Assembly: GCA_963720755.1 (NCBI GenBank) | Contig: CAVRGP010000011.1 | Span: 160,001 to 224,000, forward strand | Source of the DNA: an uncultured Chloroflexia bacterium | Lineage (GTDB): Bacteria > Chloroflexota > Limnocylindria > Limnocylindrales > CSP1-4 | Length of the DNA stretch: 64,000 bases | Direction: 5' to 3' | Shown: positions 1 to 64,000 of the stretch, one piece after another | Layout of the letters: every line of letters begins with the position of its first letter | Numbering within the stretch: position 1 is the first letter of the stretch | Position numbers and translations under genes: made by a program | Notes under the pieces: generated by a model | What the model was told of the DNA's origin: nothing | What the model saw: only the letters and a program-made list of their open reading frames with translations | The model's database searches: none

Positions 1-1
1 G

Positions 2-1132
2 AGTCCGGAGGCTCGGGTGCTGGGCGTCCGGCGGGGGTTGCCGCTCGGGAGCGCGCACCGGCTCGTCCCTGAGGCCACCTTCATCGACCCCGACGTCGAC
101 GCGGACCGGATGACGGTCGAGGCGGCGTTCGAGGCACTCTCTGCGTTCAGCCCGGGGATCGCCGGCAGCGCTGAGCCACTCGACCCCGCGTTCGGCCTGT
201 TCGAGGTCCAGGCCGATGGCCTGGAAGCCTTGTGGGGGCCGGAGCCGGCCCTCATCGAACGCCTGGTGGAGGTCCTCGGTCGGGCCCTCGCGACCGACGG
301 CATCCGGGCCGGCATCGCCGGTACCCGGTTCACCGCGACCGTGGCCGCCGTCCTGGCACGGCCGGGTACGCCCATCCTCGTGCCACCCGGCACCGAGGCG
401 GCGTTCCTCGCTCCGCATCCGTCCGGCCTGCTCACCCAGGATCCGGACATCCGGGCCCGGCTCACCCGCTTCGGCCTGCGCCGGATCGGGCCGGTCGCCG
501 AACTCGCCCGGACCGCGCTGGTCGCCCGCTTCGGCGAGGAAGGAGCCCGGATCCATGCCCGTGCCCGCGGCGAGGCGCTGGAGCCGTTCCGCCCCCGGCG
601 GGCACCGGAGCATCTTCGGCTCAGCCTGCCGATCGAACCCCCGGTGGAGGACCTGGAGCCGCTCCGCTTCGTTCTCCATCGATTGGTCGGCGCCTTGACC
701 GGGCAACTCGTCGCGCGCGGCCTTGCGGCGTCGCGGACCCGCTTGCACCTCGACCTGGATCTTGCCTTCGCGAGCCGGGGTACGTCCGCCGAGGTGGACG
801 TCGAGCAGGACTTCCCCGAACCGACGGCCGACGGAGAAGCGATCGAGCGTCTGCTGTTCGCCCGGCTCGAGCGCATGCCGCCACCGGCCGCCGTGAGCCG
901 GGTGACCCTGGAACTGGATGGCACGACCCCGGCGGCCGGTCAGCAGCTCCCGTTGTTCACGCCACAGGCCGCTCGAGCGGCGCGGCTCGATTGGCAACTC
1001 GCTCGGCTTGCCCTGACCTACGGGGAGGACCGGGTCAGGCGAGTGGACATCACGGATCCAGAGGCGCCGCTCCCGGAGACGAGGTGGGCGTGGCGTCCGG
1101 TCACCTCGGGCGAACGGGGCGGGGTGTCATGA
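2..1132 (+). CDS. imuB: ImuB-like inactive Y-family polymerase (5'-truncated by window edge)
   Basis: Frame open from the window start (ARVLGVRRGLPLGSAHRLVP). Y-family thumb motif GLRRIGPVAEL...LVARFG. No catalytic SxDE at the expected site (PAFGLFEV). Beta-clamp motif QLPLF at ~944-958. Lies near dnaE2. Confidence 0.85.
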   Translation, partial: SPEARVLGVRRGLPLGSAHRLVPEATFIDPDVDADRMTVEAAFEALSAFSPGIAGSAEPLDPAFGLFEVQADGLEALWGPEPALIERLVEVLGRALATDGIRAGIAGTRFTATVAAVLARPGTPILVPPGTEAAFLAPHPSGLLTQDPDIRARLTRFGLRRIGPVAELARTALVARFGEEGARIHARARGEALEPFRPRRAPEHLRLSLPIEPPVEDLEPLRFVLHRLVGALTGQLVARGLAASRTRLHLDLDLAFASRGTSAEVDVEQDFPEPTADGEAIERLLFARLERMPPPAAVSRVTLELDGTTPAAGQQLPLFTPQAARAARLDWQLARLALTYGEDRVRRVDITDPEAPLPETRWAWRPVTSGERGGVS

Positions 1133-1377
1133 CTCGTCTCCTGCGCGAACACCCGGAGATCGAGGTCGAACTCGATGCCACGGGAGCGATCGGGGCCATC
1201 CACTGGAACGGGCGCCGTGAGACCGTCGAGGTCTGCAACCGCTGGCGCGTCGAGGAAGCCTGGTGGCGCGGCCCCATCGCTCGGGACTACTTCAAGGTGG
1301 TCGGTGGTCGCTGGCTCGCGCTCGTGTACCTCGACCGTGTCGACGGCACCTGGCACCTCGAGCGACTCTACGACTGA
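1129..1377 (+). CDS. DUF6504-like small protein resembling the ImuB C-terminal domain
   Basis: ATGA overlap with the imuB stop. 82 aa with RWRVEEAWW..RDYFKV...WHLERLYD. Confidence 0.8.
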   Translation: MTRLLREHPEIEVELDATGAIGAIHWNGRRETVEVCNRWRVEEAWWRGPIARDYFKVVGGRWLALVYLDRVDGTWHLERLYD

Positions 1378-1790
1378 TCGCGTACCTTCCCGATCCGACC
1401 CAGATGGGTGTCCTGGAACGAGGTCGAAAGCTTGAGCCCGTAGCCGAGCGCACGATCCATCCCGACGTGGGCGATCAAGATCGCCCCGAGGACCGACACG
1501 GCTGTCACGTCCGACGCGAGACCGATGCCCAGCACGGCCAGACCGACCGCCCAGTTGTGCGCGATGTTGTAGGTCATCGCCCCGAGCCGCGCGTCGCGCA
1601 GGTAGCCGACCATCGAGATGTCCGGCACCAACAGGAGCGGGAGCACCAACAGCCACGGGGCACCGAGCCAGCCATACAGCCCGAGACCCGCGATGAAGGC
1701 CGCGACCCCCTCGATCCGCAGCCAACCCGTCACGGTGACCAGCGGGGCCCTCGTCGCTCGTCCGTCCATCAGTCCGTCCATCGTCGTCAT
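1368..1790 (-). CDS. DUF4260 family membrane protein
   Basis: Motifs LRIEG, LLVPDISMVGY, YNIAH, AHVGMDRALGYGLK, FQDTHLG. Start uncertain (1790 has an SD-like GGAAGG; 1847 is the alternative). Confidence 0.85.
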   Translation of the reverse strand: MTTMDGLMDGRATRAPLVTVTGWLRIEGVAAFIAGLGLYGWLGAPWLLVLPLLLVPDISMVGYLRDARLGAMTYNIAHNWAVGLAVLGIGLASDVTAVSVLGAILIAHVGMDRALGYGLKLSTSFQDTHLGRIGKVRDQS

Positions 1791-1850
1791 CCCGCCTTCC
1801 CCTTCTGCTCGTTCCGCTTTCTGCTCGTTCCGCTCGGCCGCGTCCATGAT

Positions 1851-1895
1851 GGCTACACTGTATAGCCTTGACGGCTAATGTCAATAGCCTATGAT
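1851..1895. promoter_or_regulatory. Overlapping divergent promoters with two TetR-type operators GGCTA-N7-TAGCC
   Basis: Palindromes at 1851-1867 and 1873-1889. Plus strand TTGACG(1868)-N16-TATGAT(1890). Minus strand TTGACA(1884-1879)-N16-TACAGT(1862-1857). Confidence 0.75.
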
Positions 1896-1902
1896 GCTCG
1901 AC

Positions 1903-2484
1903 ATGAGTCCAGCTCCGGCGCGAACATCAGTCCCGGCCATCGTGGCCGCCGCGCGACAGATCCTCGAAGCCGATGGGCTATCGGCCGTGACGATGCGAAG
2001 CGTCGCCGAGGCCGTCGGTGTCCGCGGGCCTTCCCTGTACAAGCACGTCCCGGATCGAGCCGCGCTGGTTCGGCTCGTGGCGGCCGGCGTCGTCGACGAT
2101 CTCTCGGAGGTGCTGGCAATCGCGCCCTCCACGGACGACCCGCGTGGTGACCTCCGTGCCCTGGCGATCCGCTACCGCGACTTCGTCATCGCCAACCCGA
2201 ACGGGTACCGGCTCCTGTTCATGGATCTGCCCGCAGGCGAGGCGCCGGATCCAGCCGCCGTCGCGGCCGTGGGCGTCCCCCTCGTCAGGGCGATGGCGAG
2301 GCTAGTCGGTGAGGACGACGCGCTGGAGGCGGCACGGACGATGACGGCGTGGGCGCACGGGTTCGTGTCGATGGAACTGGCCGGAGCGTTCCGCCTTGGA
2401 GGCGAGATCGAAACCGCCTATGCGTTCGGTATCGAGGCGGTCATGGCCGGCATCAGCGCGCCGGCGACCCGATCATCACGCTGA
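1903..2484 (+). CDS. TetR family regulator with WHG-type C-terminal domain
   Basis: HTH IVAAARQIL...TMRSVAEAVGVRGPSLYKH; C-terminal WAHGFVSME. ATG lies 7 nt after the -10 box. Confidence 0.9.
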   Translation: MSPAPARTSVPAIVAAARQILEADGLSAVTMRSVAEAVGVRGPSLYKHVPDRAALVRLVAAGVVDDLSEVLAIAPSTDDPRGDLRALAIRYRDFVIANPNGYRLLFMDLPAGEAPDPAAVAAVGVPLVRAMARLVGEDDALEAARTMTAWAHGFVSMELAGAFRLGGEIETAYAFGIEAVMAGISAPATRSSR

Positions 2485-2557
2485 GGACGAAGAGCACGAG
2501 AAACATCGCGACGACGAGGGCCAGAAGCCCGATATCTCGTGGATGTGCCGATTGCAC
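2453..2557 (-). CDS. Putative 34-aa single-pass membrane protein
   Basis: GGAGG SD then GTG; MQSAHPRDIGLLALVVAMFLVLFVLSVMIGSPAR. Read by hand, not in the ORF track. Confidence 0.55.
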   Translation of the reverse strand: MQSAHPRDIGLLALVVAMFLVLFVLSVMIGSPAR

Positions 2558-2659
2558 GAGCGCGCCTCCCCCAGGCTTGGTCGCTCCCCGGATCCGGGGT
2601 CCGGTCAGCTGCAGGATAGACGCCTCGGCAGGATCCTGCGTTGCGGGCGCGCGCCGGCG

Positions 2660-3169
2660 TCATTCGAACGGGCAGGCGGCTCCGTACATGATGCGGATGG
2701 CGATCAGGCTACCCATCGGCGATGCCGTGACCTGGACCATGCACCCAACCCCGCTGCCGGTCATGTCAAGGACGTAGCTGCCGTCCTCGAGCGGACCGGA
2801 CGATCCGACCGTCGCGTAGCCGAGGCCATTGAGCTGCGTTTCGAGCAGGTTCTCGATCGCCTGCGGGTCGCCGCCCTCGACGACCAGATCGGCCGACGCG
2901 GCGCCCGTACCGGTCGCATCGCCCGGTGTCGCCCCTGGCACGGTCGGGAAATCGCCCGGCAGACCGTCCCAGATCCGACCCCAGTCGGTATCGGTCTGGG
3001 CCATCGGTGACCCGATGGCGCCGGTGGGCGTTCCGTCGGCTGGCGAGGCGGCGGTCGCCGGGGCCGAGTCCGTCGGCGATGGTGCGGGGCTGGTCGCACT
3101 CGAACTGCAGGCCGCGAGGACCACCGCCAGTCCGATGGCGACGCCGAGGAATCGTCGGTTGATCATCAC
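2660..3169 (-). CDS. Putative lipoprotein, unknown function
   Basis: Signal peptide with lipobox LAAC and Ser/Pro/Thr linker. GTG lies 7 nt after TACGAT. Confidence 0.8.
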   Translation of the reverse strand: MMINRRFLGVAIGLAVVLAACSSSATSPAPSPTDSAPATAASPADGTPTGAIGSPMAQTDTDWGRIWDGLPGDFPTVPGATPGDATGTGAASADLVVEGGDPQAIENLLETQLNGLGYATVGSSGPLEDGSYVLDMTGSGVGCMVQVTASPMGSLIAIRIMYGAACPFE

Positions 3170-3214
3170 GTTCGGCATCGTACCCCGTGCTCCGAGTCCG
3201 TGGGTCCAGATGAC

Positions 3215-3249
3215 CAGGACCCCGCCGCCCCCAAAGCGACGGGGTCCTG
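3215..3249 (-). terminator. GC-rich hairpin, likely terminator
   Basis: Minus strand CAGGACCCCGTCGC-loop-GCGGCGGGGTCCTG; no clear U-tract. Confidence 0.5.
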
Positions 3250-3361
3250 TGGCCAGAAGCGATGCTCACCAACGCATCTGGCGGGCCGGCCCCCCGACCA
3301 TCGCGGTCGAGCGCCGTCCAGTCGTCCCGAGCCCCCAAGCGCCGAGACGTCGTGTATTCGC

Positions 3362-3487
3362 TTACCGGATGGCTACCTGGGCGTCGAGCGTCGCCGGCAG
3401 GAGGCCGAGGATCAGGAACATGGCGACCGCGACCGACAGGCCGATGCGAACGGCTGAGAAGGCGATCGGGCGTATCTGTCCGTGCAT
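3362..3487 (-). CDS. Putative 41-aa single-pass membrane protein
   Basis: MHGQIRPIAFSAVRIGLSVAVAMFLILGLLPATLDAQVAIR; no clear SD. Confidence 0.5.
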   Translation of the reverse strand: MHGQIRPIAFSAVRIGLSVAVAMFLILGLLPATLDAQVAIR

Positions 3488-3588
3488 GTTCGTGAGACGC
3501 GGATCGGCGCGTGGTTGTTTCGTGCGAATCACGCGATTCTCGATGGGAAACTGGTCATGCCGCGACCCGGGACCGATGGTCCAGATGC

Positions 3589-3606
3589 GAACAGATGTTC
3601 TATACT
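3589..3606 (+). promoter_or_regulatory. LexA (SOS) box abutting the dnaE2 -10 element
   Basis: GAAC-AGAT-GTTC (3589-3600) immediately followed by TATACT (3601-3606), 40 nt before the GTG start. Confidence 0.88.
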
Positions 3607-3646
3607 TTGGCGCCCCCACCGACCGACTCACCGACCGGAGTGATCC

Positions 3647-6600
3647 GTGGCGCCGATCCCGTACGCTGAACTGCACTGCCACACGAACTTCTCGTTCCTG
3701 GACGGGGCATCCGCACCGGATGATCTGGTCGACCAGGCCGTCAGCCTCGGGCTGACCGGGCTGGCCATCACCGACCACAACGGCCTGTACGGCGCGGTCC
3801 GCTTCGTGCAGGCGGCCGAATCGGCCGGTCTGCATCCCGTGATCGGGATCGAGGTCGAACTGCTTGATCCTGTGGTACCGGACCCATTCGGTGTGGTCAT
3901 GCCGGCTCGGCGGGCGCGTCGTCGCGCCCCCGGCCGGGATCGCGTCGGCAACTCGGTGGCGGGGGTGTCGACGGATGTCACCGATGGGTCGCCCATCCGT
4001 CCACGGCCATCGCCGACCCGCCTGCCCGGTCATCGCGACCCGGTCAAGGAGGATCTGCGAGGGATCGGTGAGCGTGTCCGTGGACCCCACCTCGTCCTGC
4101 TGGCACGCTCACAGGTCGGGTGGCGGAGCCTGTGCCGATTGGTGTCACGGGCCAACATGGCTGGGACGAAGGGTGTCCCGCGGTTCAGCCAGGCGCTCCT
4201 GGCCGAACACACCGACGGTCTCGTCGCGCTGTCCGGTTGTCGGGAAGGGGAGCTGGTCCGTCGTCTCCGGATCGGTGACCTCAGTGGGGCACGATCCGTG
4301 GCCGAGCGGTATGCCACGCTTTTCGGGCGGGGCGATGGCCCTGCTGCGAGTGGTTTCTTCATCGAGCTGTCGCACCACCTCCTGGCCGATGACGATTGGC
4401 TCGTTGCCGGATCGGTGGCGGTGGCCGAGACCTGCGGTCTGCCGGCGGTCGTGACCAACGACGTCCACTACGCTCGTCCGGACGATCGCGAACTGGCCGA
4501 TGTCCTGACCGCGATCCGACACGGCCGGTCGCTCGAGACCCTCGGCGCCCTGCGCCGGCCCGATGGCGAGTCGTACCTGAAGTCGGGCCCGGAGTTGGCG
4601 ATGGTCGGGTCGTCGCTGGGTGACGCCGTGGGCCGAACCTGGACCGCGGCGATCTCGACGGCCTCAGAACTCGCGGCGTCATGCTCGGTCGATCTCGGGT
4701 TCGAGCAGTACCGGTTCCCCGGCTTCGCGGTCCCGAACGGGGAGACGCCATTCAGTTATCTCGTGGAGCTCTGCCAGGCGGGTGCCCGCCGGCGCTACCA
4801 CCCGCTCACGCCGCCCGTCGTCAAACAGCTTGCCCATGAACTCGGGGTCATCGAGCAGACCGGACTCGCCGAGTTCTTTCTCATCTGCTGGGACCTGATG
4901 CGCTTCGCGAAGGAGCGTGGCATCCCGGCCCAGGGGCGGGGGAGTGCAGCGAGTTCGATCGTGGCCTACGTGCTGGGCATCACCAGGGTCGAGCCCATCC
5001 GCCACAACCTGCTGTTCGAGCGGTTCATCAACGAGGGCCGGACCACCTATCCGGACGTCGACATCGACTTCAGCTCGGAGCGCCGCGAGGAGGTCATCCA
5101 GTATGTCTACCGTCGCTACGGTCCCGAGCACACGGGGATGGTCTGCAATCTGGTGACCTATCGAGCGCGCTCGGCGGTGCGTGAGGTGGGCCACGCCCTC
5201 GGGTTCCCGCGGCCGCTCGTCGATCGGGTGGCCAAGGCGCTCGAAACCTACGACTCGGTCATGGTCCGACGGGATCTCGAGGCGGACGGCGGTTTCGCGG
5301 AGTTCTTCCGGCGGTCGGGCGACGATCCGGATCCCGCGACGGCCGGTGCGGTCGCCGCGGCCGCTGGGTACAGGGCCGGCGGGCATGGCGTGGCAGCCGC
5401 AGCCGCACTGGCCGGGAAGCGTGGCCTGACCGACGCGATGGGTCAGCTGAACCACGCTCGCGGTGGGAGGATCGTGCCGGGCGCCGCAACCGCGCCCGAG
5501 CCACCGACCGCGCCCGAGATACGGGCCGCGCCACCGACCGCGGCCGAGCCACCGACCGCAACCGCGCCCGAGCCACCGGCCGCGCCGGGCGCCGAAACCG
5601 CGCCCGAGATACGGGCCGAGCCACCGACCGCGCCCGCGCCACCGACCGCGGCCGCAGCCGAGCCACCGGCCGCGCCGGGCGCCGAAACCGCGCCCGAGCC
5701 ACCGACCGCGCCCGCGCTACGGATCGCGGCCGAGATACGGGCCGAGCCACCGACCGCGGCCGCGCTACGAACCGCGCCACCGACCGCGGCCGCAGCCGAG
5801 CCACCGACCGCGGCCGCGCTACGGATCGCGCCCGCGCTACAGGGTCTTCGCCAGACAACATCTGGATTCGTATCGGGCGAGTCCAGTGACCCAAAACAGC
5901 CAGATTCGGCCGGCAAGCTTCGGTCCACAAGTGGATCTCACGCTCAGAGGCCCGTGCCGATGGCGACAGGTGGCCGGGTCGGTGCGCCTAACACGAATGA
6001 CGCCGATATCCGGCAGGGACGCGGGCCAGCACATGCCGATATCCGGCAGGGACGCGGGCCAGCACATGCCGATATCCGGCAGGGACGCGGGCCAGCACAT
6101 GCCGATATCCGGCAGGGACGCGGGCCAGCACATGCCGATATCCGGCAGGGACGCGGGCCGGGCCCTTACCCGCTCGCGCCGGTCGCCGATGTGCGTCCGG
6201 GTGCCCGGACCGATGACGAGGGTGGGCCGGGCGATACTCCGGCCAGTGTCGCCTGGCTGCGGGACGGGCGCGGCACGGGTTACCAGGCGGACCGCGACCG
6301 ATTGGTCGGTCCGCAGCTGGTCGAGGGTCGGCGGGTCGATCCTGAAAGCGGTCAGCTCGAGCCGCCGCCGCGAGCCGCGGACAAGCTCGGTCGACCGACC
6401 CGCTGGGATCCGCCGGCCGCTGGCAGCTCGGTCGCCAGGGTCGAGCCGGCATCGCCGCCGCAGCCTCGGGGCGGTTCGACGGTCGGCCTGAGCGACTGGG
6501 AGCGCTGGCTCGAGTTCTGCGCCCGGATCGACGGCTTCCCGCGCCACCTGTCGATCCATTCGGGCGGGATGCTGGTGACCGCGGCACCGCTCATCGATAT

Positions 6601-8431
6601 CGCCCCGATCGAACGGGCCACCATGGCCGATCGGGTCGTCGTCCAGTTCGACAAGCGCGATGTCGAGACGCTGAAACTGATCAAGCTGGACCTGCTGGGT
6701 CTCGGGATGCTGGCGGCGATGGACGAGACGCTCCAGCTCATCGAGCACGATTGCGCCGTCTGCCTCGACCTGGATCGATTGCCGGAGGACGTGCCGGAGG
6801 TCTTCGCGATGCTCCAGGCCGCCGACACCGTCGGGGTCTTCCAGGTCGAGAGTCGAGCCCAGATGCAGACCCTTCCCAAGTCGCGGCCGAAGAACCTCGA
6901 CGACCTCGTCGTGGAGGTCGCGATCATCCGGCCGGGCCCGATCCAGGGGAATGCGGTCCACCCGTACCTGCGCCGCAAGCAGGGCCTCGAGCCGGTGACC
7001 TATCTCCACCCCAGCCTGGAGCCTGTGCTCAAGGACTCCCTGGGCGTGATCCTGTACCAGGAGCAGGTCATGCGGATCGCCATCGACGTCGGTGGATTCT
7101 CGGCGGCGGAGTCGGACGGGTTCCGGCGGGCGATGGGCACCTGGCGTTCGAGCCGGGAGATGGAGAAGCTCCACCAGCGCTTTGTCGACGGCTGCCGGCG
7201 CCAGCCGGGCATGACCGATGAGATGGCCGAGGAGCTGTTCCGTCAGGTCGCCGCCTTCGCCAGCTTCGGGTTCGCCAAGTCGCACGCGGCGGCGTTCGCC
7301 CGGACGGCCTACGAATCGGCGTTCCTCAAGCTGTTCTACCCAGCCCAGTTCCTGGTCGGACTCGTCAACGCGCAACCGATGGGCTTCTATCCCGTCGAGG
7401 TCCTGGTCAATGACACCAAGCGCCATGGGGTCGCCGTCCTGCCAGTCGACATCAACGCCTCGTCGTATCGGACGACGACCGAATGGGTAGGTCGCCCCGA
7501 TGAACCACTGCCCGACGGTGCCGGTATCGAGGTTCGTCCGGAGCCGGTCCGCTCACCCGCCTGCATCGTGCCGTCCGCCGAGGCGCGTGCCCGCTGGACG
7601 CCGGAGGTGACCGACGGCTGGGGCGTTCGTCTCGGCCTCCACCTCGTCAAGGGTGTCGGGGAGCAGCACGCCGCGGTGCTGGATGCGGAGCTGGCACATG
7701 GCCCGTATACGAGCCTGGCGGATGTCGTGGAGCGGACCGGGTTGCCGGAAGAGGTCGTGGAACGGCTCATCCGGACCGGGGCTCTGGATTCGCTGGGCCG
7801 GCCACGGCGCGAACTCCTGTGGCAACTCCGTGAGGTGGCTGGGGCAGCGCGTGGCCGGGTGGACGGGCGAGCACTGCGCGGGTCCGGGAGGGCAGCCGGC
7901 AAGCGGTCCGCGGCGGCCGGGCGTCCGATGGACCTGCGGCTGCCGGCGACGGAGGCGCCGGACCTGCCAGCCATCACCGAATCGGAGCGGATCGGCGACG
8001 CCTATGCGGTCATCGGGCTCGATGCCCGGCGCCAGGTGGTGACGCTCTTCAGGCCCGTGCTCGAACGGATCGGTGCCGTGTCCAACGCGACCCTGTCCGA
8101 GATGGCGTCTGGCCGGGTTCGGATCGGTGGGCTGGTGGTCACCCGGCAACACCCGATGACGGCCAAGGGCACGGTCTTCCTCGCCCTGGAGGACGAGACG
8201 GGGATGGTCAACGTCACGCTCTGGCCGGACACCTGGGCTCGACTACGCGGTGTGGTCAGGCGGCACGCGCTGCTGCTGGTGGATGGGGATCTCCAGCGCG
8301 AAGGCGAGGTCGTCAACGTCGTCGCCAGATCGATCAGGCCACTCCCCGAGGTCGCAGCAGAGGCCGGTGGACCCGACCGACCAGCCGGTGTCCGTCAGCT
8401 CGGTCACGCCGGCATGCGCCGGCTCGGATGA
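3647..8431 (+). CDS. dnaE2: Error-prone DNA polymerase III alpha (DnaE2/ImuC) with large insertions
   Basis: PHP ELHCHTNFSFLDG; GRGSAASS; palm PDVDIDF and KLDLLGL; FPRHLSIHSGG; GVFQVESRAQ; FGFAKSHAAAF; OB fold RQHPMTAKGTVFLALEDETG. SOS box upstream. Confidence 0.93.
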   Translation: MAPIPYAELHCHTNFSFLDGASAPDDLVDQAVSLGLTGLAITDHNGLYGAVRFVQAAESAGLHPVIGIEVELLDPVVPDPFGVVMPARRARRRAPGRDRVGNSVAGVSTDVTDGSPIRPRPSPTRLPGHRDPVKEDLRGIGERVRGPHLVLLARSQVGWRSLCRLVSRANMAGTKGVPRFSQALLAEHTDGLVALSGCREGELVRRLRIGDLSGARSVAERYATLFGRGDGPAASGFFIELSHHLLADDDWLVAGSVAVAETCGLPAVVTNDVHYARPDDRELADVLTAIRHGRSLETLGALRRPDGESYLKSGPELAMVGSSLGDAVGRTWTAAISTASELAASCSVDLGFEQYRFPGFAVPNGETPFSYLVELCQAGARRRYHPLTPPVVKQLAHELGVIEQTGLAEFFLICWDLMRFAKERGIPAQGRGSAASSIVAYVLGITRVEPIRHNLLFERFINEGRTTYPDVDIDFSSERREEVIQYVYRRYGPEHTGMVCNLVTYRARSAVREVGHALGFPRPLVDRVAKALETYDSVMVRRDLEADGGFAEFFRRSGDDPDPATAGAVAAAAGYRAGGHGVAAAAALAGKRGLTDAMGQLNHARGGRIVPGAATAPEPPTAPEIRAAPPTAAEPPTATAPEPPAAPGAETAPEIRAEPPTAPAPPTAAAAEPPAAPGAETAPEPPTAPALRIAAEIRAEPPTAAALRTAPPTAAAAEPPTAAALRIAPALQGLRQTTSGFVSGESSDPKQPDSAGKLRSTSGSHAQRPVPMATGGRVGAPNTNDADIRQGRGPAHADIRQGRGPAHADIRQGRGPAHADIRQGRGPAHADIRQGRGPGPYPLAPVADVRPGARTDDEGGPGDTPASVAWLRDGRGTGYQADRDRLVGPQLVEGRRVDPESGQLEPPPRAADKLGRPTRWDPPAAGSSVARVEPASPPQPRGGSTVGLSDWERWLEFCARIDGFPRHLSIHSGGMLVTAAPLIDIAPIERATMADRVVVQFDKRDVETLKLIKLDLLGLGMLAAMDETLQLIEHDCAVCLDLDRLPEDVPEVFAMLQAADTVGVFQVESRAQMQTLPKSRPKNLDDLVVEVAIIRPGPIQGNAVHPYLRRKQGLEPVTYLHPSLEPVLKDSLGVILYQEQVMRIAIDVGGFSAAESDGFRRAMGTWRSSREMEKLHQRFVDGCRRQPGMTDEMAEELFRQVAAFASFGFAKSHAAAFARTAYESAFLKLFYPAQFLVGLVNAQPMGFYPVEVLVNDTKRHGVAVLPVDINASSYRTTTEWVGRPDEPLPDGAGIEVRPEPVRSPACIVPSAEARARWTPEVTDGWGVRLGLHLVKGVGEQHAAVLDAELAHGPYTSLADVVERTGLPEEVVERLIRTGALDSLGRPRRELLWQLREVAGAARGRVDGRALRGSGRAAGKRSAAAGRPMDLRLPATEAPDLPAITESERIGDAYAVIGLDARRQVVTLFRPVLERIGAVSNATLSEMASGRVRIGGLVVTRQHPMTAKGTVFLALEDETGMVNVTLWPDTWARLRGVVRRHALLLVDGDLQREGEVVNVVARSIRPLPEVAAEAGGPDRPAGVRQLGHAGMRRLG
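5476..5841 (+). repeat. Mosaic in-frame tandem repeat inside dnaE2 (EPPTA / EIRA / APGAETAP / ALRIA modules)
   Basis: Recurrent GAGCCACCGACCGCG, GAGATACGGGCC, GCGCCGGGCGCCGAAACCGCGCCC and GCGCTACGGATCGCG blocks. Confidence 0.9.
6002..6159 (+). repeat. Perfect 33-bp tandem repeat x4.8 inside dnaE2 (ADIRQGRGPAH)
   Basis: GCCGATATCCGGCAGGGACGCGGGCCAGCACAT at 6002, 6035, 6068 and 6101, plus a 26-bp partial copy at 6134. Confidence 0.97.
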
Positions 8432-8432
8432 A

Positions 8433-8545
8433 GCGGAATGGATGCCTCCGACGGACTCACGTCAGGCTGCCTTCACGGCCCGAGCTTCCGTTGCCGGCCC
8501 CCCAACCATCAAAAGCCGTCGGAGCGCATCCACCCATCCATTCGC
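8433..8545 (-). ncRNA. Candidate structured RNA of unknown class
   Basis: 16-bp closing stem (8439-8454 with 8516-8532, one bulge). Interior UGAUG/CUGA motif and hairpins CCG-GCAA-CGG and GCC-GUGAA-GGC on the minus strand. Confidence 0.4.
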
Positions 8546-8632
8546 ACCAACTGCGCGATCGGATTGCCGACACGCCGAATCTCTCGAAACCAGGTCGCGT
8601 CCGTCCCGGGGGCGCCGTCAGGGCGCCCGCCC

Positions 8633-9391
8633 TCAGCGCTTGGCGCCGGCTTTCTGCGATGCGCTTGTCCGTGTCCGGCCGTCGCCGGCTTTCGGCTTGG
8701 CCGTCTGCGACTGGCGGTTGCGGTTGGGACTCGACAGCGCCAGGAAGCGCCGATACCACGCCGCCGCGGCGGCGAAGAAGGATCCGATGATCGGCGACAG
8801 GATGAGAGCGGAGAATGCGACGTCACGCGCCTGCGCGGCAGTCGGCAAGGTGCCGACGTAGATGGTCGACGGGAAGCCCATCACGAGGACCGAGTAGCAC
8901 AGGGCCGAGAACAAGCCGACCACGACGCCCAGGAGCCAGCTCGACCGCGGTGCCAGGAACCCGGCGATGAAGACGCCGCCGATCGCCGGCGTCTGGATGA
9001 AGTACTGGAACGCGAATTCGGACAGGACGTTCTGTCCGCCCGACGCGACGATATAGATGGTCGAACCGATCGTGATCGCAAGTGGGATCCAGAGCGCCTT
9101 CGTGTGCAGGGCGATCCACGGCAGGGACGCGACATCTTCGCGGACGTTCATCGGCCGGAACGACAGCCGGAACGCAGCGGCGAACCCGACCCGCCCGGGT
9201 GGGGTCGCAGAGGATCCCTTCGTTCCGGACGAGGATCGGCCCGATGACGCGGACGTGGTTCGGCGCCGCGTCGTGCTCGGGGCGCCCTCGTCGTCGGTGG
9301 CCTCAGCCGCCTCGATCTCGGTGCTGGCCGCGTTCGCGGCTCGATGGCGGCGTCGCGCTTCGGCGCGTTCGGTCCTCTTGGCGCGTGCCAC
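8633..9391 (-). CDS. Hypothetical membrane protein (about 4 TM, basic termini)
   Basis: GGAG SD before GTG; hydrophobic segments; typical GC3 codon use. Confidence 0.8.
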   Translation of the reverse strand: MARAKRTERAEARRRHRAANAASTEIEAAEATDDEGAPSTTRRRTTSASSGRSSSGTKGSSATPPGRVGFAAAFRLSFRPMNVREDVASLPWIALHTKALWIPLAITIGSTIYIVASGGQNVLSEFAFQYFIQTPAIGGVFIAGFLAPRSSWLLGVVVGLFSALCYSVLVMGFPSTIYVGTLPTAAQARDVAFSALILSPIIGSFFAAAAAWYRRFLALSSPNRNRQSQTAKPKAGDGRTRTSASQKAGAKR

Positions 9392-9541
9392 GGTGTCTCC
9401 TGCGGTCGGGTCCGGGGGTGTGCTGCGCATCGTAGTCGAACGCGCGTGGGCGCGGGATAAGCCGCGGTGCAGCGTCGCCCTGTACAACGATCCCACCCCG
9501 CCGCCGCCCGCCCATCCTGCTTTCCCGCCGGGAGGTCATCG

Positions 9542-12500
9542 ATGGATCGTTCCCGGCGCGCGGGGTTCACCGCGCTCATCCTGATCGGCCTGGTCGTCGC
9601 ATCCGGAGCGTGGATCAGCCCCGGTGCGCGCGCGGCCTCCGTCGCCTGGCCACCGTCGACGCTCCTCATCTCCGAGATCCAGACGGGCGGGACGTCGGCG
9701 TCGGACGAGTTCGTGGAGATCGCCAACCAGGGGAACGCCCCGATCGACCTGATCGGACTCGAGGTCGTCTATGTCACGTCGTCCGGATCCACGGTCACGC
9801 GCAAGGCGACCTGGGCGACATCGATCAGCCTTGACCCGGGGCGCCGAACCCTGCTGGCGAACGCCGCGGGGCTCTACGGTCCGATCGCGGACGCGACCTA
9901 CTCGGGTGGGTTCGCGGCGACCGGCGGCGCACTTGCCCTTCGGGTGGTCGGAGGCGCCGTGCTCGATGCGGTCGGCTGGGGCGACGCCTCGAACGGGTTC
10001 GTCGAGGGGGCGCCGGCCCTCGCGCCCGCCGCCGGATCGAGCCTCGAACGGGCGCCCGGGGGATCCCTGGGAAACGGGTCCGATACGAACGACAACAGCG
10101 CCGACTGGTTCGTCCAGGGCGCCCCATCCCCGCAGGGTCTCGATGCACCGGCCGTTCCCGGTGCGCTCCCGTCGCCCTCGACCACACCCATCGCGACCGC
10201 CACACCGACCGCGGCGCCGACGCCGTTGCCGACACCCATGCCCACACCGTCGCCGACGCCCGCCCCGGTTGCGACACCGACCCCTCCGTCGACACCCGCA
10301 CCAACCTCAGTGCCGGCGCTGACGCCGATCGGGACCGCGCGGGCACTGGCCGACGGCACGGTCGTCTCGATCGCGGGCGTGCTGACGACCGCGCTGGGCG
10401 CCGTCGAATCGGGTCAGGGTGGGTTCGTCCAGGATGGGACGGGTGGCATCGCCGTGTACCTCGACGCGACGGTCGTCGGGGCCTGGCCGGCCGGGACGTC
10501 GGTCACGTTGACCGGAGCCGTCTCGAGCCGGTACGGCCAGCGGACGGTCAAGACCGCGGAGGCCTCCGTCACGGCGGGTATGCAGGAAGCGTTGCCCGAC
10601 GCTGCCGATCTCGCGACCGGCGACATCGACGAGTCGCACGAGGGGACCCGGATCCAGACTCGGGGCAAGGTCATCGGTGGCGCCGACTCGCTCGCGGATG
10701 GACTGGCGGTCGACGTGGACGACGGGTCCGGCCCGGTCCGTGTCGTCGTCGGCCCTGACGCCCTGCAGGACATGGTGCTCGGGTCCGGGCTCTCGGTGGT
10801 CGTCGCCGGGCCACTCGGGCAGCGTGACAGTTCCGGGACGGGAACAGCCGGATACCGGATCCACGCGACGCTGCCGGGCGATCTCACGATCATCGCCCCG
10901 GATCCGACGCCCGTCCCGACGCCGCCGGTCCCGACGCCCGTCCCGACGCCGCCGGTCCCGACGCCCGTCCCGACGCCGCCGGTCCCGACGCCATCGCCGA
11001 CCGTCTCGCCGTCGCCCGGGCCTCTGACCGTGATCGATGCTCGGTCGTACCCGGTCGGTTCGATCGTCCACACGATGGGTGTCGTCGTCGCCGAGGCCGG
11101 ACGGATGGGCGCTCCCACGTTGCTGGCCATCGGATCGGACGATGCCGGGTTGGTCGTCCACCTACCGGCTGGCCTGGCCGGCTATCCACGCGGCACCGTC
11201 CTCGATCTGACCGGCAGACTCGCCGCGCCGTATGGACAACTGGAGATCCGTCCGGCCAACGCCGATGTTCGCTCGGTCGGTTCCGATCGTCTGCCGACCG
11301 CTCTGTCGCTCCCCGGCGGCGGCCTGGACGAGTCGCTGGAAGGTCGGTACCTGACCGCGACCGGCCGACTCACCGGCCGACCGAAGTCCTCCTCCGGCGG
11401 TGACCTGACACTCCTGTTCGAGCGCGACGGGACGCCCACGTTCAAGGTGATGGCCGACGTCTCCAGCCGGGTCGACGCCGCCTCGCTCCAGGTCGGAGCG
11501 ACGTATCGGATCCTTGGCGTGGCGGGCCAGCGGGCCAGCCGATCCGGCGCACTCGACGGCTATCGGATCTGGATCCGCGACGCGTCAGATCTCGTTCTGG
11601 TGAGCGGACCGGATCCATCGGCCACACCATCCGCATCGCCGGGTTCGCCAGGCTCGTCCTCGAGCGCCCGCGCTCCCATCACGATCGCTCGAGCCCTCAA
11701 GATCGACGACCGCGAGGTGACCGTCGTGGGCGTCGTCACCGCGCCCGCGACGCTCCTCGACAGCACCGGCCGGCGAATCGTGATCCAGGACGCCTCGGCC
11801 GCGGTCGAGGTCCTCGTCCCGACCGGGGTGAAGGCACCGGCCGTCGGTGCCAGGGTCAGGGCCGACGGCAAGATCGGGGTCGCCTATGGCGCACCGCGGT
11901 TCCGGGCAGACCAGATCGTCGTCGTCGGTTCCGCGCCAGCACCGAAGGCGGTCGTCCTGCACGCCGGACCACGGGAGGTCGATGAGTGGCGGCTGGTGAC
12001 GGTGACCGGCCGCGTGACCAGCATGAGCAAGCTCGGTGATCGCTGGCGCGCGGAACTGCGCGTCGGCACGGCCGCGGTGGTCGTGGTCGGTCAACCGGGC
12101 GCTGGCATCGCCAGTGGCAGCCTGACCGAAGGTCGTACCGCCTCGATCACCGGCATCGTCCGGCGACCCTATCCGACCGCGACGGACCGTCGCTTCGCGG
12201 TCACTCCGCGCTTCCCCGCGGACGTCCACCTCGGTGCCGCCCCTGCTGGGCAAGGCGGCTCGAATACGGTCGCGGGTACCGGCACGGGGGCTGGACCATC
12301 GGCGTCGGCCGATCCAACGGTGCCCGAACCGATGGACGCCGACCTGATCGACCTCGACGCGGCCACCGGGACACTCGTGCGGGTCGGGGGATTGGTCGAC
12401 GCCCTCTTCTCGGATGGTTTCAGCCTGGACGACGGGACAGCGATCGGGCGGGTCGTGCTTCGCGGCGCCGTCCTCGAGCGGCTGATGCTCGTCGAGCCAG

Positions 12501-12946
12501 GCGATGCCCTCAATGCCACCGGTCGTGTGGAGCTGACCGCCAGCGGGCCGGTCGTGGTCGTCGCTGATGCCGGCGGGCTCGCCCAGGCGGGCGATCCGGT
12601 CGCGGCGCTACCGACTCCGGTTCCGAGCGCACGGGCGTTCGAGCTCGCAGGGATTGCCTGGAGCTCGGCCCCGACTGCGGCACAGCCGCCACGAGCGACA
12701 CCGTCGCCGAGACGCGACGGCCCGTTCCCGCCCGGGGCCGGGATCGCGGGTGCCATCGCGCTCCTCGCCATCGCCGGGGTCTCCCTGGTCGGCTCGACCG
12801 TCCGACAGCGGCAGGTCCGGCGCCGATCGTCAGCCCGGATCGAGGCCAGGCTGGCCACCTTCGCGGGTCGCCCGGCCGTCCCATCGGCCGCCTCGCTCGA
12901 CCCACGCACGGCTGAGCGTGGGTCGAGCACGATCCACTCGGCTTGA
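9542..12946 (+). CDS. Surface protein: signal peptide, lamin-tail domain, about 7 OB-fold-like repeats, C-terminal membrane anchor
   Basis: GGAGGT SD. LTD motif LLISEIQTGG.SASDEFVEIAN...DTNDNSADW. OB-like FVQDGTGGIAVY, VDDGSGPVRV, VIQDASAAVEV, LDDGTAIGRV. Pro/Thr linkers. TM followed by RQRQVRRR. Confidence 0.85.
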   Translation: MDRSRRAGFTALILIGLVVASGAWISPGARAASVAWPPSTLLISEIQTGGTSASDEFVEIANQGNAPIDLIGLEVVYVTSSGSTVTRKATWATSISLDPGRRTLLANAAGLYGPIADATYSGGFAATGGALALRVVGGAVLDAVGWGDASNGFVEGAPALAPAAGSSLERAPGGSLGNGSDTNDNSADWFVQGAPSPQGLDAPAVPGALPSPSTTPIATATPTAAPTPLPTPMPTPSPTPAPVATPTPPSTPAPTSVPALTPIGTARALADGTVVSIAGVLTTALGAVESGQGGFVQDGTGGIAVYLDATVVGAWPAGTSVTLTGAVSSRYGQRTVKTAEASVTAGMQEALPDAADLATGDIDESHEGTRIQTRGKVIGGADSLADGLAVDVDDGSGPVRVVVGPDALQDMVLGSGLSVVVAGPLGQRDSSGTGTAGYRIHATLPGDLTIIAPDPTPVPTPPVPTPVPTPPVPTPVPTPPVPTPSPTVSPSPGPLTVIDARSYPVGSIVHTMGVVVAEAGRMGAPTLLAIGSDDAGLVVHLPAGLAGYPRGTVLDLTGRLAAPYGQLEIRPANADVRSVGSDRLPTALSLPGGGLDESLEGRYLTATGRLTGRPKSSSGGDLTLLFERDGTPTFKVMADVSSRVDAASLQVGATYRILGVAGQRASRSGALDGYRIWIRDASDLVLVSGPDPSATPSASPGSPGSSSSARAPITIARALKIDDREVTVVGVVTAPATLLDSTGRRIVIQDASAAVEVLVPTGVKAPAVGARVRADGKIGVAYGAPRFRADQIVVVGSAPAPKAVVLHAGPREVDEWRLVTVTGRVTSMSKLGDRWRAELRVGTAAVVVVGQPGAGIASGSLTEGRTASITGIVRRPYPTATDRRFAVTPRFPADVHLGAAPAGQGGSNTVAGTGTGAGPSASADPTVPEPMDADLIDLDAATGTLVRVGGLVDALFSDGFSLDDGTAIGRVVLRGAVLERLMLVEPGDALNATGRVELTASGPVVVVADAGGLAQAGDPVAALPTPVPSARAFELAGIAWSSAPTAAQPPRATPSPRRDGPFPPGAGIAGAIALLAIAGVSLVGSTVRQRQVRRRSSARIEARLATFAGRPAVPSAASLDPRTAERGSSTIHSA
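10904..10992 (+). repeat. 27-bp tandem repeat x3.3 encoding a PTPVPTPPV linker
   Basis: CCGACGCCCGTCCCGACGCCGCCGGTC at 10904, 10931 and 10958. Confidence 0.9.
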
Positions 12947-12972
12947 CGCTCGTGAGAAGGCGGGGCTATCCT
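12943..12972 (+). promoter_or_regulatory. Sigma70-type promoter for the nucleoside phosphorylase
   Basis: TTGACG-N18-TATCCT. Confidence 0.55.
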
Positions 12973-13003
12973 CGCCCGAGTTTCGCGCCAGCGAAGCGGC
13001 CAC

Positions 13004-13891
13004 GTGAGCGAGGGAGCGGTCTTGCCGAACGCGGATACCCGCGTCATACATCCGGATCGCCGGATCGCGATCCGAGCCGGAGAACGGCAGTACCACATCG
13101 AACTCGGTCCAGGCGAAGTGGCCGAGTACATCCTCCTCCCCGGCGACCCCGATCGCGCGGCTGACATCGGCTCGCGCCTGGAGTCCATCGAGGTCGAACG
13201 TCGAAATCGCGAGTTCGTCTCAGTCACGGGGGTGTACAAGGGCCAGCGGGTCTCGGTCATCTCGACCGGGATCGGCACGGACAACGTCGAGATCGTGGTC
13301 GCGGAGATCCTGGCGATCACGGAGCGGCCGACCCTCATCCGGATCGGGTCGTGTGGGGCGCTCCAGCCGGAGATGACCCTTGGGGACCTGACCATCACCA
13401 CCGGGGCGGTCCGCCTCGAGTCGACCACGAACTACTTCGTCCACGATGGGTACCCGGCCGTCGCCGATTACGAGACCGTTCTGGCACTCATCGAGGCGGC
13501 GGAGCGGCTCGGCCATCGGTATCACGTCGGGATCACGGCCACCGCTCCCGGGTTCTATGGTGCGCAGGGGCGCCCGATCCCGCAGTTGCCCATCCGCTAC
13601 CCTGACCTCGCGAAGGAAATGACGAGTCAGCGCGTCATGAACTTCGAGATGGAGGCATCTGCTCTCCTCGTCCTCGCGACCCTCGCCCGCTGTCGAGCCG
13701 GCGTCGTCTGTGCGGTGTATGCCAATCGGTCGACCGGTGAGTTCGTCAGTGCCGAACAAAAGGTCGCGGCCGAGGCGGCGTGCGTCGAGACCGGGCTGGA
13801 AAGCCTCCTCGTCCTCGCCGATATGGATCGACAGAAGCGTCAAGCCGGGACGGACCGCTGGCGGCCGTCACTCTGGAAGCACACCATCTGA
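13004..13891 (+). CDS. udp: Uridine phosphorylase (PNP/UDP family)
   Basis: LLPGDPDR, NREF, STGIG, IRIGSCG, GFYGAQGR, NFEME. Confidence 0.85.
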   Translation: MSEGAVLPNADTRVIHPDRRIAIRAGERQYHIELGPGEVAEYILLPGDPDRAADIGSRLESIEVERRNREFVSVTGVYKGQRVSVISTGIGTDNVEIVVAEILAITERPTLIRIGSCGALQPEMTLGDLTITTGAVRLESTTNYFVHDGYPAVADYETVLALIEAAERLGHRYHVGITATAPGFYGAQGRPIPQLPIRYPDLAKEMTSQRVMNFEMEASALLVLATLARCRAGVVCAVYANRSTGEFVSAEQKVAAEAACVETGLESLLVLADMDRQKRQAGTDRWRPSLWKHTI

Positions 13892-13960
13892 GCAACCACG
13901 GTTGACTGGATGCGGGACAAGGGATCTCGCACCAGGTGGCACGGAAGAGGAGAAGCCCAC

Positions 13961-14101
13961 ATGGCCGAAGCCTATTGCGTCAAGGACAAGAAGAAGGTCG
14001 AAGTCCAGAACGCCCAGAAGATCACGATGAAGAACGGCAAGCCGGCGATCCAGGGCACCTGCCCGGTCTGCGGCGGAAAGGTCTTCCGCATCGGCGGCTG
14101 A
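13961..14101 (+). CDS. DUF5679-like small basic zinc-ribbon protein (46 aa)
   Basis: AGGAG SD; AYCVKDKKKVEVQNAQKITMKNGKPAIQGTCPVCGGKVFRIG. Confidence 0.85.
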   Translation: MAEAYCVKDKKKVEVQNAQKITMKNGKPAIQGTCPVCGGKVFRIGG

Positions 14102-14129
14102 CGCCGCGATCGAGATCTGAAACAGGACA

Positions 14130-14158
14130 CAGGACCCCCGCCGATGGCGGGGGTCCTG
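14130..14158 (+). terminator. Intrinsic terminator-like hairpin
   Basis: CAGGACCCCCGCC-GAT-GGCGGGGGTCCTG, a perfect 13-bp stem. Confidence 0.7.
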
Positions 14159-14342
14159 CCCGTTTCGGGCATTTCGGACCTCGAGCGTTCGGCCGCCCCT
14201 TTGGTACGATGGTGTCGACGCCCCGAGCCAGGTGGATCCGCGATGTTCACGCGGCCTTCGGCACGAGCCACGCGTCTGATCGTTCCGTCACCCAAACGTC
14301 GAGCGGGTTCGCCCGACGCTCATCTCGCCAGGAGGTCCCACC

Positions 14343-15362
14343 ATGGCCACGAGAGTCGGTATCAATGGCTTCGGCCGCATCGGTCGGCAATCGCTCAAGG
14401 CGCTCATCGAACGAGCCCCCGACATCGAGGTCGTCGCGGTCAACGATCTGGTCGATGCCAAGATGAACGCGCTGCTGTTCAAGCGCGATTCGACGTACGG
14501 CACCTACCCGGGTGAAGTGAGTGCCGGCGAGTCGTCGATCATCGTCGACGGGCGCGAGATCAAGATCCTGGCCGAGCGGGACCCGGCCAATCTGCCGTGG
14601 GCCGATCTCGGTGTCGACATCGTCCTCGAGAGCACCGGACTGTTCACCGACGCCACGAAGGCGAAGGCGCACATCGACGCGGGCGCCAGCAAGGTCATCA
14701 TCAGTGCGCCGGCCAAGAACGAGGACATCACGATCGTCCTGGGCGTGAACGAGGACAAGTACGACCCGAGCGTCCATCACGTCATCAGCAATGCCAGCTG
14801 CACCACGAACTGCCTGGCGCCGGCGGCCAAGGTGGTCCATGACCTGGTGACCATCGAACGCGGCCTGATGAACACCATCCACAGCTACACGAACGACCAG
14901 CGCATCCTCGATGTCGCCCACAAGGATCCCCGACGGGCCCGAAGCGCCGGACAGAACATCATCCCGACGACGACCGGGGCGGCCAAGGCGCTTGCGCTGG
15001 TCATCCCGGATCTCAAGGGCAAGTTCGACGGTTTCAGCCTTCGGGTGCCGACGCCGACGGTCAGCGTGGTCGACTTCACCGCCACGGTCAGCCGCCCGAC
15101 TTCGGTCGAGGAGCTCAACGAGGCGTTCCGTGTCGCGGCCGCGGGTCCGATGAAGGGGATCCTCGGCGTCTCCGATGAGCCGCTCGTGTCGATGGACTTC
15201 AAGGGCGACAGCCGGAGCTCGATCATCGATTCCGCCTCGACGATGGTCCTCGGGGGGACCATGGTCAAGGTCATCGCCTGGTACGACAACGAGTGGGGCT
15301 ACAGCTGCCGCGTGGCGGACCTCATCTCGTTCGTGGCCGCCCGCCTGCCCGTCACTGCCTGA
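14343..15362 (+). CDS. gap: Glyceraldehyde-3-phosphate dehydrogenase type I
   Basis: [30 protein letters not shown]. Confidence 0.98.
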
Positions 15363-15368
15363 CGATCG

Positions 15369-17923
<2,555 letters not shown>

Positions 17924-17936
17924 GTACCGCCAGACC

Positions 17937-18515
17937 GTGAGCCGGATCGTCGATCGCGGGGCGATCTCGGCTGCCTATGTCGGCATCGGCATGGCGGTCA
18001 CGATCGTCGCCAGCTTCACCCTGATCATCCCGATCGAGTGGATCATCTGGGTGCTCGCCCTGCCGTCCGGGCTGCTCATCGGCTACTACGCCAACCAGCG
18101 CTCCGATCGACGCCGCGGCCCGTGGGCGCGGATCCTGGCCAACGGCCTGTTCGCGTCAGTCGTCACGGGCTTGACGATCGCCGTGTTCCTGCTGTCGATC
18201 AAGGCGCTCTTCTTCTTCGCGGACAGCGGCTTCCGGGACCCGGGACTCGGCGGACCGATCGCGTGCCAGACCGGTGCCGACTGCGTCTACCAGCGGTACC
18301 TCGAAGCGGGCCGCGGTCCGGATCTCGAGGCAGCCGGCGTGACGGACCCGGACTCGTTCACGGCTTTCTACTGGGCTGAACAGGCCAGCAGCGCGGTCAC
18401 CATCGTGGTCCTCACGACGCTTGGCGGTCTCGGCGGTGCCGCCCTGTACGGGGTCTTTCGCCCCAAGCCGGGCGTGACCGAGTCGATCGCGACGACCGAG
18501 GCGCCAACGACCTGA
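17937..18515 (+). CDS. Hypothetical membrane protein (about 4 TM, loop with CxxxxxC)
   Basis: Hydrophobic segments; loop IACQTGADCVYQRY; terminator follows. Confidence 0.75.
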   Translation: MSRIVDRGAISAAYVGIGMAVTIVASFTLIIPIEWIIWVLALPSGLLIGYYANQRSDRRRGPWARILANGLFASVVTGLTIAVFLLSIKALFFFADSGFRDPGLGGPIACQTGADCVYQRYLEAGRGPDLEAAGVTDPDSFTAFYWAEQASSAVTIVVLTTLGGLGGAALYGVFRPKPGVTESIATTEAPTT

Positions 18516-18537
18516 TCCTCGCGGATCCCCGAATCGA

Positions 18538-18561
18538 AACGCCCCGGCGGACCGGGGCGTT
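18538..18561. terminator. Bidirectional terminator-like hairpin between convergent genes
   Basis: AACGCCCCGG-CGGA-CCGGGGCGTT. Confidence 0.7.
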
Positions 18562-18585
18562 CGTGGGCTGGGGTCGCTGCGATCC

Positions 18586-19251
18586 CTATTCCTTGGTCGC
18601 GGCCTTCTTCGCCTTCGGCGCGGCCTTGGCGGTTGACTTGGGAGCGGTCGCCTTGGCCGTGGCCGGCTTCTTGGTCGCGGTCGCCTTGGCCGTGGCCGGC
18701 TTCCTGGTGGTCGCCTTGGCCGGAGCGGCCTTGGCGGCCGGGGCCTCGACAGCGGATGCGTCTGCGGCAGCCTTGGCTGCGGCAGCCTCGGCGCGGGCCG
18801 TCTTGCTCAGGGCGGCGCGGGCCTTTCCGGCCGCGGTCTGGGCGCCCTTGGCCTTGCCGGCCTTGCCGGCCGCGATGCGGGCCTTGGCGGCCTTGGCGGC
18901 CGCGGCCTTGCCCGTCGTCTTGACGACACGTCCGCTGGTCTGCACCTGCTCCCCGCCGAGGGCGGCGTTGACCTTGCGAGTCAGGCGCGACTTGCGCCGG
19001 GCGGCAGCGTTCGGATGGATGGCGCCGACCTTGGCCGCCCGGTCGAGCGCGCTCAGGGCCTCGATGAGCGCGGCCGCGGGATCGATCGTCGACGTGGACG
19101 GATCGGCGGCGACGGTCAGGGCCTTTGCGACGTACGTCTTCGCGGCGGTGCGTCGGGGCTGAAGGACCTCGTGGCGGCTCTGGGCCTGACGGACCCTCTT
19201 GAGTCCGGACGGCGTGCGAGCGCCCGTCCAGGTGCGGGGCGTCTTGGCCAA
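18586..19251 (-). CDS. rpsT: 30S ribosomal protein S20 with long Ala/Lys-rich C-terminal tail
   Basis: SGLKRVRQ...RTAAKTYVAK...SALDRAAKVGAIHPNAAARRKSRL. TTG start after GAGG. Divergent from the lepA region. Confidence 0.9.
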   Translation of the reverse strand: MAKTPRTWTGARTPSGLKRVRQAQSRHEVLQPRRTAAKTYVAKALTVAADPSTSTIDPAAALIEALSALDRAAKVGAIHPNAAARRKSRLTRKVNAALGGEQVQTSGRVVKTTGKAAAAKAAKARIAAGKAGKAKGAQTAAGKARAALSKTARAEAAAAKAAADASAVEAPAAKAAPAKATTRKPATAKATATKKPATAKATAPKSTAKAAPKAKKAATKE

Positions 19252-19393
19252 GGGTCGAACCTCGTCTTGCGATCGGGAATGGTCGTTGGCGCGCGGCGCG
19301 GATCGAGCGCCGGGCGCGAATGCGGATGGTAGCACAGGTCCAGGCTCGTACCACGCCCCGCATCCGGCCGACCAAGCCGCCAGACTTGGTCCC

Positions 19394-20344
19394 ATGATCG
19401 CGATCGTCGGCGGGCTCGGTGCCGCCATCCTGTGGGCGGCGGCGACGCTGTGTTCGTCACGCTCGAGCCGGATGCTCGGTTCCCGGGTGGTGCTGGCGTG
19501 GGTGATGGTCGTCGGCGCCGTGGTCGGGCTTCCCGTCGCCGTCCTCAGCCCTGCCCCCGAGACGCTCGAACCGTCGACGCTGGCGCTCCTGGGGCTGGCC
19601 GGGATCTGCTACGTCGTCGGCCTGCAACTGACCTATGCCGCGCTCAAGATCGGCAAGGTCTCGATCGTCGCCCCGATCGTCGCGACCGAGGGGGCCGTCG
19701 CCGCGCTCATCGCGGTGGCGCTCGGCGATCCGATCGGGGTCGTGGCCGCGATCATGCTCGCGGTGATCGTCACGGGCGTGGTCCTGTCCACGCTCGATCC
19801 CGGTCGGTCCGATGTCGCGGCCGGGGACTTCGACGTCGTCGCCGATTCGATCGAGGGACCGAGCGAGTCGGAAGCAGCGGGCATCGCGGTCCCGGCGGTC
19901 ACGCTCGCCGATGACGCCGCGGCCCGCGACACGCGTCTGGCAGCCATCCTTGCCGTCGGTGCCGCCCTCGTCTTCGGGGTCGGACTCGTCGCGGCGGGTC
20001 GGTCGGCGTCGCTGGTGCCGGTCGCCTGGGTGGCCTTGTCCACGCGGCTCGTCGGGATCGTCGTCGCGGTCGTGCCGCTCGTCCTCCAGGGTCGACTACG
20101 GATCACGCGGGCGGCGTTGCCGCTGGTCGTCATCGCCGGTGTCGGTGAGGTGATCGGCTCGATGCTTTCGGCCTGGGGATCCCGCGAAAGCATCCCGATC
20201 GCGGCGGTCATGGGCAGCCAGTTCGCGGCGTTCGCGGCCGTGGCTGCCTTCTTCCTGTTCGGCGAGCGACTCGGTCGCGTTCAGGTCGTCGGTGTCGTCC
20301 TGATCGTCGCCGCTGTCACGATACTCGCGGTGGCGACGACGTGA
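19394..20344 (+). CDS. EamA/DMT family transporter
   Basis: Two ~5-TM halves; YAALKIGKVSIVAPI and LFGERLGRVQVVG. Confidence 0.85.
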   Translation: MIAIVGGLGAAILWAAATLCSSRSSRMLGSRVVLAWVMVVGAVVGLPVAVLSPAPETLEPSTLALLGLAGICYVVGLQLTYAALKIGKVSIVAPIVATEGAVAALIAVALGDPIGVVAAIMLAVIVTGVVLSTLDPGRSDVAAGDFDVVADSIEGPSESEAAGIAVPAVTLADDAAARDTRLAAILAVGAALVFGVGLVAAGRSASLVPVAWVALSTRLVGIVVAVVPLVLQGRLRITRAALPLVVIAGVGEVIGSMLSAWGSRESIPIAAVMGSQFAAFAAVAAFFLFGERLGRVQVVGVVLIVAAVTILAVATT

Positions 20345-20345
20345 C

Positions 20346-21395
20346 CTAGCTGCCGGTCAGGATGGCGTCGATCTCGGCTCGATCGCTGCCCGGCACTCTC
20401 GTGATCCTGAAGGTCACGGTGTGCGTCCCCGACGTCGCCCACGTCTTCACCCAGACGACGCGCCGGTACGCGCTGGGTGCCCGCAGTGAGATGTAGGAGA
20501 CTTTGACGCCATCGAGGTAGACCGCCAGGTTCCCACGCTTCGGGCCGAACCGGGACACGAGCGCGACCATCCGGGCGTTGAACGTGATCTTCACCGTGGA
20601 TCCCGCGGTCGCATTCGTCTTTGCGTGCCCGCCCCAGTACGAGGCACTCGTGACCCGGCTCCACCGGCCCTTCCATCGCAACTGCTTGTTCGACTCCTGG
20701 AGCGCGGAAACCTTGAACGCCGGCCCCACGTACCAGGCCCCGACGTTGGTCGCGTAGTCGATGCCCTGGACACGCAGCTGGTAGGTGTGACCCGGAGAGA
20801 CCGCGTAGAAGATGCCCGGCAGGGCCGGGTGACTCGAGACGTGCGTCCAGGCTCCGCCGTCGACCCGGGATTCGATGTTGTAGGTGTGCGTGCCGCTCTG
20901 CGCGTGGTCGTCGTTGAACCAGGTGATCCGCATGGTGACCTGGCCGCCATTCACCTGGCGCCCGGGCTCGATCGAGGCGCGCATCGATGACTCGACCGGA
21001 GCCTCGGTGTCGTACAGGACAGAGGCGAACCCACCCGACCAGGCGGGGTCCCAGGTGTTCGTCCCATCGTCGAAGTCGACGAAGACATACCTGACGCCGG
21101 GGACGCTCGTGCCGCCATAGGCCGAATCAGTCAAGTCCCATGACGTGCTTGCCGCCCAGGCCATCGTCTTCCAGTCTGTCCCGTTCATCGATAGCCGCAT
21201 CGAGACCGCATTCGACGCCGGGGTCGAGACGGTCACGATCGCCTGGTTCGTCCACGGGGTGCCGCCGTTGACCTGGATGTCGCCGGGGACCGGCGGGGCC
21301 GCGGCCACGACGACAGCGGCCGACGAGGCCGCAAGCATCAGGGCGAGGAGGGGCACGATGGTGCCGCGCGGCACAAGACGCAGGCGACCCGGCAT
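20346..21395 (-). CDS. Secreted beta-rich protein (Ig/FN3-like plus jelly-roll-like C-terminus)
   Basis: Signal peptide; INGG-like [10 protein letters not shown]; [17 protein letters not shown]; KITFNAR...[13 protein letters not shown]...GTHTVTF. Confidence 0.7.
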
Positions 21396-21427
21396 GTGAT
21401 CGGGCTCCCTTCGGTATGCTCCGGCGC

Positions 21428-23260
21428 GTGAATGACGACCGGCGCGATCGTAGCATCCCCCAGTCCCGCCTCCGTAACTTCTCGATCATCGCCCACATCG
21501 ACCACGGCAAGTCGACGCTGGCGGACCGGCTGCTCGAGCTGACCCACACCATCGACGCCCGGCAGATGACCAGCCAGGTCCTCGATTCGATGGATCTCGA
21601 ACGCGAGAAGGGCATCACCATCAAGGCCCGGGCAGTCCGTCTCGAGTACGTGGCCGGCGACGGCCTGACCTATGGGCTGAACCTCATCGACACGCCCGGC
21701 CACGTCGATTTCGCGTATGAGGTCAGCCACAGCCTGCAGGCCTGCGAGGGCGCGATCCTCGTCGTCGATGCGACCCAGGGGATCGAGGCCCAGACGCTCG
21801 CCAACGTCCACCTGGCCATGCGCGAGAACCTCACGCTCATCCCGGTCCTCAACAAGATCGACCTGCCGTCAGCCGACCCGGATACGATCATGGACGAGCT
21901 CGAGAACGTGCTGGCCATCCCGCGCGAGGAGGTCATCCTCGCGTCGGCCAAGGACGGGACGGGGGTGCCCGAGATCCTCGAGGCGATCGTCGCGCGGGTC
22001 CCGCCGCCGAAGGGCGACCCGAAGGCCCCGCTCCAGGGGCTCATCTTCGACAGCCATTACGACGCGTACAAGGGCGTCATCGTCTATGTCCGGCTTGCCG
22101 CGGGGACCATCCGGCACGGGGAACGGATCGCCCTGATGGGCAGCGGGGTGACCGCCGAACCGCTCGAACTCGGCGTGTTCCGGCCGCAGCTCGTGCCCGT
22201 CCGCCAGCTCGTGGCCGGCGAGGTCGGGTACGTCGCGACCGGGCTCAAGAGCGTCCGGGACGCCCAGGTGGGCGACACGCTGACGAGCGCCACGCATCCG
22301 GCCACGACGCCGTTGCCCGGCTATCAGCCCGCCAAAAGCCTGGTCTTCGCCGGCATCTACCCGGTCTCCGGAGAGGACTACCCGCTGCTCCGCGAAGCGC
22401 TCGAGAAGCTCCATCTCAACGACGCGAGCTTCACCTACGCACCGGAAAGCTCCGTCGCCCTCGGCTTCGGGTTCCGCTGCGGGTTCCTCGGCTTGCTCCA
22501 CATGGAGATCGTCCAGGAGCGCCTCGAGCGTGAATTCGATCTCGACCTCATCGCTTCGGCGCCTTCGGTGGAGTACCACGTCCAGCTCCTGCACGGTCGC
22601 GGCGAAGTCGTCGTCGACAACCCATCGTTGCTCCCGGATCCATCGGCGATCGAGGTCATCGAGGAGCCCTGGGTCACCCTCAGCCTCGTGTCACCCAGCC
22701 AGTACATCGGCTCGTTGATGGAGCTCACGACCAACCGCCGCGGCGAATTCATGACGATGGAATACCTCGATCCGACGCGGGTCGTCCTCCATTTCGAGAT
22801 GCCACTGGCAGAACTGATCGTCGACTTCTTCGACCAGATGAAGAGCCGGACGCAGGGCTATGCGTCGATGGACTACGAGGAGCTCGGCTACCGGCCCGCG
22901 AACCTGGCCAAGGTCGACATCCTGGTCAATGGCGAGCCGGTCGACGCGCTGTCCCTGATCGTCCACCGGGACCGCGCCCAATCCACGGGCCGGGCGTTGG
23001 CCGAACGACTCAAGGAGCTGATCCCGCGGCAGATGTTCGAGATCCCGATCCAGGCCGCCATCGGTTCGAACGTCGTCGCTCGCGAGACGGTCCGGGCGAT
23101 GCGCAAGAACGTCCTGGCCAAGTGTTACGGTGGCGACATCACGCGCAAGCGCAAACTGCTGGAGAAGCAGAAGGAAGGCAAGCAGCGGATGAAGCGCGTG
23201 GGTTCGGTCGAGATCCCGCAGGAGGCGTTCCTGGCGATGCTACGGATGGACGAGGGCTAG
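21428..23260 (+). CDS. lepA: Translation elongation factor 4
   Basis: [45 protein letters not shown]. Confidence 0.98.
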
Positions 23261-23269
23261 GCTGGCCGC

Positions 23270-24025
23270 GTGGACGACTTCCTGATCCTGGCCCGGTCGC
23301 TCATCACGATCGGCCTCGTCCTGCTCCTGGTGATGCTCAGGCTTGACGCGGAGAAGTTCGGGACCGCCGAGTACTACGAAGCCACCCAGGATGGCGAGCG
23401 GCCGCGGATACGCCGACGCCTGGCCTGGTATGGCCTGGGCTTCGCGCTCTCGATCGCGATCCTGTACATCCATCCCGACCCGCAGCGTGACCTCTACCTC
23501 GGCTCGGGAGACCGGTTCGACGCGGTGATCGGCGGGATCATCTACGGCTTGCTCGGCATCGCGGTCGCGGTCAGCTTCGCGACCTTGCGGTATCACCGGA
23601 TCCGGTTTCCCGCCGCCTGGTCGTACCCGGGGGCGCTGGTCAATTCGACCGCGACGGCGTTCATCGATGAAGTCACCTTTCGCGGAGCGCTCCTGGGCCT
23701 GCTCCTGATCCTCGGCGTCAGCCCGACCATGGCCAACCTGACCCAGGCGGTCGCCTACGCACTCGCGACCCGCCTCGGCGCGCCCGGGCGTGACCGGTAC
23801 CTGCTCCTCCTGGCGCTCGGGATCGGCCTGATCGGCGGCTGGTTGACCGTCGCCACCGGCGGCATCGCCGCGGCCTTCCTCGGCCACGCCATCACCCGCT
23901 TCGCGTTCTTCCTGTGTACCGGCCACGCGGGCCAGACGCAGCCACGAGCTCAAGAGCCGGAGGAGATCGAACGGCGGCGCCGACCACCGGAGGGCTGGCG
24001 GATCATCCGATCGCGGGACCGTTGA
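23270..24025 (+). CDS. CPBP/Abi-like intramembrane protein (degenerate motifs)
   Basis: Multi-TM; FIDEVTFRG and AFLGHAITR. Confidence 0.7.
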   Translation: MDDFLILARSLITIGLVLLLVMLRLDAEKFGTAEYYEATQDGERPRIRRRLAWYGLGFALSIAILYIHPDPQRDLYLGSGDRFDAVIGGIIYGLLGIAVAVSFATLRYHRIRFPAAWSYPGALVNSTATAFIDEVTFRGALLGLLLILGVSPTMANLTQAVAYALATRLGAPGRDRYLLLLALGIGLIGGWLTVATGGIAAAFLGHAITRFAFFLCTGHAGQTQPRAQEPEEIERRRRPPEGWRIIRSRDR

Positions 24026-25242
24026 CCCGCCAGCCCGCGCCACCGGTGGCGCTGTACGTCCACATCCCGTTCTGCGTGTCGCTGTGCCCCTACTGTGACT
24101 TCGTCGTCTACGCCGGGGCGGCCACCCGCGGACCGAGATCGAAGGTCGATCTGTTCCTGGCGGCGCTGCAGACCGAGCTCGACCTCCGTGCGGACGCGCT
24201 CGACCAGGTATTCCCGGATCGCCCACCTCTCGAGACCGTCTACCTCGGCGGCGGGACGCCCTCCTTGCTTCCGGCTGCGGCGATCGCGGCGATCCTCGAT
24301 CAGGTCCGCACCCGCTTCCGGTTGACCGACGAGGCCGAGGTGACCCTCGAGGCCAACCCGGGGCGCGATGAACGCGGGGATGCTCGAAGCATCAGCGAGG
24401 CCGGGGTGACCCGCCTGTCGCTCGGCGCCCAATCGATGTCAGCCGTCGGACTCCACCGTCTGGGTCGGCGACATCGGGTCGCCGATATCGGAGCCGCGGT
24501 CGCGGCCGCCAGGGCCGGTGGGATCGGATCCATCAGCCTCGACCTCCTCTACGACGCGCCGGACGCGTCATTGGCGGACTGGATCGACACGTTGGACGCG
24601 GCACTCGCCCTGCGCCCAGATCATCTATCGCTCTACGCGCTGACCCTGGACGACCCCGACGCCGAAGGACTGACCGGGCCCGGCGGCGATCATCTGCCGA
24701 CGACGCCCGGGGCGAGGCGCTGGCGGGCGACCGCCCGGCTCGCCCAGGACGAGGATCGCGCGGCTGCCCAATACCATCACGCCGTGCACCGACTGGCCGA
24801 TGACGGCTGGCATGGCTACGAGATCAGCAACTGGGCCAAGCCCGGTCATGAAAGTCGGCACAATCAGGTGTATTGGGAGCGCCGGCCGTACGAAGCCCTG
24901 GGGCCGGGAGCGCATGCGTTCGATGGCGTCACTCGCCGGTGGAACGCGGCTCCACTTGACCGCTACCTGGCCGCTCTGACCCCGGCCGATGGCGGATCCG
25001 CCAACCTTCCGCCCGGGGGTTCGGAGACGATCGATCCGGCCGCCGCCAGGGCCGAGGCGGTCATCCTCGGATTGCGGACCGACCGCGGCGTGCCGGTCGA
25101 GTCGACCCATGAGCCGCCCCTCGCGGATGTCTTCGGGTGGGCCCTCGCGGCCGAGCTGGTGGTCGTCACCGGCGACGACCGGGTGGTCCTGACGACCCGC
25201 GGCCGGCTCCTCTCGAACGAGCTGTTCAGCCGGCTGGTCTGA
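24022..25242 (+). CDS. hemW: Radical SAM heme chaperone HemW (HemN-like)
   Basis: LYVHIPFCVSLCPYCDF, YLGGGTPS, YEISNWA, SRHNQVYW. Directly upstream of hrcA. Confidence 0.92.
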   Translation: MTRQPAPPVALYVHIPFCVSLCPYCDFVVYAGAATRGPRSKVDLFLAALQTELDLRADALDQVFPDRPPLETVYLGGGTPSLLPAAAIAAILDQVRTRFRLTDEAEVTLEANPGRDERGDARSISEAGVTRLSLGAQSMSAVGLHRLGRRHRVADIGAAVAAARAGGIGSISLDLLYDAPDASLADWIDTLDAALALRPDHLSLYALTLDDPDAEGLTGPGGDHLPTTPGARRWRATARLAQDEDRAAAQYHHAVHRLADDGWHGYEISNWAKPGHESRHNQVYWERRPYEALGPGAHAFDGVTRRWNAAPLDRYLAALTPADGGSANLPPGGSETIDPAAARAEAVILGLRTDRGVPVESTHEPPLADVFGWALAAELVVVTGDDRVVLTTRGRLLSNELFSRLV

Positions 25243-25266
25243 CCCCGGTTCGATCGGGCAACCTCG

Positions 25267-25296
25267 TTGACACCCGAACCCCGTGGCTGCTACGAT
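25267..25296 (+). promoter_or_regulatory. Promoter of hrcA-grpE-dnaK
   Basis: TTGACA-N18-TACGAT. Confidence 0.75.
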
Positions 25297-25308
25297 GCCG
25301 TCAACTCG

Positions 25309-25335
25309 TTAGCACTCTCTCGCATAGAGTGCTAA
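25309..25335. promoter_or_regulatory. CIRCE element (HrcA operator)
   Basis: Perfect TTAGCACTC-N9-GAGTGCTAA. Confidence 0.98.
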
Positions 25336-25354
25336 CCATTTCAGGAGAACGGCC

Positions 25355-26425
25355 TTGGCGCGACGGACCCGCCGCCCTTTCGGCCCTCTGGACAACCGCA
25401 CGCAAGCGATCCTTCGGGCTGTCATCGAGGAATATGTCACCACCGCAGCGCCGGTCGGCAGCCGGGCGCTGGTCGACCACTATGGCCTCGGCGTGTCCAG
25501 CGCGACGGTTCGCAGCATCCTCGCCGAGCTCGAGGTCGATGGCCTGCTGACCCATCCCCATACCTCGGCCGGACGTATCCCGACCGATGCCGGCTACCGC
25601 TTCTACGTCGAATCCATCGCTGAAGCGGTCCCCCTCCCGGCGGTCGAGCAACTGATGATCCGCCACCAGTTCGGTCAGGTCGAGTTCGCCAGCGAGCACT
25701 GGTTCCGGCTCGCCGCCACGACGCTCGCCTCGGTCACCCGCTCCGCCGGCATCGCGACGCCGGCCAAGCCTCGCGATGCCCATGTCCGCAGGATCGACCT
25801 GGTCGCGATCAGTGAGCGGATGGCCAGTCTCATCCTGGTCCTGCGTGAGGGCGCCATCAAGCAGGCCCTGATCACCGTCGACAGCGATGACGCGATCGAC
25901 CAGCCGACCCTCAACGCCGTGGCTGCCGTTCTGAACGAGCAGCTCGTGGACCTGACCGCGGCGCGAGCGCGGGCCAGGATCGAGGCCATGCGCGGCGACG
26001 ACCGGGTCCAGGCACTTGCCAGGCGCGTCGGCGAGCGGGTGGTGAAGGTCGTCAGCGACTACGACGCGGAGATGATCGAGGAGGTCTTCAGCGACGGGCT
26101 GCTCAACGTGATGGAAGAGCCTGAGTTCGCCCAGAGCGACAAGCTCCGGCGCGTCTTCAGCGCCCTGGAGAACCGGGCCTACCTGGGCGAGCTTGTCGGG
26201 GCGGTCGCCGGCACCCACGGCGTCCGGGTCTTCATCGGACACGAGAACCAGCCGCTCGACATGCGTGACGTCTCGCTCATCCTGGCGCCATACGGCCGGC
26301 CCGGTCAGGCGATCGGCGTCGTCGGGGTGCTCGGCCCGACCCGGATGTCCTACTCGCAGGCGATCGGCACGGTTCGGTTCGTGTCGAGCCTGATGGATGA
26401 ACTGGTGGATCATCTGTATGCCTGA
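25355..26425 (+). CDS. hrcA: Heat-inducible transcription repressor
   Basis: PVGSRAL, VSSATVR, PHTSAGRIPTDAGYRFYV, GVLGPTRMSY. Confidence 0.97.
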   Translation: MARRTRRPFGPLDNRTQAILRAVIEEYVTTAAPVGSRALVDHYGLGVSSATVRSILAELEVDGLLTHPHTSAGRIPTDAGYRFYVESIAEAVPLPAVEQLMIRHQFGQVEFASEHWFRLAATTLASVTRSAGIATPAKPRDAHVRRIDLVAISERMASLILVLREGAIKQALITVDSDDAIDQPTLNAVAAVLNEQLVDLTAARARARIEAMRGDDRVQALARRVGERVVKVVSDYDAEMIEEVFSDGLLNVMEEPEFAQSDKLRRVFSALENRAYLGELVGAVAGTHGVRVFIGHENQPLDMRDVSLILAPYGRPGQAIGVVGVLGPTRMSYSQAIGTVRFVSSLMDELVDHLYA

Positions 26426-26978
26426 TCGTCGACGAACCAGAGCCCAGGAGCGGGAGGCGGAACTCGATATCTCACCGACCGCGTTGATCGCCCAGATCGA
26501 GACGCTGACGACCGAACGCGACGAAGCGATCCGGTCGGCGGACGACTACCTGGGTGCCCTCCAGCGGGAACGGGCCGAGTTCCAGAACTTCAAACGCCGG
26601 ACGTCCGAGGAACGGATGCGCGACCTTGGCCTGGCCGGCGAAGACCTCATCCGCAAGGTCCTCACCCTCGCCGACGACTTCGACCGGGCCATCGAGACCC
26701 GGCCGGCGTCGATCGCCGAGGACGCCTGGTTCGACGGGATCGCGGCGATCGACCGGAAGCTGCGCCAGCTGCTCGACAGCGAAGGCGTGACGACCATCGA
26801 CGCATCCGCCGGCCGACCGTTCGACCCGCGCGAGCACGAGGCGATCGCCAATGTTCCCGGCAGCGGTCGGGCCGACGGCGAGATCGTCGAGGAGATCCGT
26901 CGAGGCTACCGGCTCCGCGACCGCGTGATCCGCCCGGCCCTCGTCGCCGTGGCGACCAACGCAGACACCAACGACTGA
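26418..26978 (+). CDS. grpE: Nucleotide exchange factor GrpE
   Basis: RAEFQNFKRR, FDPREHEA, GYRLRDRVIRPALV. Confidence 0.96.
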   Translation: MPDRRRTRAQEREAELDISPTALIAQIETLTTERDEAIRSADDYLGALQRERAEFQNFKRRTSEERMRDLGLAGEDLIRKVLTLADDFDRAIETRPASIAEDAWFDGIAAIDRKLRQLLDSEGVTTIDASAGRPFDPREHEAIANVPGSGRADGEIVEEIRRGYRLRDRVIRPALVAVATNADTND

Positions 26979-27009
26979 CCAACCACACTGCTAAGGAGCA
27001 TCCATCGAT

Positions 27010-28953
27010 ATGGGCAAGATCATCGGCATCGACCTTGGAACGACCAACTCGGTCGTCGCGGTCATGGAGGGCGGCGAGCCGACCGTCATCGCCTCTGCGG
27101 AGGGCGGCCGGACCGTCCCGTCGGTCGTCGCGTTCACCAAGGCCGGTGAGCGTCTCGTCGGCCAGTTGGCCAAGCGCCAGGCGGTGACGAATCCCGCCAA
27201 CACCGTCTATTCCATCAAGCGGTTCATGGGCCGGCGCTGGGACGATCCGGAGGTCAAGCGCAGCAAAGGCCTCGTCCCGTACACCGTCGAGAAGGACGCC
27301 AAGAGCGACGGCGTCGCGGTGAAGCTCGCCGACGGCAAGTCGTACACGCCGCCGGAACTGAGCGCGATGATCCTGCAGAAGCTCAAGACCGACGCCGAGG
27401 CCTACCTGGGCGAGAAGATCACGGACGCGGTCATCACCGTGCCGGCGTACTTCGACGACACCCAGCGCCAGGCGACGAAGGACGCGGGTCGCATCGCGGG
27501 ACTCGACGTCAAGCGGATCATCAATGAGCCGACCGCATCGGCGCTCGCCTACGGGCTCGACAAGAAGGGCGACGAGAAGATCGCCGTCTACGACCTGGGT
27601 GGCGGAACGTTCGACATCTCGATCCTCGAACTCGGCGAGGGTGTCTTCGAGGTCAAGGCCACGAACGGGGATACGCACCTCGGTGGCGACGATTTCGACC
27701 AGCGAGTCATCGACTGGCTGCTGGCCGAGTTCAAGAAGGACCAGGGCATCGACCTCGCCAAGGACCAGCAGGCCCTCCAGCGCCTGAAGGAGGCGGCCGA
27801 GAAGGCCAAGATCGAGCTGAGCTCGACGGCCAGCACGGAGATCAACCTGCCCTACATCACCGCCGACGCGACCGGTCCGAAACACCTGGTCGTGTCGCTC
27901 ACCCGGGCGAAGCTTGAGGACCTCGTCGCCGACCTGGTCCAGAAGACGGCCGGTCCGGTCAAGGCCGCACTCAAAGACGCCGGCCTCAAGCCGGGGGAGA
28001 TCGACGAGGTCATCCTGGTCGGCGGCATGACCCGGATGCCTGCCGTCGTCGAAGCGGTCAAGGCAATGTTCGGGGGCAAGGAGCCCCACAAGGGAGTCAA
28101 CCCGGACGAGGTCGTCGCCATCGGCGCCGCCATCCAGGCCGGCGTCCTGGCCGGCGATGTCAAGGATGTCCTGCTGCTCGACGTGACGCCGTTGTCGCTG
28201 GGCATCGAGACGCTCGGCGGGGTCATGACCAAGCTGATCGAGCGCAACACGACCATCCCGACCTCGAAGTCGCAGACCTTCTCGACCGCGTCGGACTCGC
28301 AATCGCAGGTGGAGATCCATGTCCTCCAGGGCGAGCGTGATTTCGCGGCGGACAACAAGACGCTCGGCCGGTTCATCCTCGATGGGATCCCCCCGGCCCC
28401 GCGCGGGATCCCGCAGATCGAGGTCACCTTCGACATCGACGCCAACGGGATCCTCGATGTGAAGGCCAAGGACCGGGCGACCGGCAAGGAGCAGCAGGTT
28501 CGGATCACCGCGTCGTCGATGCTCGACAAGAGTGCCGTCGACCAGATGGTCCGCGACGCCCAGGAGCATGCCGACGAGGATCGGCAGCGACGCGAGGAGG
28601 TCGAGACCCGCAACCAGGCCGAGGCCCTCACGTTCCAGGCAGAGCGCGCCCTCAAGGATCTCGGTGACCAGGTCTCGTCCGAGGACAAGGTCGAGGTCGA
28701 GAACAGCGTCAGTTCCTTGCGCGAAGCCCTCAAGGGCTCCGACATGGACATCGTCAAGACCGGGATGACTGCCCTGGCGGAGGTCCTCCAGCGGGTTTCG
28801 ACGGCGGCCTACCAGGCAGCCGCGGCGTCGCCAGCAGAGTCCGGCAACGGCACCGCCGAGTCCGATGGGACCGGCGCCGACGAGGGCGCGGCGGGGGACA
28901 CTGACGCCGCCGCCGAGGAAGAAACGGTCGAGGGAGAGTTCAAGGAGGTCTAG
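27010..28953 (+). CDS. dnaK: Chaperone DnaK
   Basis: [42 protein letters not shown]. Confidence 0.99.
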
Positions 28954-28976
28954 GCCTTCGCGAACGACCGGCGCAG

Positions 28977-29005
28977 ACGGCCCGTGGGTGACCGCGGGCC
29001 GTTTC
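28977..29005 (+). terminator. Terminator after dnaK
   Basis: ACGGCCCGTGG-GTGA-CCGCGGGCCGT followed by TTC. Confidence 0.75.
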
Positions 29006-29082
29006 GATTCCGGTCGAGCTTCCGGATCGCCGACACTTCGTGTCATCGCCGCCACGTGCACGCGTGCGGCCGGCCGACGCGC

Positions 29083-29119
29083 TAGGATGGCCACATACCG
29101 ACTGGTCGGTCGGTTTGTG
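29083..29119 (+). promoter_or_regulatory. -10 box and TetR-type operator upstream of the tetR-men operon
   Basis: TAGGAT (29083-29088), then CACATACCGAC-N6-GTCGGTTTGTG (29092-29119), which also contains ACCGAC-TG-GTCGGT. Confidence 0.65.
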
Positions 29120-29132
29120 ATCAGGAGCGTAG

Positions 29133-29783
29133 ATGCGCCGAAGCGAGGGGCGGTCAGCGACCCAGGCGGAACGAAGTCGAGCGAGACGGGAGCAGATCCT
29201 CGACGCAGCTTTCCACACGTTCAGTCGGCGCGGCTACCGCGACACCGCGGTCGATGAGATCGCGGCAGCCGCCGAGACGAGCAAAGGCGGCGTCTACTTC
29301 CACTTCCCGACGAAGGAAGCGATCTTCCGCGAGCTTGTCCGCACGACCGCGGACCGTCTCGCCGACAAGGTGGAACGAGCGGTGGCCGAGCAGACCGATC
29401 CCATCGCCCGGGCGGATGCAGCGCTCCGGACCGTCCTCCTGACCTTCGCCGGCCACCGGACCATGGCCCGCTTGCTGTTCGTCGACGCGATGGCCGCCGG
29501 GCGTGTCTTCAATGCCGAGACGAATGCCCTCCACGACCGCTTCGCCGGGATGATCGCCGGGTACCTCGACGAGGCCGTCGAGGCCGGGGCCATCCCGCCC
29601 ATCGATACCGCGCTTACCAGCGTCGCCTGGTTCGGCGCCCTCAACGAGGTCGTCGCCCGGTGGCTGCTCGCCGAGGAGTCCGAGCCCCTCGAGGGCGTCT
29701 ATCCGGCCCTGCGAGCGCTGCTGCTTCGGAGCGTCGGCGTCGATGAGGCCAGCATCGCCGCTGGCCCGAGCCTGCCCGCATGA
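29133..29783 (+). CDS. TetR/AcrR family regulator
   Basis: REQILDAAFHTFSRRGY..TAVDEIAAAAETSKGGVYFHFPTKEAIF. Confidence 0.93.
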   Translation: MRRSEGRSATQAERSRARREQILDAAFHTFSRRGYRDTAVDEIAAAAETSKGGVYFHFPTKEAIFRELVRTTADRLADKVERAVAEQTDPIARADAALRTVLLTFAGHRTMARLLFVDAMAAGRVFNAETNALHDRFAGMIAGYLDEAVEAGAIPPIDTALTSVAWFGALNEVVARWLLAEESEPLEGVYPALRALLLRSVGVDEASIAAGPSLPA

Positions 29784-31246
29784 CCGTCACCCAGCGCGGC
29801 GCCGTGTCCGACCTGCCGACGCCGACCGCGGCACGTCTCCGGGAGGCGCTGGCATCGGCCCAGCGCCTCGATGGACGAGCGCCGCTCGTGAGCGTTTCCA
29901 GCCCGATCCCCGAGGTCGATCCGATCGCGCTGTTCGCAGCAGCCCGGGCGCTCGGCCTCGAGGCGGCACTGTGGCTCCAGCCGTCGAACGACCGCTCCAT
30001 CGTCGGGATCGGCCGGGCATGGGCCGTCGAGTCGGCCGGGGCGGAACGGTTCAGCGACGCCACGACGGCCTGGCGCGCCGTGCTCGCCGACGCCAGCGTG
30101 TCGGGGGCTCCATCGGGTACGGAAGGTGGCCCGACGTTGCTCGGAGCGCTCGGCTTCACAGGCATGGCGCCCGCGGCGGAGGATGCCTGGGGATCCTTCG
30201 GGCCATCGTCGCTCGTCCTGCCGACCTTCACCGTATCCCGATCCGACTCGTCCACGATCCTGACCGTGGCGGCCGGTCCGGATCGGCCCGAAGACCCGGA
30301 TCCGGCCGCCGTCGAGCGAGTCTGGGCGGGGATCGTCCGCGATGCGCGATCCTGGGAGGCCGACGGCGACGTCGCCGGCGAGCCATCGAAGGACGTTGCG
30401 GCGCCGTTGCAGGTCATCGATGAACGGCCGGACCGGGCCGCCTGGGATCGGACGGTCGGACTGTTCGCCGGAGCGGTCGGTCGCGGTCGGATCGACAAGG
30501 TGGTGCTGGCTCGGCGGGTCGTGGCCCGGGCCGCGGCCGACCTCGATATCGCGGCGGCCCTGCGCCACCTTGCCCGGACCGCTCCCGAAAGTACGACCTT
30601 CGCCTTCGTTCGAGGTGGCACGACGTTTCTCGGGGCCACACCAGAGCGCCTCGTTCGGACCACCGGGCGATCGTTCGAGACGGTGGCGATCGCCGGTTCC
30701 ACGGCCCGCGGCGCGGATGCCGACGAGGATCGGCGACTTGCCGCCGCCCTGGCGTCGAGCGAGAAGGACCGCGAGGAGCACGCGGTCGTCGTCGATATGC
30801 TCCGGTCGAGTCTGGCCCCGATCGTCCGCTCGATGGAGGTCGCCGACCAACCCGGGATCCTTCCGCTTCGGCACATCCAGCATCTCGTGACGCCGATCAC
30901 GGGCACGCTGCGCGACGAAGCGGGACTGCTCGCGCTCGGCCAGCGGCTCCATCCCACGCCGGCCGTCGGTGGCGCCCCGCGCGACGTCGCCCTCGGCCTC
31001 ATCCATGAGCACGAAGGATTCGATCGCGGCTGGTATGCGGGACCGATCGGCTGGCTCGGCGCGGATGGCGATGGCGAGCTCGTCGTGGCCCTCCGATGCG
31101 GGCTTGTGCGCGGTCCCGAGCTGACCCTGTTCGCGGGCTGCGGGATCGTCGCGGATTCCGACCCGGCCCGGGAGTGGCAGGAGTCCCGCCTCAAGCTCCG
31201 AACGATGACCGCGGCCTTCGGGGCGCCCCTGGATGGCGACGCGTGA
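29780..31246 (+). CDS. menF: Isochorismate synthase
   Basis: KVVLAR, FLGATPERL, KDREEH, LHPTPAVGG, RGWYAGPIGW, FAGCGIV. Confidence 0.93.
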   Translation: MTVTQRGAVSDLPTPTAARLREALASAQRLDGRAPLVSVSSPIPEVDPIALFAAARALGLEAALWLQPSNDRSIVGIGRAWAVESAGAERFSDATTAWRAVLADASVSGAPSGTEGGPTLLGALGFTGMAPAAEDAWGSFGPSSLVLPTFTVSRSDSSTILTVAAGPDRPEDPDPAAVERVWAGIVRDARSWEADGDVAGEPSKDVAAPLQVIDERPDRAAWDRTVGLFAGAVGRGRIDKVVLARRVVARAAADLDIAAALRHLARTAPESTTFAFVRGGTTFLGATPERLVRTTGRSFETVAIAGSTARGADADEDRRLAAALASSEKDREEHAVVVDMLRSSLAPIVRSMEVADQPGILPLRHIQHLVTPITGTLRDEAGLLALGQRLHPTPAVGGAPRDVALGLIHEHEGFDRGWYAGPIGWLGADGDGELVVALRCGLVRGPELTLFAGCGIVADSDPAREWQESRLKLRTMTAAFGAPLDGDA

Positions 31247-33060
31247 CCGACACAGCCACCCTGCGTGCGATCGCCCAGGAGCTCGTCGACAGCGGTGTGG
31301 CCGATGTCATCGTCTGTCCAGGGTCACGCTCGACGCCGCTCGCGTTGACGGTCCGGGCGCATGCCGGATTGCGCGTCCGAGTTCTCCTCGACGAGCGGGC
31401 CGCGGGGTTCTTCGCCCTGGGTCTTGCGCGGGCGGCGCGGCGGCCGGTCGCCATCGTGGTGACGTCTGGTACGGCCGTCGCGAACCTCCTCCCTGCGGTC
31501 GTCGAGGCATCGCAGGCTCGGGTCCCGCTCATCCTGCTCACCGCCGATCGACCGCCTGAACTGCGCGATCGCGGTGCGCCCCAGACCATCGATCAGGTAC
31601 GGATCTTCAGCGGCCACGTCCGCTGGTTCTGCGAACTGCCGTTGTTCGACGGGGCGCCGGAGACCGAGCGACATGTCCGGTCCGTGATCGGCCGGGCCGT
31701 GGCGATCGCGCGCGGCGGACCGGCCGGACCGGTCCATCTCAATGCCGGGTTCCGCGAGCCGCTCGTCCCGGACACGCCGCTCGGACCGATCGGTCGACGT
31801 GTCGTCGGCGAGGCCCACCCGCCGTCCGACGCGATACCGGACGCGGGCGAGCGAGCCTTCACCGAGGTGGTCCAGGGTCGCCCGGTCCTCGCCCCGGCCG
31901 CGATCGCCGACCTGGCGAGCCGGCTCGCTGGCGTGGAACGCGGACTGATCGTCGCCGGACCCCAGGACGACCCGGCCCTTCCGGCGGCCCTGGCCGGTCT
32001 GGCCGCGGCGACCGGATTCCCGATCGCGGGCGATCCGTTGTCCGGGGTCCGATGCGGGCCACACGATCGCCGCCTCGTCCTCGCCCATGCCGACCATCTC
32101 GTTCGACCGGGGCGCTGGATCGATGCCCACCGACCGGAACTCATCCTCCGCTTCGGGGCGACCCCGACGTCGAAGCCGATGCTCACCCTGATCGGTCAGG
32201 TGGCACCCACCCAGATCGTCATCGATCCCGACCGTGGCTGGAGCGAGCCGGCGATCATCGCGACGACATTCGTCCAGGCCGACGCGACGGCGACGGCAAT
32301 GGCCCTGACCGAGGCAGTCACCTCGATCAGGGCCGCGTCCGACCGGGACCCGTCCGCCTCGACGTGGGCCAGCGACTGGGCCGACGCGGACGCCACTGCC
32401 GGTCGGGCGCTGGGCGATTGGCTTGCCGGCGTGGAAGCTCGAGACGAAGCCTTCGAGGGCCTGCCGTTCGCCATCCTGGGCGGGCTGTTGCCGGACGGCG
32501 CGCTGCTGTGGGCAGGGAACAGCATGCCCGTCCGCGATCTCGACGACTGGCTGCCTGGTGGCACATCGGCCATCCGCCCGCTGTCGAACCGTGGCGCCAA
32601 CGGTATCGACGGGGTGGTGTCGACGGCCCTGGGCGCCTCGGCCGCGGGGGTCGGACCCGTGGCGCTCGTCGTCGGCGATCTGTCCTTCCTGCACGACCTG
32701 AATGCGCTCGTCGCGGCTCGGCTGCTCGGACTCTCGGCCACGATCGTGGTCGTTGAAAACGATGGCGGCGGGATCTTCTCCTTCCTGCCGCAGGCGACCG
32801 TCCAGGATCCGGGGGTCGGCCTGCCCGACCATTACGAGGAGTTGTTCGGGACACCGCACGGGATCGACATCGGACCGATCGTCACCGCCCTCGGCGGTAC
32901 CTATCGCTCGGTCGGGGCGGGCGACTTGCGCGACGCCCTGTCCGGATCGATCGGTCGGACCGGCGTCCACGTCCTCGGCTATCGAACCGAGCGGGCGAGG
33001 AACGTCGTACTCCACCATGAGGCGGCGGCCACCGTGGCCGCGGCACTTGCCGGCGGATGA
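31243..33060 (+). CDS. menD: SEPHCHC synthase
   Basis: CPGSRSTPLA, DERAAGFFALG, TSGTAVAN, TADRPPEL, NRGANGIDG, GDLSFLHD. Confidence 0.96.
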   Translation: MTDTATLRAIAQELVDSGVADVIVCPGSRSTPLALTVRAHAGLRVRVLLDERAAGFFALGLARAARRPVAIVVTSGTAVANLLPAVVEASQARVPLILLTADRPPELRDRGAPQTIDQVRIFSGHVRWFCELPLFDGAPETERHVRSVIGRAVAIARGGPAGPVHLNAGFREPLVPDTPLGPIGRRVVGEAHPPSDAIPDAGERAFTEVVQGRPVLAPAAIADLASRLAGVERGLIVAGPQDDPALPAALAGLAAATGFPIAGDPLSGVRCGPHDRRLVLAHADHLVRPGRWIDAHRPELILRFGATPTSKPMLTLIGQVAPTQIVIDPDRGWSEPAIIATTFVQADATATAMALTEAVTSIRAASDRDPSASTWASDWADADATAGRALGDWLAGVEARDEAFEGLPFAILGGLLPDGALLWAGNSMPVRDLDDWLPGGTSAIRPLSNRGANGIDGVVSTALGASAAGVGPVALVVGDLSFLHDLNALVAARLLGLSATIVVVENDGGGIFSFLPQATVQDPGVGLPDHYEELFGTPHGIDIGPIVTALGGTYRSVGAGDLRDALSGSIGRTGVHVLGYRTERARNVVLHHEAAATVAAALAGG

Positions 33061-33878
33061 GCGCCGTCTGGCTGGATGGTCTTCGCTGGGAGGTCCGGGT
33101 CCGCGGCGCCGGCGCCCCGGTCCTCCTCCTGCACGGATTCACCGGCCGCGGCTCGGGATGGGCGGACCACGCCACCGCGCTCGCCAGGTCGTTCCGGGTC
33201 ATCGTCGTGGACCTGCCAGGGCACGGTCGCTCCGGGATCCCGACCGGCCCGGGTCGCGCCAGCGTGGAACGCACCGCCGGCGATCTGGCTGCGATCCTGC
33301 AGCGGACGGGATCGGCTCCCGCCCATGTGGTCGGCTACTCGCTCGGTGCGCGGATCGCCCTGCGTCTCGCCATCGATGCCCCGGACACGATCCGACGGCT
33401 GGTCGTGGAGAGCCCATCCGCCGGCATCGCGTCCGAGATCGACCGGGCCGCTCGCCGAGCGGCGGACGAGAAACTGGCCGTCCGACTGGAAGCTGAAGGG
33501 ATCGTCCCGTTCGTCGACGCGTGGCAGCGACAACCGGTCTTCGCCAGCCACGCCAGATCGTCGGCGGCGCGCAGGCGTCGGCTCCGCTCCGAACGTCTCC
33601 GCAATCGTCCGGCCGGTCTTGCCGCGAGCCTCAGAGATGCCGGGCAGGGGAGCATGGAGCCCCTCCATCGCCGGCTCGGCGAGATCAGCGCACCGACGCT
33701 CGTCATCGCCGGCGCCCTCGACCCGACCGGGCTTGACCGCGCCAGGATCGTGGCCGGCACCATCGAAGGCGCCAGGCTGGAGGTCGTCGCCGAAGCCGGC
33801 CACACCCCGCATCTCGAGACGCCCGAGATCTTCCGTTCTCTCACCCTGGCCTTCCTGAAGGAGGAATCCGCCGCATGA
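33057..33878 (+). CDS. menH: SHCHC synthase
   Basis: [35 protein letters not shown]. Confidence 0.92.
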
Positions 33879-34702
33879 GCGCCGCCGTCCGCTGGACATC
33901 CGTCGTCGACTACGAGGACATCCGTTATGAGCACTCGGGGACAGGTATCGCCCGGGTCACCATCGATCGGCCGGAGGTCCACAACGCCTTTCGCCCGGAG
34001 ACCGTCCAGGAGCTCATCGACGCGTTTGCCCGGATCCGCGACGAACCGACGATCGGCTGCGTGCTCCTGACCGGCGCCGGCGACAAGGCGTTCTGCTCCG
34101 GGGGCGACCAGCGCTTCAAGGACCGGGGCGGGTACGTCGGTGGGGACGGGCTGGCCCGGCTCAACGTGCTCGACCTGCAGCGCCAGATCCGGTCCCTGCC
34201 GATCCCGGTCATCGCCCTCGTCAACGGGTACGCGATCGGTGGCGGCCAGGTCCTCCAGGTCGTGTGCGACCTCGCGATCGCCGGGGACAACGCCATCTTC
34301 GGACAGGTCGGCCCGCAGGTCGGCAGCTTCGATGCCGGGTTCGGGGTCGGCCTGCTCGCCCGACTGGTCGGCGATCGCAAGGCCAAGGAGATCTGGTTCC
34401 TGTGTCGCCGCTACGATGCGGCCGCGGCGCTCGAGATGGGGCTGGTCAACCATGTCGTGCCGTTGGCCCAGCTTGAGGCCGAGGGTATCGCCTGGGCCGA
34501 CGAGATCCTGGCCATGAGTCCGACCGCGATCCGGTTCCTGAAGTCGGCCTTCCTGGTCGCCACCGATGGGCTGGCGGGATTGCAGGAGTTCGCCGGGAAC
34601 GCCACCGGGCTCTACTACACGACCGACGAGGCCCATGAGGGCTCACGGGCGTTCCTCGAGAAGCGCCGGCCGGACTTCTCGGCCTTCCCGCGTCGCCCGT
34701 GA
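33875..34702 (+). CDS. menB: 1,4-dihydroxy-2-naphthoyl-CoA synthase
   Basis: [41 protein letters not shown]. Confidence 0.97.
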
Positions 34703-35607
34703 CGGGCGATCGTCCGTCCCACGTTCGGATCTGGCTCCTGGCGATCCGGCCGGCGACGCTGCCCGCGGCCGTCAGCGGCGTGGCCGTCGGACTTGGTGCC
34801 GCCCTCGCCATCGGAACGACCTTCCGGGCGGACGCGGCCGTCGGCTGCCTGTTCGTGGCGCTGCTCCTCCAGATCACGGCCAACCTGGCAAATGACCTGT
34901 CGGATTTCCGCAAGGGCGCGGATACGCCCGACCGGACGGGGCCTGTGCGAGTCGCCGCCGCCGGCCTCGTGACGGAGCGCCAGCTGGAGGTCGCGATCGG
35001 TCTGACCGTGGCGCTCGCGGGGCTCGTCGGCCTGGGCCTGACGCTGATCGGCGGGCCGATCCTCATCGTCGTCGGAGCGCTCGCGATCGTGTCCGCGATC
35101 GCTTATACCGGTGGCCCCTGGCCGTACGGCTATCGGGGGCTCGGTGACGTCTTCGTCTTCGTTTTCTTCGGCCTCGTCGCGGTCATCGGGACGGCCTACC
35201 TCCAGGCCGGTCGCGTGGAACCGCTGTTCGTCGCGGCCGCGATCCCGGTCGGCGCGTTGACGACGGCGATCCTGGTGGTCAACAACCTGCGGGACATCCC
35301 GACGGACCGTGCGGCCGGCAAGCGCACGCTCGCGGTCATCCTGGGCGTGCGAGGGACGCGCGCCGAGTACCTGCTGTTGCTGGCGGCGGCATTCATCACG
35401 CCGGTCGCCCTGGTCGCCGGTGGCCACGGGTTCACCGTCCTGCTCCCGCTCCTCGCCCTCCCGATCGCGTCACCGCTCCTGCGGACCGTGCGGACGTTCA
35501 GCGAACCACGGCAACTCAACCCGGCGCTCAAGGGGACGGCCCGGCTGGCCCTGGCCTACGGCGTGCTCTTCGCCATCGGGCTGGCCCTCGACGGCGTGAT
35601 CGCGTGA
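34699..35607 (+). CDS. menA: 1,4-dihydroxy-2-naphthoate polyprenyltransferase
   Basis: [42 protein letters not shown]...GKRTLAV. Confidence 0.96.
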
Positions 35608-36731
35608 CGGTGATCGAACGGGTCGCGGCAGATCATCTCCGGATCCCGTTCCGGCGTCCCTTCCCGACTGCGACCGGGATGTGGCTGGATCGCGATACCT
35701 GGATCCTTCGGGTGCGGGCCGCGGACGGTCGGATCGGCCTCGGCGAGGCCGTCCTGGAGACGGCGGAGGAGGGGACGGCCGACCTGATCCTGGCGTCGCT
35801 CGTCCGGGAGATGGTCGAGGGTGCTGCGGACGGCCCGCTGCCCGATCTGGCCGGCCTCGAGGTCCACGGCGCACCGGGGCGTGCGCTGCACGCGGCGATC
35901 GAGGCCGCGATGTTCGATCTCGAGCGGGAGTCGGTCCCCGCCTTCCTTCTGCCCGATGGCGACGGCGTCGGGGTCAACGCCACGATCCCGTCGCTCGGGC
36001 CTTCGGCGGCCGGACTGGCCGCGCAGCAATCCGTCGAATCGGGATTCCTGACGCTCAAGTTGAAGGCGGGCGCGGAGCGCGAGACCGATGCTCTCGTCGA
36101 CCGGGTGCGCACGATCCGCGCCGCCGTCGGGCCCGATGTCGCGCTCCGGCTCGACGTCAACGGCGCGTGGGATCTGGCGACCGCCGTCGAGCGGCTCGAG
36201 GCCATCGCCCGGTTCGATATCGAGTTCGTGGAGCAGCCCCTTGCCCCGCACGATATCGACGGGATGGCCGAGCTTCGCCGACGCATCCGCATCCCGGTCG
36301 CCGCCGACGAGGCGGTGACGTCCGTGCAGGGCGCGCGCGCCTTGATATCGGCCGATGCCGCGGACGTCCTGGTCGTCAAGCCGACCCGCGTTGGCGGCCT
36401 GGCTGCGAGTGCGGCGATCGCAGAGCTGGCAGCAGAGCGGGGCGTGCCCGTCGTCATCAGTACCCTGTTCGAGACCGGGATCGGGATGGCTGCCGCGCTG
36501 ACCGCCGCCGCCGCTCTCCCCGACGTCAGGTCGTCGCGGGTGGACACGCCGCTCGATCACGGGCTCGCCACGGCCGGCCTTCTCGAGCACGACCTGCTCG
36601 CCGGATCCCTGCCGGTCGTCGAGGGCCGCCTGTTCGCTCCAGGGGGACCGGGAGCCGGCGGACTCGGGATCGTGCTCGATGCGACCGCCCTCGGCCGGTA
36701 CCGGATCGAGGCCGTCGGGACCATTTCATGA
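35604..36731 (+). CDS. menC: o-succinylbenzoate synthase
   Basis: Enolase superfamily KLK, RLDVN, EQP, ADE, VKP motifs; operon context. Confidence 0.9.
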   Translation: MTVIERVAADHLRIPFRRPFPTATGMWLDRDTWILRVRAADGRIGLGEAVLETAEEGTADLILASLVREMVEGAADGPLPDLAGLEVHGAPGRALHAAIEAAMFDLERESVPAFLLPDGDGVGVNATIPSLGPSAAGLAAQQSVESGFLTLKLKAGAERETDALVDRVRTIRAAVGPDVALRLDVNGAWDLATAVERLEAIARFDIEFVEQPLAPHDIDGMAELRRRIRIPVAADEAVTSVQGARALISADAADVLVVKPTRVGGLAASAAIAELAAERGVPVVISTLFETGIGMAAALTAAAALPDVRSSRVDTPLDHGLATAGLLEHDLLAGSLPVVEGRLFAPGGPGAGGLGIVLDATALGRYRIEAVGTIS

Positions 36732-39067
36732 TCGGGATCGGCGGCAGCGTGGCATCGGCATCTGGCGGCGACGCGCTGGCGATCGTCGACGGCTCCCTCC
36801 GCTGGACGTGGCACGACCTCGACGTCCACGCTGGATCGGCCGCCCGGAACCTGGCGGGATCCGGGATCGGGCGGGGCGATCGGGTCGCGCTCCTGACCGC
36901 CCCGTCCGCCGCGATGGTCGCCGCGCTGCACGGCCTGGCCCGACTCGGTGCCGTCGCGGCGCCGCTGCCGATGACCGCGACCGCGCGCGAACTCGCCGTC
37001 GCCGTCGCCGCCATGGACCCGCGGTCGATCATCGTCGAGTCGGCCACCGAGGCCGCGGTGGCTGGACTCGAACGGTCGGCGATGCGTCTTGGGGAGCTTC
37101 TCGAACCGGCATACGGTCTGGACGATGGGCCAGAGGCGGCCCCAGGAACGGGTCTCGGGACACCAGGCGATCCATCCGCGCCCGCGGTCGCGGTCCTCAC
37201 CTCCGGGACGACCGGCCGCCCGAAAGTGACGCTCCTGTCCGCCGGGGCCCTCGCGGCCAGCGGTGCGGCCTGGTTGGCGGTCCTGCCCCCGGCGACCGGA
37301 TGGCTGCTCGCCCTCGGCCTGAGCCACGTCGCCGGGCTCGGGGTCGTGTGGCGCGCCGCGATGTCCCGAGTGCCGCTGGTCATCGTTCGCCGGACGGACC
37401 CCGCCACGATCCTGACCGCCCTGACGGCCGATCCGGCGCCCAGCCACCTGTCGGTCGTGCCGACGATGCTCACCCGGCTGCTCGACGAAGGTGGCGGCGG
37501 CCGCCCGCCGGCGACGATCCGCGCGGTCCTGCTCGGCGGCGGTCGGATCCCACCCGAGCTCGTCACCCGGGCGATCGACGCGGGCTGGCCGATCGTCCCG
37601 ACCTACGGCCTGTCCGAGATGGCCTCGGGCGTGACGGCTGCCACGACCGACGAGGCGGCCCGCGAACCCACCACTGCTGGACGCGCGCTGCCCGGGACCG
37701 AGATCAGGATCGTGGCTTCGGAGCGGGACGGCATCGGCGGGATCGAGGTCCGTGGCCCGTCGATCTTCAGTGGCTACCTGGGCGATCCGGACGGCACCGC
37801 CGCCGCCGTCAGCCCCGATGGCTGGCTCCGGACCGGCGATCTCGGTCGACTCGATGCCGCAGGGCGGCTGACCGTGTTCGACCGGCGGACCGACCGGATC
37901 GTCCGCGGCGGGGAAAACATCGCGCCGGCCGAGATCGAGCTGGTGTTGTCGGGCCATCCGGCCATCGCCGAGGTGGCCGTCGTCGCCCGACGGGACGCGC
38001 TCTTCGGCCAGGTGCCGATCGCGGCCATCGTCCTTCGGCCCGGCGCCACCGACCCCGCCGATGACGACCTGATCGCGTTGTGCCTCGAGCACCTGGCCCG
38101 GTTCAAGGTGCCCGCCGCCTTCATCCGTCTCGACGACCTTCCCAGGACCAGCGGCGGCAAGCTGCGGCGGGCGGAACTCCGGGCCAGGCTGGATCCCGGC
38201 GAAGCCCCGTCACGTGACGATCGCGTCGATCGACCGGGCGGGGTCCACGTCGCGTATCGAACCCATGGCACGGGGCCGGTCCACCTGCTCCTGCTCCACG
38301 GGACCCTGTCGACCGCCGCCCAGCTGGCGGCACTCGCGCGACACCTCGTCACCCCCGGCGATCTGACGGTGCATGCCGTCGACCGCCGCGGCAGCGGCCA
38401 GAGCCGGCTCGATCGGCCGTCGCCGATCGAGGTCGGTGTCCACGTTGACGACCTCCTGGCGATCCTCGACGCGGAGGGCTGTCCCGCCGCTGCCGTCGCC
38501 GGGGTGAGTTTCGGCGGGGTGGTCGGCCTCGAACTCGCGGCGCGCGCGCCCGGTCGGGTCCTCGCGCTCGTCGCCTACGAACCGCCGTATGGCCCGCTCG
38601 CCGATCCCGACACGCGCACGACCTTCCAGGCTGTGGCCGCCACCACCGATCGGGCGTTCCAGCGTGGCGGGACCGCCGCGGCCGCCGAAGCGTTCATGCG
38701 CGGCGTCGCCGGCTATGAAGCGTGGGAGCGGCTGCCCGAGCGCACGCGGCGATCCCTCGCCGACGAGGGCGGTGGCGCCTACGTCGATGCCGCCCTTCTC
38801 GGCCTCGACCCGACCGGTCTGGCCGGGATCACGGCACCGACCACGATCCTGACCGGTGACGCCAGCGAGCCGTTCTACCGGCCGATCGCCGAAGCGTTGA
38901 CGGCGCGGATCGATGGCGCCCGGCATGTCGGATCGCCGGGGATGAAGCATGCTTCGCCGATCACCGAGCCGGTACCCGTCGCCGCCGCGATCCGGACGGC
39001 ACTCGCCGAGGCCGGCCTGATCGGGCCGGATCCGCATCCGGTCGTCATCGAGGAGCCCACGACGTGA
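36728..39067 (+). CDS. menE: OSB-CoA ligase fused to a C-terminal alpha/beta-hydrolase
   Basis: TSGTTGRPK, TYGLSE, LRTGDLG, LPRTSGGKL. Then, in frame from ~38220, LLLHG, DRRGSG, GVSFGG, YEPP, GMKHASP. Confidence 0.9.
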   Translation: MIGIGGSVASASGGDALAIVDGSLRWTWHDLDVHAGSAARNLAGSGIGRGDRVALLTAPSAAMVAALHGLARLGAVAAPLPMTATARELAVAVAAMDPRSIIVESATEAAVAGLERSAMRLGELLEPAYGLDDGPEAAPGTGLGTPGDPSAPAVAVLTSGTTGRPKVTLLSAGALAASGAAWLAVLPPATGWLLALGLSHVAGLGVVWRAAMSRVPLVIVRRTDPATILTALTADPAPSHLSVVPTMLTRLLDEGGGGRPPATIRAVLLGGGRIPPELVTRAIDAGWPIVPTYGLSEMASGVTAATTDEAAREPTTAGRALPGTEIRIVASERDGIGGIEVRGPSIFSGYLGDPDGTAAAVSPDGWLRTGDLGRLDAAGRLTVFDRRTDRIVRGGENIAPAEIELVLSGHPAIAEVAVVARRDALFGQVPIAAIVLRPGATDPADDDLIALCLEHLARFKVPAAFIRLDDLPRTSGGKLRRAELRARLDPGEAPSRDDRVDRPGGVHVAYRTHGTGPVHLLLLHGTLSTAAQLAALARHLVTPGDLTVHAVDRRGSGQSRLDRPSPIEVGVHVDDLLAILDAEGCPAAAVAGVSFGGVVGLELAARAPGRVLALVAYEPPYGPLADPDTRTTFQAVAATTDRAFQRGGTAAAAEAFMRGVAGYEAWERLPERTRRSLADEGGGAYVDAALLGLDPTGLAGITAPTTILTGDASEPFYRPIAEALTARIDGARHVGSPGMKHASPITEPVPVAAAIRTALAEAGLIGPDPHPVVIEEPTT

Positions 39068-39807
39068 CCAAGCCAAAGGATGTGCCGGACGGACGCGCGA
39101 CCGACCGCGGCAACGCCGCCCCGACCTCCGAGGTCAGCGCGATGTTCGACTCGATCGCTCGCGTCTACGATCCGATGAACCTCGTCATCTCCGCGTTCCA
39201 GGAGCCTCGCTGGCGGAAGCGTGCGGTCAGCCTCTCCGGGGCCGGGCCAGGTGGCCGGATCCTCGATGTCGCGACCGGCACCGGAAAGGTCGCGGCCGAC
39301 CTGAATCGGCACGTGCAGCCGGGCGGGAGCGTCCTTGGCATCGATATCTCACCGGGCATGATCGGGGTCGCCCGGCGCCGCTTCCCCGACCGGCCGGGAC
39401 TCACGTTCATGGTCGGTGACGCCCTGGCCCTGCCGACCGACGACGCGTCGTTCGACGCGGCCACGATCGCCTTCGGCATGCGCAATCTGCCGGACTACGC
39501 CAAGGGCTTCGCGGAGATGGTCCGGTCAGTCCGGCCGGGTGGCCGCGTGGTCTGCCTCGAGATCGCCCGGCCCCGGAGCCGGCCGGCGCGAGTCCTGCAG
39601 CTGTGGTTCGACCGGGTCGTGCCCCTGGTCGGCAGGGTGGCTGGCCAGGGCGGCGCGTACGGCTACCTCGTCCGCAGCGTGCGTGGCTACCCCGATCCCG
39701 AGCGGATCGCCGAGATCATGCGCGACGTCGGCCTCGAATCGGTCAGCTGGCAACCGATGTCCGGCGGGATCGTCACCCTCCACGTGGGGACCGTGCCCGA
39801 ACGGTGA
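39064..39807 (+). CDS. menG: Demethylmenaquinone methyltransferase (MenG/UbiE)
   Basis: MFDSIARVYD.MN, LDVATGTG, FDAATIAFGMRN, AYGYLVRSV. Confidence 0.93.
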   Translation: MTKPKDVPDGRATDRGNAAPTSEVSAMFDSIARVYDPMNLVISAFQEPRWRKRAVSLSGAGPGGRILDVATGTGKVAADLNRHVQPGGSVLGIDISPGMIGVARRRFPDRPGLTFMVGDALALPTDDASFDAATIAFGMRNLPDYAKGFAEMVRSVRPGGRVVCLEIARPRSRPARVLQLWFDRVVPLVGRVAGQGGAYGYLVRSVRGYPDPERIAEIMRDVGLESVSWQPMSGGIVTLHVGTVPER

Positions 39808-39839
39808 ATCCGGCGAGCTTGCGGTAGCATTCCTCGCCC

Positions 39840-40778
39840 ATGACGGAGACGCCCACTCCCTCGCTCATCCATGCCCGCGGCCTGACCAAACGGTTCGGCG
39901 GGTTCACCGCGGTCGACGCGATCGACTTCGATGTCGCGCCCGGGGAATCGTTCGGATTCCTCGGACCGAACGGCGCCGGCAAGACGTCGACGATGCGGAT
40001 GATCGGGTGCGTCTCGCCGATCACGAATGGGCTCCTGACCGTGATGGGGATGGACCCGGCCACGGACGGCGCTCGGATCCGGGCGCGCCTCGGCGTCGTG
40101 CCCCAGACCGACACCCTCGATGTCGAACTGACCGTTCGCGAGAACCTGTCGATCTACGGCCGCTATTTCGGGCTCAGTCGGGCGGAAGTCAACCGACGGG
40201 CCGATGAGCTGCTCGAATTCGCCCAGCTGACCGAGCGCGCCAACGACCAGGTCGAGCCGTTGTCGGGCGGCATGAAGCGGCGCCTGACGATCGCCCGGTC
40301 CTTGATCAACGAGCCGACAGTGCTGCTCCTCGACGAACCCACGACCGGTCTCGACCCACAGGCCCGCCACCTGCTGTGGGATCGCCTGTACCGGCTCAAG
40401 CAGCGCGGCGTCACCCTTGTCCTGACGACCCACTACATGGACGAGGCGGAGCAGCTATGCGACCGGCTGGTGGTCATGGACAAGGCGAAGATCGTCGCGA
40501 TGGGTAGTCCGCGCTCATTGATCGAGCAGTATTCGACCCGCGAGGTCACCGAGTTGCGCTTCGCTCCCGGGATCGCCGAGACGCTCGACGGCGAACTCGA
40601 CGGCCTGGCCGAGCGGATCGAGCATCTGCCCGATCGCGTCCTCCTGTACGCGGATGACGGCGACGCTGCCGCGGCCGCGGTCCATGCCCGTGGGCTTCGA
40701 CCCGAGACGGTCCTCGTTCGACGCTCGTCGCTCGAGGACGTCTTCCTTCGCCTGACCGGCCGTTCATTGATCGACTGA
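39840..40778 (+). CDS. ABC-2 exporter ATPase (NodI/DrrA-like)
   Basis: GPNGAGKT, LSGGMKRR, LLDEPTTGLDPQAR. Confidence 0.92.
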   Translation: MTETPTPSLIHARGLTKRFGGFTAVDAIDFDVAPGESFGFLGPNGAGKTSTMRMIGCVSPITNGLLTVMGMDPATDGARIRARLGVVPQTDTLDVELTVRENLSIYGRYFGLSRAEVNRRADELLEFAQLTERANDQVEPLSGGMKRRLTIARSLINEPTVLLLDEPTTGLDPQARHLLWDRLYRLKQRGVTLVLTTHYMDEAEQLCDRLVVMDKAKIVAMGSPRSLIEQYSTREVTELRFAPGIAETLDGELDGLAERIEHLPDRVLLYADDGDAAAAAVHARGLRPETVLVRRSSLEDVFLRLTGRSLID

Positions 40779-40783
40779 GCCGG

Positions 40784-41578
40784 ATGACATCGCTGGCACG
40801 CCCCAGTTCCCCCGTCGGCCGGGTCTTCGAGCATCGGTTCCTGCTCTACCGGCGGACGTTCCGCGCATCGATCTTCTCGTCGTTCGTGTCGCCGGCCCTG
40901 TTCCTGACGGCGATGGGGATCGGTCTCGGCGGCTATGTGACCAACGACGCGGCGCTGGGCGGGGTGCCCTACCTCGCATTCCTGGCTCCTGGACTGCTGG
41001 CCGCGACCGCGATGCAATCGGCTTCGTTCGAGGCCACGTTCCCGATCATGGGCGGACTCGTCTGGAGCAAGATCTTCCACGCGATGTACGCGACGCCGAT
41101 CTCGCCGCGTGACATCGCCCTCGGTAATCTCGCCTGGATCGCCGCTCGACTGACGCTGATCGCGACGATCTTCACCCTCGTCATCGTCGCGTTCGGGGCC
41201 GCGGAGTCGCCGACCGTCGTGTTCTCGATCCCGGCCGCCGTGCTGACCGGACTCGCCTTTGCCGGGCCGATCGCCGCGTTCTCGGCCACCCAGAAGACAC
41301 CCAACAAGTTCGCGGCCATCTTCCGGTTCGGGATCACCCCGCTGTTCCTGTTCTCCGGGACGTTCTTCCCGATCAGCTCGTTGCCCGCGGTGCTCCAGGC
41401 CCTCGCCTGGTTGACACCCCTGTTCCACGGCGTGGCGCTCACCCGGGGGCTGTCGCTGGGTACGGTCAGCGAAGACCCGGTCGCCATGGCGATCCACCTG
41501 GCCTACCTCGTCGCGCTCGCCTCGGTCGGGGCGTACCTGACGATCCGGAACATCGAGCGCAGGCTGGTCCGCGGATGA
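40784..41578 (+). CDS. ABC-2 exporter permease (NodJ-like)
   Basis: YLAFLAPGLLA, PLFLFSGTFFPI, TPLFHGV. Confidence 0.9.
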   Translation: MTSLARPSSPVGRVFEHRFLLYRRTFRASIFSSFVSPALFLTAMGIGLGGYVTNDAALGGVPYLAFLAPGLLAATAMQSASFEATFPIMGGLVWSKIFHAMYATPISPRDIALGNLAWIAARLTLIATIFTLVIVAFGAAESPTVVFSIPAAVLTGLAFAGPIAAFSATQKTPNKFAAIFRFGITPLFLFSGTFFPISSLPAVLQALAWLTPLFHGVALTRGLSLGTVSEDPVAMAIHLAYLVALASVGAYLTIRNIERRLVRG

Positions 41579-42375
41579 CGGCGATGCGGGTAGCGCCCGC
41601 CTTCACCATGGGTAGCCGGCGGTCGGCTCGACTGATCGAACGGAATCTGTACGTCTACAAGCACGGCTGGCTGGTGCTCCTGTCCGGCTTCTTCGAACCC
41701 CTCTTCTACCTCCTCGGTATCGGCTTCGGGCTCGGCGCGCTCATCGGCACGATCCCGGGTCCGGACGGCCAGCCGATCAGTTACCAGGCGTTCGTCGCCC
41801 CGGCCCTTCTGGCCAGCGCGGCGATGAACGGCGCGATCAACGAGAGCACGTTCAACTTCTTCTTCAAGCTCAACTACAACAAGACCTTCACATCCATCCT
41901 GGCCACGCCCCTGTCGCCCGGGGACATCGCCCTCGGTGAGCTCGGATGGGCGCTCATCCGTGGCGGGCTCTATTCGATCGGGTTCATGGGCGTGATGCTG
42001 GTCTTCGGGCTGTTCACCTCGCCCTGGGTCGTGCTGGCCGTGCCGGCGGCCCTCCTCGTGGGGTTCGCCTTCGGGGCCGTCGGGATGGCGGCAACGTCGT
42101 TCATGAAGTCGTGGCAGGACTTCGACCTGATCCAGCTGGTGGTCTTGCCGATGTTCCTGTTCTCGGGCACGTTCTACCCGATCGACGCGTACCCGGAAGC
42201 GCTCCAGCTGTTCGTCCGACTGACGCCGCTCTACCAGGGCGTCGACCTGATCCGGTCGCTCACTCTCGGCCTGATCTCGCCGATCCTGATCGTTCACGTC
42301 GCGTACCTGACGGTCATGGGCGTCGTCGGCCTGGCCGTCACCTCGAGGCGGCTGGACCAGCTGCTCCTGCGCTAG
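41575..42375 (+). CDS. ABC-2 exporter permease (NodJ-like, second paralog)
   Basis: YQAFVAPALLA, PMFLFSGTFYPI, TPLYQGV. Confidence 0.9.
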   Translation: MTAMRVAPAFTMGSRRSARLIERNLYVYKHGWLVLLSGFFEPLFYLLGIGFGLGALIGTIPGPDGQPISYQAFVAPALLASAAMNGAINESTFNFFFKLNYNKTFTSILATPLSPGDIALGELGWALIRGGLYSIGFMGVMLVFGLFTSPWVVLAVPAALLVGFAFGAVGMAATSFMKSWQDFDLIQLVVLPMFLFSGTFYPIDAYPEALQLFVRLTPLYQGVDLIRSLTLGLISPILIVHVAYLTVMGVVGLAVTSRRLDQLLLR

Positions 42376-42404
42376 ACCGGTCCGATCGTGGCTTCGGTGC
42401 ACCG

Positions 42405-43100
42405 ATGAAGGACCACCCGGGGCTCGTCGCCCTGACCTCGGAGATCGTCGACTGCCGGCGCTGCCCGCGACTCGTCGCATGGCGACAACAGGTCGCTCGG
42501 GACAAGGTCCGCCGGTTCCGGGACGAGCCGTACTGGGGTCGGCCGGTCCCCGGGTTCGGCGATCCGGACGGGCGGATCCTCATCGTCGGCCTTGCGCCCG
42601 CGGCGCACGGCGCGAACCGCACCGGGCGGGTCTTCACTGGTGACGCATCGGGCGATCTCCTGTGGGCGACCCTGCACGCCATCGGGCTGGCCGACCGCCC
42701 GACATCGCGCTCGGCCGACGATGGCCTGACTCTGACCGATAGCTACATCGCCGCAGCCGTCCGGTGTGCGCCACCGGCCAACAAGCCGACGGTCGAAGAG
42801 CGTGACGCATGCGCCCCGTTCCTGGTTCGCGAGATCGGGTTACTGGACGAACTGAAGGTCGTGGTCGCACTCGGCGCGTTCGGTTGGGACGCCGTCATCC
42901 GCGCGTTCGCGACGCTCGGCCATGAGGTCCACCCGAAGCCGCGTTTCGGGCATGGGGCCGAGGCGCAGATCGGACCGTTCCGCCTCATCGGTACCTATCA
43001 TCCCAGCCAGCAGAACACGTTCACCGGCCGTCTGACGCCATCGATGTTCGAGGCGGTCCTCGCTCGAGCGAAGGCGCTGGTCGCCGTCCTGCCTGCCTGA
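42405..43100 (+). CDS. Uracil-DNA glycosylase family 5 (UdgB-like)
   Basis: CRRCPRL, GLAPAAHGANRTGRVFTGD, VRCAPPANKP, HPSQQN. Confidence 0.92.
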   Translation: MKDHPGLVALTSEIVDCRRCPRLVAWRQQVARDKVRRFRDEPYWGRPVPGFGDPDGRILIVGLAPAAHGANRTGRVFTGDASGDLLWATLHAIGLADRPTSRSADDGLTLTDSYIAAAVRCAPPANKPTVEERDACAPFLVREIGLLDELKVVVALGAFGWDAVIRAFATLGHEVHPKPRFGHGAEAQIGPFRLIGTYHPSQQNTFTGRLTPSMFEAVLARAKALVAVLPA

Positions 43101-43128
43101 CGCCACCTCCCGTATCCTTCTCATCCCG

Positions 43129-44250
43129 ATGGCCACGACCGAACGCGACCTGTACATGATCCTCGGCGTCGAGCGCAACGCGAGCGACGCCGAGATCAAG
43201 CGCGCCTTCCGCAAGCTCGCCCAGCAATGGCACCCCGACGTCAACGCGGACCCCGCGGCGCAGGAGCGGTTCAAGGAGGTCAACGAGGCCTACCAGATCC
43301 TGTCCGACCCGGACCGGCGGTCCCGCTACGATCAGTTCGGCCGGGCCGGCGTGGACGGTGGCCCCGGAGGCGCCGCCGGATTCGAAGGGTTCGGCGGCTT
43401 CTCGGACATCTTCGATGCCTTCTTCGGTGGCGGAGCCGGTGGCGCTGCCGCCCGACACGGGCGACCGCAGGCGGGCGCCGATCTTCGCTATGACCTGCGG
43501 ATCACCTTCGAAGAGGCGGTCGCCGGGACCGAGAAGGAGATCTCCTTCTCGGTCCTCCAGGCGTGTGAGACGTGCGGCGGCGATGGCGCCAAGCCGGGCA
43601 GCGAGCCGACGACCTGTCCGCGTTGCGGCGGACGCGGCGAGGTCCGTTCGGTCCGCCAGACGATGCTCGGACAGATGGTCAACGTCAGCGCCTGTCCACG
43701 CTGCCAGGGTGAGGGCAAGATCATCGAGACGCCGTGCGACACGTGCCACGGCGACGGGCGGACCGAGCGAAAGCGGACCCTTCGGGTCAGCATCCCCGCG
43801 GGGATCGATGAGGGCCATCAGATCCGACTGTCGAATGAAGGCGAGTCCGGGCCACGAAACGGCCAACCGGGAAGCCTGTACGTGGCCGTCCACGTCGAGT
43901 CCCATCCATCGCTGACTCGTGACGGCACGGAGCTGTACTACGAGGCGGTCGTCTCGATCGCCCAGGCGGCCCTCGGGACCCGGATCACCGTGCCGACGGT
44001 CGACGGCACCGAAGAGGTCGAGATCAAGCCCGGGACCCAGCCCAACACGGAGATCCGCTTGCGTGGCAAGGGCGTGCCCCACCTCCGCCGTTCCGGGCAG
44101 CGCGGCGACCTCCACGTGATGGTGGACGTGGTCGTGCCCACCAAGCTGTCCAAGAAGGCTCGCGAGCTCCTGGCCGCGTACGCCGACGAGGCCGGCGATC
44201 CGGTCGAGCATGGCGGTGGGGGCCTGCGCGAAAAGCTGGGGCTCGGTTGA
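43129..44250 (+). CDS. dnaJ: Chaperone DnaJ
   Basis: HPD motif, G/F region, four CxxCxGxG. Confidence 0.98.
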   Translation: MATTERDLYMILGVERNASDAEIKRAFRKLAQQWHPDVNADPAAQERFKEVNEAYQILSDPDRRSRYDQFGRAGVDGGPGGAAGFEGFGGFSDIFDAFFGGGAGGAAARHGRPQAGADLRYDLRITFEEAVAGTEKEISFSVLQACETCGGDGAKPGSEPTTCPRCGGRGEVRSVRQTMLGQMVNVSACPRCQGEGKIIETPCDTCHGDGRTERKRTLRVSIPAGIDEGHQIRLSNEGESGPRNGQPGSLYVAVHVESHPSLTRDGTELYYEAVVSIAQAALGTRITVPTVDGTEEVEIKPGTQPNTEIRLRGKGVPHLRRSGQRGDLHVMVDVVVPTKLSKKARELLAAYADEAGDPVEHGGGGLREKLGLG

Positions 44251-45194
44251 GCGATCCGGTCGGCGGCGGCGGTGCCTGGTTGGAGCTGTCGGTCACCGCG
44301 GACGTCGAGGCGGTCGAGGTCGTGAGCGAGATCTTCGGTCGAGTGGCGCCGGGCGGGATCACCATCGAGCCGGCCTTCGACCTTGTCGACGAGGGCCTGG
44401 GGGTGCGCGTCGATCCGACTCGGCCGGCGACGATCAGAGCGTACGTTCCGGCTCGGGACCGCGCGGCGGCCGAGCGCGCGGCCGCCGAGGTCGCGGACGC
44501 GCTCGGCCACCTGCAGGCATTCGGCCTGCGCCCGATCGGCGACCTGCAGACGCGGGTCGTCGACGAAGCGGATTGGGCCGATGCCTGGAAGGCGTACTTC
44601 CCGGTGATGCGGATCGGTCGCAGGCTCGTCATCCGGCCGACCTGGCGCCGCCATCGGCGTCAGCCGGACGACGTCGTCCTGGCCCTCGATCCCGGGATGG
44701 CGTTCGGGACGGGACTCCACCCGACGACGCGGTTATGCCTGGCCGGGATCGAGGCGCTCGCGGATCGCGGGCGGCTCGACGGCGCGCGCGTCCTCGATGT
44801 CGGCTGCGGCTCGGGGATCCTGGCGATCGCGGCGCTCAAGCTCGGGGCAGCGACGGCGCTCGCCCTCGACACCGACCCCATCGCCATCGAGGCGACCATG
44901 GCGAATGCGCGCCGGAACGCGCTTGTCCGCCGGGTGTCGACCGGGGTCGGCAGCCTGCCGAGTGACGCCCCGGCCTTCGATATCGTCCTGGCCAATCTCA
45001 TCGCCGGGATCCTGGTGCCGCTCGCGACCGCGCTGCGCGAGGAGCTCCGGGTCGGGGGCTTCCTGATCGCATCCGGGATCTTCGTGGACCGTGAAGACGA
45101 GGTCCGTCGCGCGTTCGACGCCGCCGGACTGACCGTGACCGGACGAGCGACGGAGGGTGAATGGGTCGCCCTCGAGGCTTCGCGCCAGGGCTGA
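44247..45194 (+). CDS. prmA: Ribosomal protein L11 methyltransferase
   Basis: DWADAWK, LDPGMAFGTGLHPTT, LDVGCGSGILAI. Confidence 0.95.
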   Translation: MSDPVGGGGAWLELSVTADVEAVEVVSEIFGRVAPGGITIEPAFDLVDEGLGVRVDPTRPATIRAYVPARDRAAAERAAAEVADALGHLQAFGLRPIGDLQTRVVDEADWADAWKAYFPVMRIGRRLVIRPTWRRHRRQPDDVVLALDPGMAFGTGLHPTTRLCLAGIEALADRGRLDGARVLDVGCGSGILAIAALKLGAATALALDTDPIAIEATMANARRNALVRRVSTGVGSLPSDAPAFDIVLANLIAGILVPLATALREELRVGGFLIASGIFVDREDEVRRAFDAAGLTVTGRATEGEWVALEASRQG

Positions 45195-45242
45195 TCCCGC
45201 GCCGGCAGGCGGTCGGCCGCCTGGGGCCTACAATCGGCGGCG

Positions 45243-45701
45243 ATGCCCGCCTACTTCCCGGCCCTGCTCGTCGCCCACATCATCCTCGCCGTCAGCCTCG
45301 TGCTGCCGTCGATCCTCCTCCCGTTCGCGCTTCGGACGCGGCGGGCGACGATCGAGTCGGAGCATCGCGTGGTGCGCGGGCTGCTGTGGGCGCAGACTCA
45401 CGGGACGATCGCCATCGGGTTGGGCCTGGCGCTGACCGGTCTCGGCCTCATCGGCGCGCTCGGTTCGACGATGCTCGAGCAGCCATGGCTGATCCTTGCC
45501 CTGACGATCTACTTCATCAATCTCGGGATCGCCTTCTTCGTCCAGCGGCCCAACCTGCGGCGACTCATCGGCGTCCGGGCCGCAGCCGATGACCAGACGT
45601 GGCTCGATCGCGCCAGGCGGCAGCGCTACGTGTCGTACCTGATGGCCGGCCTGGTCGGCACGATCGGGTTCCTGATGAGTTCGAAGCCGGTCCTGTGGTG
45701 A
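45243..45701 (+). CDS. DUF2269-like membrane protein
   Basis: 4 TM; N-terminal AHII, PWL, C-terminal FLMSSKP. Confidence 0.7.
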   Translation: MPAYFPALLVAHIILAVSLVLPSILLPFALRTRRATIESEHRVVRGLLWAQTHGTIAIGLGLALTGLGLIGALGSTMLEQPWLILALTIYFINLGIAFFVQRPNLRRLIGVRAAADDQTWLDRARRQRYVSYLMAGLVGTIGFLMSSKPVLW

Positions 45702-46066
45702 CCGCGGAGGAGGTGCCGGTGGCCCCGGATTGTCTGTTCTGCAAGATCGCGGCCGGCACGATCCCGGCCGACAAGGTCCACGACGATGATCTTGTCGTCG
45801 CGTTCAGGGACATCGCCCCGAAGGCCCCGACGCATATCCTCTTGATCTCCCGCCGGCACATCCCGTCCGCGCGCGAGTTGACCGAGGCCGATGGCCCGAT
45901 GCTCGGCCGCCTGTTCGCGGTCGCTGCCGACCTTGCCCGATCGTCCGGGATCGCGAGCGATGGGTACCGGCTCGTCTCGAACGTCGGCCGCTGGGGCGGC
46001 CAGACCGTGGATCACCTGCACCTCCACCTGATGGGCGGGCGGTCGTTCGAGTGGCCGCCCGGATGA
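45698..46066 (+). CDS. HIT (Hint) family nucleotide-binding protein
   Basis: DCLFCKI, FRDIAPKAPTH, GQTVDHLHLHLMGG. Confidence 0.95.
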   Translation: MTAEEVPVAPDCLFCKIAAGTIPADKVHDDDLVVAFRDIAPKAPTHILLISRRHIPSARELTEADGPMLGRLFAVAADLARSSGIASDGYRLVSNVGRWGGQTVDHLHLHLMGGRSFEWPPG

Positions 46067-46608
46067 CCCGGAAGCGCGCCTCGGCCGGATCGGCCGCCCT
46101 CGCGATCATGCTGCTCCTCGTCGCCGGGTGTGCGCCGGCCGAAGGTCCGGTGCAGAGCGTCCCGGTCGCGTCGGTCGGGCCCGACCGGACAGTGAGTCCC
46201 ACGGTGGCCCTGACCCGGGCTGCGCTCGTCAGCGCCCTCGGTGCGCACAACCTCGTCCTGACCGACAGTCAAGCGCCGGTCCGGCCTGCCGAGGCGGCAT
46301 CGCTCGCCGCCGCCCCACGGGCCGTCTACCAGGTCACGCTCCCGAAGGACCCGGACAAGGGATACATCGTCGTCTATGAATTCGCGGATCCCACCCTTGC
46401 CGCCGCTGCGGCCGCCGAACAGCAGGCGTACCTCGCGACGGGACCGGGCCGGGTCCAGACCCCACAGGGGACGGTCACGATCATCCGCCAGGTCGGCAAT
46501 ACGGTCGTTCTCTACGATTGGCTTCCCGGCGCGGCACAGGACGACGCCGCGCCAGGGATCCAGACCGCGCTCGAGACGCTCGGGATCGGTTTTCCCGTCC
46601 CGAACTGA
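46063..46608 (+). CDS. Putative lipoprotein
   Basis: Basic N-terminus, hydrophobic core, lipobox VAGC; ATGA overlap with the HIT gene. Confidence 0.75.
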   Translation: MTRKRASAGSAALAIMLLLVAGCAPAEGPVQSVPVASVGPDRTVSPTVALTRAALVSALGAHNLVLTDSQAPVRPAEAASLAAAPRAVYQVTLPKDPDKGYIVVYEFADPTLAAAAAAEQQAYLATGPGRVQTPQGTVTIIRQVGNTVVLYDWLPGAAQDDAAPGIQTALETLGIGFPVPN

Positions 46609-46620
46609 CGCAGGGGACGT

Positions 46621-46649
46621 TTGACCTGTCAGATGCCCTCGGCTATGCT
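46621..46649 (+). promoter_or_regulatory. Promoter of rpsU
   Basis: TTGACC-N17-TATGCT. Confidence 0.7.
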
Positions 46650-46750
46650 CCGCCAGCCCTGAACGGCTTTCCGTCCAGGTGGCTCCCGGACCGGTCGGCC
46701 GCGTTTCGGAAGCGTCCTCACGACCCATGGCCTGGGGAGGTGAACCGGGA

Positions 46751-46936
46751 TTGGCAGAAGTCCGAGTGGGTGAGAACGAGACGTTCGAAAGCGCCCTGCG
46801 TCGCTTCAACAAAAAGATCCAGCAGAGCGGCATCCTCGCCGAAGCTCGCCGACGCGAGCACTACGAGAAGCCCTCTGTGAAGCGCAAGCGCAAGGAAGCC
46901 AAGCGCAAGAAGAACGCCCGAACGCAGGTCGGCTGA
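46751..46936 (+). CDS. rpsU: 30S ribosomal protein S21
   Basis: GGAGGTG SD, TTG start; [11 protein letters not shown]...[10 protein letters not shown]. Confidence 0.96.
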
Positions 46937-47032
46937 GCGGGCCCCCAGCCCGACCCAAGCGCCTGTACCCCGCGGGCCTATCGACGGGTCGTCGTGATGA
47001 ACGAGGATCCGCCCGCCCGAGGTGCCAGACCG

Positions 47033-47512
47033 GTGTCCCTTCACGATCGCATCCAGACCGACATCGCCGCCGCCATGCGGGCGGGTGACGGCCTGCGTCG
47101 CGATGTCCTGCGAATGGTCGTGAGTGCCGCCTACACCATCGAAAAGAAGCAGGGCCGCGCCCTGACCGACGACGAGTACCTGTCGGTGCTGAGCCGCGAA
47201 GTCAAGACCCGTCGCGAGTCGGTCGAGGCGTTCCGGGCGGGCCACCGCGAGGACCTCGCGGCCAAGGAAGAAGCGGAGATCGCGATCATCGCCGGATACC
47301 TGCCCGCCGCCCTGTCGGACGCGGAGATCGAGCGGCTGGTCCGCGAGGGGATCGCCGCCACGGGTGCGTCGAGCGCACGCGACATGGGCAAGGTCATGGG
47401 CTGGCTGGCTCCGCGGACGCGGGGCCGGGCGGACGGGAAGCGGGTCAGCGAGCTCGTCGTCCAGACGCTCGCGGCGGCCGATCTCGCCGCGCACGATCAT
47501 GGCAGCGCTTGA
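47033..47512 (+). CDS. GatB/YqeY domain protein
   Basis: SLHDRI..D...AM, RRESVEAF, YLPAALS, DMGKVMG, GRADGK. Confidence 0.92.
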   Translation: MSLHDRIQTDIAAAMRAGDGLRRDVLRMVVSAAYTIEKKQGRALTDDEYLSVLSREVKTRRESVEAFRAGHREDLAAKEEAEIAIIAGYLPAALSDAEIERLVREGIAATGASSARDMGKVMGWLAPRTRGRADGKRVSELVVQTLAAADLAAHDHGSA

Positions 47513-47533
47513 ACCCGGGCGGATGATGAGATC

Positions 47534-49672
47534 ATGCTGAACCAGCAGGCCGACAGCTCGACGCAGTTCACCCGCCACGATCTGCCGCGCCTGCTGATCG
47601 CCGCGGGCATCCTGATCGTGGCCCTGACGGTGGTCCTCGGAGCCGACATCGTCCCGCAGACGCCACTCGACGTGACCGCGGGCCAACTCGCGACCAAGGA
47701 CATCGTGGCCCCGCGTGCGATCGAATTCGACAGCACGGTCCAGACGGAGGAGGCGAAGACAGCGGCCCGCGCGGCGGTGCCGTTCCAGTACAGCTTCACG
47801 TCCGAGAACGCGATCGCGATCGCGGCGGCCCAGCAGATCGCCTTCGAGCAACGGGTTTCGCGCGTCGACACGATGTTCGCCGCCGACCTCAGTGACGAGG
47901 CCCGGGCGGCACTCCTGACCTCGGCGATCCCGGACCTCTCGGACGGCGCTCAAGCGACGCTGGTCGGGCTCGATGTGGCGGGTTGGGCGAACGTCCGCAC
48001 GGAGTCGGCGCGCGTCCTCGACGCGACCCTCCGGACCGAGCTCCGAGACACGGAGGTGGACGATACTCGCGCCCAGATCGCCGGGCGGATGGCCGGCGGC
48101 CTCGATGAGGCACAGCGGATGCTGGCGGCCGAGATCATCGCACCACTCATCGTCGCGAATTCCTCGTTCAGCGAGGAGTTGACGGCCCAGGCCCGCGACA
48201 AGGCCGCGGAGGCGGTCGCGCCGGTCCCGGTCACCATCCGCCAGGGCGAAGTGATCGTTCGCAACGGGTCGCCACTCACCGCCGCGGATGTCGAGAAGAT
48301 CGATGCCCTCGGGCTCAACGTGGCGCAACCGGACGTGGCCAGTTTCGGCGGCTGGCTGCTCCTGGCGATCCTCGTCGTCGGGATGCTGCTGGCCTGGATC
48401 TGGCGGTTCCGGCCGGGCCTCTGGCACCGCGACAACGTCCTGATCCTCATCGGCCTACTCGTCGTCGGCGCGACCGTCGCCCTCAAGGTCACCGCGGATC
48501 GACCGACCCTGCCGTTCTTCCTGCCGACGGCGGCTATCGCCATCCTCCTGGCCATCCTGCTCGATGCGACAGTCGCGACGATCGTCATCGCCCTGGTCGC
48601 GCTCATCGGCGGTGCGGTGAACGGCGGCTCGCTCGAGTTCGCCACGTACATCTTCCTTGGTGGTCTGGCCGGGGTCGTCGTCATCCGCAAGGGCGATCGA
48701 CTGCAGGCGTTCGTCCAGGCCGCCGTGGTCGTCTTCGTCACCAACGCGCTGGTCGTGACGGTGTTCTCGCTCCTGGGAGCTCGTGATGTTCGGGGGATCC
48801 TCGAACTCTGGTTCGCGTCGGCGACATCTGCGGCCGGCTCCGGGGTGGCCGCTGCCGGGACGTTCGCCGTTCTCGGTTCGGTGTTCGGGATCCTGACCGT
48901 GTTCCAGCTGCTCGAACTGGCGAACCCATCACAACCGCTGCTGCGCCGGCTGCTCGTCGAGACGCCGGGGACGTATCACCACTCGCTGATGGTCGGCAAT
49001 CTTGCCGAGCGGGCGGCGGAGGCGATCGGTGCCGATCCGCTGGTGACCCGCGTCGCCGCGTACTACCACGATGTCGGCAAGCTGGCGAACCCGCTCGCGT
49101 TCATCGAGAACCAGGCCGGCGGCGAGAACATCCACGACCAGCTCGACCCGGAGGTCAGCGCCCGGGTCCTCAAGCAGCACGTCGTCGACGGCATCGACCT
49201 CGCCTACAAGGCGCATCTGCCGAAGGCGCTCATCGCCTACATCCCACAGCATCACGGGACGGCGATCATGAGCTACTTCTTCGCTCGGGCGAAGGAACTG
49301 GCCGCGCCCGGCGAGATCGTCGACGAGCGGAAGTTCCGGCACGCCGGACCGAAACCGCAATCGCGTGAAGCGGCTCTGATCATGCTCGCCGATGGGGTCG
49401 AGGCCTCGGTCAGATCGCTGGCGGCCCGCGATGAGCCGGCGATCCGGGCCATGGTTTCGCGGATCATCGACGAGCGCGTCGGCGACGGCCAGTTCGACGA
49501 ATGCGACCTGACCCTGCGCGACCTCGATCGGATCCGCGAGGCATTCGTCGGCCAGCTCCTCGGGATGTATCACACCCGGATCGCGTATCCGCAAAGTACG
49601 GTCGTCGAACTCGAATCGAGACGCGCCGCGAGTGGCGGTGGGTCGAGTGGAGGGAGCGGCCCGGCTTCGTGA
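47534..49672 (+). CDS. 7TM-HD phosphohydrolase (PgpH-like c-di-AMP phosphodiesterase family)
   Basis: Extracellular domain, 7 TM, PGTYHHS, YHDVGK, FIENQ, QHHGT, GPKPQSRE, MLAD, RIAYP. Confidence 0.9.
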   Translation: MLNQQADSSTQFTRHDLPRLLIAAGILIVALTVVLGADIVPQTPLDVTAGQLATKDIVAPRAIEFDSTVQTEEAKTAARAAVPFQYSFTSENAIAIAAAQQIAFEQRVSRVDTMFAADLSDEARAALLTSAIPDLSDGAQATLVGLDVAGWANVRTESARVLDATLRTELRDTEVDDTRAQIAGRMAGGLDEAQRMLAAEIIAPLIVANSSFSEELTAQARDKAAEAVAPVPVTIRQGEVIVRNGSPLTAADVEKIDALGLNVAQPDVASFGGWLLLAILVVGMLLAWIWRFRPGLWHRDNVLILIGLLVVGATVALKVTADRPTLPFFLPTAAIAILLAILLDATVATIVIALVALIGGAVNGGSLEFATYIFLGGLAGVVVIRKGDRLQAFVQAAVVVFVTNALVVTVFSLLGARDVRGILELWFASATSAAGSGVAAAGTFAVLGSVFGILTVFQLLELANPSQPLLRRLLVETPGTYHHSLMVGNLAERAAEAIGADPLVTRVAAYYHDVGKLANPLAFIENQAGGENIHDQLDPEVSARVLKQHVVDGIDLAYKAHLPKALIAYIPQHHGTAIMSYFFARAKELAAPGEIVDERKFRHAGPKPQSREAALIMLADGVEASVRSLAARDEPAIRAMVSRIIDERVGDGQFDECDLTLRDLDRIREAFVGQLLGMYHTRIAYPQSTVVELESRRAASGGGSSGGSGPAS

Positions 49673-50208
49673 CCCGGGCGATCTATCTCGGTCCCTGGCG
49701 AGTCGACCTGACCATCCGCGATGGGGTATCCGTGCCGGTCCCGGCGATCATCCTTGCCCGCGCGGTCGTCGAGGCGCTCCAGGTGGCTGACGCCCCTCGG
49801 CCGGCGTCGATCGGGCTGATCCTGTCCGACGACGACGAACTTGCCGTCCTGGATGCCGAGCACCTCGGCAAGGCTGGCCCGACCGACGTCCTGTCGTTCC
49901 CACTCCTGTCGCCCCAGGCATACCCACCGCACCCCGGCACCCGCCACGTCGCCGGCAGCGTCCCAACGACATTCGTGCTGCCGCCTGGCCGCCGCCTGCA
50001 CCTCGGCGACATCGTCGTTTCGGTCGAGCGAGCGACCGACCAGGCCGAACGTGGCCAGGGTGGCCAGACTGGCGACGTCCGCTGGTCGCCGGCCGACGAA
50101 CTCCGGCTGCTCGTGACCCACGGCACCCTGCACATCTGTGGCTGGGATCACGCGGAGCCGGACGAAGAGACGGCGATGCGCGCCCTGGAACGGCGATTGC
50201 TCGGCTGA
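49669..50208 (+). CDS. ybeY: rRNA maturation endoribonuclease YbeY
   Basis: PTDVLSFP, LGDIVVS, HGTLHICGWDH. Confidence 0.93.
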   Translation: MTRAIYLGPWRVDLTIRDGVSVPVPAIILARAVVEALQVADAPRPASIGLILSDDDELAVLDAEHLGKAGPTDVLSFPLLSPQAYPPHPGTRHVAGSVPTTFVLPPGRRLHLGDIVVSVERATDQAERGQGGQTGDVRWSPADELRLLVTHGTLHICGWDHAEPDEETAMRALERRLLG

Positions 50209-50340
50209 CCCGTACGGCGACGCCGGGCGACGGGGCCGGCGGCCGGGCGGATCGCCGCCTGAAGGATCCGACTGCTACCATCGTTCCGGGCCCTCCCGGA
50301 GCGGGATCGGGCCCTGTCGTGCTGTCTCTCGGAGGTCGTC

Positions 50341-51030
50341 GTGAAGGTCGTGGTCGGTCTGGGCAATCCGGGATCCCAGTACGCCGGCACGCGGCACAAC
50401 ATCGGCTGGCTGGTGATGGACCGGTTGGCCCAGCGCGCTGGCTGGACCGGCAAGGGACGCCAGCGCGACGCCTCGAACGTCGCGATGGGTCGGTTTCGTG
50501 GGCTCGACCTGACCCTGGTCAAACCGCTCACGTACATGAACGACTCCGGACTGGCCGTCCGGAAGGTCCTCGCTCGGGAGCACGCTCCACTCATCGACGT
50601 GCTGGTCGTCGCCGACGATTTCGCGCTGCCGTTCGGCAAGCTGCGTTTCCGCGAGGGTGGTGGACCCGGCGGTCACAACGGCCTGCGTTCGATCATCGAC
50701 GAGCTCGGGACCGAGAAGTTCGGCCGATTACGGATCGGGATCGGTGAGCCCGACCGGAGTGCCGTCGATCATGTCCTGGCGCGGTTCGCCCCGGACGAGC
50801 AGCAGCGTCTCGACGAGCTGCTCGACGCGGCCGCGGACGCGGTGGAAGCCTGGGCGCGCGACGGGACCAACAAGGCGGCAAACCGGTTCAACATGTTCGA
50901 GCTGCGGCCCGCCGACACATCGCGCCGGGCCGCGGCGGGCGAGGTCGACGGCCCGCCGGATGCGGACGGGATCCGGCGCACACGGACGGGCTGGCGACGG
51001 ATCCGGCCGCCCAGACCGCCGGACGCCTAG
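50341..51030 (+). CDS. pth: Peptidyl-tRNA hydrolase (about 40-aa C-terminal extension)
   Basis: VVGLGNPG..Y..TRHNIG, KPLTYMN, GGHNGLRS, RLRIGIG. Confidence 0.96.
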   Translation: MKVVVGLGNPGSQYAGTRHNIGWLVMDRLAQRAGWTGKGRQRDASNVAMGRFRGLDLTLVKPLTYMNDSGLAVRKVLAREHAPLIDVLVVADDFALPFGKLRFREGGGPGGHNGLRSIIDELGTEKFGRLRIGIGEPDRSAVDHVLARFAPDEQQRLDELLDAAADAVEAWARDGTNKAANRFNMFELRPADTSRRAAAGEVDGPPDADGIRRTRTGWRRIRPPRPPDA

Positions 51031-51032
51031 GC

Positions 51033-54000
51033 ATGCCCGATACCCCGTTGCGCGGTCGCCGTGGTCGTGATCGGCGGATCGCCGAACGGATCGCGACCGA
51101 CTTCGTCGCACGGCACCCCGCCGGGTCTCCCACCGACATGGTCGACTTCGACCTGGCCGCGGTCGACGCGGAGGTCGAGGACGCTCGACGCGCCGCAGCG
51201 TCGCCCCGCCCCGTCACGGAGCGAGCGCCTGCCAGCAGGGCCGGCGACAGGTCCGCAGCGACCGGTTCCGGCAGCGGTCACCGCCTGCCGGACCTCTCCG
51301 CGCTGCCGCCACTGCTCGCCACGACCGGTACGTTCCGTTCGCTCCGCGACCGACTTGCTCCGTCCGGCGACGACGCGCGACGACCCGGCCGTCACACGGG
51401 CCTGGTCTCGGTCCCCCATGGCGCGAAGAGCTATCTCGCCGCGGCCCTCGCGATGGCGCCTGCAGGCGAGCGGCTCGTCTGGATCGCCCGGGATGCAGAG
51501 ATCGGAGACCGCGTCGCCGAGGAATTGGGAGCGTGGCTCGGTGACCCGGAGGCGGTCGTCGTGCTGGAACCACGGACCTCGCTGGCGTACGAGCGGAGTG
51601 AACTCATCGCGGACGAGACGGCGGCCCGTGTCGCAGCCCTCGCCGCCTGGCGAAGCGGGCGCGCCCGGGTCCTCGTCGCCGGCGTCCAGGCATTGCTCCA
51701 GCACACCATCTCGCCCGCCGACCTGCCGCTCGCGCCGCGCGAGATCCGGGTCGGTGCGCGCCTGCATCAGGACGCCCTTCTGCGCGAGCTCTTCGATCTC
51801 GGTTACGTCCCCGTCACCGAGGTCGCGGGCCGTGGCGAATCCGCTCGTCGGGGCGGGATCGTCGACGTCTTCCCGCCGTCGTTGAGCCTGCCCATCCGGA
51901 TCGAGTTCTTCGGCGACGAGATCGACTCGCTTCGCGCCTTCGACCCGACCGACCAGCGCACCGTCGGATCCCTCGAGGCGGCGCTGCTCCTGCCCGCGTC
52001 GGAGTTCCTGCTGCCCCAGGGTGGCGTGGCGGTGATCCAGGATCGCCTGGGCCGATCGGCCAGCAGACTGCCGGAGCGCCTGGCCGCCGATCTGGCCCGA
52101 TTCGAGACGGACCCGATCTCGACGGCGGCCCGGTCGCAGTCGACCGCCGGTGCGTCGCGGGCGCTCGCCGTCGGCGATGCGGCTGAGGTCTGGGCCGCCC
52201 ACCTCGCACCGGCGACCGGCTGGGACCACGTCGAACCTGGGACCCTGCTGGTCCTTGACGAGCCCGGCGACATCGCCGAGGCGGCCGCCTTCCTGTGGCG
52301 TCAAGCGGATGAACGGCGCGCGGAACTGGTCGAGGCCGCCGAACTGCCGAAAGACTGGCCGTCGACCTACCTGCCGCCGCGCGAATGGAAGGGCCGCCTG
52401 GTCGCATCGCGGACGCTCGAGCTCACCTGGGAGTCGGTCCCACCCGAGGATGCCGCGATGGCTCGTGGTGCACTGTCGTCCGGCGATCCGTTCGGCTGGC
52501 GTGAACCGGTCCTGCCGCCGGGGCGAGCCGGACGGCTGGCCGAGGCGGTCGCCGGCTGGCAGGGCGACGGCGATCGGATCGTCCTGGCGTCGGACCAGGC
52601 GCCGAGACTTGCCGAGATCCTCGGCGAGGCCGGGCACCCCGTGGCTTCCGTCGACCGGCTGCAGGAGGCGCCGCCACCGGGCGCCATCGCCCTCATCGAG
52701 CGGACCCTCAATGGCGGCTTCATCGGCGGGCCAGACGGCGTGGCCTTCGTCACCGACCGGGAGCTGTTCGGGTCTGTCCGGGTGCGCCGTCCCCGGGCGC
52801 TCCGGCGGGTCGTCCCGCGCGACATTCTCGAGCGCCTCACCCCGGGCGACCTGGTCGTCCACATCGACCATGGCGTGGCCCGGTACGAGCAGATGCTCCG
52901 GCGCGGCGGAGCTGGCGAGGATCGCGACTACCTCGAGCTGTCGTTCGCCGGCGGTGACCGGATCTTCGTGCCGGTCGAGCAGATCGCCCGGGTCAGCCGC
53001 TACGCCGGCGGCGAGCGACCGTCGCTGTCGAAGCTGGGCGGGACCGAATGGCTGCGCGCCAAACAGCGGGTCCGCAAGGCCGTCGACGACCTGGCCGAGG
53101 ACCTTCTCGCGCTCTATGCATCGCGGGCCGATGCGCGCGGTCACGCCTTCGCCCCGGACACGCCATGGCAGGCCGAGATGGAAGCATCCTTCCCGTACGA
53201 GGAGACGATCGACCAGGCGCGCGCGGCCGCCGAGGTCAAGGCGGATATGGGGCTGGTGCGGCCGATGGATCGACTCGTGGTTGGCGACGTCGGCTATGGC
53301 AAGACTGAAGTCGCCCTGCGGGCCGCCTTCAAGGCGACCCAGGACGGCAAACAGGTCGCCGTCCTGGTCCCGACGACCGTCCTCGCCGCGCAGCACGAGG
53401 CGACGTTCTCGCAGCGGTTCGCTGCGTTCCCGCTCGAGGTCCGGTTGCTGTCCCGGTTCGTCGCGCCGACGACCCAGGCGGTGACCGTCGCAGGGCTTGC
53501 CGATGGGACCGTCGACGTCGTCATCGGGACGCATCGTCTGCTCAGCAAGGACATCCGGTTCCGCGACCTCGGTCTGGTCGTCGTGGACGAGGAGCAGCGG
53601 TTCGGCGTGGCGGCCAAGGAGCGCCTCAAGCAGTTGCGTCGGGAAGTCGATGTGCTGACCCTGTCGGCGACGCCCATCCCACGAACGCTCAACCTGGCCC
53701 TGGCCGGCATCCGCGACCTCAGCGTCATCGAGACCCCGCCGGAGGACCGGCTGCCGATCCAGACCCGCGTCGCCGAAGCGTCGGCGGGCCTCGTTCGCGA
53801 TGCGGTCCTGCGCGAGCTGGATCGAGGCGGTCAGGTCTTCTACGTCCACAACCGGGTCGAGACGATCGAGGCCCAGGCCGATCAGCTCCGACGGATGCTG
53901 CCGGGCGTGCGCTTCGTCGTCGGACACGGCCAGATGGCGGAGGGTGCCCTCGAGAAGGTCATGATCGCGTTTGCCGACGGCTCCGCCGACGTTCTCGTGT

Positions 54001-54851
54001 GCACCACGATCATCGAGTCCGGGCTCGATATCCCGAACGCCAATACGATCATCATCGACCGTGCCGACACGCTCGGGCTGGCCCAGCTCTATCAGCTTCG
54101 CGGACGGGTCGGACGATCGTCACGAAGGGCTTACGCCTACCTCCTGTATCGCCGCCGCGAGCGGCTGTCCGACGAGGCTCGCAAGCGGCTGCAGGCGATC
54201 TTCAACGCATCCGAGCTCGGGGCCGGTTTTCAGATCGCCCTGTCCGACCTCGAGATCCGTGGTGCCGGCAACATCCTCGGGGGGGAGCAGTCCGGCCACA
54301 TGGCGGCGGTCGGCTTCGATCTGTACTCCCGGCTGCTGGCGGAGGCGGTCGAGACGCGCAAGGCATCGATGGAGGGCCGCGCACCGATCATCGAGTCGCC
54401 TCAGACCGTCGTCGACCTGCCGGTCGAGGCCCACCTGCCGACCGAGTACGTTCCGGACGAGGCGCAGAAGCTCGAGCTGTACCGACGGCTCGCCCGAGCC
54501 AGGACGGCGGGCGACCTGGCGGCGTTCCGCCAGGAAGTGCTCGATCGCTATGGGCCGATGCCCGACCCGGTCACCCGGTTGATCGAGGTCGCGAGTCTGC
54601 GCCTGACCGCCGAAGCTGCCGGGATCGCCTCCATCTCGCGCGAAGAGGGCTGGCTGGTCGTCCGGTTCGGGGCCGGCCTCAGTCGGGCGACGGCGATAGG
54701 TCTGTTGGCCGGGCCGCCGTTGCCCGGGATCCGGCCATCGGACGTCACGTTCGCCAGCAACCAGGTCCGCCTTCGCCTGCCGGCCGATCCGCGCAAGGGC
54801 TGGACCCTGACCCAGGCCATCGTCGCCAGGCTGTCGGCGTCGTCCGGTTAG
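51033..54851 (+). CDS. mfd: Transcription-repair coupling factor
   Basis: RRGGIVDVFP, GDLVVHIDHGV, GDVGYGKTEVA, DEEQRFGV, QLRGRVGRS, DLEIRGAGNILG. Confidence 0.97.
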   Translation: MPDTPLRGRRGRDRRIAERIATDFVARHPAGSPTDMVDFDLAAVDAEVEDARRAAASPRPVTERAPASRAGDRSAATGSGSGHRLPDLSALPPLLATTGTFRSLRDRLAPSGDDARRPGRHTGLVSVPHGAKSYLAAALAMAPAGERLVWIARDAEIGDRVAEELGAWLGDPEAVVVLEPRTSLAYERSELIADETAARVAALAAWRSGRARVLVAGVQALLQHTISPADLPLAPREIRVGARLHQDALLRELFDLGYVPVTEVAGRGESARRGGIVDVFPPSLSLPIRIEFFGDEIDSLRAFDPTDQRTVGSLEAALLLPASEFLLPQGGVAVIQDRLGRSASRLPERLAADLARFETDPISTAARSQSTAGASRALAVGDAAEVWAAHLAPATGWDHVEPGTLLVLDEPGDIAEAAAFLWRQADERRAELVEAAELPKDWPSTYLPPREWKGRLVASRTLELTWESVPPEDAAMARGALSSGDPFGWREPVLPPGRAGRLAEAVAGWQGDGDRIVLASDQAPRLAEILGEAGHPVASVDRLQEAPPPGAIALIERTLNGGFIGGPDGVAFVTDRELFGSVRVRRPRALRRVVPRDILERLTPGDLVVHIDHGVARYEQMLRRGGAGEDRDYLELSFAGGDRIFVPVEQIARVSRYAGGERPSLSKLGGTEWLRAKQRVRKAVDDLAEDLLALYASRADARGHAFAPDTPWQAEMEASFPYEETIDQARAAAEVKADMGLVRPMDRLVVGDVGYGKTEVALRAAFKATQDGKQVAVLVPTTVLAAQHEATFSQRFAAFPLEVRLLSRFVAPTTQAVTVAGLADGTVDVVIGTHRLLSKDIRFRDLGLVVVDEEQRFGVAAKERLKQLRREVDVLTLSATPIPRTLNLALAGIRDLSVIETPPEDRLPIQTRVAEASAGLVRDAVLRELDRGGQVFYVHNRVETIEAQADQLRRMLPGVRFVVGHGQMAEGALEKVMIAFADGSADVLVCTTIIESGLDIPNANTIIIDRADTLGLAQLYQLRGRVGRSSRRAYAYLLYRRRERLSDEARKRLQAIFNASELGAGFQIALSDLEIRGAGNILGGEQSGHMAAVGFDLYSRLLAEAVETRKASMEGRAPIIESPQTVVDLPVEAHLPTEYVPDEAQKLELYRRLARARTAGDLAAFRQEVLDRYGPMPDPVTRLIEVASLRLTAEAAGIASISREEGWLVVRFGAGLSRATAIGLLAGPPLPGIRPSDVTFASNQVRLRLPADPRKGWTLTQAIVARLSASSG

Positions 54852-54880
54852 GGTCGCGCCGGCAGGCATAGCATATGGCG

Positions 54881-55657
54881 ATGGACACCAACGACCGGCG
54901 CCCGGCCCTGACGGAGCACGCGACCCGCAACCGGGCCATGTGGGATGCCTACAGCGACGAGTACCAGGCCACCCACGGCGCACAACTCGCCGAGAGCGGC
55001 GGCATGGCCTGGGGGACCGCCCAGATCCCCGAGACCGAGCTGCACGTCCTCGGCGACATCGCCGGCAAGGACATCCTCGAATTCGGATGCGGGGCCGCCC
55101 AATGGTCGATCGCCCTGGCCACGCATGGCGCCCGACCGGTCGGGATCGATCTGTCCCAGCGTCAGCTCGAATACGCGAGTCGCCTCATGGCCGAGGCCGG
55201 TGTCTCGTTCCCGCTCATCCACACCAGCGCGGAAGCCGTGCCGCTCCCGGACGCCTCGTTCGACATCGTCTTCTGCGACCACGGAGCGATGACCTTCGCG
55301 GATCCATACCTGACCGTGCCGGAAGTGGCCCGACTCCTGCGTCCCGGTGGCCTGTTCGCGTTCAACCATCACTCGCCGATCGAGACGATCTGCTGGCCGC
55401 TCGACGCAGAGCGGGTCGGAGAGCGGTTGGCCCTCGACTACTTCGGGATGTACCGGATCGACGACGGCGAGGAGATCTCGTTCCAGCTGCCGTACGGTGA
55501 GTGGGTCCGGCTGTTCCGAGCCAACGGCTTCACGATCGAAGATCTGATCGAACCGCGTCCGACCGCCGAGGCCACGAGTTCCTACCGGGACGCCGAACAG
55601 CTGGCGTGGGCACGACGCTGGCCGTCGGAGTCGATCTGGCGACTGCGGCGAGCCTGA
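54881..55657 (+). CDS. Class I SAM-dependent methyltransferase
   Basis: ILEFGCGAAQWS, GIDLS, FDIVF, LLRPGG. Confidence 0.88.
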   Translation: MDTNDRRPALTEHATRNRAMWDAYSDEYQATHGAQLAESGGMAWGTAQIPETELHVLGDIAGKDILEFGCGAAQWSIALATHGARPVGIDLSQRQLEYASRLMAEAGVSFPLIHTSAEAVPLPDASFDIVFCDHGAMTFADPYLTVPEVARLLRPGGLFAFNHHSPIETICWPLDAERVGERLALDYFGMYRIDDGEEISFQLPYGEWVRLFRANGFTIEDLIEPRPTAEATSSYRDAEQLAWARRWPSESIWRLRRA

Positions 55658-55661
55658 CCGG

Positions 55662-55994
55662 TCAGGCTTCGGAGTCGTCCAGGCCGTGCAGGGCGCCCGA
55701 TCCATGCAGTTCGACGAGCGTTTCCCGCCGGCCCCCCGCGCCGACCTGTCGATCGGCGACGACGCAATGGCCTGACAGCGAGCGTCCATCGGCGGTGCGA
55801 CCGGTCAGCTCGCCCTCATCGAGTTCGGGGCCGACCCTTGTCACGATCCGGGCGCTCCAGCGCGACTGCCCTGCGTCGTCGTCCCAGCAGTCCACGGTCG
55901 CCCCGGGCAGCCCGACGCCACCGAACGTGACATCGTGGATGGCGAAGCGAAGATGCCGGGTGGTCACCCACACACGGTACCAGTCCGGCGCCAT
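55662..55994 (-). CDS. Hypothetical protein
   Basis: 110-aa ORF filling the gap between plus-strand genes; GC3-biased codons. Confidence 0.6.
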   Translation of the reverse strand: MAPDWYRVWVTTRHLRFAIHDVTFGGVGLPGATVDCWDDDAGQSRWSARIVTRVGPELDEGELTGRTADGRSLSGHCVVADRQVGAGGRRETLVELHGSGALHGLDDSEA

Positions 55995-56077
55995 GTGGCT
56001 CGGTCGCCGGTGCCGGCGTACCATTTCACGGCTGCGGGACCGGGCAGGGAACCGCGGGCAGGAGGGTGGGACCGGAG

Positions 56078-56539
56078 ATGGCGGAATTGACCAATGAGGA
56101 GGTCATCCACGCGTATCTGCGTGCACTGACCGATAACGCTGGGGACGCGCTGGGACGATTGCGCGATCCCGACTACGTCCTTGACTACCCGCAGTCGGGC
56201 GAGCGCATCCGCGGCCACGCGATGGAACGGATGATCGCGGACCACTATCCGGGCGGCGTCCCGGACGTTCTCGAAGGCTCGGCCCGGGTGGTCGGCAGCG
56301 AGGACAAGTGGGTCGTCACCCCGAGTTTCACCTTCGAGCGGATCGCGGGAAGCGGCGAGACGTGGTGGTTCGAGGGGAAGGCGCGCTACGCGGACGGCTC
56401 CGTCTGGCACCTCGTCTCGATGTGTCGCCTGCGCGATGGTCGCGTGTTCCGCGAGGTGAACTACTGGGCGGAACCGTTCGATCCACCCGCCTGGCGGGCC
56501 GCCTGGGTCGAGCCCATCGAGCACGGCCCAGCGTCCTAG
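56078..56539 (+). CDS. SnoaL/NTF2-like protein
   Basis: DYPQSGERIRG, LRDGRVFREVNYWAEPF.PPAWR. Confidence 0.85.
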   Translation: MAELTNEEVIHAYLRALTDNAGDALGRLRDPDYVLDYPQSGERIRGHAMERMIADHYPGGVPDVLEGSARVVGSEDKWVVTPSFTFERIAGSGETWWFEGKARYADGSVWHLVSMCRLRDGRVFREVNYWAEPFDPPAWRAAWVEPIEHGPAS

Positions 56540-56542
56540 CGC

Positions 56543-57979
56543 GTGAGCCATCCGAGCCCCGACGCCGCCGACGGTCTGTGGCGGTCCGATCGCCGAGCCC
56601 TGACGACCGGTCTCATCCTGACCATCACCCTGGTCGCCTTCGAGGCCCTCGCGGTCTCGACCGTGATGCCCATCGCGGCCCAGCAGCTGGGCGGCCTGGA
56701 GCTGTACGGCTGGGTCTTTTCGGCGTTCTTCCTCGGCGCGCTGATCGGCATCGTCGTCGTCGGCGGCGTGATCGACCGGGGAGGACTGGCGATCCCGTTC
56801 GCGGTCGGGCTCAGCCTGTTCGCGCTGGGGCTGCTCGGCGGAGGCCTGGCTCCATCGATGGGGGTCCTCGTGGCCGCCCGCTTCCTCCAGGGCCTCGGCG
56901 CCGGCGCCCTCCAGCCGATCGCCTACGTCGCGATCGGGCGAACGCTCCCTGAGCGTCTTCGGCCCCGGATGTTCGCCACCTTGTCGACGGCCTGGGTTCT
57001 GCCCGGCGTGGTCGGTCCCGCGATCGCCGGGGCCATCGGCGAGTCATTCGGCTGGCGCGCCGTGTTCCTCGGGCTGCTCCCGCTCATCGCGATCGCCGGG
57101 TTGCTGACCCTTGGGGCGCTCCGCAACGTGGCGGCACCGCCGCCTCTCGACGACGAGGGGATCGTCGCTGCCCGGTCGGCTCGCCGTGGGCGATTGCCAT
57201 TGGCGATCGCCGTCGCCCTCGGGGCGGGCCTGTTCACCCTCGGCCTGACCACCGGTGAGGTGCTGCCGACGATCATCCTCGTCGTCATCGGCACGGCGAT
57301 CGGCCTGTTCGCGATCCAGCGGCTGACCCCGGCGGGGACGCTGAAGGCGCGACCGATCCTGCCCGCGGCGGTATTGCTCCGAGGCATCCAGACGTGCGCC
57401 TTCTTCGGGGTCGATGCGTTCGTCGCCCTCACTCTCGTCGAATGGCGAGGCGTGTCGGCGACCGCTGCCGGCGTGGCCCTGACCGCCGCGACGATCGCCT
57501 GGACGGCCGGCGCCTGGATCCAGGCACGTGGCGCGTCACGCTGGCCGACCTACCGGTTCGTCCAGGTCGGCTGGGTGCTCATCCTGGTCGGTCTGGCTGG
57601 GATGCTGCTCGTCCTCGTCCCGGAGATCTCCTGGCTGATCGTCCTGCCGACGTTCGGGCTGGCCGGCCTCGGGATGGGGCTGTCGTATGCACCGATCACG
57701 CTCATCGTCCTGCGCGAGGCATCGATCACCACCCAGGGCGCCGCGACCAGCGCGCTGTCGCTGACCGATTCCCTCGGCGCCACGCTCGGAACCGGGATCT
57801 CCGGTGCGATCATCGCCGCCGGGATCCGCTCGACCGGTGCGCCCGCGGCCGGCCTCGCCGTCTCGTTCATCGTGGCCATCGCGATCGGTGCGGTCGGCCT
57901 GCTCCTGACCGGGCGCCTGCGGCCCGGACCGGCCCCGATCCCGGCCCTGGTGATGGCAGCGAGCCCGCCGCCATCGTGA
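56543..57979 (+). CDS. MFS transporter (DHA2-like, about 14 TM)
   Basis: AFEALAVSTVMP, YGWVFSAF, ARFLQGLG, GWRAVF. Confidence 0.9.
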   Translation: MSHPSPDAADGLWRSDRRALTTGLILTITLVAFEALAVSTVMPIAAQQLGGLELYGWVFSAFFLGALIGIVVVGGVIDRGGLAIPFAVGLSLFALGLLGGGLAPSMGVLVAARFLQGLGAGALQPIAYVAIGRTLPERLRPRMFATLSTAWVLPGVVGPAIAGAIGESFGWRAVFLGLLPLIAIAGLLTLGALRNVAAPPPLDDEGIVAARSARRGRLPLAIAVALGAGLFTLGLTTGEVLPTIILVVIGTAIGLFAIQRLTPAGTLKARPILPAAVLLRGIQTCAFFGVDAFVALTLVEWRGVSATAAGVALTAATIAWTAGAWIQARGASRWPTYRFVQVGWVLILVGLAGMLLVLVPEISWLIVLPTFGLAGLGMGLSYAPITLIVLREASITTQGAATSALSLTDSLGATLGTGISGAIIAAGIRSTGAPAAGLAVSFIVAIAIGAVGLLLTGRLRPGPAPIPALVMAASPPPS

Positions 57980-58074
57980 CCGGGCCCGGTCCCCGGTGCC
58001 TGCGGTAGACTTCGTGCCCTCAGGCGGTCCGCTCACCCGCGCCGCACCCGTTGTGCATTGGAGGCCCCGATATC

Positions 58075-58596
58075 GTGTCTGCAGACGAGCTGCGCGCGAA
58101 GATCCGCGAGGTCCCCGACTTCCCGAAGCCCGGGATCCTGTTCTACGACATCACGACCTTGCTCAAGGACCCCGTCGCCTACAAGCAGGCCATCGACGAG
58201 ATGCTCGCGCCGTACACCGGCGAGCAGATCGACATCGTCGTCGGCATGGAGTCACGCGGCTTCATCTTCAGCGCGCCGATGGCCTACCAGCTCGGTGCCG
58301 GTCTCGTCCCGGTTCGCAAGCTCGGGAAGTTGCCGGCCGAGACGATCACGGTGGAGTACGCCCTGGAGTACGGATCGAACACGCTGGAGATCCACCGCGA
58401 TGCGATCGTCCCGGGCCAGCGGGTCCTCGTCGTCGACGACCTGCTCGCGACCGGCGGCACGGTCCATGGCACGATCGACCTCGTCGAGCGCCTGAAGGGA
58501 GAGGTCGTCGGACTCGCCTTCCTCGTGGAACTGGAGTTCCTCAACGGCCGCGATCGCCTGGACGGACGCCGGGTGACGAGCGTCATCAAGTATTGA
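58075..58596 (+). CDS. apt: Adenine phosphoribosyltransferase
   Basis: [42 protein letters not shown]. Confidence 0.97.
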
Positions 58597-58623
58597 CGGT
58601 CGCTCCGCAGCGAGGCGCGAAGA

Positions 58624-59997
58624 TTGACCGAACCCACTGACGACGACAGCGCGACGCCGAAGTCGCCCACGACGCCCGGGGTCGATGTCGCCCGGCGCGG
58701 CTTCTTCCGGGTGTTCGCGGCCGAGGTGATCCAGACGGCCGCGACCGTTGCCGGTGCAGCTCAGGCCCTCCAGCAGGCGTCCGCCGAGGCTGCCAGCGTG
58801 CTGATCGGAGCCGGGACGACGGAGGCTGCGCCGTCGCCGGTGGCGATCGACCTCGCCCCGGCGGGTGCCCCGGTCGGGTTCCGGACCCCGTTCCGGGAGG
58901 ATGGCGGCACGCTCTATCTGATCGATCAGCGGCGCCTTCCTGACGCGCTTGTCGAGTATCCCTGCAAGTCGGCCGGCGAGGTCGGCTATGCGATCCGCGA
59001 GATGGTCGTCCGCGGCGCGCCGGCGATCGGCCAGGCGGCTGCCATCGGGCTGGCGCTGAGTGCCGAGGTGATGCGCGACAGTCGACCGTTCGCCCGACGA
59101 GCGACGCTCCGTGGCGCCGCCAATGTCCTGATCGGCACCCGGCCGACGGCCGTCAACCTCCGCTGGGCGGTGGACCGGGTGATGGCCCGCTACACGGACA
59201 TCGGCGAGCTGTCCGAGGACGGCGGCGCGATCGCCGACGCGATGCGTGCCGAGGCCGACGCGATCGTCTTCGAGGCGACGACCGATCACGGTCGCCTGGC
59301 GAGCTTCGGGCTCGACGTCCTGCCGACTCCGCCCGACCGGCCGGTCCGGATCCTGACCCACTGCAACACGGGGCCGCTCGCATGCGGTCAGTACGGCACG
59401 GCCCTCGGCATCGTCCAGGTCGCCCACCATGCGGACCGACCGGTCCATGTCTGGGTCGACGAGACTCGACCGTATCTTCAGGGGGCTCGACTGACGGCCT
59501 GGGAACTGGCCCAGGCGGGCGTGCCGCACACGCTCCTCCCCGACGTGGCAGCGGGGCACCTCATGGCGTCCGGTGAAGTCGACATCGTCCTTGTCGGCGC
59601 CGATCGGGTGGCGGCGAACGGCGATACGGCCAACAAGGTCGGGACGTATCCACTGGCCGTCCTGGCGGCTCGCCACGGCATCCCGTTCTATGTCTGCGCG
59701 CCGACCAGTTCGATCGATCTCGGGACGACCGATGGCGCCGCGATCACGATCGAGGAGCGCAGACCCGAGGAGGTCCTCGAGTTCCGCGGCGTCCGGATCG
59801 CGCCACCCGGGACCGAGGTCCGGAACCCGGCCTTCGACGTGACCCCGGCCGACCTGATCACCGGGATCGTCACGGAGGAGGGTGTCATCCGGTCACCCTT
59901 CGAGCCGGGTCTCATCGGGGCGGTCGAGGGCGCCGATGTCCGCTGGGGAAGGCCGTCGCGGCCCGAACCGGCCGACGCCCCACCGGCGACGGACTGA
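58624..59997 (+). CDS. mtnA: S-methyl-5-thioribose-1-phosphate isomerase with N-terminal extension
   Basis: [64 protein letters not shown]. Confidence 0.95.
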   Translation: MTEPTDDDSATPKSPTTPGVDVARRGFFRVFAAEVIQTAATVAGAAQALQQASAEAASVLIGAGTTEAAPSPVAIDLAPAGAPVGFRTPFREDGGTLYLIDQRRLPDALVEYPCKSAGEVGYAIREMVVRGAPAIGQAAAIGLALSAEVMRDSRPFARRATLRGAANVLIGTRPTAVNLRWAVDRVMARYTDIGELSEDGGAIADAMRAEADAIVFEATTDHGRLASFGLDVLPTPPDRPVRILTHCNTGPLACGQYGTALGIVQVAHHADRPVHVWVDETRPYLQGARLTAWELAQAGVPHTLLPDVAAGHLMASGEVDIVLVGADRVAANGDTANKVGTYPLAVLAARHGIPFYVCAPTSSIDLGTTDGAAITIEERRPEEVLEFRGVRIAPPGTEVRNPAFDVTPADLITGIVTEEGVIRSPFEPGLIGAVEGADVRWGRPSRPEPADAPPATD

Positions 59998-60863
59998 TGG
60001 CGACGGTCGCCGTCGGGCGCGGCGGGTCGGTCACGGCCCGGGCCACGACCGACAAGGGCGCGCTTCGCTCGTTCCTGGAGCAGGACCGCCTGTATGCCGC
60101 CTATGCCCTGTGCGACCTGGAGGAGCGTGAGTTCGTTCGGACCCGGTGGGGGATGGCCTGGGAGGCGGACCGACCCATCGCCGTGGTCCTTGAATACAAC
60201 GGCCCCACGCCCCAGCCGATGTTCGTCATGGGCCGCGAGGACGGCGTCGCGGTCATCCTCCGGAACCTCATCCGGCCGCGGATCGCCTACGTCGCTGCGC
60301 CCGCGTCCGTCCTGCCGGCCATCGAGACCGCCTACCGGGTGGACCCGGGTCCGGCGATGGTGCGGATGTGGGTCGACCGGTCGACATTCCGACCGTATCC
60401 GGCGGGCGTCCAGCGCCTGCTGCCGGTCGAGATCGGCGACCTGAATCGGCTCTACCAACTGGGCTTCGCGTCGTGGTTGCCGGCGACCGCGATCGGCGAC
60501 GGCGTCTACTACGGTCTGCGGGTCAACGGCCAACTGGTCGCTGCGGCCGGGACGCACGTCGTGAGCCCCGGCGCTCGCCTGGGCGTCGTCGGCAACGTCC
60601 TGACCCACGTCGACTATCGTGGACGTGGCTTTGCGACCGCGGTGACCGGCGCTGTGACCGCGGAATTGCTGCGGACGTGCGATCAGGTCGTTCTCAACGT
60701 ACGATCGGACAACCCACCCGCACTCAACGCGTATCGCCGACTTGGCTATGCGGAGCACCTTCGATTCGAGGAGCGCCTCGTCCATCGCCTTGGCTCGCCG
60801 TGGCCGGATCTGTCGGCCTCGCTCCGCCGTTTCTTCACGCGCAAGGAGACCGACACCCGATGA
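59997..60863 (+). CDS. GNAT family N-acetyltransferase
   Basis: C-terminal GNVLTHVDYRGRGFA, LNVRSDNPPALNAYRRLGY. Confidence 0.88.
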   Translation: MATVAVGRGGSVTARATTDKGALRSFLEQDRLYAAYALCDLEEREFVRTRWGMAWEADRPIAVVLEYNGPTPQPMFVMGREDGVAVILRNLIRPRIAYVAAPASVLPAIETAYRVDPGPAMVRMWVDRSTFRPYPAGVQRLLPVEIGDLNRLYQLGFASWLPATAIGDGVYYGLRVNGQLVAAAGTHVVSPGARLGVVGNVLTHVDYRGRGFATAVTGAVTAELLRTCDQVVLNVRSDNPPALNAYRRLGYAEHLRFEERLVHRLGSPWPDLSASLRRFFTRKETDTR

Positions 60864-62137
60864 CGACCGCCAGCACCCCGCCGATCCACGATGTGACGGA
60901 CCTCAGCCTCGCCGCCGAGGGCGTCCGCCGGATCGAGTGGGCCGAGCGCGAGATGCCCGTCCTTCGCCTCATCCGTGAGCAATTCGAACGTGAGCGACCC
61001 CTCGAGGGGCTGCGCATCGGGGCATGTCTTCACGTGACCACGGAGACGGCCAACCTGATGCGGACCTTGAAGGCCGGCGGGGCGTCGGTCGTGCTGGCCG
61101 CGAGCAACCCGCTCTCGACCAAGGACGATGTCGCGGCCGCCCTGGTCTCGGAGTACGGGATCGCCGTCCTCGCTCGGCGCGGTGAGGATCGCGACACCTA
61201 CTACGCCCACCTCGAGGCGGTCGCCGACACGCATCCGCAGGTCACCATGGACGATGGCTGCGACCTCGTCTCGCTGCTCCACAGCAGCCGGCCGGCCCAG
61301 GTCGCCGAGGTCCTGGCCGGGACCGAGGAGACCACGACCGGGGTGATCCGGCTGCGAGCGATGGCGGCCGACAACGCCCTCGGGTTCCCGGTCATCGCGG
61401 TCAACGAGGCGCAGACGAAGCACCTGTTCGACAACCGCTACGGGACGGGCCAGAGCACGCTCGACGGGATCCTGCGAGCGACCAACATCCTCATCGCCGG
61501 CCGCCGAGTGGTCGTGGCGGGGTATGGCTGGGTCGGGAAGGGCATCGCCTCGCGGATGTCCGGACATGGCGCCCACGTCGCGGTGGTGGAGGTCGATCCG
61601 GTCCGGGCGCTGGAGGCCCTCATGGACGGATTCTCGGCGATGACCGCGATCGAGGCGGCCGCCTGGGGTGACCTGTTCATCACCGCGACCGGGAACATCA
61701 ACGTGTTCCGGCGCGAGCACTTCGAGGCGATGCGTGACGGCGCGATCATGGCCAACTCGGGTCATTTCGATGCCGAGCTGGATCTCGCTGCACTGCGCGA
61801 ACTCGCCGAGGGACACGTCCGGGAGGTCCGCGAAAACGTCCAGGAATTCGACCTCGGCGGCAAGCGGATCAACCTCATCGCAGAAGGCCGACTGGTCAAC
61901 CTCGGCGCTGCCGAAGGTCATCCGGCGGCCGTGATGGACATGAGCTTCGCCAACCAGGCGCTGTCGGCCGAGTATGTCGCCGGACACCACGCCGAGCTCG
62001 AGGCCCGGGTCTACGTCGTTCCCGAGGCGATCGACGCGGAAGTCGCCAGGCTCAAGCTGGCGGCCCGGGGCATCGTGCTCGAGCCGATGACGGCGGAGCA
62101 GACCGAATACATGGCCTCCTGGCAGCATGGGACCTGA
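60860..62137 (+). CDS. ahcY: Adenosylhomocysteinase
   Basis: WAEREMPVL, CLHVTTET, SNPLST, EETTTG, KHLFDNRYGTGQS, GRLVNL..AEGHP. Confidence 0.97.
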   Translation: MTTASTPPIHDVTDLSLAAEGVRRIEWAEREMPVLRLIREQFERERPLEGLRIGACLHVTTETANLMRTLKAGGASVVLAASNPLSTKDDVAAALVSEYGIAVLARRGEDRDTYYAHLEAVADTHPQVTMDDGCDLVSLLHSSRPAQVAEVLAGTEETTTGVIRLRAMAADNALGFPVIAVNEAQTKHLFDNRYGTGQSTLDGILRATNILIAGRRVVVAGYGWVGKGIASRMSGHGAHVAVVEVDPVRALEALMDGFSAMTAIEAAAWGDLFITATGNINVFRREHFEAMRDGAIMANSGHFDAELDLAALRELAEGHVREVRENVQEFDLGGKRINLIAEGRLVNLGAAEGHPAAVMDMSFANQALSAEYVAGHHAELEARVYVVPEAIDAEVARLKLAARGIVLEPMTAEQTEYMASWQHGT

Positions 62138-64000
62138 TCCAGCGACCGATCCGACGATCGCCCCGTATGGGTCCTGGTCATCGCCGATCCGGATCGACGA
62201 TGCGGTGACCGATGACATCACCCTTGGCGAGCCATGGATCGACGGCGACGACGTCTACTGGATCGAGGGTCGACCGGCCGAGCGCGGGCGACGGGTCCTC
62301 GTCCGCGCCGGCGCGGACGGTTCGACGATCGACCTGACCCCGGAGCCGATCAATGTCCGAACAGGCGTTCACGAATATGGCGGCGGATCCTACGTGGTCG
62401 CCGGTGGGATCGTGGTCTATTCGGACGCGCGGGACGGCCGCCTGTACCGGCTGGACCCGGGTGACAGCTCGCCCGTCGCGATCACCCCACCAGGGCCGTG
62501 GCGCTACGCCGACCTGCGACCCGACCTGGCACGCCGCCGTTTCTATGCGGTCCGAGAGGACCATGGCGCCGGAAGCGAGCCGGCAAATACGATCGTCGCG
62601 GTCCCGCTCGATGGCGGTGACGCCCGGGTCCTCGTCCATGGACCGGACTTCGTGGCAGCCCCACGACTCTCGCCCGATGGGACTCGCCTGGCCTGGCTGG
62701 AGTGGGACCACCCGGACATGCCCTGGGACGCCACCCGGCTGCGGGTGGCCACGATCGAACCGGACGGCACCCTCGGTCCTGCGACCCTCGCGGCCGGGGG
62801 GCCCGACGAGTCGATCGTCCAGCCGGAATGGGGCCCCGATGGGACGCTCCATCTGATCAGCGACCGAACGGGCTGGTGGAACCTCTACCGCCTGCTCGAC
62901 GGGCCGCGCCTCGAGCCCCTCGCCGCGATGGAAGCCGAGTTCGCCGATCCGTCTTGGATCTTCGACCGAAGTTCGTATGCATTCCTGCCGGATGGCGGGA
63001 TCGTGGCCGTCGCCCGCGCGTCGGGCCGTGACCACCTGTACCGGATCGACCCTGAGCTCGGGCTTGCTGAGATCCCGGTTCCGTTCACGGAACTCGACGG
63101 TCTGCGGACCGGCGACTCGACCGTGGTCGCCCTGGCCGGGCGACCCAGCGAGCCGATGATCGTGGCGCGGTTCGATGCGCGCACGCTGGCTCCGGCCGGT
63201 GTCCTCCGTCGTGCGGCTTCGATCGCCATCGAACCCGGGATGACGTCGATGCCGGAAACCATCGAATTCCCGACGACCCACGGGCGGACGGCATTCGCCC
63301 TGTTCTATCCACCCACCAATCCGGCATATGCGGCCCCGGACGGGGAGAAGCCACCCCTGGTCGTCCGGGTCCACGGTGGCCCGACAGCGAATGCATCGTC
63401 ATCGATGGACCTCGGCAAACAGATCCTGACCAGCCGAGGGATCGCCATCGTCGACGTGGACTACGGCGGGAGCACCGGATACGGACGGGCCTACCGCCGT
63501 CGCCTGAACGGCGAGTGGGGTGTGGTCGACATCGACGATTGCGTCGCGGCGGCTCGCTTCCTGGTCGAGCGCGGCGACGTGGATCCCGACCGGCTGGCGA
63601 TCGAGGGGGGCAGCGCCGGGGGGTACACGACGCTGGCCGCGCTGACCTTCCGGAAGGTCTTCAGCGCAGGCATCAGCTTGTTCGGCGTGGCCGATGTCAC
63701 CCTGCTGATGACCGACACCCACAAGTTCGAATCACGCTATCTCGACCGCCTGATCGGTCCGTATCCGGACGCCGCGGACCGATACCACGACCGTTCGCCG
63801 ATCCATTTCGTCGACCAGATCGACGTTCCCGTGCTCATCCTGCAGGGACTCGACGACAAGGTCGTCATCCCGGCCCAGGCCGAGCGGATCGTGGCCGCCC
63901 TGGCCGACCGGCACATCCCCCACGCGTACCTCGCGTTCGAGGGCGAGGGACACGGGTTCCGTGGCGCGTTTGCGATCCGGCGGACGCTCGAGGCCAGGCT
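62127..64000 (+). CDS. S9 family (prolyl oligopeptidase-like) peptidase, 3'-truncated
   Basis: Read by hand: APYGSWSSPI, HEYGGG, VHGGPT, GGSAGGY (Ser), QGLDDKVV (Asp), FEGEGHGF (His). No stop before the window end. Confidence 0.92.
   Translation, partial: MGPDPATDPTIAPYGSWSSPIRIDDAVTDDITLGEPWIDGDDVYWIEGRPAERGRRVLVRAGADGSTIDLTPEPINVRTGVHEYGGGSYVVAGGIVVYSDARDGRLYRLDPGDSSPVAITPPGPWRYADLRPDLARRRFYAVREDHGAGSEPANTIVAVPLDGGDARVLVHGPDFVAAPRLSPDGTRLAWLEWDHPDMPWDATRLRVATIEPDGTLGPATLAAGGPDESIVQPEWGPDGTLHLISDRTGWWNLYRLLDGPRLEPLAAMEAEFADPSWIFDRSSYAFLPDGGIVAVARASGRDHLYRIDPELGLAEIPVPFTELDGLRTGDSTVVALAGRPSEPMIVARFDARTLAPAGVLRRAASIAIEPGMTSMPETIEFPTTHGRTAFALFYPPTNPAYAAPDGEKPPLVVRVHGGPTANASSSMDLGKQILTSRGIAIVDVDYGGSTGYGRAYRRRLNGEWGVVDIDDCVAAARFLVERGDVDPDRLAIEGGSAGGYTTLAALTFRKVFSAGISLFGVADVTLLMTDTHKFESRYLDRLIGPYPDAADRYHDRSPIHFVDQIDVPVLILQGLDDKVVIPAQAERIVAALADRHIPHAYLAFEGEGHGFRGAFAIRRTLEAR

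Follow-up and report, generated by a model that had tools for sequence, protein, structure and literature searches.

A MenE-alpha/beta-hydrolase fusion in a Chloroflexota men operon: a candidate for the CoA-release step of menaquinone biosynthesis

MenI, the DHNA-CoA thioesterase of menaquinone biosynthesis, is not one family. According to the available part of PMC5299476, hydrolysis of DHNA-CoA was the last classical step of menaquinone and phylloquinone biosynthesis to be given an enzyme, the step is filled by non-homologous enzymes across lineages, and in several of them, green algae for example, the thioesterase is still unassigned. A men operon from a soil Chloroflexota bacterium raises the question anew, because MenF, D, H, C, E, B, A and G are all encoded, CoA release is the sole classical step without a gene of its own, and the MenE ligase continues into an alpha/beta-hydrolase. 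What does this hydrolase do, and could it be the enzyme that removes CoA?

The men operon and its fusion gene

The host is represented by a draft genome of 15 contigs, 93.6% complete, and the window considered here is the whole 64,000-nucleotide stretch analysed (C11:160001-224000). The operon is ordered TetR-menF-D-H-B-A-C-E/hydrolase-menG:

29133..29783, + strand: TetR-family regulator leading the operon (Pfam/NCBIfam; found upstream at 57 of the 58 related loci whose flank is long enough)
29780..31246, + strand: MenF isochorismate synthase (Pfam/NCBIfam)
31096..33060, + strand: MenD (TIGR00173, 428.8 bits; the match begins at residue 56, and translation probably starts downstream of 31096)
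33057..33878, + strand: MenH, the canonical SHCHC synthase (TIGR03695, 213.1 bits, cut-off 208.55)
33875..34702, + strand: MenB DHNA-CoA synthase (NF005637, 439.6 bits, cut-off 380)
34699..35607, + strand: MenA prenyltransferase (NF004751, 325 bits, cut-off 264)
35604..36731, + strand: MenC o-succinylbenzoate synthase of the enolase superfamily, assigned by operon position (PF13378; NF002782, 156.6 bits, below cut-off)
36728..39067, + strand: fusion of MenE and an alpha/beta-hydrolase (ABH), a single 779-codon ORF
39064..39807, + strand: MenG/UbiE methyltransferase (TIGR01934, 206.6 bits, cut-off 158.35), with no other close copy in the genome

No MqnA or MqnD family of the futalosine pathway was found in the 93.6% complete genome, and the men operon is thus the only menaquinone route seen in it.

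The ATG of the fusion gene overlaps the menC stop, and its own stop is overlapped by the menG start. Since long ORFs arise commonly by chance at 72% GC, the openness of the frame proves nothing alone; an overlapping 461-residue ORF (36679-38064) yields an Arg-rich nonsense translation. The reading frame is instead shown to be real by Pfam domain matches along its length, namely AMP-binding (PF00501, residues 13-351, E 1.6e-53), AMP-binding_C (PF13193, residues 402-478, E 1.1e-16) and Abhydrolase_1 (PF00561, residues 519-645, E 1.1e-11, 45.4 bits against a gathering cut-off of 25.8). An error of sequencing or assembly that joined two genes might be suspected, given the draft state of the genome and the frameshifts in the men operon of several related long-read assemblies. 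Against this, the in-frame fusion recurs without a stop at 57 of 79 related loci from many assemblies, both AMP-binding_C and Abhydrolase_1 occur in all 120 homologues listed (428-1364 aa), and contigs of two public runs, both from one study and possibly the source sample itself, span the junction without gaps (38038-38429 and 38060-38407); no RNA data set is among the runs listed as carrying the sequence. An artefact is therefore of negligible probability. The fusion is real: MenE runs in frame into a hydrolase of some 280 residues, as a preliminary description of the locus had stated.

Two modules and a putative serine-hydrolase active site

The fusion protein can be divided as follows:

36728..38191, + strand: MenE (o-succinylbenzoate-CoA ligase) module, residues 1-488 (PF00501, PF13193; last helix 481-488 in the full-length model)
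37199..37225, + strand: T-S-G-T-T-G-R-P-K loop, residues 158-166 (T158, S159, G160 and T161 invariant in 40 fused proteins)
38159..38161, + strand: Lys478, C-terminal lysine of the MenE module (unchanged across 40 fused proteins)
38192..38212, + strand: linker, about residues 489-495 (flanked by helix 481-488 and strand 496-502, with no secondary structure in between)
38213..39064, + strand: alpha/beta-hydrolase module, residues 496-779 (PF00561; AF2; Foldseek)
38297..38302, + strand: His524-Gly525 oxyanion-hole motif after strand beta3 (His at least 90% conserved)
38501..38515, + strand: G-V-S-F-G nucleophile elbow (Ser594 at 38507-38509)
38579..38590, + strand: E-P-P-Y motif with Glu618, directly after strand beta6 (E618, P619 and P620 invariant in 40 fused proteins)
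38948..38950, + strand: His741 of GMKH, after strand beta8 (invariant)

The N-terminal module has the adenylating architecture of the ANL superfamily, with AMP-binding and AMP-binding_C domains and a conserved P-loop and C-terminal lysine. We take the T-S-G-T-T-G-R-P-K stretch to be the phosphate-binding loop of the adenylating domain, and Lys478 presumably has a catalytic role. TIGR01923 (menE) is the best of 112 NCBIfam matches, scoring 305 bits, below its cut-off of 330.15, with an alignment that spans model positions 1-442 of 442; the module is encoded amid other men genes, an arrangement kept in related loci. The linker has a pLDDT of 74-75, and residues 486-505 are weakly conserved in the alignment of relatives. 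In the full-length AF2 model each domain is confident and the overall pTM is 0.59, so that no fixed domain-domain arrangement is predicted.

For the C-terminal module, an AF2 model of residues 494-779 (pLDDT 93.8, pTM 0.92) has a strand and helix order that fits the alpha/beta-hydrolase fold, ending in a disordered tail of about 15 residues, and Foldseek matched at least 500 alpha/beta hydrolases, many with probability 1.00. The nucleophile elbow lies where the preliminary description placed it, between strand 95-100 and helix 102-113 in the numbering of the domain model, and G592, S594 and G596 do not vary among 40 fused proteins and 20 domain sequences. The C-terminal histidine of GMKH, also noted earlier, is intact, and the HG oxyanion motif is present as described but reads HA in many relatives, owing to replacement of Gly525 by Ala. 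Asp711, after beta7 at the usual position of the acid, is not conserved, and Glu714 is less than 90% conserved; Glu618 of the EPPY motif is thus more likely to be the catalytic acid than an Asp after beta7, and a Ser594-His741-Glu618 triad is likely. In our best reading, the module is a serine hydrolase, catalytically competent and reserved for classical menaquinone synthesis within the host's Chloroflexota class.

Because the operon's MenH is itself an alpha/beta-hydrolase of about 270 residues, the module might be a second SHCHC synthase, with which it has fold and operon in common and 29% BLASTP identity over 226 columns to the window's MenH. This is very unlikely. TIGR03695 gives the module 21.8 bits, where the cut-off, which the separate MenH passes, is 208.55; PcaD-type models outscore the MenH model on the domain, and the module departs from MenH in its cap region and its invariant EPPY motif. 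The step is, moreover, already covered: of 62 related loci with sufficient flank, 60 encode MenH upstream. Both earlier claims, that a separate MenH is present and that the fused domain is not of MenH type, are thereby borne out.

The highest scores among curated families and fold neighbours go to PcaD-type enol-lactonases and other esterases and lactonases (TIGR02427; PDB 2xua, 4uhc, ZHD lactonases), whose overall architecture, including a helical cap, the module resembles. Its scores, however, are 58.3 bits against 255.85 for PcaD (TIGR02427) and 81.8 against 390 for PcaDC, and it sits in a fusion gene without aromatic-catabolism context. The closest solved relative in both sequence and structure is PDB 3r0v, an alpha/beta hydrolase of Sphaerobacter thermophilus with no assigned function (profile E 1.8e-22, Foldseek E 1.8e-15, 30% identity), which has the DRRG and (F/Y)EPPY motifs in common with the module, the latter as FEPPY, but is a stand-alone protein. 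Otherwise the ESM Atlas returned only generic alpha/beta-hydrolase clusters, and Foldseek against the PDB only generic hydrolases with no substrate clue, a polyketide thioesterase domain appearing first at rank 33. PF00975, the type II and PKS-NRPS thioesterase family, had no match in the fusion protein at E<=0.001; a precomputed PF00975 match exists on a few relatives. No hotdog family is among the Pfam or NCBIfam matches of the fusion protein. Public records label the homologues simply as 'alpha/beta fold hydrolase' or 'O-succinylbenzoic acid--CoA ligase'.

Linkage to men operons and the hotdog enzymes of the genome

The hydrolase family is small, with 44 representative clusters at E<=1e-30 as against 10491 at E<=1e-3. 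Its members lie directly after menE in 76 of 79 related loci, the C-terminal end of MenE being 4-355 nt upstream. In about 12 loci the hydrolase is a separate gene, in nine of them with a 4-nt overlap between its start codon and the menE stop; the fused or separate state has changed at least four times on a quick tree, with adjacency to menE kept throughout. Upstream lie MenE (69/70 loci), MenC (66/67), MenA (65/66) and MenB (63/64), and downstream MenG, in 72 of the 75 loci with enough flank.

Among 151 genomes of the class, a true MenB (at least 63% identity) occurs in 21; the hydrolase (E<=4e-35) was found in 18 of these and in none of the 130 MenB-negative genomes, co-occurrence counts that overstate the evidence, the genomes being related and not independent. 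Across 401 genomes of the phylum, 12 of 147 MenB-positive genomes have the hydrolase, all of them in the host's class; the 135 MenB-positive genomes that belong to other Chloroflexota classes lack it, and the next best match stands at E 5e-21. The domain is thus linked tightly and exclusively to men operons.

Three MenB-positive relatives (G477, G501 and G406) have men operons without the domain, and no hotdog replacement was found downstream of menE in G501 and G406 or around the relocated menG of G477. It follows that the domain is not indispensable, or that a housekeeping thioesterase suffices in these genomes; the domain may, in other words, be dispensable. In G477 and G501 the end of the operon lacks both the hydrolase and the methyltransferase, which suggested that the two might form a BioC/BioH-like pair that methylates and then demethylates. 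Such a pair was ruled out, the operon methyltransferase being a full-scoring MenG/UbiE and the only close copy.

Could a hotdog enzyme encoded elsewhere supply the step? The preliminary description held MenI to be missing, which is true of the operon and of the window, where no hotdog gene was found and outside which all PF03061, PF13279 and TIGR00369 matches of the genome fall; the genome as a whole, however, holds two hotdog thioesterase candidates, a PaaI-like protein (C2:93056-93598) and an acyl-ACP-thioesterase-like double hotdog. Other hotdog matches comprise one FabZ-like and one weak PF03061 match. The PaaI-like hotdog is found in 135 of the 151 class genomes, MenB-negative ones included, and the acyl-ACP-thioesterase-like one in 43 of 44 genomes of the host's family. 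Both are thus spread regardless of MenB, which marks them as housekeeping enzymes that are not men-linked, and the PaaI-like protein had no match to the solved YdiI/MenI chains at E<=0.01. Either of the two could hydrolyse DHNA-CoA.

Candidate functions of the hydrolase module

The reading to which we give most weight, tentatively and at a little under an even chance, is that the module is a non-hotdog DHNA-CoA thioesterase. The MenE module would attach CoA to o-succinylbenzoate (OSB), and two steps later the hydrolase module would split DHNA-CoA, the product of MenB, into DHNA and CoA, the released DHNA passing to MenA; one polypeptide would thus both add and remove CoA. Both the substrate and the thioesterase chemistry are what we infer for the module. 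Hotdog DHNA-CoA thioesterases, in the sources as far as available, include E. coli YdiI/MenI, Synechocystis Slr0204, Arabidopsis DHNAT1/2, S. aureus SaDHNA and Listeria MenI. They catalyse the reaction proposed for the hydrolase module but bear no sequence relation to it, using an Asp, Glu or His general base where the module has an alpha/beta fold and a putative Ser-His-acid triad; unlike them, the module is fused to MenE, and its thioesterase role is a putative one.

Several observations speak against a thioesterase. By sequence and by fold, the module's nearest neighbours are not thioesterases but enol-lactonases, esterases, PHB depolymerases and lactonases, and lactone or ester hydrolysis would suit these neighbours at least as well. 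The fusion partner is MenE, whereas MenB and MenA flank the proposed step, and tethering to the ligase risks hydrolysis of OSB-CoA. The DHNA-CoA thioesterases named in the available parts of PMC8918352 and PMC5299476 are all hotdog-fold proteins, and the domain is absent from three MenB-positive relatives as well as from the MenB-positive genomes of other classes.

A lactone substrate is in fact at hand within the pathway. According to the available part of PMC6210188, OSB-CoA, the product of MenE, is not stable at physiological pH and spontaneously gives rise to the OSB spirodilactone, and the module might be a metabolite-repair esterase that reopens the lactone to OSB and returns it to the fused MenE module. 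Such a role would agree with the lactonase, zearalenone-lactonase and esterase neighbours, and fusion to MenE fits, since repair would regenerate what MenE uses and the damage befalls what MenE makes; absence from G477, G501 and G406 suits an accessory repair function. Nevertheless, alpha/beta-hydrolase neighbours are poor substrate guides, the fusion may merely follow gene adjacency, and the operon's only missing step would be left to a housekeeping enzyme. An OSB-spirodilactone esterase has long been postulated, but to our knowledge no such enzyme is known; a literature search returned none among the matches listed, and as none has been demonstrated in any organism the prior is low. We regard this role as unlikely. 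If correct, it would be the bolder of the two novel readings, giving vitamin K biosynthesis a dedicated metabolite-repair enzyme.

It is somewhat doubtful, too, that the men-linked hydrolase has some other role, such as proofreading of wrong acyl-CoAs or of OSB-CoA, action on another by-product, or service as a structural or regulatory partner of MenE. The operon link is firm, yet no computed result points to a substrate, the closest solved relative is without an assigned function, and three men operons manage without the domain. Against these possibilities, hydrolysis of OSB-CoA would waste ATP, and the invariant Ser, His and Glu in 40 diverse fused proteins favour catalysis over scaffolding.

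A DHNA-CoA thioesterase, the reading preferred here, would represent a third independent solution to CoA release in menaquinone biosynthesis, joined to the enzyme that adds CoA, and an alpha/beta hydrolase exclusive to men operons offers a clean and directly testable case of a possible further non-orthologous replacement. Among the freely accessible papers that a literature search listed, none described a MenE-hydrolase fusion or an alpha/beta-fold DHNA-CoA thioesterase. That the domain will prove to be the first DHNA-CoA thioesterase of alpha/beta-hydrolase fold or else the esterase recycling OSB-spirodilactone, either being new for the pathway, we consider improbable; either outcome would improve pathway annotation and give vitamin K2 engineering a compact ligase-hydrolase module to work with. 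A precedent for several men enzymes on one polypeptide is the plant fusion PHYLLO (MenF/MenD/MenC/MenH), described in the available part of PMC5299476, which differs in joining other modules, without MenE and without a thioesterase.

The fusion gene and the men operon

Because the G+C content of the window is 72%, long open frames arise frequently by chance, and a 461-codon ORF at 36679-38064 that overlaps the fusion gene translates into arginine-rich nonsense. The frame beginning at 36728 encodes a normal 779-residue protein with three Pfam domains, AMP-binding (residues 13-351), AMP-binding_C (residues 402-478) and Abhydrolase_1 (residues 519-645), in agreement with the in-frame fusion of MenE to a hydrolase proposed in the preliminary description. 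The motifs read there fall exactly where it placed them on translation (G-V-S-F-G at 38501-38515, H-G at 38297-38302 and the GMKH histidine at 38948-38950). Among NCBIfam models the protein matches the menE equivalog TIGR01923 best, scoring 305 bits over the full model length, short of the cut-off of 330.15. The fusion gene takes seventh place (TetR uncounted) in a plus-strand operon whose adjacent ORFs mostly overlap by 4 nt, and which does include the separate MenH reported earlier.

Genes of the men operon in the window
29133-29783, plus strand, TetR
29780-31246, plus strand, MenF
31096 (start of the ORF) to 33060, plus strand, MenD
33057-33878, plus strand, MenH (TIGR03695, 213.1 bits, above cut-off)
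33875-34702, plus strand, MenB
34699-35607, plus strand, MenA
35604-36731, plus strand, MenC
36728-39067, plus strand, MenE/hydrolase fusion gene
39064-39807, plus strand, MenG

In its longest form the MenD ORF shares 151 nt (31096-31246) with the end of menF and matches the MenD family from residue 56 onward; the true MenD start probably lies near the menF stop. Downstream of menG is an ABC-2 exporter (39840-42375) consisting of a NodI-like ATPase and two NodJ-like permeases, which is found 0-5 kb past menG in many related loci; its ATPase, 72-91% identical in the related loci compared, often exceeds the men genes in conservation.

Conservation of the fusion and of gene order

When residues 495-779 were compared with proteins of 428-1364 amino acids, 237 matches were found at E<=1e-3 (8000 candidates scored), and AMP-binding_C accompanies Abhydrolase_1 in all 120 matches listed, the best 120 of the 237. 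Organisms named as sources of the fused-length matches are all Chloroflexota or Candidatus Limnocylindrales. The same query gave 180 matches to shorter proteins, many of them fragments, that include complete stand-alone hydrolases of 259-300 amino acids on contigs as long as 1.4 Mb.

Among species-representative genomes, 79 hydrolase loci were identified, all but one labelled Chloroflexota of some rank. The hydrolase is in frame with MenE, with no stop, in 57 of these, and is a separate gene in about 12, nine of which have a start codon in a 4-nt overlap with the menE stop; seven are ambiguous in layout, likely from frameshifts in long-read assemblies, and three, at a contig edge or in a duplicated copy, were not classed. 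An artefactual origin of the fusion is exceedingly improbable, and in the source genome the junction is spanned gap-free by contigs of two public runs, which come from one study, may be the source sample and hence are not independent. A quickly built maximum-likelihood tree of 73 hydrolases, with seven loci of short or interrupted matches left out, places the split forms in three or more separate positions, and its well-supported branches require a minimum of four state changes. Thus, fusion and fission were recurrent, with adjacency of the two coding regions retained.

Gene order around the hydrolase, assessed by tblastn with the men proteins of the window and counted over loci with enough flank, is nearly constant.

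Neighbours of the hydrolase in related loci
MenG, directly after, 72 of 75 loci
MenE, before, 69 of 70
MenC, before, 66 of 67
MenA, before, 65 of 66
MenB, before, 63 of 64
MenH, before, 60 of 62
MenD, before, 60 of 61
MenF, before, 57 of 58
TetR, before, 57 of 58

The sole locus without any upstream genes, in L032, is itself a partial second copy on a single contig. The hydrolase-menG-ABC segment is present twice in that assembly (5621-8246 and 10001-12576, about 4.4 kb apart), the first copy frameshifted, which may reflect either duplication or misassembly.

Distribution of the hydrolase and of hotdog thioesterases

True MenB, defined as at least 63% identity to the MenB of the window at E<=2e-110, is found in 21 of the 151 genomes of the class sample (source genome included); matches of about 38% identity are ordinary crotonases and were scored negative, and one genome with a best match of 50% (G505) was not counted. 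The hydrolase (E<=4e-35) is present in 18 of the 151, all within the 21, and in 0 of the 130 without true MenB, ratios that, like those of the phylum sample below, should carry no statistical weight because they come from related, non-independent genomes and that, for the 130, partly rest on genomes flagged as unpublished. Five so flagged (G451, G478, G442, G461 and G427) are negative for both hydrolase and true MenB. The operon itself is patchy, with MenB in three of ten sampled genomes of the source genus, and the hydrolase therefore appears and disappears with it. In the family, MenB occurs in 20 of 45 sampled genomes (source included), the whole operon being an accessory trait. No MqnA or MqnD families of the futalosine pathway were found in the source genome. 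A phylum sample of 401 genomes contains 147 with MenB (E<=1e-85), of which 12, all in the class of the source, have the hydrolase; the 135 of 147 without it include unpublished-flagged G227, G038 and G272. The next best hydrolase match anywhere in this sample is at E 5e-21 and 34% identity.

With the release of CoA as the one empty step of the operon, the most economical, if tentative, reading is that the hydrolase is a DHNA-CoA thioesterase, which would convert DHNA-CoA to DHNA and CoA. In PMC5299476 and PMC8918352, the cyanobacterial, plant and enterobacterial enzymes for this step are unrelated hotdog proteins, and no enzyme is assigned to it in green algae; the different lineages thus offer a precedent for non-orthologous replacement. 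The earlier claim that MenI is missing holds for the operon and the window, where no hotdog family was matched; in the genome (3.01 Mb, 15 contigs, 93.6% complete) a search for menI-like hotdog proteins returned matches, and the two thioesterase candidates traced across the class are not men-linked.

Hotdog matches in the source genome, all outside the window
G000:C2:93056-93598 (locus L001, 1303-1848), PaaI-like protein immediately downstream of gyrB; PF03061 E 2e-11, TIGR00369 34.8 bits, narrowly missing the cut-off of 36.6
FabZ-like dehydratase
Acyl-ACP-thioesterase-like double hotdog protein
Contig C1, weak PF03061 match, 18.5 bits, below cut-off

The start of the PaaI-like gene coincides with the gyrB stop, and its product weakly matches PaaI/THEM2 structures, with no match to YdiI/MenI chains among solved structures at E<=0.01. 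It is present in 135 of 151 class genomes, a count that includes MenB-negative genomes and the five unpublished-flagged ones, and the double hotdog protein is in 43 of 44 family genomes and five of six of a sister family, irrespective of MenB. The genome therefore contains a housekeeping hotdog thioesterase that might act on DHNA-CoA; among the candidates followed class-wide, the hydrolase alone tracks the pathway.

Three MenB-positive class genomes lack the hydrolase, and the domain is thus not indispensable for having the pathway. In G501 and G477 (loci L086 and L087, of one related genus), the operon stops at an unfused menE, followed in G501 by histidine-biosynthesis genes in a downstream ORF scan, and a menG (48-50% identical) is found elsewhere on the contig, at a distance of about 0.47 Mb; in G406 the operon is rearranged. 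Scans downstream of menE in G501 and G406, and around the relocated menG of G477, revealed no thioesterase gene.

Family, anatomy and possible activity of the hydrolase

The hydrolase is not a hotdog protein, nor is it of MenH type, as the preliminary description had recognized: it scores 21.8 bits with TIGR03695 against a cut-off of 208.55 and is 29% identical to the MenH of the window, making a second MenH highly improbable. Its best curated models are PcaD-type enol-lactonases (58-82 bits, far under their cut-offs); by fold, esterases, PHB depolymerases, lactonases and dehalogenases are also among its neighbours. The closest solved structure, 3r0v, a hydrolase of unknown function from Sphaerobacter thermophilus (30% identity), shares the DRRG and (F/Y)EPPY motifs, the latter as FEPPY, and may represent the broader subfamily that gave rise to the men-linked domain. 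An exhaustive HMMER search gave 44 representative clusters at E<=1e-30 versus 10491 at E<=1e-3; judged by sequence, this is a small, distinct family within a huge superfamily.

The isolated module is modelled with high confidence (pLDDT 93.8, pTM 0.92) as a canonical alpha/beta-hydrolase core, to which about 75 residues (134-207 of the domain) add a helical cap. Across 40 diverse fused proteins Ser594, His741, Glu618-Pro619-Pro620, Asp552-Arg553, Asp575, Asp687, Ser713 and Tyr717 are invariant, as are the ligase P-loop T158-T161 and Lys478, and both modules therefore look functional. Asp711, in the usual acid position after strand beta7, is Thr, Gly or Ser in relatives, whereas Glu618, at the end of strand beta6 and 24 residues past the nucleophile, never varies. 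LinB/DhaA-type hydrolases place their acid at the end of strand beta6, and together these points suggest a putative Ser594-His741-Glu618 triad. The full-length model has confident domains joined by a linker of about seven residues (489-495), but its overall pTM is 0.59, and it predicts no fixed placement of one module against the other.

The chemistry of the MenE product raises another activity, as OSB-CoA decays to OSB spirodilactone, which a repair esterase would reopen, returning OSB to the fused ligase. Lactonase-like neighbours, the specific joining to MenE and the absence of the hydrolase from some men operons all speak for this esterase, which is nonetheless unlikely; that the hydrolase has some other role is somewhat doubtful. 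The domain would represent a serine hydrolase whose architecture and pathway-specific role are both new. Public records give these proteins generic names only, and no published account of a MenE-hydrolase fusion or an alpha/beta-fold DHNA-CoA thioesterase was found, subscription journals lying outside the coverage. New points are the class- and phylum-wide co-occurrence, hotdog candidates without men linkage, hydrolase-free men operons, recurrent fusion and fission, the proposed reassignment of the catalytic acid and the spirodilactone esterase as a rival reading.

Two copies of the closest non-men paralogues of the hydrolase (32-36% identity) lie at 6707-7606 and 9775-10605 of locus L092 (G151:C3), in a relative negative for MenB, each adjoining a divergently oriented 308-aa ORF.
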